Positions 1 through 64,000 of a stretch of 64,000 bases of DNA are shown here, in pieces. Every line of letters begins with the position of its first letter. Positions within the stretch are counted from its first letter, which is position 1. A program made the position numbers and the translations under genes. The stretch is from assembly GCA_010909165.1 (NCBI GenBank), contig VJWM01000118.1, forward strand, positions 434,001 through 498,000. The letters run 5' to 3'. Origin of the DNA: Anthoceros angustus (lineage: Eukaryota > Plantae > Anthocerotophyta). The notes below the pieces were generated by a model, which saw only the letters and a program-made list of their open reading frames with translations, ran no database searches and had not been told where the DNA came from.

Positions 1-2330
1 CGGACTCTGCAATGCCCCTGCAACTTTCCAACGAGTGGTAAACAGTATCTTTAGAGATTTTCTTCGCAAGTTCATGGAAGTGTTTCTTGACGATTTTTGT
101 GTCTTTGGGAGGCAACACTCACATTGGGAACATCTGGGCCGGTGTTTTCAACGTTGCCGTGAGACCAACCTAAAACTTCACCCAGGAAGTGTTTTTTCGG
201 GATGACGGAGGGGATTCTCCTCGCTCATCGAGTTTCAGCACGAGGACTCCAAGTGGACATGGAGAAAGTCAAGGTGATCGCAGAGATGGATGCACCTGAC
301 AACAGGCGGTCGAGCTTTCATAGGGTTAGTCGGCTATTACAGGAGATTCACAAAGATTTTGCAAGAAGGCAGCCGTCCTAACCCACTCACAAAGAAGGAC
401 GAGCATTTGAGTGGACGGAAAGAGAAGAAGCGTTTCAACAACTAAAGAGGAGTTTGGTGGAGGCACCCACCTTGAGACCACCAAATTGGGAACAGCCATT
501 TCACGTGTACGTGGATGTGTCTGCGTATGCGCTTGGGGCTGTTCTGAGCCACAAGGACGAAGAGAAGAGGGATCATCCTATCTTCTACGCAGGCACGTAG
601 TTGATTGACGCGGAGAGAAACTATTCTACGACTGAGAGGGAGGCGTTGGGAATCATCTACGCATGCAAGAAGTTTAGCCACTACCTCTTGGCCTGCAAGG
701 TAACCTTCCACGTTGATCATTTTGCGTTGAAGTACCTAGTGAACAAGCCGGATTTGTTGGGACCAATTGCTCGATGGATTTTTTTGCTGCAAGAATTTGA
801 TTTTGATGTTGAGACGTGAGCGGGTAAGAGACACATCAACGCGGATTTCATCTCGAGGTTGAGAACAATCGGAAAGGTCCGGAGACGGACGATAGGTTTC
901 TGACGAGGAGTTGGTCGCGATCACAGAGGATGAAGAGGAAGTTACGAACAGCGATAGTGAGCCCGAGAGCAGGGGCGGCAGAGGGTGTACAGTGGTCCAA
1001 CACACCGGATCCTAATCGCCGCGGAGGGAAGTTCGATCGACTTCGTGGACCGACGGAGCAAGAGGAGTTGAAGGCCTTACTAAGGAAGTACATAGATGTA
1101 TTTGCCTTTAAGGTCATCGATATGACTGGGATTCTGAGCTAGGAATCCATCGCATTGACCTCAAGGAGGGAAGCACGCCGAGTGAAGCAAGACTGCCTCA
1201 ATCCCAAGTACTCCATGGTTGTGAAGGACCAATTGGACCAAGATTAGAGGTGGGGTGATTTATCCGGTTCTCACCAGCGAATGGGTGGCGCCCATCGTGG
1301 TGGTTCCCAAGAAGCAACAAGGCAAGGTTCGTGTTTGTCAAGATTTCGTGAGGCTCAACGGTGAAAGAAGGACCACCATCCACTACCCTTCATGGATAGC
1401 GTTTTGGACACGGTGGCGGGTCATGAAATGCAGCTTCCTAGATGGCTATTCGTTACAATCAAATCACGCCACGCAAGGAGGATCAAGACAAGACCACTTT
1501 CACCACGGATTGGGGACGCCACGCCAAGCTTCCATTCGGACTGCAATGCCCCCGCAACTTTCCAACGAGTGGTAAAGATCTTTAGAGATTTTCTTCGCAA
1601 GTTCATGGAAGTGTTTCTTGACGATTTTTGTGTCTTTGGGAGGCAACACTCACATTGGGAACATCTGGGCCGGTGTTTTCAACGTTGCCGTGAGACCAAC
1701 CTAAAACTTCACCCAGGGAAGTGTTTTTTCGGGATGACGGAGGGGATTCTCCTCGCTCATCGAGTTTCAGCACGAGGACTCCAAGTGGACATGGAGAAAG
1801 TCAAGGTGATCGCAGAGATGGATGCACCTCGGACAGTCAGGCAGGTCAGAGCTTTCATAGGGTTAGTCGGCTATTACAGGAGATTCACAAAGATTTTGCA
1901 AGAAGGCAGCCGTCCTAACTCACTCACAAAGAAGGACGAGCATTTGAGTGGACGGAAAGAGAAGAAGCGTTTCAACAACTAAAGAGGAGTTTGGTGGAGG
2001 CACCCACCTTGAGACCACCAAATTGGGAACAGCCATTTCACGTGTACGTGGATGTTCAGATGCGCTTGGGGCTATTCGAGCCGAAGGACGAAGAGAAGAG
2101 GGATCATCCTATCTTCTACGCTGCGCTTGATCGACGCGAGAGAAATTACTCTACGATCGAGAGGGAGGCGTTGGGAATCATCTACGCATGCAAGAAGTTT
2201 CGCCACTACCTCTTGGCCTCGCAAGGTAACCTTCCACGTTGATCATTTTGCGTACCTACCTAGTGAACAAGCCGGATTTGTCGGGAAGAATTGCTCGATG
2301 GATTCTTTTGCCGCAAGAGTTTGATTTTGA
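1..2330 (+). pseudogene. Reverse transcriptase/RNaseH, present twice (1-~1058 and ~1060-2580)
   Basis: Bases 1-~1058 repeat at ~1537-2581; ORFs 601-819 and 1392-1982 carry RT/RH motifs. Confidence 0.85.
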
Positions 2331-2789
2331 TGTTGAGACGCGAGCGGTAAGAGACACATCAACGCGGATTTCATCTCGAGGTTGAGAACAATCGGAAAGG
2401 TCCGGAGACGGACGATAGGTTTCTGACGAGGAGTTGGTCGCGATCACAGAGGATGAAGAGGAAGTTACGAACAGCGATAGTGAGCCCGAGAGCAGGGGCG
2501 GCAGAGGGTGTACAGTGGTCCAACACACCGGATCCTAATCGCCGCGGAGGAAGTTCGATCGACTTCGTGGACCGACGGAGAGACGCCTAACGACGAGATA
2601 GCGAAGCAGAGCGAATCAGGACGTGCCATGAGTCCTCAACCAAGATCAGCAAGGAGCCGTGGTTTCCACAAGGCGCAACGCGCGGTTTCAAGGGATAGAG
2701 AAGGGCGACTGCAAGGCAAGGCGCTAATGGGAGAAGTTCAAGATTCGGAGTTAGGAATCATGCCCAATGGATTGAGTAGGGAAGGACGA

Positions 2790-4950
2790 GCGCTTTTCTT
2801 CATAAGGTAGCCTCATCGCTTGAGGAATGGAATCTTGTACAAGATGGGGGCGGATGAGAAGATACGAAGGTGTCTGGAGCCTTGAGAGGCAGTTTTGGTG
2901 ATTGAGGCTTTACATGCGGAGGAGGCAGGGGGTCATTACTCGGTGCAGGTCACGATTAAGAAGATTTTGGATACAGGCTTTTGGTGGACTACCATGCAAC
3001 GTGATGTTTGGGATTCTATTAGGAGATGCGACGCGTGTCAGCGTGTAGGGAGGCCGACACTGTCCACACAGTGGCCACTGACCTACATTCTGCCACTCGC
3101 TCCTTTTGAGAAGTGGGGAATCGACTTTGTTGGGCCGATTCGCCCACCTACCGTGGACTAAGCAATACATATTGGTGGCCACCGACATCGCACCAAGATG
3201 GTAGAGGCGGAGGCGACAAGGAAGGATGACGCCCGACAATGCAAAATTTTGTTTGAGAACATCATCACACGTATGGTTGTCCCTTGAGTTGGTGAGTGAC
3301 CGAGGAACTCACTTCTTGAACATCCATTGAGTCGTTGACCAGCTACTTCAACATACGACACCGCAAGACAACGCCTTACAACCCGAAGGCAAATGGCCTC
3401 ACGGAGAAGACCAACGGATTGCTGGGTACCATTTTGACTAAGGTAACTGTCACACACACACGAAGCTTCATTCAGCACTTTGGGCATATCGGACAGCTGA
3501 GAAGGTAACCACGAAACGAACGCCCTACTATCTGACCTACGGGATGTCACCAGTGTTACCAATTGAGTTTGAGATTCCAACACATCGAATCATGGAGGAC
3601 GTAAGGATGACTGTGGAGGACAGTCAAACGGCGCGATTGGAGGCTTTCGCGACTTATGAGGAGGACCGAGAAGAGGCACTTGAGGAGACCTACAAGATCC
3701 AAGAACAACGGAAGCATCGACATGACGGAAAGCTTCGAAAGAGAGAAGTGATTGTGGCTGGAGATTTTGGTGTTGCCGTATGACCGATACTTAGATTTTC
3801 CAGAAAGTTGAGATTGAGGTGGATGGGACCCTACAAGGTTGAGGAGGTGTATGAGAATGGGTCTCACCGCGAGTCTTGGATGGAGACCTCCGCCAACGCG
3901 AGTGAATGGCTGGAAGGTCAATTACGACAAGAGTGTTACACTTTATGAGTCGGATGGTTGCAGAGGGGGGGGGGACGCAAACAAGTGGGAAGGGGGGCAT
4001 GTGGAACGCCAAATTTTGGGTCCACGGTTGGAAGAGGGGCGGATGCCTCTTAGTTTTGTTCATATTAGTTAGGTTTTATTTTTCTTTTTTTTCTTTTTCT
4101 CACCAACAGAACACTGACGGGAAGACAGCAACAAGGAGTGGCAAGTGGAGAAGCGGGCGGACAGGATTTGCAGTCCCCCGACTGGACGGACAGAAAGGAG
4201 GAAAAACAGGATTCAAAACGGGTCCAACGGACAGAAAGGACGGAGGTCCGGGAAAGTTTACGCGCGAGAGGAAGGTTCGCGGAAGGCCGAACCTGCCAAG
4301 AAGGAGGGCTGGTGCCGGGCCTAGTGGCGGCGGCGCGAGTCACGCCCAGAACATGGTAAAGTCCTTACTCCACCGGAAGACGCCGAGAAGGGTCTTCGCG
4401 AGTTGCGACACCGCAAGACAACGCCTTACAACCCGAAGGCAAATGGCCTCACGGAGAAGACCAACGGATTGCTGGGTACCATTTTGACTAAGGTGACTGT
4501 CACACACATGTATGACTGGGACACGAAGCTTCATTCAGCACTTTGGGCATATCGGACAGCTGAGAAGGTAACCACGAAACGAACGCCCTACTATCTGACC
4601 TACGGGATGTCACCAGTGTTACCAATTGAGTTTGAGATTCCAACACATCGAATCATGGAGGACGTAAGGATGACTGTGGAGGACAGTCAAACGGCGTGAT
4701 TGGAGGCTTTCGCGACTTATGAGGAGGACCGAGAAGAGGCACTTGAGGAGACCTACAAGATCCAAGAACAACGGAAGCATCGACATGACGGAAGCTTCAA
4801 AGAGAGAAGTGATTGTGGCTGGAGATTTTGGTGTTCTTTTGTGATACTTAGATTTTCCAGAAAGTTGAGATTGAGGTGGATGGGACCCTACAAGGTTGAG
4901 GAGGTGTATGAGAATGGTCATGGAGACCTCTCCATTGCGAGTCTTGGATG
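2790..4950 (+). pseudogene. Retroviral-type integrase, with its C-terminal half duplicated (~3355-3900 and ~4385-4950)
   Basis: GGHYS zinc-binding region, WGIDFVGP, NGLTEK, LRLRWMGPYKVEEV. Confidence 0.85.
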
Positions 4951-5734
4951 GAGACCTCACACATGAGATTTTGGATGGATGTCATGAAGGTCATGTACTT
5001 TGGGCCCTTGGTTTGGTGGACGCAAACAAGTGGGAAGGGGCATGTGGAACGCCAAATTTTGGGTCCACGGTTGGAAGAGGCGGATGCCTCTTAGTTTTGT
5101 TCATATTAGTTAGGTTTTATTTTTCTTTTTTTCTTTTTCTCCTGTAACAACGGAAGACAACAAGGAATGGCAAGTGGAGAAGCGGGCGGGATTTGCAGTC
5201 CCATGGGCCAGACGAAAGGAGGAAAAACAGGATTCAAAACGGGTCCAACGGACAGAAAGGACGGAGGTCCGGACAGGAGGTCCGGGAAAGTTTACGCGCG
5301 AGAGGAAGGTTCGCGAAAGGCCGAACCTGCCAAGAAGGAGGGCTGGTGCCGGGCCTAGTGGCGGCGGCGCCAGGTCACGCCCCATTCAAGCAGTCCGGAC
5401 ATGCAGCGGGAGTAAAGTCCTTACTCCGGTGCCGAGAAGGGTCTTCGCGAGTTGCGGGCGCACGCAATTTCCAGACGGTCGAGCGAGCTTGGAGGTGGTG
5501 CGCGAGCCGAGCAGTGCGAAAGGAGGAAGAGGCACACACCAAGGAGGAGCGATGCATGCATATATAGAGAAATCGCCCTGGCGCCGGAGGAAGAAATCGT
5601 CCTTGGCCTTCGGTGGTTGAGGAATTCCAAACGTCCGCTGAAGGGGAAAAGGTCCTTGGCCTTCGGACAGGGGAAATTTCGTCCTTGGCCTTTGGGGTGT
5701 GGAAAATCCTTCCTCACCCTATATATGTAAGTAG

Positions 5735-6628
5735 AGGGGGAGGCTGAGGCTGCTCAAGCCAAGAATGAAGAACTGGAGGCCAAACTCAAGGAGCTGGAGG
5801 GAGGACAGGCCACATGGAGTAAGGAGCGTGAGGAGCTCATGAAGCAAGCAACGGAGGCTGACCAACGGTGGAAGGAAGAGGTAGCCCACCGGAGGAAAAT
5901 GATGCATCGCATGCTGGTCGCCAGGAAGCAACGCTTTCAGGCTGATTATGCATGGCAGCAAGGGATACTGGAGGCATGGAAGAGAGATGCCGCCGAGAAT
6001 GTCACTTTACAGCTTCGTTTGAGTGAGGTGACGCTTGAGAGGGATGCGCTATGGTAAGATAGCCTCAGGAGAGTGGCCTGAGGAATTTGATGAGATTTGT
6101 TTGAAGGGCCAGGAGATGCAGGTCCACTTACATGCTAGGGTCAACAAGTTCGCCAAGGAGATGCGTTCCTTGTTGACAAGGAAGTTGTTGGGTCCCCACG
6201 ATGACGACAGGAAGATTTTGGAAGAATTGCGACCCTCAACTTCGGAGATTCAGGACTTGGAGAGTGAAATGGATGCAGAAGGCTCAATGTGGGAGGAGCC
6301 AATGGAAGAGGAAGAGATTTCCAGCAGGCCGGTAGAGTTGGTGGGGGTGTCTGGCGGCAGGACAGGAGCTGCACCAACACCCAACCGCCTGGAGGTAATT
6401 GCAGCGGCGGCTGTACAGATGGCTACAGAGAGGCCAGTGCCTCTACAAGAGCGCCCTGCAAGAGGGGGTGGCGTTCCAGCTGCCTCAACAGTCAACATCA
6501 CCGAGACAGGTGTGGAGGTTCCTGTCGTGACGATGAGTGAAGAGATCCGGACAGGGGACAGTCCCCAAGCCAAGAGGAGGAAGACGGTGGTTGGGCGCCT
6601 GGCCATGCCAACACCCAAGAAGAAGTAG
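5735..6628 (+). CDS. Accessory coiled-coil/acidic ORF downstream of integrase (frameshifted)
   Basis: ORFs 5839-6057 and 6035-6628 are E/K/R-rich and helical, ending in a basic PTPKKK; located between pol and the LTR. Confidence 0.5.
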
Positions 6629-6668
6629 GCAAATAGTTGGTAGGGGAGTGAATGGGTCATTAAGACCC

Positions 6669-7183
6669 CTAGGGGGTTAGTGGGATTGTTAGGAGGTAGG
6701 TTAAGAACCTTTAAGAGGCCACCTACTTAAAGAAGCAACCCCACCTACCCCACGACTTAATTAATGCTAGGGGTTAGTGGGATTGTTAGGAGGTAGGTTA
6801 AGAACCTTTAAGAGGCCACCTACTTAAAACCATAAGCAACCCCACCTACCCCACGACTTAATTAATGCTAGGGGTTAGTGGGATTGTTAGGAGGTAGGTT
6901 AAGAACCTTTAAGAGGCCACCTACTTAAAACCATAAGCAACCCCACCTACCCCACCACTTAATTAATGCTAGGGGTTAGTGGGATTGTTAGGAGGTAGGT
7001 TAAGAACCTTTAAGAGGCCACCTACTTAAAACCATAAGCAACCCCACCACCCCACCGACTTAATTAATGCTAGGGGTTAGTGGGATTGTTAGGAGGTAGG
7101 TTAAGAACCTTTAAGAGGCCACCTACTTAAAAACCATAAGCAACCCCACCTACCCCACCAGAGTTAATTAATGCTAGGGGTTT
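6669..7183. repeat. Tandem array of ~101-bp units (5 full plus a partial)
   Basis: CTAGGGG(G)TT starts at ~6669, 6767, 6868, 6969, 7070, 7174. Confidence 0.95.
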
Positions 7184-7223
7184 GGGGAGCTCCTATAAGA
7201 GGGGAGGAGCTCCCATAATAAAA

Positions 7224-8199
7224 TGTCATGCCTTGCTCTCGACTGTGTGCTTGTCTTGCTACACGCGTGCACTGCAGAGGGGTGCATGGTGTCCGTAGGG
7301 TCTTGAGGTGCGGTGACTGTGGTGAGGGCGGGCCCAAACCTTTCTTCTGGAGGTAGCAGCTGGGTAGCGTTCGAGCGGTGAGGGAGCGGCATTGTGGTTG
7401 CGAACGGTGCATGCGACCGGAAGGAAGACCCTAGCAAAATCCAAAGACGCGGACGCCACTTGCGCCAAATGTCGCCTAGGTCCGTGAGGGCAATGCCCTA
7501 TGATCCGAGGCGCTTCCGGGAGGCTGTGAGGGGCGCCTGTACGAGATAGTTAGCTAGGAAGAGTGGAAGAGGTAGATTAGAGAAGAGAGGAGAAGAGAGG
7601 AGAAAAGAGAGAAAAGAGAAAAGAAAAGAGAGAGCGAGAGAGTGAGAGCGAGAGAGGACGAGAGAGGAGCTAGAGAGGATAGGGAGCAAGAGAGGAGAAG
7701 GAAGGAGCAAGAGAGAAAAGAGAAAAGACAAAAGAGAAGAGAGGAGGACGAAACCTAGAAAAGAGAGGGAAGGTGGAATTTCAAGGGTCAAGAGCTTGAG
7801 GGGCGGCCCCAAATTTGTCATGAGAAGGGTCTTAGGGAGTGTAGGAACCGCTACTGGTGGGAGGATTGCCCATGACGGTGATTTGGGGGTCCCAAGGTCG
7901 CCGCATTGGGCGTGCCTCGCGAGAGGTCCGCCGACGAGTCATCGCGCGAGGGTAGTGTGACTTACCGAGGGTGGGTCACCGGGCGGTAGGAGGGGCGCTA
8001 GTCACCGGGCGCCTGCAGGGAGTCAGAGAGTCGAGAGGCCGGGTGAGGGGCGCACCTCCATCCGTGCGGGAAGGGCTCCCCACTCCTTCGTGGGAACGAA
8101 ACCTACTGTACGAACCGACAGTGGGATAAGTGTGGCCGCTACAGGGCTGAGGGTTCCGGGGGTCCCGGGAACCTACCACCACAATCTGGCCTCATCACA
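7224..8199 (+). repeat. Candidate 3' LTR containing a GA-rich tract (~7560-7770)
   Basis: Starts TGTCATG and ends CATCACA (6/7 inverted match); purine tract AAGAGGGGAGGAG shortly upstream; no second copy in the window. Confidence 0.5.
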
Positions 8200-11100
8200 G
8201 CTACCAGGCGAATTCAGTCATAGCTAGCAGATGCCACAAGCACATAGTGAGACTCGAGTCCCACCAAGTCGCAAGGCAGCGGAAATCCAACCCCATGCCA
8301 GATATCATTGATGTATTACACAGCCTGCAGCGATTCCAAGGCGATCGGTAGAAAGTCTCTATAATGCCACCAGCATTTCTGCCAACAATGGGCACTCCTC
8401 TTTATTTGTCCCAATTAGATTAGTAACTAGATCCCATTCTGATCAATATGGCAGTCCATCAGCCAAGCACGTCATGGCCACAAACCACATGCTCCATGAC
8501 CGAGATTGCTCAGTAGCTGAGTTCGAGGTCTCCAGTCTCCAAAACATCTAGTAGCTCATTGTTTTGAGGTATCCACTCCAAGAAGATTTTTATAGCCCTC
8601 TTGAAGCCCAAGGGTCCAATTCCTTAAAATTGGAATAATGAGATTTGTGGCAAATGTGAGTAGGTTAGCCAAGATAGAGAACACACAATCATGTCCATTG
8701 GTTAACCACCTATGCTTCAATTTATGCTGTTCAAAAATTCCCACGAGGTAGGGGAGACCAAAGTCTTGGTCCACCGAAATCTCATGGAGTATGCTTTCCA
8801 ACTGAAATTGAATGTTGCTCAGGATATTCACGATAGGCAACTAAGTGCCATCTTTCAGTCAAGGTGAAAAGTGCGGATCACAGAGTCATTTCAAGGATTT
8901 CCTGACATAGAAGGTGCATTGAAAATAGACTGTGATGTTGGCTTTATCAAAGCCAGAACAATAGAGGTGGTTAAGGAGCCATGAGAGCTCATCCTTTGCG
9001 CATGAGTTTTCCAGCACATGAGTCCTACCATGGAACCAAAGTTTTTGGTGCCTCTTCCACCTCAAAGCCTCCTAATGGACTACGGAGAGCCAAACTCTGG
9101 TGCCATCCCTGATGATTTGGTGTTGCCCTATCGCATGTTGCTCTTTAACAAGGCTGAATGGCAACTAGTGAAGCGATGCCAATGCTAGTTTCGTTCACAC
9201 GTTGTACTATAATAGACTGTTGGAATATTTGCAAATGAAAAAGTTGTTGATGCAGCTTGTCTTGGAAACTACCTTTGGATGGAGACATATATGGTGCCTC
9301 CTTGAGGCAAGAGTTGTATAAGCCTCGGAGAGTTTTTGTGGATTTCCTTTTGAACGTGGAGATAGTGTGCCCGGAGACACTTGCGTGTGCCCATCACAAA
9401 AGCGCTTCCAAGCTTTTGTGGATCCTTTAACCTTGGATCCCAATGATGGGGTGGCTCATGTCCGCACTGCTGATTTTGCTCTGATGAGGGATCGTATCCT
9501 CCAAGCACAGCTTAGTATGGGACTAAACCAGATTCCCCTTGCCTCCCCCAATATCCCTGATGTTGTGGAGAGCGTTTTGGATTCTTTTGCACAACTTGTA
9601 GAAAATTTCTTGGCACATGGGTGCAATTTCTTGGATGAGCATGTCTTTTTGGCTCAAAATTGGCTGCATTCACAGTGCTTTCAATCTTTGAGACAAGCCA
9701 AAAAACTGCAGCCCAGACCATGAATATATTATTTTTTAGTCAAAACCTTAGGGTGATCTTTGTGTGTCTCTATCAATCCACAACATCAGCCAGCCCATAC
9801 CGATTCAATAGAGTTTATATCTTTATTCTTGTCGAACCAACAAATTACAGTGATGCATTTCCGCAACTAGGCACTCTGAGCAATAGAATGGTTTGGATGT
9901 TGTTAGGTTGCTGATTGCTAATTGACATAAGGGCCGACCTCGCCCCTTTAAGCTGCCTTCTTTGCTTGAAACTCAACCTTCCAAAGATGTTGTGGCTCGT
10001 CCTTATCCACTTTGATAATGTTGCCGGTGCGACAACGAATGTAGTCCCCCAAACTGAGGACTGCATGCGTGCTCGACCATGGTGGACTTAACGACATTGC
10101 AAGGGGATCGGTATAGATTGCTTCTCGTTTCCTCATACATTTATGAGATGGCATCACCGCAAATTTTCTTTGTAATCATAATCATTTTCTTATACATTTT
10201 TCCTTATAGTAAGATGTTTCCAGCTTGAATGTTTCTCCGGCTTTTTATCAATCTATGGCCGCTTTTTAGATTTACATGTTTTCTTTTTGAATGCAGGATA
10301 CATGTTTCCATTGTGATCATTATCATTTTCTTAGAAATGTTTTCCACCTTGTGCTTTCCAGCTTTAATTTATATGTTTTTGTTGCTTTTTCATGGTTAAA
10401 CTGGTCTCCTACTTCACATGTTTACTTTTTTAATTCAAATTTATTCTCTGGCAAATTTTTCTCATCAATCACGTGCTTTTTGTAACATGGAAACCCATCC
10501 TTTTCACATGTAACAGCATAATATTTGTAAGGGTGGAATATACAATGCCCCTTCTCGGAGATTTGCAACTGTGTGGTAACTTTGGTCCCGTATCTATACA
10601 ACCTTTGTAGCGGATGTACTTTTTTGAGGTGGTGGGTGCAACCTAGATATGTTCTGTGAGTCACAGGTACTTTCCCGCGGATGCACACGAAGGAATGTTG
10701 TCGGGGAATGGTGTTAGGGCCCTACACCCTACTTTTTATTAAAAGGACGCTGGCATACTAGTGCCTTGTTTCTATTCTGCATCAAAGAACACATGGTTAT
10801 GGGAAGTCGGTATTAAAAAACAAATGTCCTCAAAGCTGGTACCCTTCTATAATGCAAGGATACCCCATGAGGCCCATGTGGACTAAGACTTAGTGGGGCG
10901 CTGTCATTCTGGCGCGACGCCCACCTCACTCCCCACAGCCTTGCTATGACCTCCTGAGGTGACACACGGGGTTCTTGTAACAATGCAAACCCTATGCATT
11001 TGATCTTGGATGAATGACCAGCTCATCTTCATAAGTAGATACCTTGCTTTTTTCACAATGCATTGCACATATGGCGTCCTTATATGGGCATTACTTTACC

Positions 11101-12182
11101 TTCATCCCATGGTTATTCCCCCATCCTTACCGGAATCCAATGCATATATAGTGGCTGCTGGGTAATCCGTTTTGCTTCCATTATTTAGGTCTTTTTCTGG
11201 CTCGACGCATGAGAAAAGCCATTTTGAGCCTAAAAAAAACCCTCTTTGGTGTATAATAGGATCAAAGGCCGCTCATGTAAATTCCACCATTTCAAATATT
11301 ATGTTGGTATATATATATTTTTAATTCAAGATAATTTTCTAACATAATTCCCTCGTTCATAACATGCTAACCCATCCTTTTCATTATAACATGCTTTCCA
11401 CTGTTTATCCATTACGATTTAACCCCAAAGCGTTCACGCTCTCAGACAGTTGTGGTCTCACATGGTGAACTAGCGCGAGGAAACCGGCGTGCCCAACAAA
11501 AATAACTACCTACAACCACATATATAGTTCTTTCTTTTTTCCAGATTTCCCCTTTGACGAATAGCAACATAGGTACTCCGGTTTTTTAAAGCTCCATTAA
11601 AATATTCATATTCATATTTTTAAATTATTATTATATTAATTCATACCTACGCTATCAAATAAGTGTATTTGTGAGTAGGCACTACATCAACAGCAAGGAA
11701 AACTGTAGAAGCGACAAAGTTGATGGAAATGTGCGGCAAAGAATCCAGAAACTAAATTATCTAATCACGTCATATATTTTTACATACTCAGTGGCACCGG
11801 ACGATCCTGCGAGGACGCTCGCTATGAGTTTCATGGTGTAGGACCCTCTCTATGAGTTTCATGGTCTAACTAAGTGAACCAGAAGTGTAAGCTGATCAGC
11901 TGATCCGTTGAAGTCTGTGAGTATGATGATCCAACTCCAAGTCTGGAGCGTTACGATTGAGGCCAGCAGAAGCCAAAGAGGTCCATAATGGGGGCAGCTT
12001 TGGTGGACCCAAGAAAGTGGTGGGTTAACTTTGATTGTAGGAAGAGCTCCCGCTGGCCACTGTGTGGGTGTACGAGGCAAATTAAGGAGAATGAACATTT
12101 CTGGATCCGGAAGGTCCTCTGGTTGAACAAGGGCTGCAAGCCAGCTTGGGTGTTTGCGAAGCTTCGAGTCTTAGGTGTGGAG

Positions 12183-15100
12183 ATGGGTGGTTGTGCCTCC
12201 GACAGGCCTGCATTTTACGAAAGGGGCGTGACTGCTGAAACAGTGAGGAAGCTATGTGATGGGGGCCACCTCACTGAAGCTGTTGAAGCTTTGGAAGTTT
12301 TGGTGCAGAGGGACCGTTGTATTTCCAAATATTTGTTTTATACTGTCCTGAAGAAATGTGTAGTCAGGAAGGATCTGGTTCTGGGCAGGCGGGTCCATGC
12401 TTTCACGGTGAAAATGGGGTACCAGTCGGACACGTTCTTGTGCAACCATATCCTGCGGATGTATGCTTGTAGTGGCAGTTTGCAAGACGCGATGGAGGTC
12501 TTTGAGGCCGTTGTAGAACCAGATGCCTTTATGTGGTCTTCCATGATATCTGCGCATGTTAAACATGGACAAGACAAGCAGGCTGTGAAACTGTATCATC
12601 GGATGCGCAGGTCCAGTGTGAAGCCAGATGGGCATGTATTTGTGGCTGCGCTTCAGGCTTGTGCGAGGGGATCGGACTTGAAATCTGGCCAACAGGTGCA
12701 TGCTGATGTGTTGGCTAGCGGGGTTGAGCCTTGTTTGTTCGTCTGTAATGGGCTGGTGAACATGTATGCCAAGTGTGGCAGCTTGGCAGATGCTCAGAGA
12801 GTGTTTGATGGACTTGGTGAGAAGGATGCTGTGACATGGACGGCTATGATAGCTGGGTACTCCAAGCAGGGGATGGGGCAGGAAGCCCTTCGTCTCTATA
12901 CTGTCGCGCAGGAGGAGGGCTTAGCGGTACCTGATTCTGTGACGTTCGTGTGCCTCCTGCAGGCATGTGCAAGTGTGGGGAGTGTGGCGTTGGAGCAGGG
13001 GAGGCAGCTTCATGTGCAAATTGAACGTCAAGGGTATCAAGGTGATGTGTTTGTAGCCAACAGTTTGGTTAACATGTATGCAAAATGTGGCAGCTTGGAG
13101 GATGCTCAACGGGTGTTTGCTGGACTTGGTGAAAAAAATGTTGTGATGTGGACTGCGATGATAGCAGGCTATTCCCAGCAGGGCATGGGACAGGAAGCCC
13201 TTCGTCTGTATGGTTGTATGCAAGAGGAAGGCGTGTCTGTACCCAATTCCGTGACTTTCGTGTGCCTTCTGCAGGCATGTGCAAGTGTGGGCACCCTGGC
13301 GTTGGAGACGGGGAAGCAGCTTCATGCGGAGATCAGAGAGCGAGGACATGAAGGTGATGTTTTTGTAGCGAACAGTTTGGTGAACATGTATGCAAAGTGT
13401 GGTAGCTTGCAGGACGCTGAGAGTGTATTTGAAGGTCTTGCTCAGAGAGATGTGGTGACTTGGAATGCCATGATAGCAGGATATTCCCAGCAGGGTATGG
13501 GGCAGGAGGCCCTCCGTCTCTTTAGTGTTATGCAAGAAGAGGGCACCGCTTTACCAGATTCTGTGACATTTGTGTCTCTTCTACAAGCATGTGCAAGTGT
13601 GGGCGCCCCAGCGTTGGATATGGGAAAGCATCTTCATGTGCAAATCAGAGAGCAAGGGCATCAAGCTGATGAGTTTGTAGCCTCCAGCTTGGTGAATATG
13701 TACGCAAAGTGTGGCAGCTTGGCGGATGCTCAAGGATTATTTGACGGACTTGGTAAAAAAGATGTGGTGACTTGGACTGCCATGATCACAGGGTATTCAC
13801 AGCAGGGTATGGGGCAGGAAGCCCTTCATCTTCACATTGCAATGCAGGAAGAAGGCATAGCCATACCTGATTCCGTGACATTTTTGTGCCTCCTGCAGGC
13901 ATGTGCAAGTGTGGGCACACCGGCATTGGAGAAGGGGAAGCAGCTTCATGCACAAATTAATCAACGAGGATGGCAGGCTGATGTGCTTCTAGCCAACAGT
14001 TTAGTGAACATGTATGCAAAGTGTGGCAGCTTGGAAGATGCGAAGAGAGTGTTTGACGGACTTGGTCAGAAAGATGTGGTTTCGTGGACTGCCATGATAG
14101 CAGGCTATTCCAAGCTGGGCATGGGGCAGGAAGCCCTTCAACTGCACTGTGCTATGCAAGAAGAGGGCATGGCTGTCCCCGATTCCGTGACATTTGTGTG
14201 CCTCCTGCAGGCGTGTGTAAGTATGGGAACGTTGGCATTGGATAAAGGGAAGCACCTTCATGTGCAAATCAAGGAACGAGGACATCTGGCGGATGTGCTG
14301 GTAGCCAATAGTTTGGTGAACATGTATGCGAAGTGTGGTAGCTTGGAAGTCGCACAGAGAATATTTGACGGACTTGGTCAAAAAGATGTGGTCTCATGGA
14401 CTGTCATGATAGCTGGCTACACACACCAGAATATGGGGCAGGAAGCCCTTCGTCTCTACAGTGCTATGCAGGAAGAAGGGATAGCTGTCCCGGATTCAGT
14501 GACATTTGTGTGCCTTCTACAGGCATGTGCAGACGTGGCAGCTTTGTATGTAGGGCGGCAGCTGCACTCACAGATTGTGGAACAAGGGCTTCAAGCTGAT
14601 GTGTTTGTCGCCAGCAGTCTGATTAACATGTATGGGAAGTCTGGGAGCATGGTTGACGCACAGCAGGTGTTTGATTCCTGGCCCCAAAGAAACATCGTCA
14701 TCTGGAATGCACTGATTGCAGGCTACACCTCTCAAGGAGACAGTGAAGTGGTATTTGACTTGGTCCAGAGAATGAAAAAGTATGGCCTACGGCCAGATGA
14801 CATCACATTCCTCAGTGTGCTAACAGTGTGCAGCCATGCAGGTCTGGTGGACAAGGGGCGAGAGTATTTTGAGGCTATGAGCAGACACTACGGCATCCCT
14901 CCTGCGGAGAACCACTACGCCTGCATGTTGGATCTCCTGGGTCGTGCGGGACGATTGGATGAGGCATTACATCTAGTCAGGACAATGCCTGTATTGCCTA
15001 ATGCTGCAGTTTGGCGCACACTGTTGGGTGCCTGCCGAAAGTGGAGCAACGTGGAGGTGGGATGCCTTGCTTTCAATGAAGCAGTGAAGCTAGACAGTAA

Positions 15101-15284
15101 AGATGCCGCAGCATACGTGTTGATGTTCAGCATATACAATGGTGCCCAGATGTGGGAGCTTGCGCAAAAGATGCAGGCGAGGAGAACAAGAATCCGTGCT
15201 TGGAAGCAGCCAGGTCAGAGCTGGTGGACGGACAAGGACGGAGTGGTGCATAGTTTTTTGGTTGGAGATGAGAAGCCAAAATGA
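12183..15284 (+). CDS. PLS-class pentatricopeptide repeat protein, E/E+ type with PG-WW box (organellar RNA-editing factor family)
   Basis: Intronless ORF, open from 11988 (start uncertain); repeated S-P-L triplets (NMYAKCGSL...WTAMIAGY...TFVCLLQAC); E domain; C-terminus KQPGQSWWTD...VHSFLVGD, then stop. Confidence 0.95.
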   Translation: MGGCASDRPAFYERGVTAETVRKLCDGGHLTEAVEALEVLVQRDRCISKYLFYTVLKKCVVRKDLVLGRRVHAFTVKMGYQSDTFLCNHILRMYACSGSLQDAMEVFEAVVEPDAFMWSSMISAHVKHGQDKQAVKLYHRMRRSSVKPDGHVFVAALQACARGSDLKSGQQVHADVLASGVEPCLFVCNGLVNMYAKCGSLADAQRVFDGLGEKDAVTWTAMIAGYSKQGMGQEALRLYTVAQEEGLAVPDSVTFVCLLQACASVGSVALEQGRQLHVQIERQGYQGDVFVANSLVNMYAKCGSLEDAQRVFAGLGEKNVVMWTAMIAGYSQQGMGQEALRLYGCMQEEGVSVPNSVTFVCLLQACASVGTLALETGKQLHAEIRERGHEGDVFVANSLVNMYAKCGSLQDAESVFEGLAQRDVVTWNAMIAGYSQQGMGQEALRLFSVMQEEGTALPDSVTFVSLLQACASVGAPALDMGKHLHVQIREQGHQADEFVASSLVNMYAKCGSLADAQGLFDGLGKKDVVTWTAMITGYSQQGMGQEALHLHIAMQEEGIAIPDSVTFLCLLQACASVGTPALEKGKQLHAQINQRGWQADVLLANSLVNMYAKCGSLEDAKRVFDGLGQKDVVSWTAMIAGYSKLGMGQEALQLHCAMQEEGMAVPDSVTFVCLLQACVSMGTLALDKGKHLHVQIKERGHLADVLVANSLVNMYAKCGSLEVAQRIFDGLGQKDVVSWTVMIAGYTHQNMGQEALRLYSAMQEEGIAVPDSVTFVCLLQACADVAALYVGRQLHSQIVEQGLQADVFVASSLINMYGKSGSMVDAQQVFDSWPQRNIVIWNALIAGYTSQGDSEVVFDLVQRMKKYGLRPDDITFLSVLTVCSHAGLVDKGREYFEAMSRHYGIPPAENHYACMLDLLGRAGRLDEALHLVRTMPVLPNAAVWRTLLGACRKWSNVEVGCLAFNEAVKLDSKDAAAYVLMFSIYNGAQMWELAQKMQARRTRIRAWKQPGQSWWTDKDGVVHSFLVGDEKPK

Positions 15285-15720
15285 GAAAAACTCTCCCCCT
15301 TATATGGACTTTTCAAATTCAGCTACATATTCAGCTTCATCTGTCATTTCCTTCCACACTTGTACTCTGGTTGCCAGGATTTCCCATGGAAGCAGCCAGG
15401 TCAGAGCCGGTTGACATGCAAGGACGGGAGCGGCACATAGTCGTCCTTATTGATTAGAACTAGAGTTATATTGATGTAAGTCGTTAAGAAATATATCAGT
15501 TAGAGGTAGAGTTATCTTAACAACTCTATTATTTAGTATTATAATGTTAGGTGGACTATAAGTTGGATGTTATTTAGTGTTATTGTGGGCGGCCTATAAT
15601 TTTAATATTAGACTAAGATTACCCTCACCATACCTTTGAATCAATGGGGCATCGATTCAAAGGTATGGTGAGGGTAAGGTCGATATGTTCTTCTTGGTCC
15701 CTCTCGTACTTCACAGCATA

Positions 15721-15780
15721 TTTCCGACAACGGGTCTCAATTGCCCTTCATTTCCGACAACGGGTCTCAATTGCCCTTCA
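15721..15780. repeat. 30-bp direct repeat x2
   Basis: TTTCCGACAACGGGTCTCAATTGCCCTTCA twice, exact. Confidence 0.9.
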
Positions 15781-15864
15781 ACGGGCGCTCTCAACGGCGA
15801 TCCTCCACAAGGCGGCGACAGTAGGTGACGCATCTTCCTCTACCTCCGTGGTTTGAAGGCCTCT

Positions 15865-16068
15865 ACCTCCGTGGTTTGCAGGCCGTTTATTCTTCCTACA
15901 TATGACATTGTGGGTGCAGTAGGTGACTTTAGACCTCCGTGGTTTGCAGGCCGTTTATTCTTCCTACATATGACATTGTGGGTGCAGTAGGTGACTTTAA
16001 ACCTCCGTGGTTTGCAGGCCGTTTATTCTTCCTACATATGACATTGTGGGTGCAGTAGTTGACTTTAG
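15865..16068. repeat. 68-bp tandem repeat x3, with a partial copy at 15842
   Basis: ACCTCCGTGGTTTGCAGGCC... units at 15865, 15933, 16001. Confidence 0.95.
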
Positions 16069-16715
16069 GTAGAGAGCTCAGTTGCTCCTCTTCACCTCGA
16101 CCCCCTGGTCCCCTTTGGTTGTCCCCCTCCTGGATGGGCTTTTCCCATCATTTTTTCACCTCAATAAAATCCCTGTTCTGAGGTGTTTTGAAGTGTAATA
16201 TTTTTTCGCACTAAGAGATCACAAGGCTTAATCTTGTGCTAAATTCTATGGGATTTGATGTTAGTTAAGAGGCTGATGTACTATATGAGATGATAAGGAG
16301 AGCCCAGCCATCAGAGGGCATAAAAGGGAGATTGGCAAGGGTCCCGGTAAAAAAAGCAACTAAACTTCATCTTTATAATTACGTATTGCGCCGACTGATG
16401 TGCTTCCATTGAATGTAAAGCCTTAATGAATGAATTAAATATATTATATATTTTAATAAGTTTTCACTACAATTAAATTTAAATATAATTTTTTTAAATC
16501 CCTTTTTTTAATATTGTGCTCGAGAATTGAGACAATGACAGCGAAAATGGAGACAACTAAAGGCTATATATGTGTGTGCTTGGTAATGTATTTTACAACA
16601 ACAACAAAGGTACAATAATATTGTACAAGATCTCTAACTATTATTTTTCTTTGTGAGTCTTTCTTTTGTTCCATTACGCTAAAGTGTGGTTGATATATTA
16701 TTTGTTAGGTTTGGA

Positions 16716-18000
16716 ATGATGGCAAATTTTAACCAAAACATCTTGGTTTCCTTCATCCTCCTTATATTGGGATGTAACTTCTTCGAATTTGGATATTCAC
16801 AGGTTTTGAACATTTGTCTCTTGCAAGATTTGTTAGCTAACTTGGGGCTATTTGATAGAATTAGTTGGTTTGATTTTTTGCATTAATATGTTTGTAGAAT
16901 CCATTGCCTCAAATTGTTCTCGTTCATGGAATGGGTCATGGAGCGTGGGCTTGGTTTGAGGTAGCAAACCTTCTTGAAAAACAAGGTTACATTGCGAAAT
17001 CCATCGATCTTACCTCACATGGCATAGATAAAGCAATAGCAGCAGATGTCACTACACTCGACGAGTATACAAAACCGTTAATTGATCACTTGAATACAAT
17101 TGATGGAACAACTAAGGTAAACTTGGTGATGTATTTATATTCATTATATTGATATTTGTCTTGTATATGTTCATTGATCAAAGTTTTTTTCTTTTTACGT
17201 GTCAGGTTATGCTTGTTGGACATAGTCTTGGTGGAGGTTCAATTTCTTATGCTGCTGAAAAGTTTCCCACAAAGGTACATAACATGATTTTCCTTGCTGG
17301 AATCATGCCAAAAGATGGACAGAGCTACTTTGACTCATTTCCGGCAACGGTAAGTGTATTTGTATGTTATTCTTTTTAATGTTATATCATTAAAAAAATT
17401 GATGTGCGTAATTCATGTAGTTAATTTACAAATACTTAATTGATCTAGTAGAAATTTGAAAAGTTTCATTGTCATGTGAAATCCTAACTGTTGTTGTCTC
17501 CTGAATGTGTTAGCTTTTTCCAAGACTTTCAGGAGCTGGGTACTTAATTGTCAACAATGATGCTAATGGAAGCCCTATATCTGTGTCAGTGAATGCCGAT
17601 AAAATTGGGGAATTCTTTTATAACAAATGTCTTCCAGAGGTACATCACCATCATGGGTCACACTTGTACCTAAATTATGCACAAATCTCATGTGATGTTT
17701 ACTAATCCATTGTTTTTTCTTGAAATTCAGTATATTATTCTAGGACAATCGCTTCTTGTCCCAACTCCCTACAATCCTGCAACCGAGAAGTTGACTTTAA
17801 CGGCAGCAAATTATGGAAGCATTCCGAGATATTATATTCGTACATCAGATGATTTGGGGATAAACTCAGGGGATCAAGATACCATTATTGCTGCAAATCC
17901 GCCAACTGAAACCAGTTTTTTAGATAATAGTGATCATGCAGCATATTTTTCGAATCCATCTGGTTTAGCATCTCTCATCATTGGATTTGCTGCTAAGTAG
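16716..18000 (+). CDS. Methylesterase-like alpha/beta hydrolase (MES/SABP2/HNL family) with N-terminal signal peptide; 5 exons
   Basis: Exons 16716-16802, 16898-17116, 17206-17349, 17514-17639, 17731-18000, all GT-AG phase 0; LVHGMGHGAWAW, GHSLGG nucleophile, TSDD Asp, SDHAAYFS His. Confidence 0.9.
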
Positions 18001-19165
18001 AGTGTGCTATAAACATGTGTAGTGTCTTATGATAGTCTAAAGTTTGATGTGTACAAGGAAATTTTCTATCAATATTAGACTACAAATGATTTTGGACATA
18101 GTTTAATGATAACGATCAAAAATATCTTTGATTCTAGCCAATGATTTTCATGTGTTTCTACGGAATATACGTCTATAAGAGGCATATTAGACGGGTTGTG
18201 ATTTACTTCCATATGTGTTGTCTTTTGTAGGAAATAAAATATTTCGATATAGAAACTTGACCATGTCAGTTTGTTATGCACCTTCGTTAAGCTTATTTTG
18301 TTCCGAAGTGATTCAATCCTGCAAATCTGTGAATGAACTCACGAGGCTATGGATTGGTTGATAAAAGGTCTAAACAACACTTTACTTTGGTCTGGGTTCA
18401 TATAGAGCTGGACGTTTCAACAAAGTTTGTCGCAAATCAAATCTCAAAACCGTGTTCGTTTGCTATTTTCACCTATACGTATGGTTTATTGTTTTTCACC
18501 TAAATAATAATAAATTCAAATTCAATCCTCTCTTCAGGAGTAACATAGCAGCAAGAAGTTCATTGGAACTCGTGATTACTCTGGCCCTTGGTGGCCTGCC
18601 TTTGTTTTGAAGCCCTTTGGGGCAGCTTGATATATGATCTATGTTATCTCTCCCACAAAAAAAGCCGCTATTGTGAGTTCTCAAGCCCTTCCCCTCCGAG
18701 CGGCCTGATATCGATGGGGTCCTCTACATTACATGGAATGTAAATACCGATCAATTTCACCAAAAAAACAAATTCTGATCCACGTGGACACGAGGTCCTG
18801 CCTGGTTTGCTATGCATAGGCAGCCAGATTGCCGAGTGCACTCAAGGGTACACTCCAGGCATCGAAGCGGATTGGTATTGCCCGTTTTCTGGCAAAGTCG
18901 CATCTGAAGGCCTGCCCTCTTCTGCAGTGTGAGGAGAGGATCCATCGGAGTTGCAGAGGTGCCGGGGATTAGGGCACAGGTTTGTTGCTCCCGAATCGGC
19001 ATGTGCGATTTTCATCTGTTTGCTGCCTATGCAGTCTTGAGCTGTTTGGCTAGCTTGTAAGGTAGATATCAGGATTGAAGCCTTTACAGCTTTTGCATTG
19101 GGTTGTGGAGAAGTTGCACAAATCAGGGTTTGGGGTCCGGGAAAAGGAACAGGAACAGGAACAGG

Positions 19166-19592
19166 ATGAAGCGTGCGTTGAAGGCATACAGGAGAGTGCT
19201 GCGGTTGGCGCGACTGCTGCCCCGCGAGTCCCGCGGGTACTACCAGACTTATGCCAGGGAGAATTTTGTCAACTACCGAGACGAGACGGATGCTCAGGTT
19301 GTGCGAGACCTGCTCCGCCGGACTTACGATCAAACCATCTGGGTGTTGAACAAGGTATCGGCAATCACCAGTTTCTTTCCGTTGAAGCTGTTTCGACTTC
19401 AAAAGTTTCGTCTGCTCTCGGTTTTGGGTGCGGATGGGTGCTTGTCGTTCTTTCATCCAGTAGTGAGCTGACTCAACTTGAAAAACTTCTGTCACGTTTC
19501 GGCTCTTGTGATCGAGGATGCGTTTCTGTTGCTTGCAGTATGTCGCGGGCAACGCAGCAGAGGATTTGAAGCAAATATGCTATCAAGAGTAG
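19166..19592 (+). CDS. LYR-motif (complex 1 LYR family) protein, LYRM9-like; 2 exons
   Basis: Exons 19166-19354 and 19539-19592; ALKAYRRVLRLARLLP...ARENF...WVLNKY pattern. Confidence 0.8.
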
Positions 19593-21375
19593 GAAGGGGC
19601 ATCACGTGATTTGATGCCCTTCTCACTTCAAATTAGGATGGCCGTGTCAATATGGAGCACCTTTTGCCTCGGTATTTCTCTCTGCACGTTCATCTTCCAC
19701 TAGCATACGTCGTCCAGCATCAGCATTCTTCGGTACGAGGGCTCTGCGTGACGTTGATGTCTGTTGTGACTACTGAACAATGTACGTTCCTCTCGTTGTG
19801 GTTTGTGCAGGACTGAAACGTTTTGGTTACCTTTGGCCAGAGTTCCCTGGTCTGTGAACATAGTGCCTGTGCTAAGCAATTTCCGGGTGGCAGTCCATCG
19901 TTACCAAGCTGTAGTTCCTGTCTCTCGGACTGCATACCTTTCAGCCCCACAAATCTGCCAAGAGAAAGCCTCGCTGCCTTCACCACGTCAGTCATTAAGC
20001 ACAGGACGTATCGGCAGTTTGGCAGACAGGAGCTAACAGAGCCACCGAACCACTTGATGCTCATTCCTGCTGCACCAGGTATCTTTGTCTCTGGTGTGTG
20101 ATATCTTCAAGTCCAGTTGAGAGTTTCGTGGCATTGAACCAGGGGTGTCCTGAACGTGACTGTTCCGTGAACAAGTGGGATGCCCGCCTTGGTTGCTCAC
20201 CCAGCTCCAACACTGCATGTGACAGTAGTATTGGGGTTGCCATGGTCGGCATACATGCTTGTCACGCTGTTTCTGACTCCTCTGCAACCCGTCTGCACGA
20301 ACAACTTTCCAGGAGAGAAACAGGAGTTTGGAGGGGGCACGGCACTGTGTGGTCGGCCCCGGACCAAAACAGGGAGGGATATGATTCCGATTCCCACACA
20401 TCTACATACTGTACATGCGTAATAGGCAGCCAAATATACAGCCTTGATCAGGAGTCTCATCTCTCGAGGAGCCTTCCATATCTCATTCCGATGAGAAGGA
20501 TACCAGTCTGGTTGTTGTATTGAACATGTATTAAACGGTGGTACGTCGCTCTTCACCCTCAGCAGCTGGGTGAAGCGTGATTCTCCAAAAATGTGAAAAG
20601 TATTGCACATGCCCCAAGGCCATTGTCCACAGACTTCACGGCAGTTGCAAACTTGCAGCCCGAAGTGGAAACAGGTGGCGACTGCGTCAGCAGATGAAGA
20701 ATTCTTCAATCCTTGGTGTGACCTTTCCTTTATATGTGGGTCCGGCCATGTTTATATTTGGGGACGCCGAGAACGGCCACGATGTTGCCGGCCGGCTTCT
20801 CGCCGAGTACCGCCTACATTCTTTTGTATCGGCCAATCTTGCTTGAACAGCCATCAGCCTGGCTCGATCCAGAGGAACGAGCAGCTGGGTGATCACAATG
20901 CCGACACTGTGAAACTGACTGCGCCAATCAACTGCACTTCCCCTGCTCCTGCTTTGCACTGTGCCTCAGCAGTTGGGTGTATCAAATCAGCAGCGGAAAA
21001 TTCGAAGATGTTTCTGAGCATTGGAGTGAGATTTGCGCAACGCCCTGGCGGTGCTGGAACCTTCTTTTGCGGGACGCCGGGAGCTGCTCAATCGCAGCAC
21101 TGGCCAGTGGCTGAAAATGTTGATCCGTGGAGTGAGTGGTGAGAAATTTTTGGGTTGTAGGGGATTCGGGGTGGGGAGTCCCTTATCTACCTTTCCGCAG
21201 CCATGGAGTCTCCTCTGCTGGGAATTTTGAGTTGGGCTGGGGAGAAGGGGTTGCACCTGTAATCCGTTCTCAAGCAAAGGGGAACTGTGGGATGACGCTT
21301 TCCTGTGCATTATCACTGGATTTGCCTGGACGGAGTTGGTAAAGGCGAAGGCGGAAGCTGCTGGGTTGCCTTGAA

Positions 21376-24300
21376 ATGGTGTCAAAGTCATTTGGGTGGT
21401 GCTTTCCCGGTCGGTGGAAGCGCCGCAAGGACGGCTCCACTCTTGAGAATTTGAGCTACCGGAGCTATTCCAGCAACTTGCTGCCTCCCTTGGGGAAAGC
21501 CAGTGCCCATGATGTTTCTCTCCGCAAGTGGACTGTTTCTCCTTACAACGTTCTCTACAGGTCTGGCTATGGCAGAGAAGTGGTCTTGTGACTGTCAGCC
21601 TCTGTAGGAATGTGCAGTCTGCAACTTTTGTTGTTGTGACTTCAGGTGGAGTGTTCTGACGGTTCACTCCTTAGGTGTGCAGGAGATGGCAGATGTTTCT
21701 TATCATATGGGTGATATATTCAGCCTGGGTGGCACCATTTGAGTTTGGATTCATACAGAATCCGAGAGGAGCTTTGCTGGCAGCCGATTACTTGGTTGAT
21801 GCCTTCTTTGGTATCGACATTGTGCTCACGTTCTTTGTGGCATACCTGGACAGGACCACATACTTGTTCGTAGATGACCACAAAAGGATAGCAGTACGGT
21901 GGGTACTCATGGGCTCTGGCTTTCTTGTGTTAGAATAGCTGCTCTTTCTCTGCAATTGCATGCCGTCCAGAGATCACATTCACACATCTTGCCCGTTGCG
22001 GCGCTGCAGGTACCTTCGAACCTGGTTTATTTTCGATGTGGCTTCCACTCTGCCTTTCGAGCTTATCACCTTCATCTTCACCGGGCAAGTAGGCCGAGGC
22101 ATTGTGTATACTCTGCTCAACTTGTTCAGGCTTTGGCGGTTGAGACGAGCCAGTGCTCTCTTTGCTAAGTATGCAACTTTTCTGGGTGCCTTACTTTCTT
22201 CGGAGACCAACCTCTGTCAGGATCATGAATTCAATGTCCAACCTTTTCTGTGTGCTGCAGAGTCGAGAAGGATGTCCGTGTCAGCTATTTCTGGACACGA
22301 TGCGTGAAGCTTGTCTGTGTCAGTAAGCATGCACATTGCCTTTTTAGCATATTGGTTGTGGGATGCCGTCGTGCTTTGAAGCTCTCAGTGACAAAGAGGA
22401 GTTTGTGTGTGTTGGGTTGCAGGTGACTCTGCTTGCTGTACACTGTGCAGGCTGTTTCTACTACTTGCTAGCCGCCCGCTACCCGCACCCTGAGGACACA
22501 TGGATTGGCTCATCCATGCACGACTTCAAGCAAAAGAGCCTGTGGGAGCGGTACATAGCGACCATGTACTGGTCCATAGTCACAGTCACCACGCTTAGCT
22601 ATGGCGATCTCCATCCTGTGAACACAGAGGAGATGGTGTTCGACATCTTCTACATGCTCTTCAATCTCGGACTCACAGCCTACCTGATCGGCAACATGAC
22701 CAACCTCATCGTACACATCACCGGTCGAACTCGAAGCTATGTGAGTAGACCAAAACATACCTCTTGTGGTGCTGAAGTCGTTCAGTGCTGTGAGCGCTGT
22801 CTATGTGCATGCACTGTAACATGATGTTCCACTTCTCCTCTTGCAGCGTGACTCTGTGCAAGCGGTGTTCGATTTCACCGCTCGAAACCAGCTCCCTGTC
22901 TGGCTGCAAGAGCAGATGCTTGCGCACATGCGTTTGAAGTTCAAAACCGAGAGTCTGCAGCAGCAAACCACCCTAGCTCTACTGCCCAAGGCAATTCGCT
23001 CCAGCATTGCCGAGATCCTGTTCATGCCTATTGTGACAGAGGCGTACTTGTTCAAGAATGTGTCGTATGATTTGCTTCACCTCCTGGTAACCAATCTCCC
23101 GCCCTTGCTTCTTTCCGTTGTCCCGAGGTTGTGTGCCAGGAGCAAATCATCTGAATGCCATCGTCTCTTCTTAGGTCGCCTCCATGAAAGCAGAGTACTT
23201 CCCGCCAAAGGAGAATGTTATCCTCAGAAACGAGGCTCCCACAGACCTCTACATTCTGGTGTCTGGAGCTTGTGTGAGTGTCCTCAGCAATTTCGTTATT
23301 GCTTTGTTTCATCTTCAATCGGTTTCTGGACTTCCTGACCGGCAGCCTCACATCTGTATGGTGCTTGTTTGGATGAATAGGATCTGATCGACATTGAGGC
23401 TGGGAGGGAAAAGGTGATACCATCAACGTTCTCAGCATGATTTTCCCGGCTCTGCCAGCAACTTTTGCTTTGTGACGGAAAGATTCTGTATGCTGACACT
23501 GTTGCTTGTACGTCTGTTCTGTTGTCCGTATGACACCAGGTGGTGCACACCGTTTTGGCGGGTGACGTTGTCGGTGCTATTGGAGTCATCTTTTACATCC
23601 CCCAGCCCTTAACAGTGCGTACAAAGAAGCTGTCCCAGCTTCTGCGCTTAAATCGAGGTGCGCTTGAGTCTCTCTTGCAAAATAATCCCAAGGACGGGCA
23701 GGTTATTCTGGATAACGTGCTTGAGGTTTGTTCTCTGCTGCACACTATCGTTGTTGTGTTCGTTGTTCATGCTGGATGAGTAGTACTTAGTGTCTGCTCT
23801 TCATAACTGGTTTTGTGACATTGGATGCAGCATCTTAAAGAGTCGCCACTTCCTATGTATAAGAAGATATTTACCAACATAAACACAATGCTAGAAGAGG
23901 GCAAGGTTGATATCAATCTAAGTCTCTGCACAGTGGTGGCTAGGGGGAATACAAGACTTGTTGAGCAGTTGCTCAGGAGAGGGTATGATCCCAATGTAGC
24001 AGACTACGGTGGACGTACTCCTCTGGTATGTCACTGGGAAGCTTACCCATTATCATTGAAAGCTTTGCGCCTGTTCTAATGGTGTCTTTCCTATGGTGTC
24101 ATGAAGCACGTTGCAGCAGAAAAAGGAGACGACGAATGTGTCCTGCTGCTTCTGGAGTTTGGCGCTGATGTCAATTGCCATGGTATGAATAAAAATGACT
24201 ATGTACCTTGTTTGAAGTGGAGATGCTTGTATTCCGTCCATGTCGGCCGAGGGCTTTTCTCAGACGATGTTTCTTGGCAGATGCTGAAGGAAATGTTCCT

Positions 24301-25371
24301 CTGGTGGAAGCTATAATGAATAGGCATAAAACCGTGGCCGACCTGCTAAGCGAAAACGGTGCTCGCCTTCCCAAACCGGACGTCACGAGGATTCTCACCT
24401 TAGCTGCGACAGACGGAGGGCTGGAGGTGCTGCAGGACTTGCTCTTGCATGGAGCCGATGTCAATGCAACTGACTCAGAAGGGCAAACCGTCCTGCACGT
24501 CTTGGCTGCTCAGACCGTTAGCGCTGATGGAGTTGCTGAGTTTCTTATCATGAATGGAGCTGATGTCTCCAAAACAGATTACAATGGGGTGAGCCCTGTG
24601 GACGTTGCAAGGAAACACGGGAATGACCACCTGCTGAGGATATTCGAAGGAGTACTGGACAAGAGCACACCAACCATGAACGGAGATGCAGTACATTCCA
24701 AGGTGCAGAATGAAGCCGATGCAGAATGGGCTTCCTTAACAGAAAGGAAGAAAGATCAGGTAGTTGCGTTTGCTGGCAGTCAGGCTGACGTTCAATTGAG
24801 TGAAGATCAGTTCACCAAGCACGTCTACACGCCGAGCTTGGCTACACTTATGAGAAGGCGAGCAACAAGAGTGGGAAGCATGGGCGGTGATGCTATAGAC
24901 TCTAGTTTCTTCCTGTCTAGGCAGGCAGAAGGAAGTAGGAGAAGTAAACCAGTACCCCAAACCAGACGGGTTACCGTGTACAGCCATCACCCAAGGAGTA
25001 AGGGAAGCAGAAAGTCAGTGGGCAGGGTGATGTCCTTCCCAAGATCACTCAAGGAGTTGCTACGAATCGCAGGTCAGTCCCCTGTGCTGTCGATACTTTT
25101 GTTTGCTGTTCATGTCTACCCTCCAGTTCTACTTTGGGCCTCACATTCACTGTGTTCCTTCGTTGCAGGCGAGAAAATGAACTACAAACCAACGATAGTG
25201 CTAAGTGAAGACGGCGCAGAGATTGACGACATAGCACTGGTTAGAGACAATGACCATTTGTACCTGGTAGACGAGGAGGGACCGGGTAGCAATAACTCAC
25301 CTCCCAACACCAAGCAGCTGGCGTCCGAAATCTCCCAGCTGGATGGGGCCACGCCTGGCATGATACGTTAG
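21376..25371 (+). CDS. Shaker-type AKT1-like K+ channel (S1-S6, cNMP-binding, ankyrin repeats, KHA domain); 13 exons
   Basis: Exons 21376-21560, 21683-21898, 22010-22168, 22261-22318, 22423-22740, 22847-23086, 23175-23273, 23381-23413, 23540-23725, 23831-24025, 24107-24182, 24281-25072, 25169-25371 splice in frame; [18 protein letters not shown]4, [19 protein letters not shown] pore. Confidence 0.93.
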
Positions 25372-25599
25372 ATCTAAGCTCTACCACTGCCAGCCAACTT
25401 GAGCTTGTAACATATCACTCATCCAATTAGTAAAACTGAGCAATTAGCATTTCCCATGATCAGGAATGAACCTTTGGGTCAGGAAAAAAGGTTGTCTAAT
25501 GTAGCTCGAAACACCGGCATACTGCGAATTACAAAAGGAGGATATCACACTATGTGGCCAGGACGGGCTTCGTGGCACATGTGGCTTATCATGTTGGCC

Positions 25600-26452
25600 T
25601 TCAAAATTGCGGTAGCGATGGGTCCAAGCGATAAACTATCAACGTTAGACGAGGTAGTTGGGTTGCTCCTACAAGAGGAGCTGGAGAAGTCCTTCAAGAC
25701 AGAAGAGAATGAAGACTCAACGCTCTTCTCAAAGAAGGGAACAATATATGGGAAGACTTCACAAGCCAATTCTGGAGAAGGATCGAAAGAGAAAGGTATG
25801 AAGAAAAAGGTGCGGATTACTTGCCATTATTGCAAAAAGCCTAACCACTATGCTAAGGACTGTAGGACAAGGTTGACTGACTTAAAGAAGGGAAAGGAGT
25901 CACAAGCCAATCAAGTGTGTGAGGAGGAAGAACATCTCTTTGCTGTCTCAATTGGTCGTAGAGAGCGTACGAGAGCGCCCATCAAAGAAGGATGAGAGTT
26001 TGTACCTCGAATCTGGAGCATCTCAACATTTCATCTGCTACCGGCCATGGTTCTCAAGCTATGAAGAAATGTCGGCGGGGCATAAGGTGGCGCTTGGAGA
26101 CAATAGGTCACACGAGATCAAAGGAAGAGATGTGATCAAGGTTCAACTCCCTAGAGGACTATCCAAATGTACCAATTAAGGATGTGCACCATGCACCTGG
26201 TCTTGCAAAGAATCTTCTTTCAATAACAAGAATCACTGACCCTGGGAATGAGACTGTGTTCAACTCGAGGGAATGTTGCATCCAATCCGAGCAACCAAAT
26301 CATATAATGTCAAGGTGATAGCTCGAGGTATTCGGAAAGGCTATCTCTATAAGTTGTGTGGTTGTGTAGGTGATCAAGAAGCTTGTACATTTGTGTCAGG
26401 CTCACCTGAAAGCACTGTGTCAGTAGATTTGTGGCATCAACGCTTGGGGCAC
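25600..26452 (+). mobile_element. Truncated Ty1/Copia fragment (gag zinc knuckle, protease, GAG-pre-integrase)
   Basis: CHYCKKPNHYAKDC, LYLESGASQHF, APGLAKNLLSI, DLWHQRLGH; ends abruptly. Confidence 0.85.
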
Positions 26453-28269
26453 ACTGTCCCACTAGAAAGGGAAGCCTATGTTACAGTTGTAGTTGCAATT
26501 TTATGCTACAGTTCCAAATTACAACATGCTTTGGAGGCCTAGTATTAAGTTTTTCATCTCTTTCGCCATATGGTGCCACCATCTTAATTAAATACGAACC
26601 TTACTCTCTCTCCTTCTACCTCATTCATAAATACACCCCCTCTCTCACAACCATTTTTTATTATTTTCCACATGCAATTGCAACATAACTATAACAAGGC
26701 AGGAACCTCGGCTAGACAGATCATCATGCCAGGGACTCACACTCCCCCCTACACCCACCAACTACGTCACATTCACTTCATTCCAACCCACCTCAATTGT
26801 TTCGGGCCTTCCCGTCCGTGCTGGGTGTCTCCGTCATTCCAGAGGGAATGCTGCGATGCCCTCTTCATGGTCCCGGCGCTCCAGGGGCTTGCTCTGACCA
26901 TGAAGTTGGATGCCTGTTGTCCAGCGACTCTGAACTCTTGCTGAGAACTGGAAATCCAACAAATGGGAATACATATTGAAAATTGGAAATCCGGCAATTG
27001 GAAACTCGTGGTCCTCAATGCCACCACGGTATCACCCACGACAGTCCAGTTGGGCTATTGCATTCCAGACGGAATGTCCAGACCATACACATGGGTGTTG
27101 GTCATACCATTTACGGCCGCCAAGCATCCTACCCTCCCCTCCAAACTCATACGTAACATTGGATGATCCAAATCTGCCGCGCCCGCCTCCAAAACCCAAG
27201 TGGGGACTTCCTGTGCCGCTAATGCCACACTACCACCCAAGATGATGAGCAACACCTCATCTCCGCTTGCTCTGCAGTCTCAGCGCAGCGTACCATCCTC
27301 CACCTCAAGATCACCACAATCGTGCACTGACTAGACCTCATGCTTACAATATCGGACAAATTTGCCCGCTTCTTACTCGCCACGGCACCGATCATTTGTG
27401 CTATTGCCTCAACATGCTATTTAGTGAAGGGGGTGATTATTCAGCATGAGGGTTTTCTGCTCTTTATTTGCCGAAGGGGGTTTTGGATGGGTGTTGAATC
27501 CTTTGTTCACCGCTTGTCTTTGGAAAAGATGATCAAAGAAGGGGTGAACACCAACACGGAACCACGACTTGCGTTCGTGACATGTGGAGCAATGGTTGTA
27601 GTTTACACCTATGCCGACTTTAGAGCCCATTTACCCAAAATGGAGCACCATGATCACTGTGAAGATGAGTACATTTGACGATGCCCCCACAAACAATCGG
27701 GAAAACATGGTCCAACCAATGTCGAACTCTCATATTTCAAGTTTCCCCAGAACGCCTTCCACGCGGGTGGTGGTGGTATGGGTCATAGGAATCCTTCATG
27801 CGACATGGAATTCATGGAATGGTGGGTGGCGCCGCCAGCCGCACCGCCTCCCACAATCCCGTAAAGTGATATGTCATCTCCTATCCCTTGGTAGGTTGGA
27901 GGAATCGATTTTTGAGACAAGAGGGTCAGATGTGTGTCACCAACCATCCGAGGATGCTATGTATAGTCATGTGACTAGCCGTGATCAAAAATGAAAGTGC
28001 CGGTATGGATGCATTATTAGTGACCGCATCGTGCAAGCCCTAAATGTGCACATGCTCTAAATGTGCAAATTGCGTGGGAAAAGGGTGTCCCCTGAACTGC
28101 GCTAGTGCTTTAGGACTGAAACCGTCCAGTACTTGGAGTAGTGGAGTTTCCATCGGCTACCATCTTGTAGAATATACAGGTCGTTTCAAACTTTCCCCAA
28201 GGACAGTGGGCTACAATGAACGTATCGAATGTGGCTTGCACGGTTTCCCTTCTCAAAACAGAAAATGAG

Positions 28270-29966
28270 GATACAGCCTATGCGCACTTTTAACATTCGA
28301 AGTGCAATCTACTCTCCTTCTAAATTGACGTCATCTTCGTAGGTTCGCATCATCACCGCCATCTTCACTATCCTCTGCCACTTTGACTTGCTGGTTGTAT
28401 GAAGCCCGCAATTCATTCATTCTTGTCCTTGATTGCCTTCTTGTCTACCGTGACAGATGTTTCCGAGAATTCAAGGTGAAACCATAATACAAGATGACGG
28501 TTTTGTGTACATAAACTTCTGAATATTTTTAGGTTCAACCCTTCGACCCCTTTTCCCGGTTTTGTTGCTTGGCTGCCCGGCATCCCCAATTATGTATTCT
28601 TCAACGTACCTACCCTCAAACGCATCTGTGTGCTCGCCTGCATAGTGAACAAGTAAGTGAGGTGGGTCATCAAACAAACAAATCAATCACCTTCCCAATC
28701 CAAAATGGTCTCACAGCGTGTCCTCGCTTGGAACCGCAATGAACATGCCCTTATTTATTTCAACACATCACCATTCAAACGTGTCATTCCCTCCTTGTCT
28801 TTCCAAGTTTTGGTATCGTCCCAAATACATATCTCGTTGTGGAAGGTCCTCAACAACGCCTCGTAATAAAGCTTCATCATCAAGTCGCAGAGGTTGGGCT
28901 GTTACTTCTACTTGGACCTCGAATACCACTTCCAAGGATCTTTGGAGGGAGGCCCAATGTTGTTTTGAACAATAACAAGAATCTCTTGTTGGTCCACCCG
29001 AGCTTCCCACCATTTGTATTCCTCCGATGTCACATAAGGCCTAAGGGCCGAAAGACCTTCCTTCAAATGAGCCACACCATCCGTAGGTGATAAGTCCGCC
29101 AACTTTCCTTTTCTATCCCTTGACCGAGGGCGGTTAAGGGAGCCGCCATATTGTGTCCAACAGCACGAATGTCAAAACTCCAACCCGGCCTCGCCTCCCA
29201 ATAGGCTGATGTGGAATCTTGCTCGATGATTACAAACCCACGGTCACCTTTGGCTTCTCTCGTAATTTTGAATTGGTGCCGGAAAGAGAGGTTGTTTAAT
29301 TTTTGACCGCCTTGTATGCGTGTCCACCTTCCCTTGCCTTATGGGCCAAACATATGACCGGAAGTCCGAACTTCACCAATATCTTCACCTCCGTGGAGTG
29401 TACGCACTAATCAAAATCTCGGTGCGGGAAGAGTGTGAGCTTCCTTGTGTTTTAAGCTTTTGAAAAGCATGAAAACATTTGGTCGATTTGATCATGCGTA
29501 TGCCCCACCAACAAAACCCCACTTTCACCTTTTCAAACGTCCCCATGTCCACGAGCATGTTGAGATATGCAAAGCAGTTGATTCTTGTTCTCTCTGCAGT
29601 GTTGTCCAATTGCAAATATAACACTTTCGGCAATACTCCTTCGTAGTTATGAATAACATCCTCGGATGATGGTAATCGTAAGATTGGCATCATTCCAAGT
29701 TCGCATAATGCAAGTAAGCTCTTGCCTTAAACGTGTAATTGTGGATCATGCACCCAACCACATGAACTCAATACGGCACTCCTCATCCAAGTTCTTTGGC
29801 CATCGAAGTAGATGGGGAATCTCCGTCTTCTTTTGGTCCATTCCATCGATTGAAAGTAGAAGGTACATATGTGGTTCTACATAACTCTTGCTCCTGTGTT
29901 TCGCCATCTTCAGCCGCTCCTGATGTAACCGCAAACGATGGGCATCTAAAGCCGCTTGATATTTTT
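28270..29966 (-). pseudogene. DDE/D transposase, catalytic 3' half (DUF7869-type)
   Basis: LLSIDGMDQKKT, LYLQLDNT..ENKN, LLVGHTHDQIDQMFS in frameshifted frames; splice acceptor at 29967. Confidence 0.75.
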
Positions 29967-30100
29967 CTGTTTCAGAAAACATACACACTCGTCAGGTACA
30001 TTTGAAGAGACATCCAGTTAGATATGAAGGACCCTCCTATGCTGGGACAGTACACTGCCTGGGCGACGTCCCGCCCCAAATCAACGGAGGAATAGCCTTC

Positions 30101-32462
30101 TGTGGAGTGCCAAACTGTCCGTACTCGCGACTTGTCTTAGGCTTGTTTTGTTTTGGGTCAGCATCATAAGAGGGATAGGGAGGAGTTAGCCAATAAGGCG
30201 AGCGGCTGCATTGCACTAGTGTGCAATCCTAGACCTAGGTCCGTCGGCGAGGTCCACGGAGTGGTCCGTCCGGCGAGGTCCGACGGAGGGTCCGTCGGCG
30301 AGGTCGACGGAGGGTCTGCCCGGCGAGGTCCGACGGAGTGGTCTGTCCGGCGAGGTCACGGAGTGGTCTGCCCGGCGAGGTCCGACGGAGGGTCTGCCCG
30401 CGAGGTCCGACGGAGTGGTCTGCCCGGCGAGGTCTCGACGGAGTGGTCTGCCCGGCGAGGTCCGACGGAGTGGTCTGCCCGGCGGTCCGGCGGAGTGGTC
30501 CATCCGGCGGTCCGACGGAGGGTCGTCCGGGCGAGGTCTGGAGGGGTGGTCTGCCCGGCGAGGTCTCGACGGAGTGGTCTGCCCGGGCGAGGTCCGATGG
30601 AGTGGTCTGCCTTGAGAGGTCCGCGGAGTGGTTCGCCGGGTGGTTTAGTTTGGTGGGCATCGCTGGCATGGATCTCGCTTGGGGAAGCGGTGCAAGAAGT
30701 CCGGCAGTTGATGAGCTACGCCCCGTTACCACGACCTGTGGTTAGGGTACATACATAGTGTGATTATGATACATACATAGGCGGGTTAGGTTATGGGAGT
30801 ATAGGAAGGCTCAAGGCCCAAGACGGCACTATCCTAGGTACCATCTTCAAGGCGCTCCGTGTGTTTGCCTTCGTGCTCGAGGAGCGAAGTGAGTTCCACA
30901 CGCAGTGATTAATTGGTGGTAGAGGGATGTGTTTAGAGCTCGTGACGAGCCCGCCAACAGCTTGATGGGTGCAGACGGGACGGACCCGAGCTGGAGGTGC
31001 TCGCGGGTGATTTCTCGTAGACTAACCTTGGAGGTCACTGAACGGAGGTGGAGTTGGTGTCGCGAAGTCACTTCTCCGTAACGTGAAGCGGTCGGAGGGG
31101 ATTAGGAGGCGTTGGGGTGACTGGGCGGAAGCCACCCTTGGAGGCTGAACGGAGGCTGTGGAGTTGCAGGCTGCGAAGCCACTTCTCTGCAGAACGTGAA
31201 GCGGTCGGAGGGGATTAGGAGGCGCTTGGGGGTGACCTGCTGGGCGGAAGCCATCCTTGGAGGCTGCTGGAACGGAGGCTGTGGGGTTGCAGGCTGCAAA
31301 GCTACTTCTCCATGAGCGTAAGGAAGGGCAAAGGCGACACGGTGTGAATACAACGGCGTGTTGGTGTTGTGACTACCGCTGGTGATGGACAAGAGAGGAG
31401 GGTCGCGTTGCGGCGTGTGTGTTGAGGTGGAGTTGTGGCCGGACAGAGTTGAGGAGCGCTGGGGCGCTAGAGTACGTAGACTGATGGAGGAACGCGTCGC
31501 TAAACCTGTTCCGGTGGTACTGGAGAAACCCGGGGTTTGTGGGAAGGTCCGGTGGCTGCGCGTCTGGTCCGACGAGTTGTGGAGGGGCACACCCTTAGGG
31601 TTGTGGAGCCGCCGGACCCAACATGATGAAGTCCGTTCAGGCGATAGGCTGTAGAGCTCGTGACGAGCCCGCCAACAGCTTGATGGGTGCGAGACTAACC
31701 TTGGAGGCTGAACGGAGGCTGTGGAGGTGCTCGCGGGTGATTTCTCGTAGACTAACCTTGGAGGTCACTGAACGGAGGTGGAGTTGTGCGAAGTCACTTC
31801 TCTTAACGTGAAGCGGTCGGAGGGGATTAGGAGGCGTTGGGGTGACTGTCATGGAAGCCACCCTTGGAGGCTGAACGGAGGTGGAGTTGTGCGAAGTCAC
31901 TTCTCTAACGTGAAGCGGTGGAGGGGATTAGGAGGCGCTTGGGGTGACTGGGCGGAAGCCATCCTTGAGGTCACTGAACGGAGGTCGGGGTTGCAGTGCA
32001 AAGCTACTTCTCCATGAGCGTGAAGCACCGGAAGGGCAAAGGCGACCGGTGTGAATACAACGGCGTGTTGGTGTTGTGACTACCACCGGTGATGGACAAG
32101 AGAGGAGGGTCGCGTTGGCGCGGTGTGGAGGTGGAGTTGTACAGAGTTGAGGAGCGTTGGGGCGCTAGAGCACGAGATCGATGGAGGAACGCGTCGCTAA
32201 ACCTGTTCCGGTGGTACTGGAGAAACCCGGGCGGGGTTTGTGGGAAGGTCTGGTGGCTGTGCGTCTGGTCCGACGAGTTGTGGAGGGGCACACCCTTAGG
32301 GTTGTGGAGCCGCCGGACCCAACATGATGAAGTCCGTTCAGGCGATAGGTTGTAGAGCTCAGGCAGAATAAGCACGAGACCATTCCCTTGGGAACGGACT
32401 CCTTACTACAACGACACGGGATTGTGCGCGCCCGGCTGGCCGTCAGCGAAAGTCGCGCCACA
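30101..32462 (+). mobile_element. Solo LTR, family A, with an internal ~700-bp duplication
   Basis: TGTGGAGTGCC...GTCGCGCCACA termini; same sequence inverted at 38316-39870 and 40257-41768. Confidence 0.85.
30240..30640. repeat. GC-rich ~28-bp tandem array inside LTR A (also ~39480-39730 and ~41330-41620)
   Basis: Unit CCGGACGGACCACTCCGTCGGACCTCGC, clearest at 41521-41604. Confidence 0.9.
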
Positions 32463-35110
32463 CCTGTTAACACCTTCTCGGTGGCGCTTATTAGTATTTG
32501 CTGGCCACACTCTCCAACTGGTATTCCCTGAAAAGATTTCCAGGGCTTGGCCAACATGTCTCTAGGCTTGACGTACACACTATCAACCTGCTTGGGCCTA
32601 ACTTGCGCTTGCCTTTCCCTTTCTTGCTTGTCCCCGCAGGAATGTGTTTCTTCTGTTCTGGAAGCTCTCCTGCTTCCCATTTGGAAAAAAGCTTGTCAAC
32701 ATTCTCCCACACCTTCCCATCCTGCTTAGCAATACACAAAATGTGGGTCCGATTGTCCACTTTGTTCGCTTGTACACGTCGTCCTCCGCCCTTCATCGTC
32801 TTCAATCAAACCTAGGACTTTATGCAGTTGTATTTCAGGACATGGTCATTTGCACTTCTTCCTCTTTGCGATGATCAACTCGTCCCTTAAATACGACTTG
32901 CTCTATAAAGTTCATCTTCTTTCTTGATCGGACATCATATTGTGATCTGTTGCAAGCACCGCATCTCATGCAGTAAGCCCACAATACACATGTGCTTCAA
33001 CATATTGGAACCGCTTCTTCCGGGTGAGATATCCGATAAGTGCTTCATAGCTGCGTGGGTGTGGTTACCACCAAGAACTCCCATGACATACTTCTTTGCA
33101 CGCCATTGCTTCCGATCCGACTTGCTCTATAAAGTTCATCTTCTTTCTTCGGGACATCATATTGTGATCTTGCACCCGCATCTCATGCAGAAGCCCACAA
33201 TACACATGTGCTTCAACATATTGGAACCGCTTCTTCCGGGTGAGATATCGATAAGTGCTTCATAGCTGCGAGGTGTGGTTACCACCAAGAACTCCCATGA
33301 CATACTTCTTTGCACGCCATTGCTTCGTCCGCCTTGCTCGATCAAGACACTCGCTCGGATCAATCATACACAAAAGAGGCAGAACTCCCTCCTCTATCCG
33401 CCCTTTCGCTATAACACGGGCAAGATAGTTTGCCCAAGCCTCATCAACCCTCCGGATCTGCGGGTAATGTCTTGCCGGTCTCAAGTTCTCCAACTTCACT
33501 AACCTTTCTGCACCACCTTCTTGAGTATGCGAATCCCTTAAGCGAGTCAATGGATCGCATCCCTCATAGCCTCTTCCAACCTTTCCTCGTCGGTTTGAAT
33601 ATGAGCGTGGTTATGTCCCCTCCATGGCATCTTCTCTTCCACCCTTCTTTGCCTTCTTGGTTTTCCTTCCCAATTCTCCGTCCTCACTGTGTGTGCGTCG
33701 ACTTCCCTTGCCCTTGCGCCACTTTTCTGATCGTTTGGGCATGAAGGTTGAGGAGGGCGCCGGCCGCGCCCCTCTTCGGCCTCCATACCCACATCCCCGC
33801 ATCCGCCATGTCCTTTTCTCCGGGGACGAACTGCCGACCCGGTGCCATCTTGCTCTCTTTTTACTGTGTGGTGGGAGGATTCGTGGGGCCGGCCGGCGCC
33901 CAAACCACCTGCACCTTCTTGAATCTTATAAACCGGTCCGGATGGCGTTGGGCTCTTGGGAACTGAAGATGACTAGGCGCCGGCGGCGCCTTGCCGCATC
34001 CGGGTCATATTGCATGGTGGGAACCATAACGGAAGGAGTCGGAGTTTGAAGATTGGGAAGGTCCTCGGCATCTGTCCGATTCACATGCCCCGGATCCTTG
34101 ACGCAGATGCTTGAGGTAAAGCCCATCTTCCTCGTCGATGGGCCAAGCTCACTCTCCTCATGATCTTCTTCCACCACATCACCAGTTCTGCAGGAGGCTT
34201 GGGCTCGACGCATAGACATTTCCCTCTTGTGGGCCCTCATAGTTTGTGTAATCTTTTCGCAGATAGCTCGTATGAGTGCCCTCGCAACTAGTGGTGCACG
34301 GAAGATGGTAGGAAAAACATATCCACAATGTCGTGACTCTCACATGTGAAGAAGCTGCGAAGGAATGCGATTCAGGCAATACTTACGCCTCTGTCGCATG
34401 GAATCGCGGAAATCTTCAACAAGGCCACGAGGTGCACACTTCTTCCAGTGAAACCCTTTCGAGGCTAAGAACAAGAGACTTGTATAAACGCGGATCCTGG
34501 GAAACTTCCTCATACTGGTATGCCTTTGTGGTGCACAAAAAAGTGAACTCGCTCCCCTTCATTGAAGTCCAAAGTAGCCCAAACAACCCAGCCCGCTCTT
34601 GCTCTCTGATTTGGCAGAGCCCCCCTATATCCCATGATCCACAACTTCAACAAAGGGGTCCATGGCGCATTGCGGTCAGTAGGTGGTATGGATCCTGCAC
34701 AAGCATCCAGTCCTTCTCCACAACCACAACATTGTCGAGCTGCCCGGATACACGCTGATATGGGCTCCTCATAGTATAAGGTATGAATCGGATGGAATAG
34801 GTTGTTTCGCGCTCTTACCAACCTTCTTCGTCCCTTGCTCTCCAAAGAACCTTTGTGGGATTTGGCGGATGATCGCTGCCCGATTTTGCTTGCCCTCAAG
34901 AATGCTGCCCCTCCGTTGGAGCATGGCGGATGGCAAGATGTCTCCAACCGGCGACTGGATGGAGGTGCCTCGCGATGTCCGCCGTGGGCGCGGGTCTGCT
35001 CTCGCCTTTGAGCTTCCTCGGCCTTCTTGGCCACGCATGGCGGGTGTCATATTCCTCCAAAGGCTGGTCCTTCTTGCTCCTCCGCTTGCCATCTTGATCT
35101 CTGCAATTCA
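32463..35110 (-). pseudogene. 5' half of cargo gene: ParB/Srx-like domain plus helical linker
   Basis: QIRRVDEAWANYLARVIAKG...YVMGVLGGNHTHAAMKHL, then VYCGLT..DA.LATDHNMMS...MNFIEQV; 224-bp internal duplication. Confidence 0.6.
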
Positions 35111-35948
35111 AGGCAACCCCACTCCGTAATCACAAAGAGATGCACAAACGGTGACCGCTAACTCACTCCAAGATCGCCTCTCAAGAGCTTGGCGCTGCCG
35201 GCTTGCGAGCTTGCGCTGTCACGGCAAAGTTGCGCTCAACGAGCTTGCGGCGGTCTAGGGCGGGCAGAGCGCTGCGGTGTGGCGCCTCACTCCCGGCATG
35301 CGGCGATCACGGTGGTGGTGCGCTCGGCAGCAACGGTCCGCGGTGTTGCGCTCGAAATCGGACGTGAACTGTATTGCCTTGCAAACGGTAGCCCTTAAGT
35401 TCAGAAAAGAGGAGGCCTTAACGAGAACTGAAGCTAAGCGACGTGTAAAAGTAGGGTTTTCTTCCATAACCCCAAATGGTTTTCATAACCGTGTTTCTCT
35501 AAAATAACCCGCTACCTTAAACTCAATTTTGACCAGAGCTTACTATTTTAGACTGTCGGCCCGCCGCCATCAACTTTTCCGCCAGGTGGCTGCTGCAATT
35601 ATGCTTGGATTTTCCGTTACAATCCTGTGCACAGCCCGCCGTCAACCACTTCATTGTCCGCACTTATTTCGAGGCAATCCCATCAACCTCTTAGGCGGGG
35701 GCACTCAGGGGATGCGAGGGCCGTCCCGACGCCATATAGCAAAGCTCCGGGAGGGAGGCTTCTGATATCTGCTAGCCACTACCTGGTGCTCTGCAAAGTC
35801 TTGTGCTTTCCTTCCTTGCGCATTGCGATAAGTGCGTGCGATGTTGCATTTGACGCACACGCCTGCGGGAGATGAGGTTGGTCTTGTTTCGCCATTGTCT
35901 TTTCCCTGCATACCATTCATGATACAGTATGCAACTTGTGCAACGACC

Positions 35949-37202
35949 ATGCCTGTGGCGCAGGAGGTTCAAGTGGAGGACCCGGGCCCCTCGCAATTCC
36001 AAAGAAATGGAGACATGGTCCGCAGTAGGAAGAGGCTCGCTATCTTGAACGCTCCTCCAAGTTCACATATTCCGGTGCAATACCCACGGAGTCCTCCACA
36101 TGAAGGTTTGTTGTGGTTACCAGCTTTTCCCACTTTTGGAAGAGGCAGTCAGGTAGCTTGTTAAGTCTGTGTTCGCACCGCCCATGTAGGCTCTACAACG
36201 AGGCGTCGACACTTGGCGTCACCAAATATGCCGCGGGGTGTGCCTCACACCGGAATTTGCATCTATACGCAGCCATTGAGGGGAGCCCATCTACACGCCT
36301 CCCAGAGCCGAATTCGAGAGTTCTCATCCCTCAACTGCGTGAGAATGGACCACCTGTTGCACGCAGGGGATTGTTTGATGGTGGTCACGGTAGAAGACCT
36401 CCCACTGGGCAGGAGCACGAACCCTCCGAGGATGAAGATGAAGCTGACCACTTCCAGACACCTGCACCGCGTCAGTCGTTCCATCCCAAGCCGCTGGGTG
36501 AGACGCTGACTGCGTCAAGCGAGCAAAGCATTGCACCTCAACGGAGACGCACAGTTGGTGTCACATTGAAGAAAAGTGAAGGAGAGGTAGTGACGGCGGA
36601 TTTCCGAAAACCATGTTGCAATCAAATGTGCTTGCAGAAGCTGACAAAAGAAAAGTTTCAGGAGCAGAGGTACCGATTCCTAAGGATGGGCAGGCCAGAG
36701 CAAGAGACATTTCTAGAGTCCTTGGTTCAAGCGGAGAGAGGGGGATGTGAAAGGGGTAAAGTATGCACACACATTTTGGGGTCCATTCCGATGCGCTGCT
36801 GCTTGAAGGCATTTAGAAGAGTATATTGCATAGGGCTGAGATATGAGGAATCAAGAGCGAATCATTTGAATGCCCGTGGATGGTTTCAGCCTAACCCCAA
36901 ACCACGCCTTCTTATGCGTTGGGAGCTATATCCGGATGGATAAGACATTTCTAATGATGGCGGCGGTGCCGACGTGGAGGTCTTCAACCTTCCGACATAC
37001 ACAAGGTTGGAAATATGGAGTATGTACAGCGGCAATGCGAAACCTCCGGGATCCTCTATGTGAAAATATCCATGGTTCTTGAAGTTATGGAAAAGCAACT
37101 TCCCAAGAGTGAAAATACCGAAATCCAACAGGTTTTCCACGTGCTCACTCTGCGCAAGTCTGAAGAGCACAATTAGGAACACAGTCCACAAGTCCGATCA
37201 AG
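35949..37202 (+). pseudogene. 5' half of the same transposase
   Basis: KPCCNQMCLQK, RCCLKAF, FLKLWKSNFPRVKIPKSNRFSTCSLC; phase-1 donor at 37203 joins the acceptor at 29967 (KSDQ-E-KYQAALDAH). Confidence 0.7.
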
Positions 37203-37329
37203 GTAATTGTTACCACTTTCGACGGGGCTGGTTGACATGCATGGGAACTTATGACAATGGTTTTCTTGAGTGGGGAATGGTTGTTTTGAACTCGAGGCTT
37301 TATGGGCAAGATCCCTACAACCAGGTATT

Positions 37330-38315
37330 ACTGATCTTTGTATGATGGGATGGGGTGCGACGCCAGCCGACCGTCGTCCCACATATGCAAAACCCTTGGG
37401 ATGAAACCCTGAGAGGCCAGCTGTACATGTGGTGGGACGCCGGCCGGCCGGCCCCAGTGGAGGCCAAGAACCCTATGGTGCCCGTTAAAGAGCCCCTGGA
37501 GATGGGGCGCCGGCCGGCCGGCGCCCCACCTCCAGGTGCTCTTTAACGGGCACCATAGGGTTCCGTCGGCTGAGGGATACCAACTGGCCAACGCCCCACA
37601 TGGCGAAGGACCATACGGGTCACCCTACAATTTATATGGAGGCGGCCGCCTACGCCTCCATAACCAAAAGCCGATGGCATGGATTGTGGTTGCTCGAGTA
37701 CGGCCAACGCGACAATTGTCTCGCAAATGCGCTAGGACGGAACATGAAGGTGTGGCGCGACTTTCGGCCGACGGCCACCAAGCATAATCCCGTGTCGTTG
37801 TAGTAAGGAGTCCGTTCCCAAGGGAATGGTCTCGTGCTTATTCTGCCGGAGCTCTACAACCTATCGCTCGAACGGACTTCATCATGTTGGGTCCGGGCGG
37901 CTCCACAACCCTAAGGGTGTGCCCTCCACAACTCGTCCGACTGCACAGCCACCGACCGTCGTCCACATATGCAAAACCCTTGGGATGAAACCCTGAGAGG
38001 CCAGCTGTACATGTGGTGGGACGCCGGCCGGCCGGCCCCCCTGGAGGCCAAGAACCCTATGGTGCGTTAAAGAGCACCGGAGATGGGCGCCGGCCGGCGC
38101 CCACCTCAGTGCTTTAACGGGCACCATAGGGTTCCGCTTACCGAGGATACCAATCGCCAACGCCCCACATGGCGAAGGACCATACGGGTCACCCTACAAT
38201 TTATACATGTGGGCCGGCCGGCGCCCATAACCAAAAGCCGATGGCATGGATTGTGGTTGCTCGAGTACGGCCAACGACAATTGTCTCGCAAATGCGCTAG
38301 GACGGAACATGAAGG
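37330..38315. repeat. Adjacent ~570-630 bp duplication including a partial LTR A end (37751-~37950)
   Basis: GAAGG|TGTGGCGCG junction at both 37746-37751 and 38311-38316. Confidence 0.8.
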
Positions 38316-41300
38316 TGTGGCGCGACTTTCGACGGCCGGCCAAGACAATCCTGTCGTTGTAGTAAGGAGTCCGCTCAAGGGAATGGTCTCGTGCTTATTC
38401 TCACGGAGCTCTACAACCTATCGAACGGACTTCATCATGTTGGGTCCGGCTCCACAACCCTAAGGTGTGCCCTCCACAACTCGTCCGACTGCAACCACCG
38501 ACCTTCCCACAAACCCCGCCTGTTTCTCCAAGACCACCGAACAGTTTAGCGACGCTCCTCGCACCACGTGCTCTAGCGCCCAACGCCTCAACTCGTCTCC
38601 CACAACTCCACCTCAACACACGCAACGCGACCTCCTCTCTTGTCCATCACCACCGGTAGTCACAACACCAACACGCTGTATTCACACCAGTCGCTTTTGC
38701 CCCTTCCGCCGCTTCACGCTCATGGAGAAGTAGCTTTGCACTGCAACCCCATGCTCCAGGCCTCCAAGGATGGCTTCCGCCCAGCAGTCACCCCAAGCGC
38801 CTCCTAATCCCTCCGACCGCCACGCTCAGAGAAGTGGCTTCAGCCCCGCAACCTCCGCTCCAGCCTCCAAGGATGGCTTCCGCCCACAGTCACCCCAAGC
38901 GCCTCCTAATCCCTCCTACCGCTTCACGCTCAGAAGTGGCTTCACTGCAACTCCACCTCCGCTCCAGCCTCCAAGGATGGCTTCCGCCCAGCAGTCACCC
39001 CAAGCGCCTAATCCCTCCGACCGCCACGCTCAGAGAAGTGACTTCAGCCTGCAACTCCACCTCCGCTCCAGCCTCCAAGGTTAGTCTCGCACCCGAGAAA
39101 TCACCGCGAGCACCTCCCGAGCTCAGTCCGCCCCCCTGCACTCCATCAAGCTGCGGAGCTCGCCACCGAGCTCTAAACACATCCTCTACCACCAATTAAT
39201 CCCGCACGGTGACGCAGAACTCACTCCGCCTCGAGCACGAAGGCAAGAGCACACGAGCCAAGATGGTACCCGGATAGTCCGCCTTGACGCCAGCCTTCCT
39301 ATATACTCCCATACCCTAACCTAACCCGCCTATGTATGTATCCTAACCGCTATGTATGTACCCTAACTGGTCGTGGTAACCGCCGGACGTAGCTCATCAC
39401 CGCTACCGACTTCTTGCACCACCGCTTCCGCCAAACAAGAGATCCATGCCAGCGATGCCCACCAAACTAAACCACCCGCCGACCACTCCGCCGACCTCTC
39501 AAGGACGGACCACTCCATCGACCGCCGACGGACCACTGCCGGACCGCCCGACGGACGACCACCTGGCCGGACCTCGCCACCACACCCGCCGGACCGCCCG
39601 ACGGACCACTCCGCCGGACCGCCCGGACGGACCACCTGCCTGACCGCCCGGACGGACCACCCGCCGACCTCGCCGACGGACCACCCGCCTGACCGCCCGG
39701 ACGGACCACTCCGCCGGACGGACCTAGGGTCTAGGGATTGCACACCAGTGCAATCCGCCAAAATGGCCTTATTGGCTAACCTCCCTATCCCTCTTAACAA
39801 GAACGACCCAAAACAAAACAAGCCTAAGACAAGTCGCCAGAGTACTGGACATCGGATTTGGCACTCCACATACCCCTTCTCATCATTGGCGGCCTCGCCA
39901 ACACCCCTGGCAATACTCCGCTTCTTCCGCTGACTTCTCGCCTTTTACTACCTCCTCGTGTGCAAGTCCAAAGAACATTGGGAACCTTTACCAAGAGTTC
40001 ATCCTCCGCTGAGGATGAGTCGCCTCCTCCTCCGAGGTTGATGTGCCGCCCTCCCGCCTGTGCCCATCTTCTTTCTCCTTGAGCATGCCGGGCCTCCCGC
40101 TAGATTCGCACCTCAAGGTCCGGCCTGCATCCTCCCTACTTCTATATACTCCACAAACCGCCCGACCATTACACCCATCCACAACCGCAACTGGCATCCT
40201 ACTCCTACCTACTAACTCGTGCAGCCACAACAATACTATTCCCAAGAACGCCAAAATGTGGCGCGATTTTGCGACGGCCCGGCCAAGACAATCCGTGTCG
40301 TTGTAGTAAGGAGTCCGCTCCCGGAACGTGCTTATTCTCGAGCTCTACAACCTATCGCCCGAACGGACTTCATCATGTTGGGTCCGGCTCTCCACAACCC
40401 TAAGTGTGTGCCCTCCACAACTCGCCCACTGCAGTACCCACCGGACCTTCCCACAAACCCCTTTTCTCCAAGACTACCGAACAGTTTAACGACGCTGCCT
40501 CCATCGCCCACGCAGCGCCCAACGCCTCCTCAACTCTCCGCCACAACTCCACCTCAACACACACGCCGAACGCGACCCTCCTCTCTTGTCCATCACCACC
40601 GTAGTCACAACACCAACACGCTGTATTCACACCAGCCGCTTTTGCCCTTCCTACCGCTTCACGCTCATGGAGAAGTAGCTTTGCACAGAACCCCACAGCC
40701 TCCGCTCCAGCCTCCAAGGATGGCTTCACAGTCACCCCAAGCGCCTCTAATCCCTCCTACCGCCACGCTCAGAGAAGTGGCTTCGCACTGCAACTCCCAC
40801 CTCCGCTCCAAAGCAGCCTCCAAGGATGGCTTCCGCCCAGCAGTCACCCCAAGCGCCCTAATCCCTCCGACCGCTTCACGCTCAGAGAAGTGACTTCGCA
40901 CTGCAACCCCACAGCCTCCGCTCCAGCCTCCAAGGTTAGTCTCGCACCCGAGAAATCACCCGCGAGCACCTCCCGAGCTCAGTCCGCCCCGGCCGCACTC
41001 CATCAAGCGTTGGCGGAGCTCCACCGTAGCTCTAAACACATCCTCTACCACCAATTAATCCCGCACGGTGACGCAGAACTCACTCCGCCTCGAGCACGAA
41101 GGCAAGAGCACACGGAGCGCCAAGATGGTACCCGGATAGTCCGCCTTGACGCCAGCCTTCCTATATACTCCCATACCCCAACCTAACCCGCCTATGTATG
41201 TATCCTAACCGCTATGTATGTACCCTAACTGGGTAAATCACGGACGTAGCTCATCACGCCGACTTCTTGCACCACCGCTTCCGCCAAACAAGAGATCCAT

Positions 41301-41768
41301 GCCAGCGATGCCCACCAAACTAAACCACCCGCCGACCACTCCGGACCTCTCAAGGACGACCACCCATCGGACCTCGCCGGACCACCACTCCGGACCGCCC
41401 GGACGGACCACCTGGCCGACCTCGCCCGGACGGACCACTCCGTGACCGCCGGATGGACCACCTGCCGGACCGCCCGGACGGACCACCCGTCGACCGCCTG
41501 ACGGACCACTCCGACCTCGCCCGGACGGACCACTCCGTCGGACCTCGCCCGGACGGACCACTCCGTCGGACCTCGCCCGGACGGACCACTCCGTCGGACC
41601 TCGCCCGGACGGACCTAGGGTCTAGGGATTGCACACTAGTGCAATTTGGCCAAAACCGCCTTATTGGCTAACTCCTCCCTATCCCTCTTAACAGTAACGA
41701 CCCAAAAAAAACAAAACAAGCCTAAGACAAGTCGCCAGGAGTACGGACATCGGATTTGGCACTCCACA
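38316..41768 (-). mobile_element. Non-autonomous LTR element, family A: two ~1.5-kb LTRs around a 386-bp non-coding core
   Basis: 5' LTR 41768-40257, PBS-like TGGCGTTCTTGGG, PPT GATGAGAAGGGG, 3' LTR 39870-38316. Confidence 0.85.
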
Positions 41769-43290
41769 ACAGGGCTGATAGATCTGAAGGGGATGGAGGA
41801 AGAGATCACACTGCGGAAAAAATTTCATATCATACAAGTAGCAATGGTGAAGCATCTCGGCTGCTCGTCATTTGAAGAGGTGCGCGAGGAGTATCCTTTA
41901 CATTCTACGGACAATATGCTAGCTCGATTCCAACAAATTCTCCTAAAGGTATGTCCGCATCGTTTTTTTTTCGTCATATTGAACAGGACCGGGATCGATG
42001 CTGTGGCGCCGGCCGGCCGCGCCCGCACCGCCTGCCCCTCGTGATATGTTTCATGACAAGTTGGTGGTCCGCCTCACTCATATATGAGTTTAGAGCCGCC
42101 AGCCGCGCCTTCAATCCAACGCGAAATGAGGGCGCCGGCCGGCCGCCTCTCCCAGAATGACTACGTAGCGTCGCAGCAATTGAAAGACATCAAGTGCCGA
42201 TAAAACTCCCAAATGACTTCCAAAGATTTTATTTTCGAGATAAACAATTGGAAAGGGCTTGAAGACGAGCACAAGCGGACAAGGACCGGAGGAAGGTCTT
42301 GAGGTTTTCAAGGCCCATCAACAGAGCCACAATACCAAATCGAAAGTCGTGATGTACAAGATATGCGTGGTTTTCTGTGGCAAGACACACTTCTCGTCAT
42401 GGATGTGCCCCGAGGTTTTAACATTGGACCTATGGACAAGAGGGTGGATAAGCAAATGATGGATTCTGCCTTCCAAAGCTTTCCGAGAAGACCACTAGCG
42501 ATGAACCGAGGATGATTGTGATGCATGGAGTGGAGGAGGCACAGTTAGAGAATCAATGCGAAAGTGGAGCAGAGGGGCTTGGTGTCGTCGTATGGGACAA
42601 GACAAACATGAACAATGACAGGGTGGATTTGAGACTGTGGAATACATAACTATCGGATGGGGTCCAAGGATGGGAGCACAAAGGATAGAATGCAATGCTA
42701 CCAAATGCTATGCATGGAACATTCAACAATGGAAGGTCCGCTATTGCTCATACACGCTTGTCAAAAACAGTTTACATGTCACATGACAAGTTGGTGGTCC
42801 GCCTACCAGAGACCACTAGGGTTGATGACGAGACTTATTACAACCTTCTCCAAAGAGGGAGATTGGGTTCGGATGCATGCTCGGGAGCGGCACAATCAGA
42901 CTATTGGCGCGCATTATGAAGGAGTTGTATCGCCATCGAGGCCGACTTGAGATGTGCAGTTATATTTCACAAAGAATTCATGGATTTGAGGTGCTCCTGC
43001 ATGCGCTTGAGGAGTTGAATTTTGAAGCCCACCGAGAGGACTTGCACGCCTGGGCAAAGGAGGTTTGCATCAGCGAGAAGGACTCCTTGAAAGCACAAGT
43101 GGTTTCTTTGAGTGCCCGCTGAATAAGAGCAGATCGGCGATTTGTTGGAGGCTGGCCAACAAACACTCGAGAATGTTTGGCATCGTGATGGTAATGATGA
43201 AGACATGATGGGAACGAGGACTCGAGGGCTTTGGTTGAAGTCGACACTTTCGATGAGGAAGAACTTGAGCGGATACGGAACTTGGCGTAG
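41769..43290 (+). pseudogene. 3' half of cargo gene: beta-class amino DNA methyltransferase (N6_N4_Mtase family)
   Basis: LLVMDVPRG (motif IV position, 42402), VVWDKTN, ETVEYITIGW, QRPLGLMTRLITTFSKEGDWV(L)DAC(S)GSGT (motif I region, two 1-bp deletions), RSCIAIEAD (motif II). Confidence 0.75.
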
Positions 43291-44857
43291 TTTATGATTC
43301 GTGTCAAGCACCGTTGAGTCACAAGTTAGCCCCGACGTAGACGCTTGTAGTTGTGAACTATTGTCTGCTAGTGGTCAATTTTTGGCGAACCTAAACAGGA
43401 TGGTCTCCAACCGGCTTGCGCATGCAGTACCCATACCTAGTTTTGTTGTGTTATTACTAGGCCTTTTGTCAATGTGGAAATGGATCATCGCACAAAACAA
43501 ACTACTTGAGGACTAACGGCGCCAGCCGCCTTGACCCTTCCTTCGGTTTTGTTGTTTCACAAGCGATTCAAATTTAGGAATCATTGTCCATGGTATGGGA
43601 CACCCCGAAATCCAAAAAAACACGGTTTTGGGAACCATGTGTTTTCTGTGAAGGAGGTTTCGTTCAACCAGAAGGGGGTTCGGATATTCACCCCCTTCAC
43701 TGAATACCATGTTCCTCGCCTCCGATCATTTGCGCCACCGCCTTGCCTCCGAATCCACCACTGCTGGTTCGAGGGGAGCACAACTCCAACAGCCGAGATG
43801 CCAACTTCACCGATACGGACGGTGCCACCTTCTTCTTGGCTTCTCCTCCCCTCGTTCTCTCTTGCCCCTCTTGAATTACTCTCTCCTCTCCTTTCGTCCT
43901 CTCTCTCCATAGTTTTCTTTTCTTTCCTTATATCGCTTTCAATAGCTTTTGCCGAGATATTTCTCAAATCACCCTAGGAAAAGCCCAGTACAGACTGGGT
44001 CAGTCCCCGCCGCTAGGGGCGCGTCGGTTTCCCCATGTGCGAGACCACGAGACGCGAGACCTTCCTTTCTCACGTCACTCCCCATCACTCTCTTGCTATG
44101 CTATTGCTGGATCTATTGCATTGGCCACATCCTGGTGCACTAGAATCGCCATGCCGTGCCCAGTTTATCAAGTTTGAGCTTGGAGCAAGCCATCATAGCG
44201 ACGGCGGCCACGAATTTGTCTGGGCTCAAATGCTGCACATTTCATCTCTGCTAGGTTTCTGATTGAGCTTGGATATCATGAAGCTACCTCAAACTTCTAG
44301 TGGACCCTCAAGGCAGCTGAAGCTAATGAGCAGCTTGTTTCTTTGCATGTGCACCATGGTCATGGCACCTGTCTTTCAAATCGAGCTCTTGGGATTGTCC
44401 TGAATCATTTGCGCACTCTCGAATCACAAACTACGATACGTTATGTCAGCAGGGTCCTCGAAGCTTTCTGAGTCTCTTGCGCAAACATACATTGGTATTT
44501 CTCTGTTTCAGTTCTTCACCCATGCTAAAATTGTGTGCAACTAAGAAGGATGTCATTATGAGGGCGATGAGTGCATGACCTTGAGCTCACTATGTTGTGC
44601 ATGTGTGCATCTCGAGTTGTAGGTTACAGAAGGCCATGTATGCTAAGGAGTCCATATGGTACTTGATGATAGTAGGTAGTAAGGTGAGAAATAGGTCCAA
44701 CATTTTAGCGTGCAGGACTTGCAGTATCATTTCTTATAATATGCTGATGGGTTTTTTTGATGGTTTGCTGAAGAAGCTGAGGTTTTGCAAGACCGTGAGG
44801 TACAAAGTGATGTTACCGGTGCTACCAAATTGCTAGCGTGTGAGGGTAATGTGTAAC

Positions 44858-45045
44858 TGTTTGGTGAAGTTAGAGAAGGTGATGGGCAACATTTTCCAAG
44901 CTCTGTTTAGTGACATTAAAGAAGGTGATGGGTAGCATTTTCCAAGCTCTGTTTAGTGACATTAGAGAAAGTGATGGGTAGTATTTTCCAAGAGCCAGTA
45001 ATATGTAGCTATTTAGTGACATTACAGAGGGTGATGGGCAATATG
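44858..45045. repeat. 46-bp tandem repeat x3 plus a degenerate fourth unit
   Basis: TGTTT(A/G)GTGA...TTTTCCAAGCTC at 44858, 44904, 44950. Confidence 0.9.
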
Positions 45046-47169
45046 GCAAGACGATGAAAACCTTCGAAGAGAATTTTGGAGTCCAAGAGTGCATGTGAGT
45101 ATAAAGAGGCTTTGTTGGCATATGCTTCTGTGGAGTGGGTGTTTGCGTCCGAAGGCGCAAGGAGGCCACATTTACCCTCTATGTCGTTATAGTCCTGGGA
45201 TTCGATCCCAAGGGAATGGTTTTGTGTCAAGATGTTCTAAAACTATGAATTCTAGCCCTACCACAACCCATCATTACTCCACCATAACCAGCTACCATGT
45301 CGGAACCCGCTTCCCCCCCCCCGTGGTAGGCTCGGCCACCACGATGGGAAGTTCAGCCACCGCAGTGGAAAGTTCAGCCACGCGGTGGGCTGATTCAACC
45401 AAGCGGGTCCACCCAGCAGCGCTGCGCGGCTAACTATTTGCCACCCGATTTCTCTGGCGCGGACCTTGAGGGTTATGGTCATACACGCACACACACCCAC
45501 ACAGGTTCAAACATATTCTTAATTCCCTCCCAGGGGTATCCGCACTCGGAACTCCCCCGGGGGTTATGCACCCTGACCACGAACGCCGCGGTGCCTCACT
45601 CCGTCGTCGGTCCGCGCTGATCTCACCGTTCACTTCCACCCTTTTCCAACATTCCGCATTTTTTTCCAAAACACACACGCACCCCCCTACAGCGGCACAC
45701 TCATCCACTTCTTCCAAGGACCTCTCACTCCACCATACACAAATAAAACCTCCCTCTCTCTCAGGCCACACAGACCTCACCTCGGGCCACACAGACCCTC
45801 CCTCATGGAATGAAACACGTTCTGGTGGCAGCGGTTGGGGAAGGAGGGACAGAAAAAAAACACTGGTTAGTACTTGGGCGATTCACTCATCGGCAGTCTC
45901 ACCCCAGCCTTCCGCGGAAATTCCTATCCCCGCCCCAAAGATGCACCCATACCCTCACCGCCACCACCTCGTGACGTGGAGCTTGGCCACCCGCCTCGAC
46001 CACCCCAGTGGACCTTCCGGCCTTCTTGTGACGAAGACGGTGCACCAAACCGCTTGGATGTCGATCGACGCTCCAACCAACCAGCTTCGACACACGGAGT
46101 TCACACCGAAATTGTCTCAAGAGAGACACAAAAGGGTCTCTATACATCCAGGTGGATCACCATACCACTTCTCTAGTGTCTAAAAATTATGGCCCCCTAC
46201 CACGAGCGCTCCTACCAATTCAGGCAACTACAGCTCCGCAGGCTCTCAAAACATCCTATCCTCTAACCCGAAAAGAAACCCCGGCCTATGATGTCGCACT
46301 CCTCTAAAATCAGCGCGGCCGCCTCCGTGGTTGCTGCCTAGCCCTGCGGCCCATGGGGGTCCCTGTGGACTACGGACTTCCCTTAAGGTTAGGAAATGAG
46401 TCGGGTTTTGTTTTTTTTTCATAGGTCCGAAGTAGAAATAAGGCGGAAAAGGAGGAATAAGCACGGATGGCGCTCCGGACTGGGCTCCGGAGTATACACC
46501 GGACTCCGGAGTGGGTAACGGACCCCGTTAATAAGTTCGAACCCTGAGGTCCGAACCCCAGAGATGAGACCAGACCACAGATGACTGTGAACAAGACAGA
46601 CTCAAGTTCGAGACGGAAGTCGAGACCGACCTCGAGGTCCGGACTGTGAAGGAGGAGCCCTCCGACTTACGCTTAGGGGAGTGACAATGGTGGCCCATGG
46701 GGGACCCACTGGGGCCGGGGGACGACGCCAGGTAACGCGGTCGCCGACCGCCGCCGAGCCCAACTGGCTGGATTCCGAAGAGGAAGGGGTCCCGCCTCGC
46801 GGATCATCCGATTGGGTGCGCCTCGTCAAGACGGGGAGATTGGACCACCAATCCCGAGGCGGAACCTGGGACCTTCCACCCCACCGCCGAAGGAGATAGG
46901 AGGGAGGAATAGGATGGTAGGCGGCGATTAATGCATCGAGTGGCCACCACTCGTAATAGGTGTAATAAAGACGCCGACTTGGGCGTAGTATAAGAGGGCC
47001 GATGCCGAATAAATCATCTTTCTCTTGGGGTAGAAGCCGCGTTTTCTTGCAGACCCTTGTGAGTCTTCTTGCTAACGTGAGGCCCCGAGTCATCGAAAGG
47101 TGCACGCCCCGGAGAGACGATCCGGTCCCGTGACGACCCTAACGTGTGGTGGTGTGTGCAGGGAAGAGC

Positions 47170-50100
47170 GACACAGGACCCTTGCTCGTCCGGAGCAGCG
47201 GTCCAGCGTCGGAAGGACTGGAACGAGTGAGCCAGAGGGACTTCGGGAGGGCGTGTAGAGCCCGGACGGAGAGGCCTGGTAGAACGACGGAGGAGGTCCG
47301 GACTGCGCAGTCACCCGCGTTTTCTTCTCAAGAGACGACGAGTGTAGTAAGAGTAGTGAGAGGAACGGACTAGAGGAACGTGTGACGAACGAGAACGATA
47401 CGGACGCGGACGGGTCCTTAAACGTTTGGCCACACCGGGCCTGTGCGGTGAACGATGCGAGTAGTTAGACGCAAACTGATGAATGTGTGCGTTGAGTCTG
47501 AACGGACGCAAAGTGAGGTGAGAATCGTCTGAAACGCGGTAAACGGAGCCTATCATTCCCTTGGGAACGGACTCCTTACTACAACGACACGGGATTGTGC
47601 GCCGGCCGTCGTGCCGAAAGTCGCGCCACATTTTGGCGCTGCCGGGAATGAAATCGCTGTAGCAAGCGTGGATGCGTGGAGGACGTGAGGTAGTTAAGGA
47701 CGAATTGCCGAGAGTCGGACGGATCGCCAGAGCGCCTCGAGCGCAGCACGTGAGAGACGACGAGCTCGAAGCGAGGAAAACACCAAGCGGTGGAGTTGTC
47801 GGATCGTGAGGAGGAAGCAGCCTAGAGTCAGGTGGCGGTAAGAGGAGCGGTTCCTCAGCCCCTGTTGGCCGCGATGGCAACAACAACGACAAAGCAAGCC
47901 TACTCCCTCTTTGGGGGAAAGAAGGAACGGGATGCGGAAACCTTTGTGGAGGATTTCGTATCCCGAGCGAACTTCAACGGAGAAGGATCGGATGCAGCCT
48001 CATCCAAATTGCTCTGTGGGTCCTTAGGGGAACAGCTTGGTCAAGAAAGTACCGCCACCCTGTAACGCCCCTCCGCTACCTTCAAGATCAAGGATGCCTT
48101 CTTGGAAAGATTCCGCGGAATCGACCAGGAAGGCTACGTCCTGTCCAAGCTTGAGAATCTAAAGCGGGGCAAGACGGAGAAGCTGGGATCGTACATCGAG
48201 CGGTTCTATGCCCTTCGAGATCGGCACCCCACCCACACCACGATGCAAGCGGTGCGCTGGTTCGCAGCCGGCCTACCTAAGCCAATGGCTAAGCATGTGC
48301 TGTTGCTTGCAGAAAAGGATGTGAGTAAGGCGGTGCGAGCGGCGGAGAACTACGAAGAATCGATGCACCAACGGAGGACGAGAACAACTCCAGGAGGAAA
48401 GAAGAAGAAGAAGAGGCGGGAATCGGAATCCGAAGATGAAGAGCCCTCAGAGGGGGAGGAGGAAGAAACCGAGGCCACTTCGGAGGAAGAGGAGGAGATT
48501 TCCGAAGTGGAATCCGAAGCCTCCACGGAGGCGGAGGAACCGCGTCGTAAACCCAAGAAGAAGACTGTGGTGAAACGGAGGCGCGAGAAGAAGGAGGTTG
48601 CGATACTAGCTCCGGTGCGGGAGGCACCTCCGGACCCAGCGCCCTTGAAAGAGGTAGCTGGTTTGAGGGAAGACCTGGAGAGAGTCATAAAGAAGGTGGA
48701 GGAGTTAACGATCAATCAAGTGAAAGATCGTGAACGGCGAAAGGTGGCCACCACGGTCAGGACTCATTTATGGTGTGCGGTGTGCCACCAGCATGGCAGG
48801 CACCGGTGCCCCTCCGGACCGTGAACCGGTGAGTGCGACTATGAGGAGGAGTCCGAGGAGGCGGTGGAGGATGCTTACCAGTGCAAGAAGCACCCCGGGC
48901 GCGATGCAAACGATGTATCCAGTGGCAGGTCCATCCATACACCGCCTCCGATGCAACCTCGAATGGGAGGACCGCTGGAATTCTTGGGCGGTGGTCTGGG
49001 GCTGGAAACCCGGGCACTATTCCAACGCCTGTCCCTACCCCACCAGCAAGGTAACGGGGATTTCGAACGCTTGTGTGGAGATTGCAAACAGGCGGGCACA
49101 TGCGGTGCCACTGTCCGAACCCCCACTGAGGACGGTGCGGCCACGCCACCCCATTTGGGAAGCCAAATCCACGCCTCCCCTCCTTAAGGCTGTACCGGTG
49201 CTGCAGATTGAAGATGCACAAATGGCGGAGTGGGAGGAGACACCAAGGGAACTCGGGCTGAGTGGCAAGCGATCGCCAAGGGAGGAGAGTCCTTCCGACA
49301 GTGACCTTGCTCGTCCGGAGGCGGTCAGCGTGGAAGGATCGGAACGAGTGAGCGAGGGACTGGGGCGTGTAGAGCCCGGACGGAGAGGCCTGGTAGAACG
49401 ACGGAGGAGGTCCGGACTGCGCAGTCACTCGCGTTTTCTTCTCAAGAGCCGACGACTGTAGTAAGAGTAGTGAGAGGAACGGACTAGAGGAACGTGTGAC
49501 GAACGAGAACGATACCGACGCGGACGGGTCCTTAAACGTTTGGCCACACCGGGCCCTGTGCGGTGAACGATGCGAGTAGTTAGACGCAAACTGATGAATG
49601 TGTGCGTTGAGTCTGAACGGACGCAAAGTGAGGTGAGAATCGTCTGAAACGCGGTAAACGGAGCCTATCATTCCCTTGGGAACGGACTCCTTACTACAAC
49701 GACACGGGTATGCGGCGCCCGGCTGCCGAAAGTCGGCCTGGTCGCGCCCTCCTTAAGACTGCCGCTGCATTGAAGATGCACAAATGGCGGAGTGGGAGAC
49801 ACCAAGGGAACTCGGAACAGTGGCAAGAAGCGACACGCTAAGGGAGGAGTCCTTCCGGCCAGTGACCTTGCTCGTCCGGAGCCGTCCGCTTCAAGGACTG
49901 GAACGAGTGAGCCGTGAGGGACTGGAGGGCGGTAGAGCCCGACGGAGAGGCCTGGTAGAACGACGGAGGAGGTCCGGAACGCATTACCGCGCTTTTCTTC
50001 TCAAGAGCCGACCGTAGTAAGAGTAGTGAGAGGAACGGACTAGAGGAACGTGGTGACAACGAGAACGATACCGACGCGACGTGGTCCTTAAACGCTTGGC

Positions 50101-50285
50101 CACACCGGCCCGTGGCGGCGATCATGGTAGTTAGACGCAAACTGATGAATGTGCGTTGAGTCCGAACGGGACGCAAAGTGAGGTGAGAATCGTCTGAACG
50201 CGGTAAACGGAGCCCATCATTCCCTTGGGAACGGACTCCTTACTACAACGACACGGATTGTGCGCTCTGCCGTCGGTTCGAAAGT
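47170..50285 (+). mobile_element. gag-only LTR element (family B) with a duplicated 3' end
   Basis: Direct repeats ~47170-47629, ~49300-49735, ~49860-50285; PBS-like TGGCGCTGCCGGGAA after the first; retrotransposon gag ORF ~47873-48824 plus zinc-knuckle remnants; no RT or integrase. Confidence 0.7.
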
Positions 50286-50699
50286 CGCTACCCCTCTCGC
50301 TCTCCTGCCACGCCTCTGATCCGAACGATTCTCCCCCAAAACCTCCACCTCACTTTCGCTGCCTGCGGTTTCTTCGCGTCTTCCCATGGGCGTCGCGCGT
50401 CTATGGCCTCTATGCCTGTTGTCTCACTCCTCATCGCTGGACAGCCACACCGTGCACTCCTCCCTCCATGTTCTAGCCTCCGCTTCACTCATCTCCTCAA
50501 GCACCACTTGCGGGGGGTAGGCCCCAGCTCCCGTTCGAAGGAACCCTTGGTAAAGTGGCGATCAAGATGTGCAGCGGTGGTTCCCGGCCCTCAGCCGTCC
50601 AACCACACATTTAGAGTGAGCACCGCTCACCATGCGGTGAGGCTAGGGACATGAGCATCCTCATCCGACCAGACTACAATACGCCTCCTGCTATGAGGT

Positions 50700-52445
50700 C
50701 CTTACCCTCCCTTCCATGGACAATCCTGGCCGGTGCCTGGGGTTCCAGGAGTCAGATCCCCATTGCAGCGCTCATGGTGGCTTCCCCACCTCGGTTCCTT
50801 CTTCCACGGCGGTGGCCGGTTTAGCCACCGTGGTGGTCGCTTCCACGGCGGTGGCGGTTTAGCCACCGTGGTGGCCCCACGGTGGTTGCTTGACTCTTCG
50901 CGGTGGCTGCTCGCCTTCTTCGATTTGCCCGCCTCTCTCTTGACTCGCCCTAGCCTCATCTCTCTCCCTTGTATCTCCGCCCGGCTTGAATTTCTCTAGG
51001 GGCGCCATCGTCTCCACCTGCCCTTGGACTCGCGAGACCTCATTCTGGAGCTCCTCAATCGTAGCATACGCCCATTTTACTTGATTCACTAGGGCCTCCT
51101 GTTGGGTGGACATGGCCCTCAGCTGTTCCTGTGCCTTGCACAGAGCCTCTTCGCACTCCCGTCTGCGGTCCTCTGCCACCTTGTTCTCGCCCTCCAGGCC
51201 CTCCAACTTTTCTTTAAACAACTTCTCTTGTTACCCCTGCACCTGAGTGAGAGCCATGGCTGCAGTCGAGAAGATCCTTGAGTGCAGCCACACGAGAGGT
51301 CGAGTGCAGATTCCGATTGGGCTTCGTGCCCATTCCTTCCACAATAATTCCGAACGCCAGTCGTTACCTCCCGCCTGGGCGGGTCAATGAGATATCGCCA
51401 AAAATGTCCTTGAGCTCCGTTGTGGGCCTGGCTGCCGACACTAACCCTTCCTCTCCTAGGGGTTGGTCTGCAACTGCTCCTTCATTCGTACCCACCTCTC
51501 CTAGCGGCAGCGACTCATCCTCCGCACCAGAAAGGGGAACAACCTGCCGCTTCCCTTTTATCTTCCCCTCCTTCACCCGCAACCCTGCTGCCGACTTCGA
51601 CCTGGTGACCCTAGGTGTGGCTGTGGGTTCCTCCTCCACCTACATTTCCTTTGGCCGACTGCTCACTGCCGCCACCCTCCGCTTCTTGCCCTTGGAAACC
51701 TCCCCACCTTCATCCGAATCTTCTAGAGAGGCGCATTCCCAACTGCTGGAATCCTTCCCTGAGTCCTCCTTACACTCCTCCTCCTCTACCTTGAGTTCCT
51801 TGACCGGTTTCCAGCTATGAAGGGCAGACATAGCTTCCAACTCCGTTAGGCATCCGGAATGCGCAAACACATGAATCAAAAAGGGTGAAATCAAGGAGGG
51901 CCGAGGAGAAGGGGAGAGCAAATTCGCCTTCTCTTCACAGGCTCTTTCAAAAATCATCCTTCCCCAATCAATCTGTGTGCCTTTAACCACTTCATGAAGG
52001 AAGACCAGGAAGTGGTCCACCATGTGATCCAACTTCCGGTTCTGCAGGAAACACAAAATCCACTTGGCCAATCCCACCAGCTGCACAGACACGAGTTGGC
52101 GAGTCACCCATCCATTGTTAACTCTCACTTCCCAGCTTCCAGCTGCCACTGCATGCAGCCTCGTGGTCTTCTTCCTCCGGGGTCAATCACTGTGCCCCAT
52201 CCTCCGATTCCTCTCGCCCATACACGGATCTAAGAGCCCCAAATCCCTATGCGGCCTCTTCCTCGGCCGCCTCTTGCACGGTTCTCATTAGGCGGGCGAC
52301 CGCACACACAATGCCTTGAAATCACCAGCTACCATTTCTTCTCCATGAAATCCAGTTCACACACAAGGCCGCCAGCTCTAACCTTCCAGTGGTTCATGTT
52401 GGGCCACTGCGTGGTGGGAATTTCTGCCGCGTCTCGAGGCGCCAT
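50700..52445 (-). pseudogene. Retrotransposon accessory ORF (plant-mobile-domain-like plus coiled coil)
   Basis: ATG at 52445; ...NNGW...TQIDWGRMIFE...SPFLIHVF; coiled-coil ORF 50859-51221. Confidence 0.5.
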
Positions 52446-52477
52446 CTTCCTTCCTCTTTCGTTTTAGGTAGGACCTT

Positions 52478-54557
52478 CTCTGATACCAGATGTAACTAGA
52501 GATGTGCTCAGACATCTCGCGAGCTTGATGACCCGAGCGGCAGGAGTAGAGAAGTGAGAGTGTGGAATCGAGAGAGTCTGATTATGGGAGCACCTAGTTC
52601 TTGTACCCCCCGCGTCCCGAGTTCCGACCGTTTGTTTACCTGAGCTAACTTAATTCATCGGATTGGTTAGTGACGCTGCAAGCTTAATCCCGCTCGCCTA
52701 ACCACTAGTTCTAACCCTTCGGTTCTTTCGTCTAGGCATGCCCTATTTGTGGTCTATTGCGTTACTCATATGCCAATGACCACATATGGACATTGATCAG
52801 GTGTCCAATCCTTCTCGTTGAGCTGCTCTTCAGCTCATCGCTCACGGCAATAGTCGGCGGGGCACCTACCCTAGTCACGTATGCACCCCACAGGCGTGAT
52901 GCATCTCTAGATTTCTTGGTGAGTCGGCCCGGCTTGTCAAGACTGATTAGTATGCCCATAGCCAAGGAGTCGGCCCACCTGATGAAGGCCGGGTCGGTAT
53001 GGCCATGGCCAAGGGAGTGGGCCTAGCAGCTTGATGAAGACTAATTGGTATGGCCATGGCCAAGGGAATCGGCCCAGCTTGATGAAGGCTGATCGGTATG
53101 GCCATGGCCAAGGGAGTCGGCCCACCTTGACGAAGGCTGATCGATATGGCCATAGCCAAGGGAGTCGGCCCAGCTTGATGAAGGCTTGATCGGAGAGTCA
53201 TCAAGCAGGAACGAGCATTGGATGGGTTGGACGGAACAGGCATTGGATCACACAGGAAAGGGCATAGGGTCGAACGAGGCGGCATTGGATGGGACCAACA
53301 GTGCATTGGATCACAAAGGAAAGGGCATAGGGTCGCAGAACCGGCATTGGATGGGCTGGACCGAACAGGCATTGGATCACAAAGGAAAGGGCATTGGGTC
53401 AGGCAGGAATTGGCATTGGATAAATTTGGATAGAGCGGAAAGGACTTTGGGTCAAGCAGGAATGGGCCTATTAGGAGTGGCTCAAAGAATCGGCTACAAG
53501 GCTGGTCCCACACTCTTGAAGAACTGGTCCATAGCTAGGTGAGATGGCACCAAGGAAAGGATAGGTGCAGGCATGTCGGAGCTTAGAAGTGAGAGTGTGG
53601 AATCGAGAGTCTGATTATGGGAGCACCTAGTTCTTGTACCCCCCGCGTCCCGAGTTCCGACCGTTTGTTTACCTGAGCTAACTTAACTACTGGATTGGTT
53701 AGTGACTGACTGGGGTAAGCTTAATCCTGCTCAGTCTAACCACTAGTTCTAACCCTGGTTCTTTCGTCTAGGCATGCCCTATTTGTGGTCTATTGCGGCC
53801 GTTACTCATATGCCAACAGCCACATATGGACATTGATCAGGTGTCCAATCCTTCTCGTTGAGCTGCTCTTCAGCTCACTGGCTCACGGCAATAGCTGGCA
53901 GTGGCACCTACCCTAGTCACAGACAGCCACAATAGGCGTGATGCATCTCTAGATTTCTTGGTGAGTCGGCCCGGCTTGCTGAAGACTGATTGGTATGCCC
54001 ATAGCCAAGGGAGTCGGCCCAGCTTGATGAAGGCTGATCGGTATGGCCATGGCCAAGGGAGTGGGCCTAGCAGCTTGATGAAGACTAATTGGTATGGCCA
54101 TGGCCAAGGGAATCGGCCCAGCTTGATGAAGGCTGATCGGTATGGCCATGGCCAAGGGAGTCGGCCCACCCAGTGATCGATATGGCCATAGCCAAGGGAG
54201 TCGGCCCAGCTTGATGAAGGCTTGATCGGAGAGTCATCAAGCAGGAACGAGCATTGGATGGGTTGGACGGAACAGGCATTGGATCACACAGGAAAGGGCA
54301 TAGGGTCAGGCAGGAACTGGCATTGGATGGGCTGGACCGAACAGGCATTGGATCACAAAGGAAAGGGCATTGGGTCAGGCAGGAATTGGCATTGGATGGG
54401 CTGGATAGAACAGGGAAAAGGACTTTGGGTCAAGCAGGAATGGGCCTATTAGGAGTGGCTCAAAGAATCGGCTACAAGGCTGGTCCCACACTCTTGAAGA
54501 ACTGGTCCATAGCTAGGTGAGATGGCACCAAGGAAAGGATAGATTACTGAGCATGTC
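52478..54557 (-). mobile_element. 5' LTR (family C, internally duplicated ~1 kb, ~48- and ~57-bp subrepeats) plus tRNA-iMet PBS
   Basis: Minus strand ...TAGTTACA-TC-TGGTATCAGAG at 52491-52478; ~52550-53580 repeated at ~53585-54570; far boundary approximate. Confidence 0.65.
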
Positions 54558-55645
54558 AGAGCTTAGAAGTCTGAGCTGCCGCCAGGATAATAATGCATAT
54601 CCTGGGAGCTGTTGGCATGAGACTTTAATTATGCATATGCTGGGAACTATAAAGCTTTTCTCACAATTGTAATGAATCAAGCTTGTCATGATTTCTGTTG
54701 TGTAATGCTGTATGCCTATTGCTACTGATGTGCAGGATTGGGAGGCTTGCCGCTTCCTTGGTTTCTGTGTGATTTCGGGGTTGTGCTGACTAACGCCCAC
54801 CTTCCATCACATTGTGCTGTAGAATTTGGTCACTATTCTGTTGTGTGTTTGCTGCCGCTTTTGACTCAAGGCCTGGTCCTTGCACAAACTGTTTCCTAAC
54901 CATTGAAAAGTTGCTCTGGAATCATTGCCTTGAGGCAAATTGTTGGTGACCCAAACTGATCCTCGTCTTGCTAATAAGCCAGCACGAGGCCTATCATATT
55001 TTAATACACCGAGTCTCTATTAACTTTGTTCAATAAATGAACATGTGTGTGCTGTCTAACTTAGGGACGTGCAAAGCACCCCACCTGCCACTGAGGTTAT
55101 GTACTCGAGTTTTAGCAGGCCCTAGCTTTTGTTTATAGTACATGTGTAGATAAATTAGCAAAAAAGACGTCAAAGTTTGTACGTGGCTGGTGTGATATAC
55201 CATACAATCCTACATTTTTTTGGGAACTGCCAATTATAAAAAGAAAAAGAAGCGTACTATGTAGGATTTGATTTTGATTCAGAGGTCGGAATCTCACGTT
55301 GCACCTGGTAGCAAGGTTGTCGGGGCTGTGATATCGATCAGCTGCACAACCTCCATACTATGTCTGGAGCCTAGGATGGACCTCGTCAAGAGTCTTTGTT
55401 GTGCATGCCGAGGTACTTCTCCAGCAGCCCAAATTCGTGTCCATGAGTATTGTGAGAGGATGCTTCTGTTTGCATACTTATTATGTTTAATTATCAAATA
55501 ACTAAGAGATAATTATATTCTAAGTTTTCGAGATAAATATGAATATGATTGCTATATATGGAGTAAGACTCGGGCAAACTGTATATGATTTAAGACTATG
55601 TGTTGGAGTGGAATCTTTATCTTATTTGTATCAAAAAAAATTTGA

Positions 55646-56887
55646 ATGACAAACTTCAATACATATGTCGATACTCCTTATGGGGAGAGGAACCATTGGG
55701 ATGAGTGGAAAAATTTTCTATTGGAAAGCTTCTGGACAAATGAGGGTCTAAGCACGTTTTGGTCCGCTTCAAAAAATATGTTGTTGTGGACCATGTATGC
55801 CATAATACAAATATGTGCTTTAATGAATATTTATCTATATGTGGAATATTTCCATGACAATGATCTGTGCTATTGGAAAAAGTTTATAGTGGAAAACCTC
55901 TTGACATGTGATAGTGCTCCTCATGCAACATGTGATAATACTCCTAAAGTGACATGTGAAAGTACTCCTCAAGCGACATGTGAAAGTACTCCTCAAGTTG
56001 CATGTGATAGCACTCCTCAAGCCACAAGTGATAGTACTCTTCAAGCCACAAGTGATAGTACTCCTCAAGCCACAAATGATTGTACTCTTCAAGCCACATG
56101 TGATAGTACATCTCAAGCCACAAGTGATAGTACTCCTCAACAGAGATGTGACAGTACTCCTGAAGTGAAGATGATTTCTTCTAGAGATCTTTGGGATTGG
56201 AGAAAGATGAATATTTTAGCTTCCATTGGTCACCAGGGCCAGTGCGGCACATGCTCCGTCTTTGCAACCTTAACTGCTATTGGTGCTAGAATCGCTATTA
56301 AATATGGTGCCCCGCCACTAGACCTTTCAGTGCAAGATTTCATCGACAATTGGCAGCCTAAGACCTCCATCAACCAAGACTTGGCAACTCTCAGTAAGGA
56401 GCTCGCTGAAGACGTGAGCATACCATGCAAATATGGTGGAAATTGCTTCGATGTAATGAAATATGTGAAGAAACATGGAGTAATTTTGGCAGAGAATTGT
56501 CCATACCATTTGGGTGGATGTCACCGGAATCCTACTAGCCAGCGCAATGTCTTACCATATAATATTGATTTCAAGTGCTTTAAAGACTTGAGCATCCTAG
56601 AGATGAAAGAGTTTGTGAGATACACACCGGTCGTGGCAACTCTTAAGTCTGGAGTCGATGAGTTTTACCACCATGCCGACCACAAAGCTCAAAAACCTTA
56701 CTCTGGCACGTGGGGTCCAGATGATGGAGATGCTGACCATGCAGTGTTGATAGTAGGGTTCGATAAGGACGCGTGGATCTTGCGCAACAGCTACGGTAAA
56801 GAGTGGGGTGATAATGGATATTTTAGGGTCAACTTTGCAGATAATGCATCTGGAATCTATAGGGAGACATGGATACCTGTTCTTTAG
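55646..56887 (+). CDS. Intronless papain-like (C1A) cysteine protease with N-terminal hydrophobic segment and 8-aa repeat stalk
   Basis: WDWR, HQGQCGTCSVFA, DHAVLIVGF, WILRNSYGKEWGDNGYF; catalytic Q-C-H-N present. Confidence 0.85.
   Translation: MTNFNTYVDTPYGERNHWDEWKNFLLESFWTNEGLSTFWSASKNMLLWTMYAIIQICALMNIYLYVEYFHDNDLCYWKKFIVENLLTCDSAPHATCDNTPKVTCESTPQATCESTPQVACDSTPQATSDSTLQATSDSTPQATNDCTLQATCDSTSQATSDSTPQQRCDSTPEVKMISSRDLWDWRKMNILASIGHQGQCGTCSVFATLTAIGARIAIKYGAPPLDLSVQDFIDNWQPKTSINQDLATLSKELAEDVSIPCKYGGNCFDVMKYVKKHGVILAENCPYHLGGCHRNPTSQRNVLPYNIDFKCFKDLSILEMKEFVRYTPVVATLKSGVDEFYHHADHKAQKPYSGTWGPDDGDADHAVLIVGFDKDAWILRNSYGKEWGDNGYFRVNFADNASGIYRETWIPVL
55904..56167 (+). repeat. 24-bp coding tandem repeat x11 (TCDSTPQA-like)
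   Basis: Visible in both DNA and translation. Confidence 0.9.
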
Positions 56888-57299
56888 TATTATGTTTACA
56901 ACAAATATGAAATTTACGTAACTATGGAAACGTTCAAAGCTATAAATCTCCCAAAGGCTTAAAGATTTAGTTTAGCTTTATATTAGTCCATATAGTTCTT
57001 ATCATATCCTATGTATCGATCCCCTATTTTAGTCCCATGACTAACTTATTTATTGTTATTTTGATAGTAAATTATAAATTATAAATTATTTGATCATAGC
57101 CTAATTCAAAACTTGTCTCGTGAATATGAATGACTCTATAAATGTTCATAGTGAGTCACTATCGTAGAGGCCTATACTTTTTTGGCATTAATAGTACTAT
57201 TTTTCACTTTGATCAATTTTAAATTTTTTGATAATTATTTACCAAAAAGTAAACAATTATTTCATATTATGCCGAAAATTAAGTATAACAGCTATCTAG

Positions 57300-57407
57300 C
57301 AGACTTGATCCTCACCGCTTGGGGATGTGAGCAAGGAACCGAGGTAGAACCCCCAATCGTTTGACTCATGCCCATGTCTTCGACCACTAGACCACTCGAC
57401 TCGTGCC
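57300..57407 (-). mobile_element. tRNA-derived SINE head or tRNA pseudogene
   Basis: Minus-strand A box TGGTCTAGTGG (57394-57384) and B-box-like GGTTCTACCTC (57351-57341) at tRNA-like spacing. Confidence 0.55.
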
Positions 57408-58986
57408 CATATCTTGGACCATCGGACCAACTTCTTGGTCTTGCCATATTTTGAATGTGTTTAGTATATTACGGTTTATAGAGTGCCGAATTGGAGAAAA
57501 CTATTCTACTTGCTCTTGAAATGAGGGAAAACATTTGTGCCGTGTTGAAATTTCATCCTCTAAAAAAATTAACTTTTCAGCAAAGGGGCGCGCAAAATCA
57601 CAGCCCCCTACGATAGTAATGCTCTTAGTTCTTTGCATGATTCCATGTATTTCTGTCTTTTGCTTTTATTCGTGAGCGGCAAGAAGGCTACCAGCCTTTT
57701 ACAAGGGATGTGTGTTCTGGCATTGAACTTGGGAGGAGAGAGGAGAGGAGAGGAAGGTATGGGGGGCAGGCAAGTTTTGATTTTATTTGGAGAATGTACA
57801 TTTACAACCAATATGAAATTTAAGTAGCAATGGAAACATTCAAAGTGATAATCCTCCAGAGGCTTAAGGTTTAGTACTACCCTTGGACCATGAATTAGGA
57901 GATATTATGTCTAACAAAAATTTAGCGGTACGTGTGAAGATAAATTAAAGTATTTGTTAACATTTATTGCATCTAATCTCAAGAAAAGAGGTGCGACGAA
58001 GTTACAATTACTTGTTGTAATCACACATCGAGATAAATTTTAAACATCTAAAGAGTATATTAAAACTATACTAAATAACAAAGTTAATAATTTAAAAGAT
58101 ATTTTTATAGATTTAGTATATGTATCTCCAAAAATGAAAATTATAGATACTTGTTCAATGAAATATACCAAGAATGCACTAAGTGATGTATTTCAAAGCT
58201 TAAAACTTTTGTATGAGAAATCCCAAAATGTGCTTTAAGGATGCGAGAAAATGAGTAGTGGCTTGATACATTGAGTTTTTTATGTGACAAAAAAGAGTTT
58301 GAAAGCTTTTGTGTGCAAGAAAAATGAGAAGTGGCTTGGTACATTGAGTATCAAAAAATCCTTCTCAACCCTTCCGAATGGGACAAAAAAGAGATTGAAA
58401 TCTTTTGTGTGCAAGAACTTACGGTGTTGAATAAGTTTGAGAGTGTGACCGAAAAAACATAGTACATGGCATTTTATCTTACCCTTATGACATTGGAAGA
58501 AATATTCATTTCAGGAAAAAAAATTTGATAGTAGTTAATGCCAATTGGATCACGTACATTTTTATAGGTAATTTGATGCAATCACGTAAACCACTTTCTC
58601 TCCCAACTAGCCAAGGATTTGTAGAAAGAGAGGTACTTGAGAAAATTATCACTAATTCTAGAAATAATAATATTGGAGTTGAGACCAAAAACTTGTAAAG
58701 GTAGTATATACATGTAGCAAGAAATGAATCCAGAATTATGAGGACCCTCCGAATCCTTTGCACAATTAGGTATTTCCGGTTAGTTTTACCTGTCTAAGTC
58801 TCATCTATATATTCAGTCCTCCTGCACAATCAACTATTTACAATTATTTTTAGCTATCTAAATCTCATCCATATATTGAGTAACATGCCACAAACTTTTT
58901 AGTTTCATATATTGAAGTGACTTGAACTACATGGAATGCATCAACTATTTACAAGTAGCTTTACCTATTTTCGCCATTAATATTAC

Positions 58987-61900
58987 TGTAACGCTCCAAA
59001 GATCAAGTTCTATGCCACCCGTGATCCGTGACATAGTCTTGGTTTCGCTAGAAGGAGCTCACGAAAGTGGTCGCTTGTGCCTTTGGTCTTACATATAGCC
59101 TCGCGTCAGAACGGTTTCCGCTTTGGCTAATAATTGAGCACGCTTTCTTGTTCATGTAACCACTATTTACCCTATTTCTACCTATCCGCTAATTAGGATT
59201 AATATTCCTATCTATCCGCTAATTAGGATTAATTCTACTTAATGCCTAATGCTCCTAACGTTACATAATTAACCAAGTTTCTTATACACGCTGCTTTATG
59301 AAACGGGCATCGTCTGCCGGCCAAACGTCTGGCCGGCTCACTCTTGGTAGCATGCTTGTGCCTTTGGTCTTGGCTTACATAGCTCGCGCAGAACGGTTTC
59401 CGCTTGGCCTAACAGTAATTGAGCACGCTTTCTTGTTCATGTAACCACTATTTACCCTATTTCTACCTATCCGCTAATTAGGATTAATATTCCTATCTAT
59501 CCGCTAATTAGGATTAATTCTACTTAATGCCTAATGCTCCTAACGTTACATAATTAACCAAGTTTCTTATACACGCTGCTTTATGAAATCATCGCTCACT
59601 AATCGGGCAACAAGGCCCGCCGGGCTCACTCTTGGTAGCATGCTCAGCCTGCTTTGGCAGGCCGGCGTGTTCCGCCTCCCGTCAGAACATCCTCCCCACT
59701 TAAGAGGCTCGGTCCTCCGTGCCCTCGACCGGGCTTAGGCGAGAAACAATGGCAAAAATCTTGCTCCCAAGTGGTCAAGAATCGGTTCGTGGCTCCACCC
59801 AACAAGGTAATCTGACACCTGCTTCAAGCTTGCGAGCCTGCTGGTCAAGGATTCTGCCTGTTGGGAAGGAGGAGAGGTCCGTACCGCCGGTAGGCGGGAC
59901 GTGATGGGTGGGAAACCGATGGTGGTGTGGACTGGGATGGGGAAACTGTGGAAGAAGGGAATGGAGTGGCCGGAGGATCGAGGAGATGGGCCGGAATAAC
60001 AGCTTCAACATACTAACATGGAAGGTCCGCACATGCGCCATCTGAAGGTCGAGGTATAAGCCATGATTCACTTGGCGAAGATGGGGAAGGGTCCCGCAAA
60101 ACGGTATGCGAGTTTGTGATGGGCCGGATCGTGTGGGTACTGTGGGGACGGACACGTAACTGCACTGCCCTACCGCATATGTGACCTCACGGCGTTGTTT
60201 GTTCTTGATCTTGCCTGCCTTGCAGTCGCAAGTAGATTCTTCTTAGCCCGGCCGACTTCGTGGTATATGTCTTCAGCCACCGCAAGACTCCTCCACTTTT
60301 CTCGCTGGTTGGCCATAATCCCGGAGGTGGTGGGTTGGCTCCATACAAGAATTTGAAGGGTGAGGCACTGCGATGCTTGGAGGTATTGTAAGCAAACTCC
60401 AACATAGGTAATGTGTCCTCCCATAATCCTTGCTTCTCCTGCATAGTGACGCAACATGTCTTCTAGCACTTGTACCGCTTCGACCGACCATCGGATTCGG
60501 ATGGCGGTGGTGGACAGCTCGATGAATGCCGAGGGTCTCTGAATGTCTTCCAACCTGCTGTGAATTTCGGATCCTCGTCTCAAACGATGTCTTGGGCATC
60601 CATGTAGCCCGAAAATCTCGCGAAGATGGTCGCCACTGGCCGTGACCTTGAATGGACGGTATAAAATGACAAAGATTAAAGTCCGTCCATGACGACCCAT
60701 ATGGCGCTCCTTTCCGCTCCCGCTGTGTGACAAAGTCCATAGAACGGATCGAATACTGTATGTGTAAGGGTAACAACAACCCGGCGATTTCGATGTTCGG
60801 TTTTGCCTTTTGTGAGACATACCGCGAACCCACCGGATACGCCCCGCCGCATGTTGGTCCAAGAGAAGTGTGTCTTCACGCTCATACGCCTTATCTATTC
60901 GAGATGTCCCGAGATGGGAGAATCGTGCAAATCGTGCATGATTCCCCGCTTAAGTTCCATCATGTGTCCTCGATAACCACCGCTCTTACGGTAAACGCAC
61001 GCATCCTTCGCCAGGTTTGCATAGGGTCGAACTCCGCTGCATCCTCGGACTAACCGGTCGATATGGTTTGCGGTAGGATCATCCGAATCGCATCACGGAC
61101 CGGATGGTTTCGGATCGTGATTTCATCGGTCCGGGCCTCCTCGAGAGCATCCGAATCAGATTTGCCGAGCTGCGAGGTACTTGATTTCCATGTCAAAGTT
61201 CAAGTACTTTCGCCACTGCCTAGCGTTGAGATTTGGCTTGAAGAAGTGTTGTAGCGAATGGTGGTCCGTGGAACCACAAACCTCTGTCTGAGGAGGTAGT
61301 GGCGCCACACTTTCGTGGCATGGACGATCGCAAACATCTCCTTGTCGGTATGTGTAATTTAATTGTGCCCCTCGAGTTTGTGAGACTCGTGAGGCTATCA
61401 CCTCCCTTGCCGAGACAAAGATCGCACCAATGGCACCATCCGATGCATCTGTGTAGCGTAGGTTCCCCGCTGGTCGGCCATCGCGAGCACCGGCCTGCTC
61501 AAGGCTACCTTCGCCAAAGGCTGGATCACGCCTGTCACCGGAACTCTGGCCGGTGGATCGCTTGAGGGCTTCACAAAGGAAGAGCAATTTGATCAAGCTC
61601 TTGATAAACCTCGATAGAAGCCCGCTAGCCCCAGGAAGCCCCTTAGTTGGGTGATGTCCTTGGGAGCGCCACCACCCACACAGGCATACCTTGCGAGGAT
61701 CCATGCGATGCCCTTGGCACTAACGATGTGTCCAAGATACTCAACTTCTCGCATGAAGGTACACTTGCTCCTCTTGGCCGCCAGCTTGATGCTTCAAGAA
61801 GAGTGAATACCTTCCCGACGAGTTCGATGTGGGTGGCTTGGTCCGCAGAGTGGATCAAGATATCATCTAGGAAGACCTCGACCCCTTGCCTAGCAAAGGT

Positions 61901-64000
61901 TGGTCAAGAATGTCTTGCATGAGACATTGGAAGGTCGCTGGGCATTTGAAGTTCGAACGCATCACTACAAACTCGTAGTGACCATGCCGTGTTCTAAATG
62001 CGGTCTTGGGCTCATCCTCCTTGAGTCGAATTTGGTGAAAACGATCAAGTGTCGATTTTGGTGAACCAAGTCAACCCATGCACCGGTCCAAAATCTCATC
62101 GATGCGGGGCATCCGTAGACATTCCCGATGGTGGCCCGATTCAATCCTCGTAGTCGATGCAGAGTCTCCACCACCGTGTTTCGCCACCAACAACACGGGC
62201 GCTCCATAAGGTGAGGTGCTTGGCCTCACAAACCCCTTGTCCAGAATTCATCTACCGCTTTTGATCTCCTCATTTTCCATTCGACGCGGTATGGTTGTTG
62301 ATTTACGTGCCGATGCCTGTGCACTAGCTCATGCCGTGATCGGTCTGCCTTGGTGGTAGGGCGGTGGGATCTGCAAATAACCCATCAAATTCTGCCAGCA
62401 GAGCCTTAAACTCTTCAGGTAAGAGTTCCTCCGATTGTTTCTGTGCTGCTGCCCGCGATTCTGCGGTGCCCTCCAGAGGAACTACCCGCTTCAGCTTGGC
62501 GATGTACAGAAAGCTTCCCTTGGTGGATTTATGCAAGGCTGACACAGTAAAAAGGTGCTTGTCCGGAAGGTAAGTTTCCCCTTCCAGCACATACGATCTG
62601 TCCGCGACCCCTAGGGTTACTAAGTTCTTTTTCCAGTCTATATGAAGTTGGTGAGAATGGGCGGCCAGCCACGGTTTCCCCACAATCACGTCATGTGCCA
62701 AGCTTGGCATGACTATGCATTTCAGCACTTCTACGAAACCTCCAGGGAAGGTAAGAGTCGCTCCCACTGGCCCCTCACATCCTTGCTTCCCGCCGTGACG
62801 AGTAGAAGTCCGACCCGAGTGTTGGATGTGCAGCCCCCGCCGCGGACTGAGATGTAGTGGTGGCTAGCACCGAGTCTAGGAGAGTGGCAACATGTCCCGC
62901 TATGTGAACCTTTAGCTTGATCGGGACATGGGTCTTGCTACATGCATTCAAAACGCAAAGACCCATTGCAAGACCTAGGGTTTTGAGCGTCGCTTCGTAC
63001 CTCTTCTAAAACCACCGAGTGGTTGCTTTTGTTGGCGGGGTTTGAGAAGAAGGGTTGGCGCGGTGGAATTCCTCCTTCACCATGCGATGAAGTCCCTCCG
63101 TGAGGGCAAACGTGAACCATGGTCGAGTCGGTAAAGCACTTCCTTTTTCTCTCAGATTCCTTCTTCTTCTTCGGAGGATTTTAAAGTCGGGTTTCCCTGC
63201 TAAGTGACTTCCCCATTTCGATTTCCGGAAGGGTTGGAGGTGCCCAAGTGTTTATACTTGTTCCGCCATAGTTCATGGCGGCTTTCATGGCATCAACCGT
63301 GGTGTTGGGGTTGGTCTGGTTGACATCGTTAAGTTCGAACCAAGGCCATCAATGAACTTCTCCACTTTTTGTTCTTCATCGAGGCGGGAAGATCCAGAGT
63401 GAGTCAAGAACTTGTCGCAGACTTCCGCATGCATCCTCGCCGATAGATTTTATAAACCGCCGATACTGTAGTGACGGTGGAGGAAATGCTCTAAGAACAC
63501 TTGCTCAACATCGCCAAGTGTATATGGCGCCCATACCTGAGATCGACTTGCCCGTTGCCTCCACCAACGATACGCATAACCCTCGAGCGACATGCGAATC
63601 AGTATGCGTTGGAGATCATCCTTCTCACCGCCGCCAGGTATTTCTCCATCTTGTCCAGCCAGTCAGACTTTGAGCTTCCTGCGATCCCACAAAGTCGTGG
63701 TTTTATCTTCCGCAACTCCTTGTCAAGTAGTGGGCGGGTTTTGAAGGGCTTGCCTCCCTCCAACAAATCGACTCTTCCTTGGCCTTGGCTTGCTCCCACC
63801 GTACCTCATGAGCTGGAGGCGTCCGCCAAGGCCTTGATGTCCTTGTTTTCTTTTCGCCTGCAACAACCTCGACCACCAACCTCTTCGTGGACTCGTCCTC
63901 ACGAGCTCGTCCTACCGATTCTGCAGTGACCCTCGACCCTCTTCCTCATCTCTTCGCCATCCAGCCCCGGAGGTGCCGAGGGGTCTTGGCCTTCAGGCTC
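58987..64000 (-). mobile_element. Chromovirus-type Ty3/Gypsy retrotransposon (gag-PR-RT-RH-INT-chromodomain, PPT, 3' LTR 59689-58987)
   Basis: LLDS protease, [22 protein letters not shown] RNaseH, FHVS integrase tail; PPT AAGTGGGGAGGA next to TGTTCTGAC...GCGTTACA LTR, which has an internal ~290-bp duplication. Confidence 0.88.

Follow-up and report, generated by a model that had tools for sequence, protein, structure and literature searches.

Does the DNA between 27411 and 43713 in our window, a 64,000-nucleotide stretch of Anthoceros angustus contig VJWM01000118.1 (positions 434,001 to 498,000, assembly GCA_010909165.1), represent a plant transposon that carried its own DNA-modification gene, and what is left of that gene? 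The initial annotation of this DNA had proposed a TIR-bounded DNA transposon in which an internal inversion divides two genes, one for a DUF7869/Sola-like DDE transposase and one for a ParB-like protein fused to an amino-methyltransferase. Our analysis indicates that the 16,303-bp interval, which is decayed and internally flipped, is probably an old, dead, internally inverted copy of a Sola1-superfamily cut-and-paste transposon with divergent transposase and methyltransferase cargo.

Element boundaries and transposase

The left TIR matches the reverse complement of 43682-43713 at 28 of 32 positions, and a 19-nt core of the pair occurs twice in the 64 kb, in the two TIRs only, against 0.01 occurrences expected. 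The CCTC TSD directly outside them (Table 1) is known from a single insertion, where a chance match at fixed boundaries has a probability of about 1/256. These features bear out the reading of a TIR-bounded transposon in a land plant.

Table 1. Features of the element and its flanks, in window coordinates
Feature	Position	Strand	Content or basis
Left TSD	27407-27410		CCTC, read directly
Left TIR	27411-27442	+	32 bp, begins AACATG
Sola1 transposase 3' (catalytic) exons	29388-29966	-	IDGMD, QLDNTAE/NKN, VGHTHDQIDQMFSCFSKA; Pfam DUF7869 and BLASTP
Left inverted repeat block (X-left)	30101-32465		GC-rich; 25-nt and 103-123-nt tandem repeats; internal 0.7-kb duplication
Central unique segment	32466-37747		Inverted relative to element ends; carries divergent 5' parts of both genes
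ParB-like exon region of cargo	32838-33610	-	GVLGGNHT.AAMKHL ... VEAHVYCGLT..DAVLATDHN; motifs only
Sola1 transposase 5' exons	36104-37202	+	N-terminal ORF and FPRVKIPKSNRFSTCSLCASLKSTI exon; BLASTP, donor site
Right inverted repeat block (X-right)	37748-41768		About two tandem X units (38313-39870, 40257-41768) and partial copy 37748-37967
Possible methyltransferase N-terminal-half segment	42536-42646	+	Contains GLGVVVWDKTNMNN; marginal custom-HMM score
Methyltransferase C-terminal half	42807-42990	+	QRPLGLMTRLITTFSKEGDWV / GCMLGSGTIRLLA / RAL*RSCIAIEADL = motifs X, I, II-III
Right TIR	43682-43713	-	32 bp
Right TSD	43714-43717		CCTC, 4 bases directly outside right TIR

The transposase motifs were all confirmed on the minus strand, with IDGMD at 29850, QLDN at 29612, ENKN at 29592 and VGHTHDQID at 29508. 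Pfam DUF7869 was above cut-off for two pieces lying in different frames (35.9 bits over profile positions 50-100 and 30.9 bits over 97-116). As a reference we used the curated Sola1-1_Ec32 transposase of Ectocarpus from the supplement of PMC12477816. BLASTP against this protein aligned the 3' exons over VGHTHDQIDQMFSCFSKA with 15 of 20 residues identical (38.9 bits, E 1e-11), a further 3' piece at E 0.001 and, from the 5' part of the gene, 37064-37342 with 14 of 37 residues identical (33.9 bits, E 7e-9). Judged by these direct matches, the transposase is a Sola1 enzyme. Its N-terminal ORF (279 aa, 36104-36940, plus strand) is cysteine-rich and gave nothing significant; any remainder of the protein would be encoded downstream of the catalytic exons, towards ~28470 on the minus strand.

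Repeat blocks and the inverted central segment

The two halves of each gene lie on opposite strands, on either side of a repeat block. The ParB-like exon (minus strand) and the transposase 5' exons (plus strand) diverge from 35.1-36.1 kb in the central segment, and the methyltransferase (plus strand) and the transposase 3' exons (minus strand) face outward, towards the two TIRs. The repeat blocks are inverted relative to each other, measure 2.4-4 kb with 76-89% identity, and have arms that are unequal in copy number; blastn aligned 30340-31663 with 41615-40336 at 80.5% and 31756-32465 with 38976-38313 at 82%.

The exon bearing FPRVKIPKSNRFSTCSLCASLKSTI (37064-37202, plus strand) ends at the donor CAAG/GTAATT (37202/37203), and the 3' exons start at an acceptor, ...ttttctgaaacag, at 29967/29966. 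Both sites are canonical GT/AG and share the same phase. Joined donor to acceptor, the exons form an open 119-aa frame that is collinear with Sola1-1_Ec32 and gives one 99-aa alignment spanning the junction (39.3 bits, E 9e-10). The two stretches of transposase match are then 53 aa apart, versus 57 aa in Ectocarpus. The central 5.3 kb is inverted, as had been proposed, because a phase-compatible donor and acceptor on opposite strands join into one Ectocarpus-like alignment.

If there had been no inversion, the minus strand would combine a ParB-like N-terminus with the DDE domain, and the plus strand the cysteine-rich ORF with the methyltransferase, symmetrically about a bidirectional promoter. 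This takes the assembly order as it stands and agrees with the symmetric placement of the repeat blocks and with the 279-aa ORF having no significant match. We nevertheless find it extremely improbable, as 37064-37202 on the plus strand and the exon from 29966 on the minus strand match neighbouring stretches of one Sola1 transposase, the junction restores one frame with the spacing given above, and the published ParB-methyltransferase gene encodes one protein and runs antiparallel to the transposase gene.

A different concern accepts the element and its cargo and questions only the inversion, which might stem from the assembly or represent one isomer of an interconverting pair instead of a fixed rearrangement. 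Long inverted repeats are a classic source of mis-joins and flip-flop recombination, and repeats of this length and identity flank the segment. Their arms, however, have diverged (~80%) and differ in copy number, making both long-read mis-assembly and ongoing recombination less likely, and we regard this explanation as unlikely.

With a genuine inversion as the preferred reading, the ancestral element would have held two intron-containing genes in divergent transcription, one of them the Sola1 DDE transposase, in the layout of Sola1-1_Ec32 of Ectocarpus. The transposase would have bound the TIRs and inserted the element with a 4-bp duplication, and the accessory protein of intact relatives, going by the literature, may bind its own element's DNA and add an amino-methyl mark. 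Each gene of this copy has, at or near the intron dividing it, a block of 2.4-4 kb of GC-rich tandem repeats; for the transposase gene this follows from the donor and acceptor on either side of it, and for the cargo gene the position is predicted. Recombination between the inverted blocks would have flipped the central 5.3 kb, leaving the 5' half of each gene facing the wrong 3' half, and frameshifts, stops and a tandem duplication have built up afterwards.

No intact transposase frame, and hence no autonomy, was found. Besides being divided by the inversion, the gene carries a frameshift at ~29505-29517, a compensating pair at ~29590-29610 and a frame change at ~29726-29749. Both genes are full of frameshifts, stops and duplications, and the copy therefore cannot encode either protein and is dead.

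Remnants of the cargo gene

The cargo gene lies inside the Sola1 element on the strand opposite the transposase. We scored it with a custom HMM derived from 68 beta-class enzymes of phages; the 13 that were checked all belonged to PF01555. The C-terminal half was the best six-frame piece among the window and decoys (12.7 bits, E 0.021; runner-up 5 bits). Its frameshift-aware score was 31.0, as against a mean of 16.8 (sd 2.2, maximum 25.2) for 164 decoy tiles, a z of ~6.5; joined with an X at each break it reached 26.1 bits, where 200 shuffles gave at most 3.4. Reading it takes three frames, the breaks falling near 42870 and 42909, and a TGA interrupts it in frame at 42917-42919; it presents the SAM-binding motifs X (consensus QxP..L..LI), I (GD.V.D.F.GSGT) and II/III (LGR..IGIE) in the correct order within 190 nt. 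On these scores a beta-class amino-methyltransferase is significantly supported in the cargo, for its C-terminal half.

The proposed N6A/N4C methyltransferase thus stands for its C-terminal half, which exceeded all decoys and shuffles, but not for motif IV or for a Pfam match: stop-free pieces taken singly did not match N6_N4_Mtase (PF01555) even at E 10. Across 41800-42540, HMM positions 22-40, which cover catalytic motif IV, gave no positive score (best -1.3 bits), and no [DNS]PP[YFW] string was present. A candidate equating DVPRG with DPPY of motif IV was rejected on its negative HMM score. Upstream of the C-terminal half, on the same strand, 42536-42646 is a marginal match to HMM positions 88-124 (17.8 bits, equalled by 3.3% of decoy tiles), in a place that may be compared with the permuted catalytic-then-SAM order. 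The initial annotation's working writer of a non-5mC amino-methyl mark is not supported by this copy, a pseudogene in which motif IV was not found.

The ParB/Srx-like core fared less well. Both of its motifs are present, GVLGGNHT and VYCGL..DHN, each in two copies produced by a tandem duplication of 244 bp (32891-33134 versus 33115-33346, 91%), and the region carries frameshifts and stops; every profile test, however, was negative. No match was found in Pfam, PHROGs, PDB sequences or by phage tblastn, and a scan of 1.84 billion representative proteins likewise returned nothing for the exon. The custom ParB-N HMM, a narrow one (79 plasmid/ICE domains, effective sequence number 1.25), did not raise the region above decoys. 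The best local match, GVLGGNHTHAAMKHL to the ParB GxxRxxA box (ygVaaGgrRlaALdlL), scored 15.9 bits, which is not above background, with T replacing the usual R; the second motif block, where ParB would have a strand-helix closing on a conserved N, follows it in another frame, and the likeness is one of motifs. AlphaFold2, run on the 116-aa exon as a single sequence, gave a mean pLDDT of 50, too poor for a structure search. A ParB/Srx-like domain is only plausible, going by motif resemblance and the published ParB-methyltransferase genes on Sola1 elements. We assume, by analogy with these genes, that it shared one transcript with the methyltransferase, in which case the two may have been fused in one polypeptide.

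One could argue that this is an ordinary Sola1 transposon and that both likenesses are chance matches in decayed, repeat-rich filler. Cargo pieces with no Pfam match, a ParB exon with no homologue, a ParB HMM at background and an absent motif IV would all be expected of filler, but a methyltransferase half that tops the whole window, exceeds every decoy and joins three consecutive ordered motifs at a score far from that of the shuffles would not, and the same cargo is documented on the Ectocarpus Sola1. We therefore hold chance to be quite improbable. The fragment might otherwise be a host or foreign piece caught by one copy, through Pack-type capture or nested insertion, rather than a family-wide gene. 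It is known from a single copy, the 3' part of the cargo is 4 kb of repeats away from the ParB-like part, and local rearrangement is suggested by GC-rich palindromes and by a 23-nt sequence that recurs unchanged at 42052 and 42782. Set against this, the methyltransferase lies within the TIRs in the expected orientation once the inversion is undone, and its position, strand and partner domain agree with the Ectocarpus Sola1 accessory gene, so that capture appears very improbable indeed.

Relation to published modification genes on transposons

Transposon-borne ParB-methyltransferase genes have only recently been recognised, in algae, and are proposed to enable a transposon to bind its own DNA and mark it epigenetically. 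Sola1-1_Ec32 of Ectocarpus (Genome Biol 2025, PMC12477816) combines a Sola1 transposase with an opposite-strand gene joining a ParB-like domain to a 4mC/6mA-type methyltransferase; it has a 4-bp TSD and AACCG termini, and it finds its best match in Sola1-1_PPa, an entry for Physcomitrella in Repbase. The giant Ectocarpus elements are also reported to contain nested repeats and to become pseudogenes frequently (PMC12477816). The Anthoceros copy shares with Sola1-1_Ec32 nearly identical DNT.AENKN and MVGHTH.QIDQ.FSCF.KA blocks, a 4-bp TSD, termini beginning AAC, giant size (16.3 kb here, 21.5 kb there) and an oppositely oriented second gene, the accessory protein of Ectocarpus (1104 aa) being compared by description only. 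It differs in its host, a land plant rather than a brown alga, in its 32-bp TIRs (282 bp in Ectocarpus) and in being internally inverted and dead.

Transposons of red and green algae carry related accessory genes (bioRxiv 10.1101/2025.02.11.637652), among them PAG2 and PAG3 of red-algal Plavaka, Zisupton, Mutator and Fanzor elements (Petroll et al. 2025). As in Anthoceros, tandem or inverted repeat arrays adjoin the ParB-like gene there, and most red-algal copies are degenerate. Unlike the situation here, the red-algal methylase is fused to SET and the ParB-like domain to a 2OG oxygenase, in two distinct genes carried by EnSpm/Plavaka and other superfamilies, whereas both domains apparently belong to one gene on the Anthoceros Sola1. 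Our literature search found no land-plant case of Sola1 with methyltransferase cargo; the brown- and red-algal cases were published in 2025. As the Ectocarpus paper of 2025 already described Sola1 with a ParB-methyltransferase, and red and green algal transposons hold relatives, the copy is a land-plant representative of an already published architecture and not a new system. The caution that eukaryotic ParB-methyltransferase fusions might already be in the literature was well placed (PMC12477816; bioRxiv 10.1101/2025.02.11.637652).

The ParB-Tls loci of prokaryotes and phages, which encode ParB-methyltransferase fusions (Iyer et al., Bioessays 2015, PMC4738411), resemble the cargo in domain combination and in the beta-class block QxP..L..LI..GD.V.D.F.GSGT..A..LGR..IGIE. 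Phage and plasmid proteins gave no sequence-level match to the cargo, which contains introns and sits in a eukaryotic transposon. Marchantia MpDN4MT1a/b and bdelloid N4CMT are likewise beta-class N6_N4-type enzymes of bacterial ancestry at work, now or formerly, in a eukaryotic nucleus; they belong to the host, occur in single copy, keep their TSPPY-type catalytic motifs intact and have demonstrated 4mC activity (PMC8885841), in contrast to the Anthoceros transposon pseudogene, in which no motif IV could be recognised. The idea that such elements were the vehicle by which DN4MT1-type enzymes entered early land plants found no support, and neither did a relationship of the cargo to Marchantia DN4MT1 or the bdelloid enzyme. 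Basidiomycete KDZ/Plavaka transposons with TET/JBP genes, reported by Iyer et al. 2014, also pair a cut-and-paste family with DNA-modification cargo, from another transposase superfamily and with another chemistry (5mC oxidation).

The remnant widens the host range of the module to embryophytes, and the place to look for intact copies, which may exist, is among Sola1 elements of bryophytes, lycophytes and ferns. Should some prove to be complete and expressed, a tractable plant system would be at hand for asking whether transposons write non-5mC marks; the Anthoceros copy is a signpost only, because neither protein can be encoded. It is unlikely that land plants have, or recently had, an active Sola1 lineage whose ParB-methyltransferase would bind internal sites and self-mark with 6mA/4mC, modulating silencing or transposition and possibly also giving beta-class methyltransferases a route into streptophytes. 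The binding sites for such self-marking could be the palindromes of GGCGCCGGCCGGCC or tandem arrays of 25-28 nt, which are confined to the element within the 64-kb window. That the host is a land plant is borne out by a PLS-class PPR gene with an E motif, the tail of an AKT-type channel and a papain-like protease, all in this window.

The Sola1 element and its transposase

The 32-bp terminal inverted repeats (TIRs) lie exactly where the initial annotation had placed them; they agree at 28 of 32 positions and enclose an element of 16,303 bp. The 19-nt core of the TIR occurs at two sites only in the 64 kb, both of them TIRs, with 0.01 expected, and the CCTC direct repeat immediately outside both ends is a 4-bp target-site duplication (TSD). 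All four transposase motifs that had been named (IDGMD, QLDN, ENKN and VGHTHDQID) were found. Two stop-free pieces matched Pfam DUF7869 above the cut-off in different frames and over consecutive parts of the profile, which places a frameshift near 29505-29517.

As a comparator we used the curated transposase of Sola1-1_Ec32, an Ectocarpus transposon, as printed in the supplement of PMC12477816, and searched short segments of it against the window pieces by BLASTP. Its MMVGHTHIQIDQIFSCFAKA matched LLVGHTHDQIDQMFSCFSKA at 15 of 20 positions (E 1e-11), its YFNRIWAQEFPHLKLKPTGDFMLCKICTLLKSTIFGT matched a plus-strand piece at 14 of 37 (E 7e-9), and the region around VQVDNTVAENKN matched with E 0.001. 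The earlier guess of a Sola-type enzyme therefore holds, and these protein matches identify the element as a Sola1 transposon. Neither the N-terminal ORF of the transposase nor the DDE piece brought up any relative in word-indexed homologue searches.

Coordinates of features in and around the element (window positions)
Feature	Position	Strand	Remark
PPR gene	11988-15281	+	1098 aa
K+ channel tail	24208-25368	+
Ty1/copia-like ORFs	25919-26542	+
CCGATCATTTGYGC, left	27388-27401		6 bp outside TSD copy
CCTC, left	27407-27410
TIR, left	27411-27442
DUF7869 match	29388-29726		profile 50-100, 35.9 bits
DUF7869 match	29455-29532		profile 97-116, 30.9 bits
VGHTHDQID	29508	-
ENKN	29592	-
QLDN	29612	-
IDGMD	29850	-
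Transposase acceptor	29967/29966	-
Repeat block, left	30101-32465
25-28-nt arrays	30238-30639; 39504-39719; 41342-41615
Unique segment	32466-37747		5,282 bp
244-bp duplication	32891-33134; 33115-33346		91%
GGCGCCGGCCGGCC copies	33887; 37436-37525; 38020-38101; 38212; 42005; 42131		within 33887-42144
YFNRIWAQEFPHLKLKPTGDFMLCKICTLLKSTIFGT match	37064-37342	+
LKSTI	~37170	+
Transposase donor	37202/37203	+
Near-perfect palindrome	37468-37563		96 nt
Repeat block, right	37748-41768
Stretch ending in a donor	41931-41950		donor 41948/41949
CATGACAAGTTGGTGGTCCGCCT copies	42052-42074; 42782-42804		730 bp apart
N-terminal-half candidate	42536-42646		17.8 bits
Top custom-profile piece	42633-42947	+	12.7 bits, E 0.021
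In-frame TGA	42917-42919
TIR, right	43682-43713
CCTC, right	43714-43717
CCGATCATTTGYGC, right	43722-43735		4 bp outside TSD copy
46-nt tandem unit	44857-44994		3 copies
Inner-end motif, outside copies	47554-47630; 49669-49735; 50218-50288
Cysteine protease ORF	55646-56884	+

A probable inversion between repeat blocks

The unique segment of the element is bracketed by two blocks that are inverted copies, at 76-89% identity, of one GC-rich unit made of 25-28-nt and ~104-nt tandem repeats; in the right block this unit is present about twice, in tandem. In the Sola1-1_Ec32 protein, LKSTI is followed within one chain, after 57 residues, by the first catalytic-aspartate motif (MMDG), whereas in the window LKSTI and IDGMD lie on opposite strands. 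The plus-strand transposase exon closes at a canonical donor, CAAG/GTAATT, and the minus-strand exon opens after ttttctgaaacag. The two exons are phase-matched and join into an unbroken frame of 119 aa, which gave a single 99-aa alignment with Sola1-1_Ec32 over the junction (E 9e-10; spacing 53 versus 57 residues). This phase-compatible join and the alignment across it show, at the level of sequence, that the two transposase halves were once one gene and that the break sits in the intron holding the left repeat block. A native origin of the present gene order, with no inversion, is virtually ruled out by the joining of opposite-strand exons into one frame that aligns with the Ectocarpus protein. 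The flip might also have arisen in assembly, through a wrong join at these blocks; taken jointly with interconverting isomers, this is improbable in our judgment, and we favor an inversion fixed in the genome.

Both genes are dead in this copy: the inversion has parted the gene halves, the reading frame of the transposase shifts at least three times, the best-preserved part of the methyltransferase carries two frameshifts and one stop inside 190 nt, the ParB exon shows both a duplication and frameshifts, and the TIRs differ at 4 of 32 positions.

The GGACC-rich 25-28-nt unit, itself non-palindromic, forms arrays of 9-15 copies within the inverted blocks, with arrays of a 103-123-nt unit alongside. 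A motif of ~80 bp at the inner end of the block (containing GGGAACGGACTCCTTACTACAACGACACGGG) has three more copies in a GC-rich stretch beyond the element, so that this end of the block, at least, is part of a dispersed genomic repeat. Neither Rfam families nor a tRNA source explained the repeats. The GC-rich palindromic motif GGCGCCGGCCGGCC was present in 12 copies with at most one mismatch, all inside the element, with 0.02 expected, and one copy forms the center of the near-perfect palindrome. These copies may represent small foldback insertions; a speculative alternative is that they serve the ParB-like domain as binding sites.

The accessory gene

Stop-free pieces of the second gene gave no convincing match in Pfam or PHROGs and no usable match among PDB sequences or by phage tblastn, and single bacterial methylases, used as tblastn queries on the window, gave only noise. 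We assembled a custom profile from 68 beta-class enzymes of viral contigs, relatives of E. coli YhdJ, of which all 13 members checked were PF01555. When this was run against six-frame pieces of the window and a reversed decoy, the top piece lay at the methyltransferase region and the next was a decoy at 5 bits. A purpose-written frameshift-aware local alignment scored the region at 31.0, as against a mean of 16.8 for 164 decoy tiles (sd 2.2, maximum 25.2) and at most 21.7 for other real tiles; its background was high under lenient jump penalties. Joined with X at the breaks (QRPLGLMTRLITTFSKEGDWV x GCMLGSGTIRLLA x RALxRSCIAIEADL), the three frames reached 26.1 bits, while 200 shuffles gave no more than 3.4; the in-frame TGA stands at the place of G in the family's LGR. 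Judged by these profile scores, the block represents motifs X, I and II/III of an amino-methyltransferase of the N6_N4 type.

A candidate segment of the N-terminal half (containing GLGVVVWDKTNMNN) lies in the right order, at a score that 3.3% of decoys equal. The custom profile found no match to catalytic motif IV anywhere upstream of the methyltransferase C-half, and DVPRG, which had been proposed as that motif, scored negatively. Since motif IV was not found and the N-terminal half is weak, neither 6mA versus 4mC nor the enzyme activity of the family can be inferred. A 'PPYWLTPPY' match at 41656 sits within the repeat block and was dropped as chance. An exact 23-nt direct repeat, CATGACAAGTTGGTGGTCCGCCT, has its second copy directly upstream of motif X and its first within a ~140-bp stretch between two GGCGCCGGCCGGCC motifs; it may be filler DNA copied in repair. 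Between the right block and the methyltransferase remnant, an open stretch ending in ARFQQILLK runs to a canonical donor, AAAG/GTATGT, and is possibly a linker exon of this gene.

The strings behind the proposed ParB/Srx core are present on the minus strand: GVLGGNHT(H)AAMKHL and VEAHVYCGLT..DAVLATDHN, each found twice because of the 244-bp tandem duplication, resemble the GxxRxxA box and the next strand-helix of ParB/Srx domains. All profile tests failed, however. Pfam, PHROGs, PDB sequences and phage tblastn gave no support, and with a ParB-N profile of 79 plasmid and ICE proteins (the F-plasmid ParB N-terminus as search seed gave close relatives only) the region scored below decoys, the GGNHT box alone scoring, at 15.9 bits. 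An exhaustive comparison of the ParB exon with 1.84 billion representative proteins returned a low-complexity repeat protein only, and its AlphaFold2 single-sequence model (pLDDT 50) was too poor for use. The sole match to this exon in a metagenome scan, a chance 25-aa stretch in a bacterial membrane protein, was rejected. A hunt for natural ParB-methylase fusions found ParBc in 0 of 13 phage/prophage methylases checked and in none of the flanks of 80 viral loci and two further phage loci. From one phage locus with toxin genes beside the methylase, the methylase gene alone was taken. By analogy, 'ParB-like' is the likeliest reading of the 5' region; the chief ground for keeping it is that this is the very partner domain of the published Sola1 accessory protein.

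Algal precedents and the host locus

The Ectocarpus Sola1-1_Ec32 family (21.5 kb; AACCG termini, 4-bp TSD, best hit 'Sola1-1_PPa') carries, on the other strand from its transposase, a gene for an 1104-aa accessory protein that combines a ParB-like domain with a 4mC/6mA-type DNA methyltransferase (PMC12477816 and its supplement table). In Bostrychia, a PF01555+SET gene and a ParB-like+2OG-oxygenase gene were reported on Plavaka, Zisupton, Mutator and Fanzor-encoding elements, with repeat arrays adjoining the ParB-like gene (bioRxiv 10.1101/2025.02.11.637652). The 25-28-nt arrays described here recall those adjoining the ParB-like accessory genes of red-algal Plavaka elements. A 2015 survey of eukaryotic adenine methylases includes no land-plant transposon case (PMC4738411), and the literature we searched yielded no land-plant case of transposon-borne methylase cargo. 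Given the algal precedents, the element adds a new member, from a land plant, to a kind of transposon that was described only recently. PPa is presumably the Repbase code for Physcomitrella patens; if so, Sola1 has already been catalogued in a moss. What the initial annotation observed was largely confirmed, and its interpretation was right in outline but went too far on function and the ParB domain, and its novelty has been overtaken; no finding here supports its tie to Marchantia DN4MT1. The element suggests that intact ParB-methyltransferase genes may be sought in the Sola1 families of non-seed plants.

The window comes from the nuclear genome of a land plant, with an intact PLS-class PPR gene as a marker of the host; its protein, which has a C-terminal E motif and no detected DYW domain, is likely an organellar RNA-editing factor. 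The window also holds the tail of a Shaker/AKT-type K+ channel (a long exon with ankyrin repeats and a KHA domain) and an ORF whose product has a cysteine protease domain of the papain family. In ORFs shortly before the left end of the element, fragments resembling Ty1/copia gag-integrase (SGASQHF, LWHQRLGH) were read by eye; if that reading holds, this Sola1 copy lies in or beside an older retrotransposon. A 46-nt unit is repeated in tandem just beyond the right end. Each flank of the element holds one copy of CCGATCATTTGYGC, which is found nowhere else in the window; the element apparently inserted into a short local repeat.
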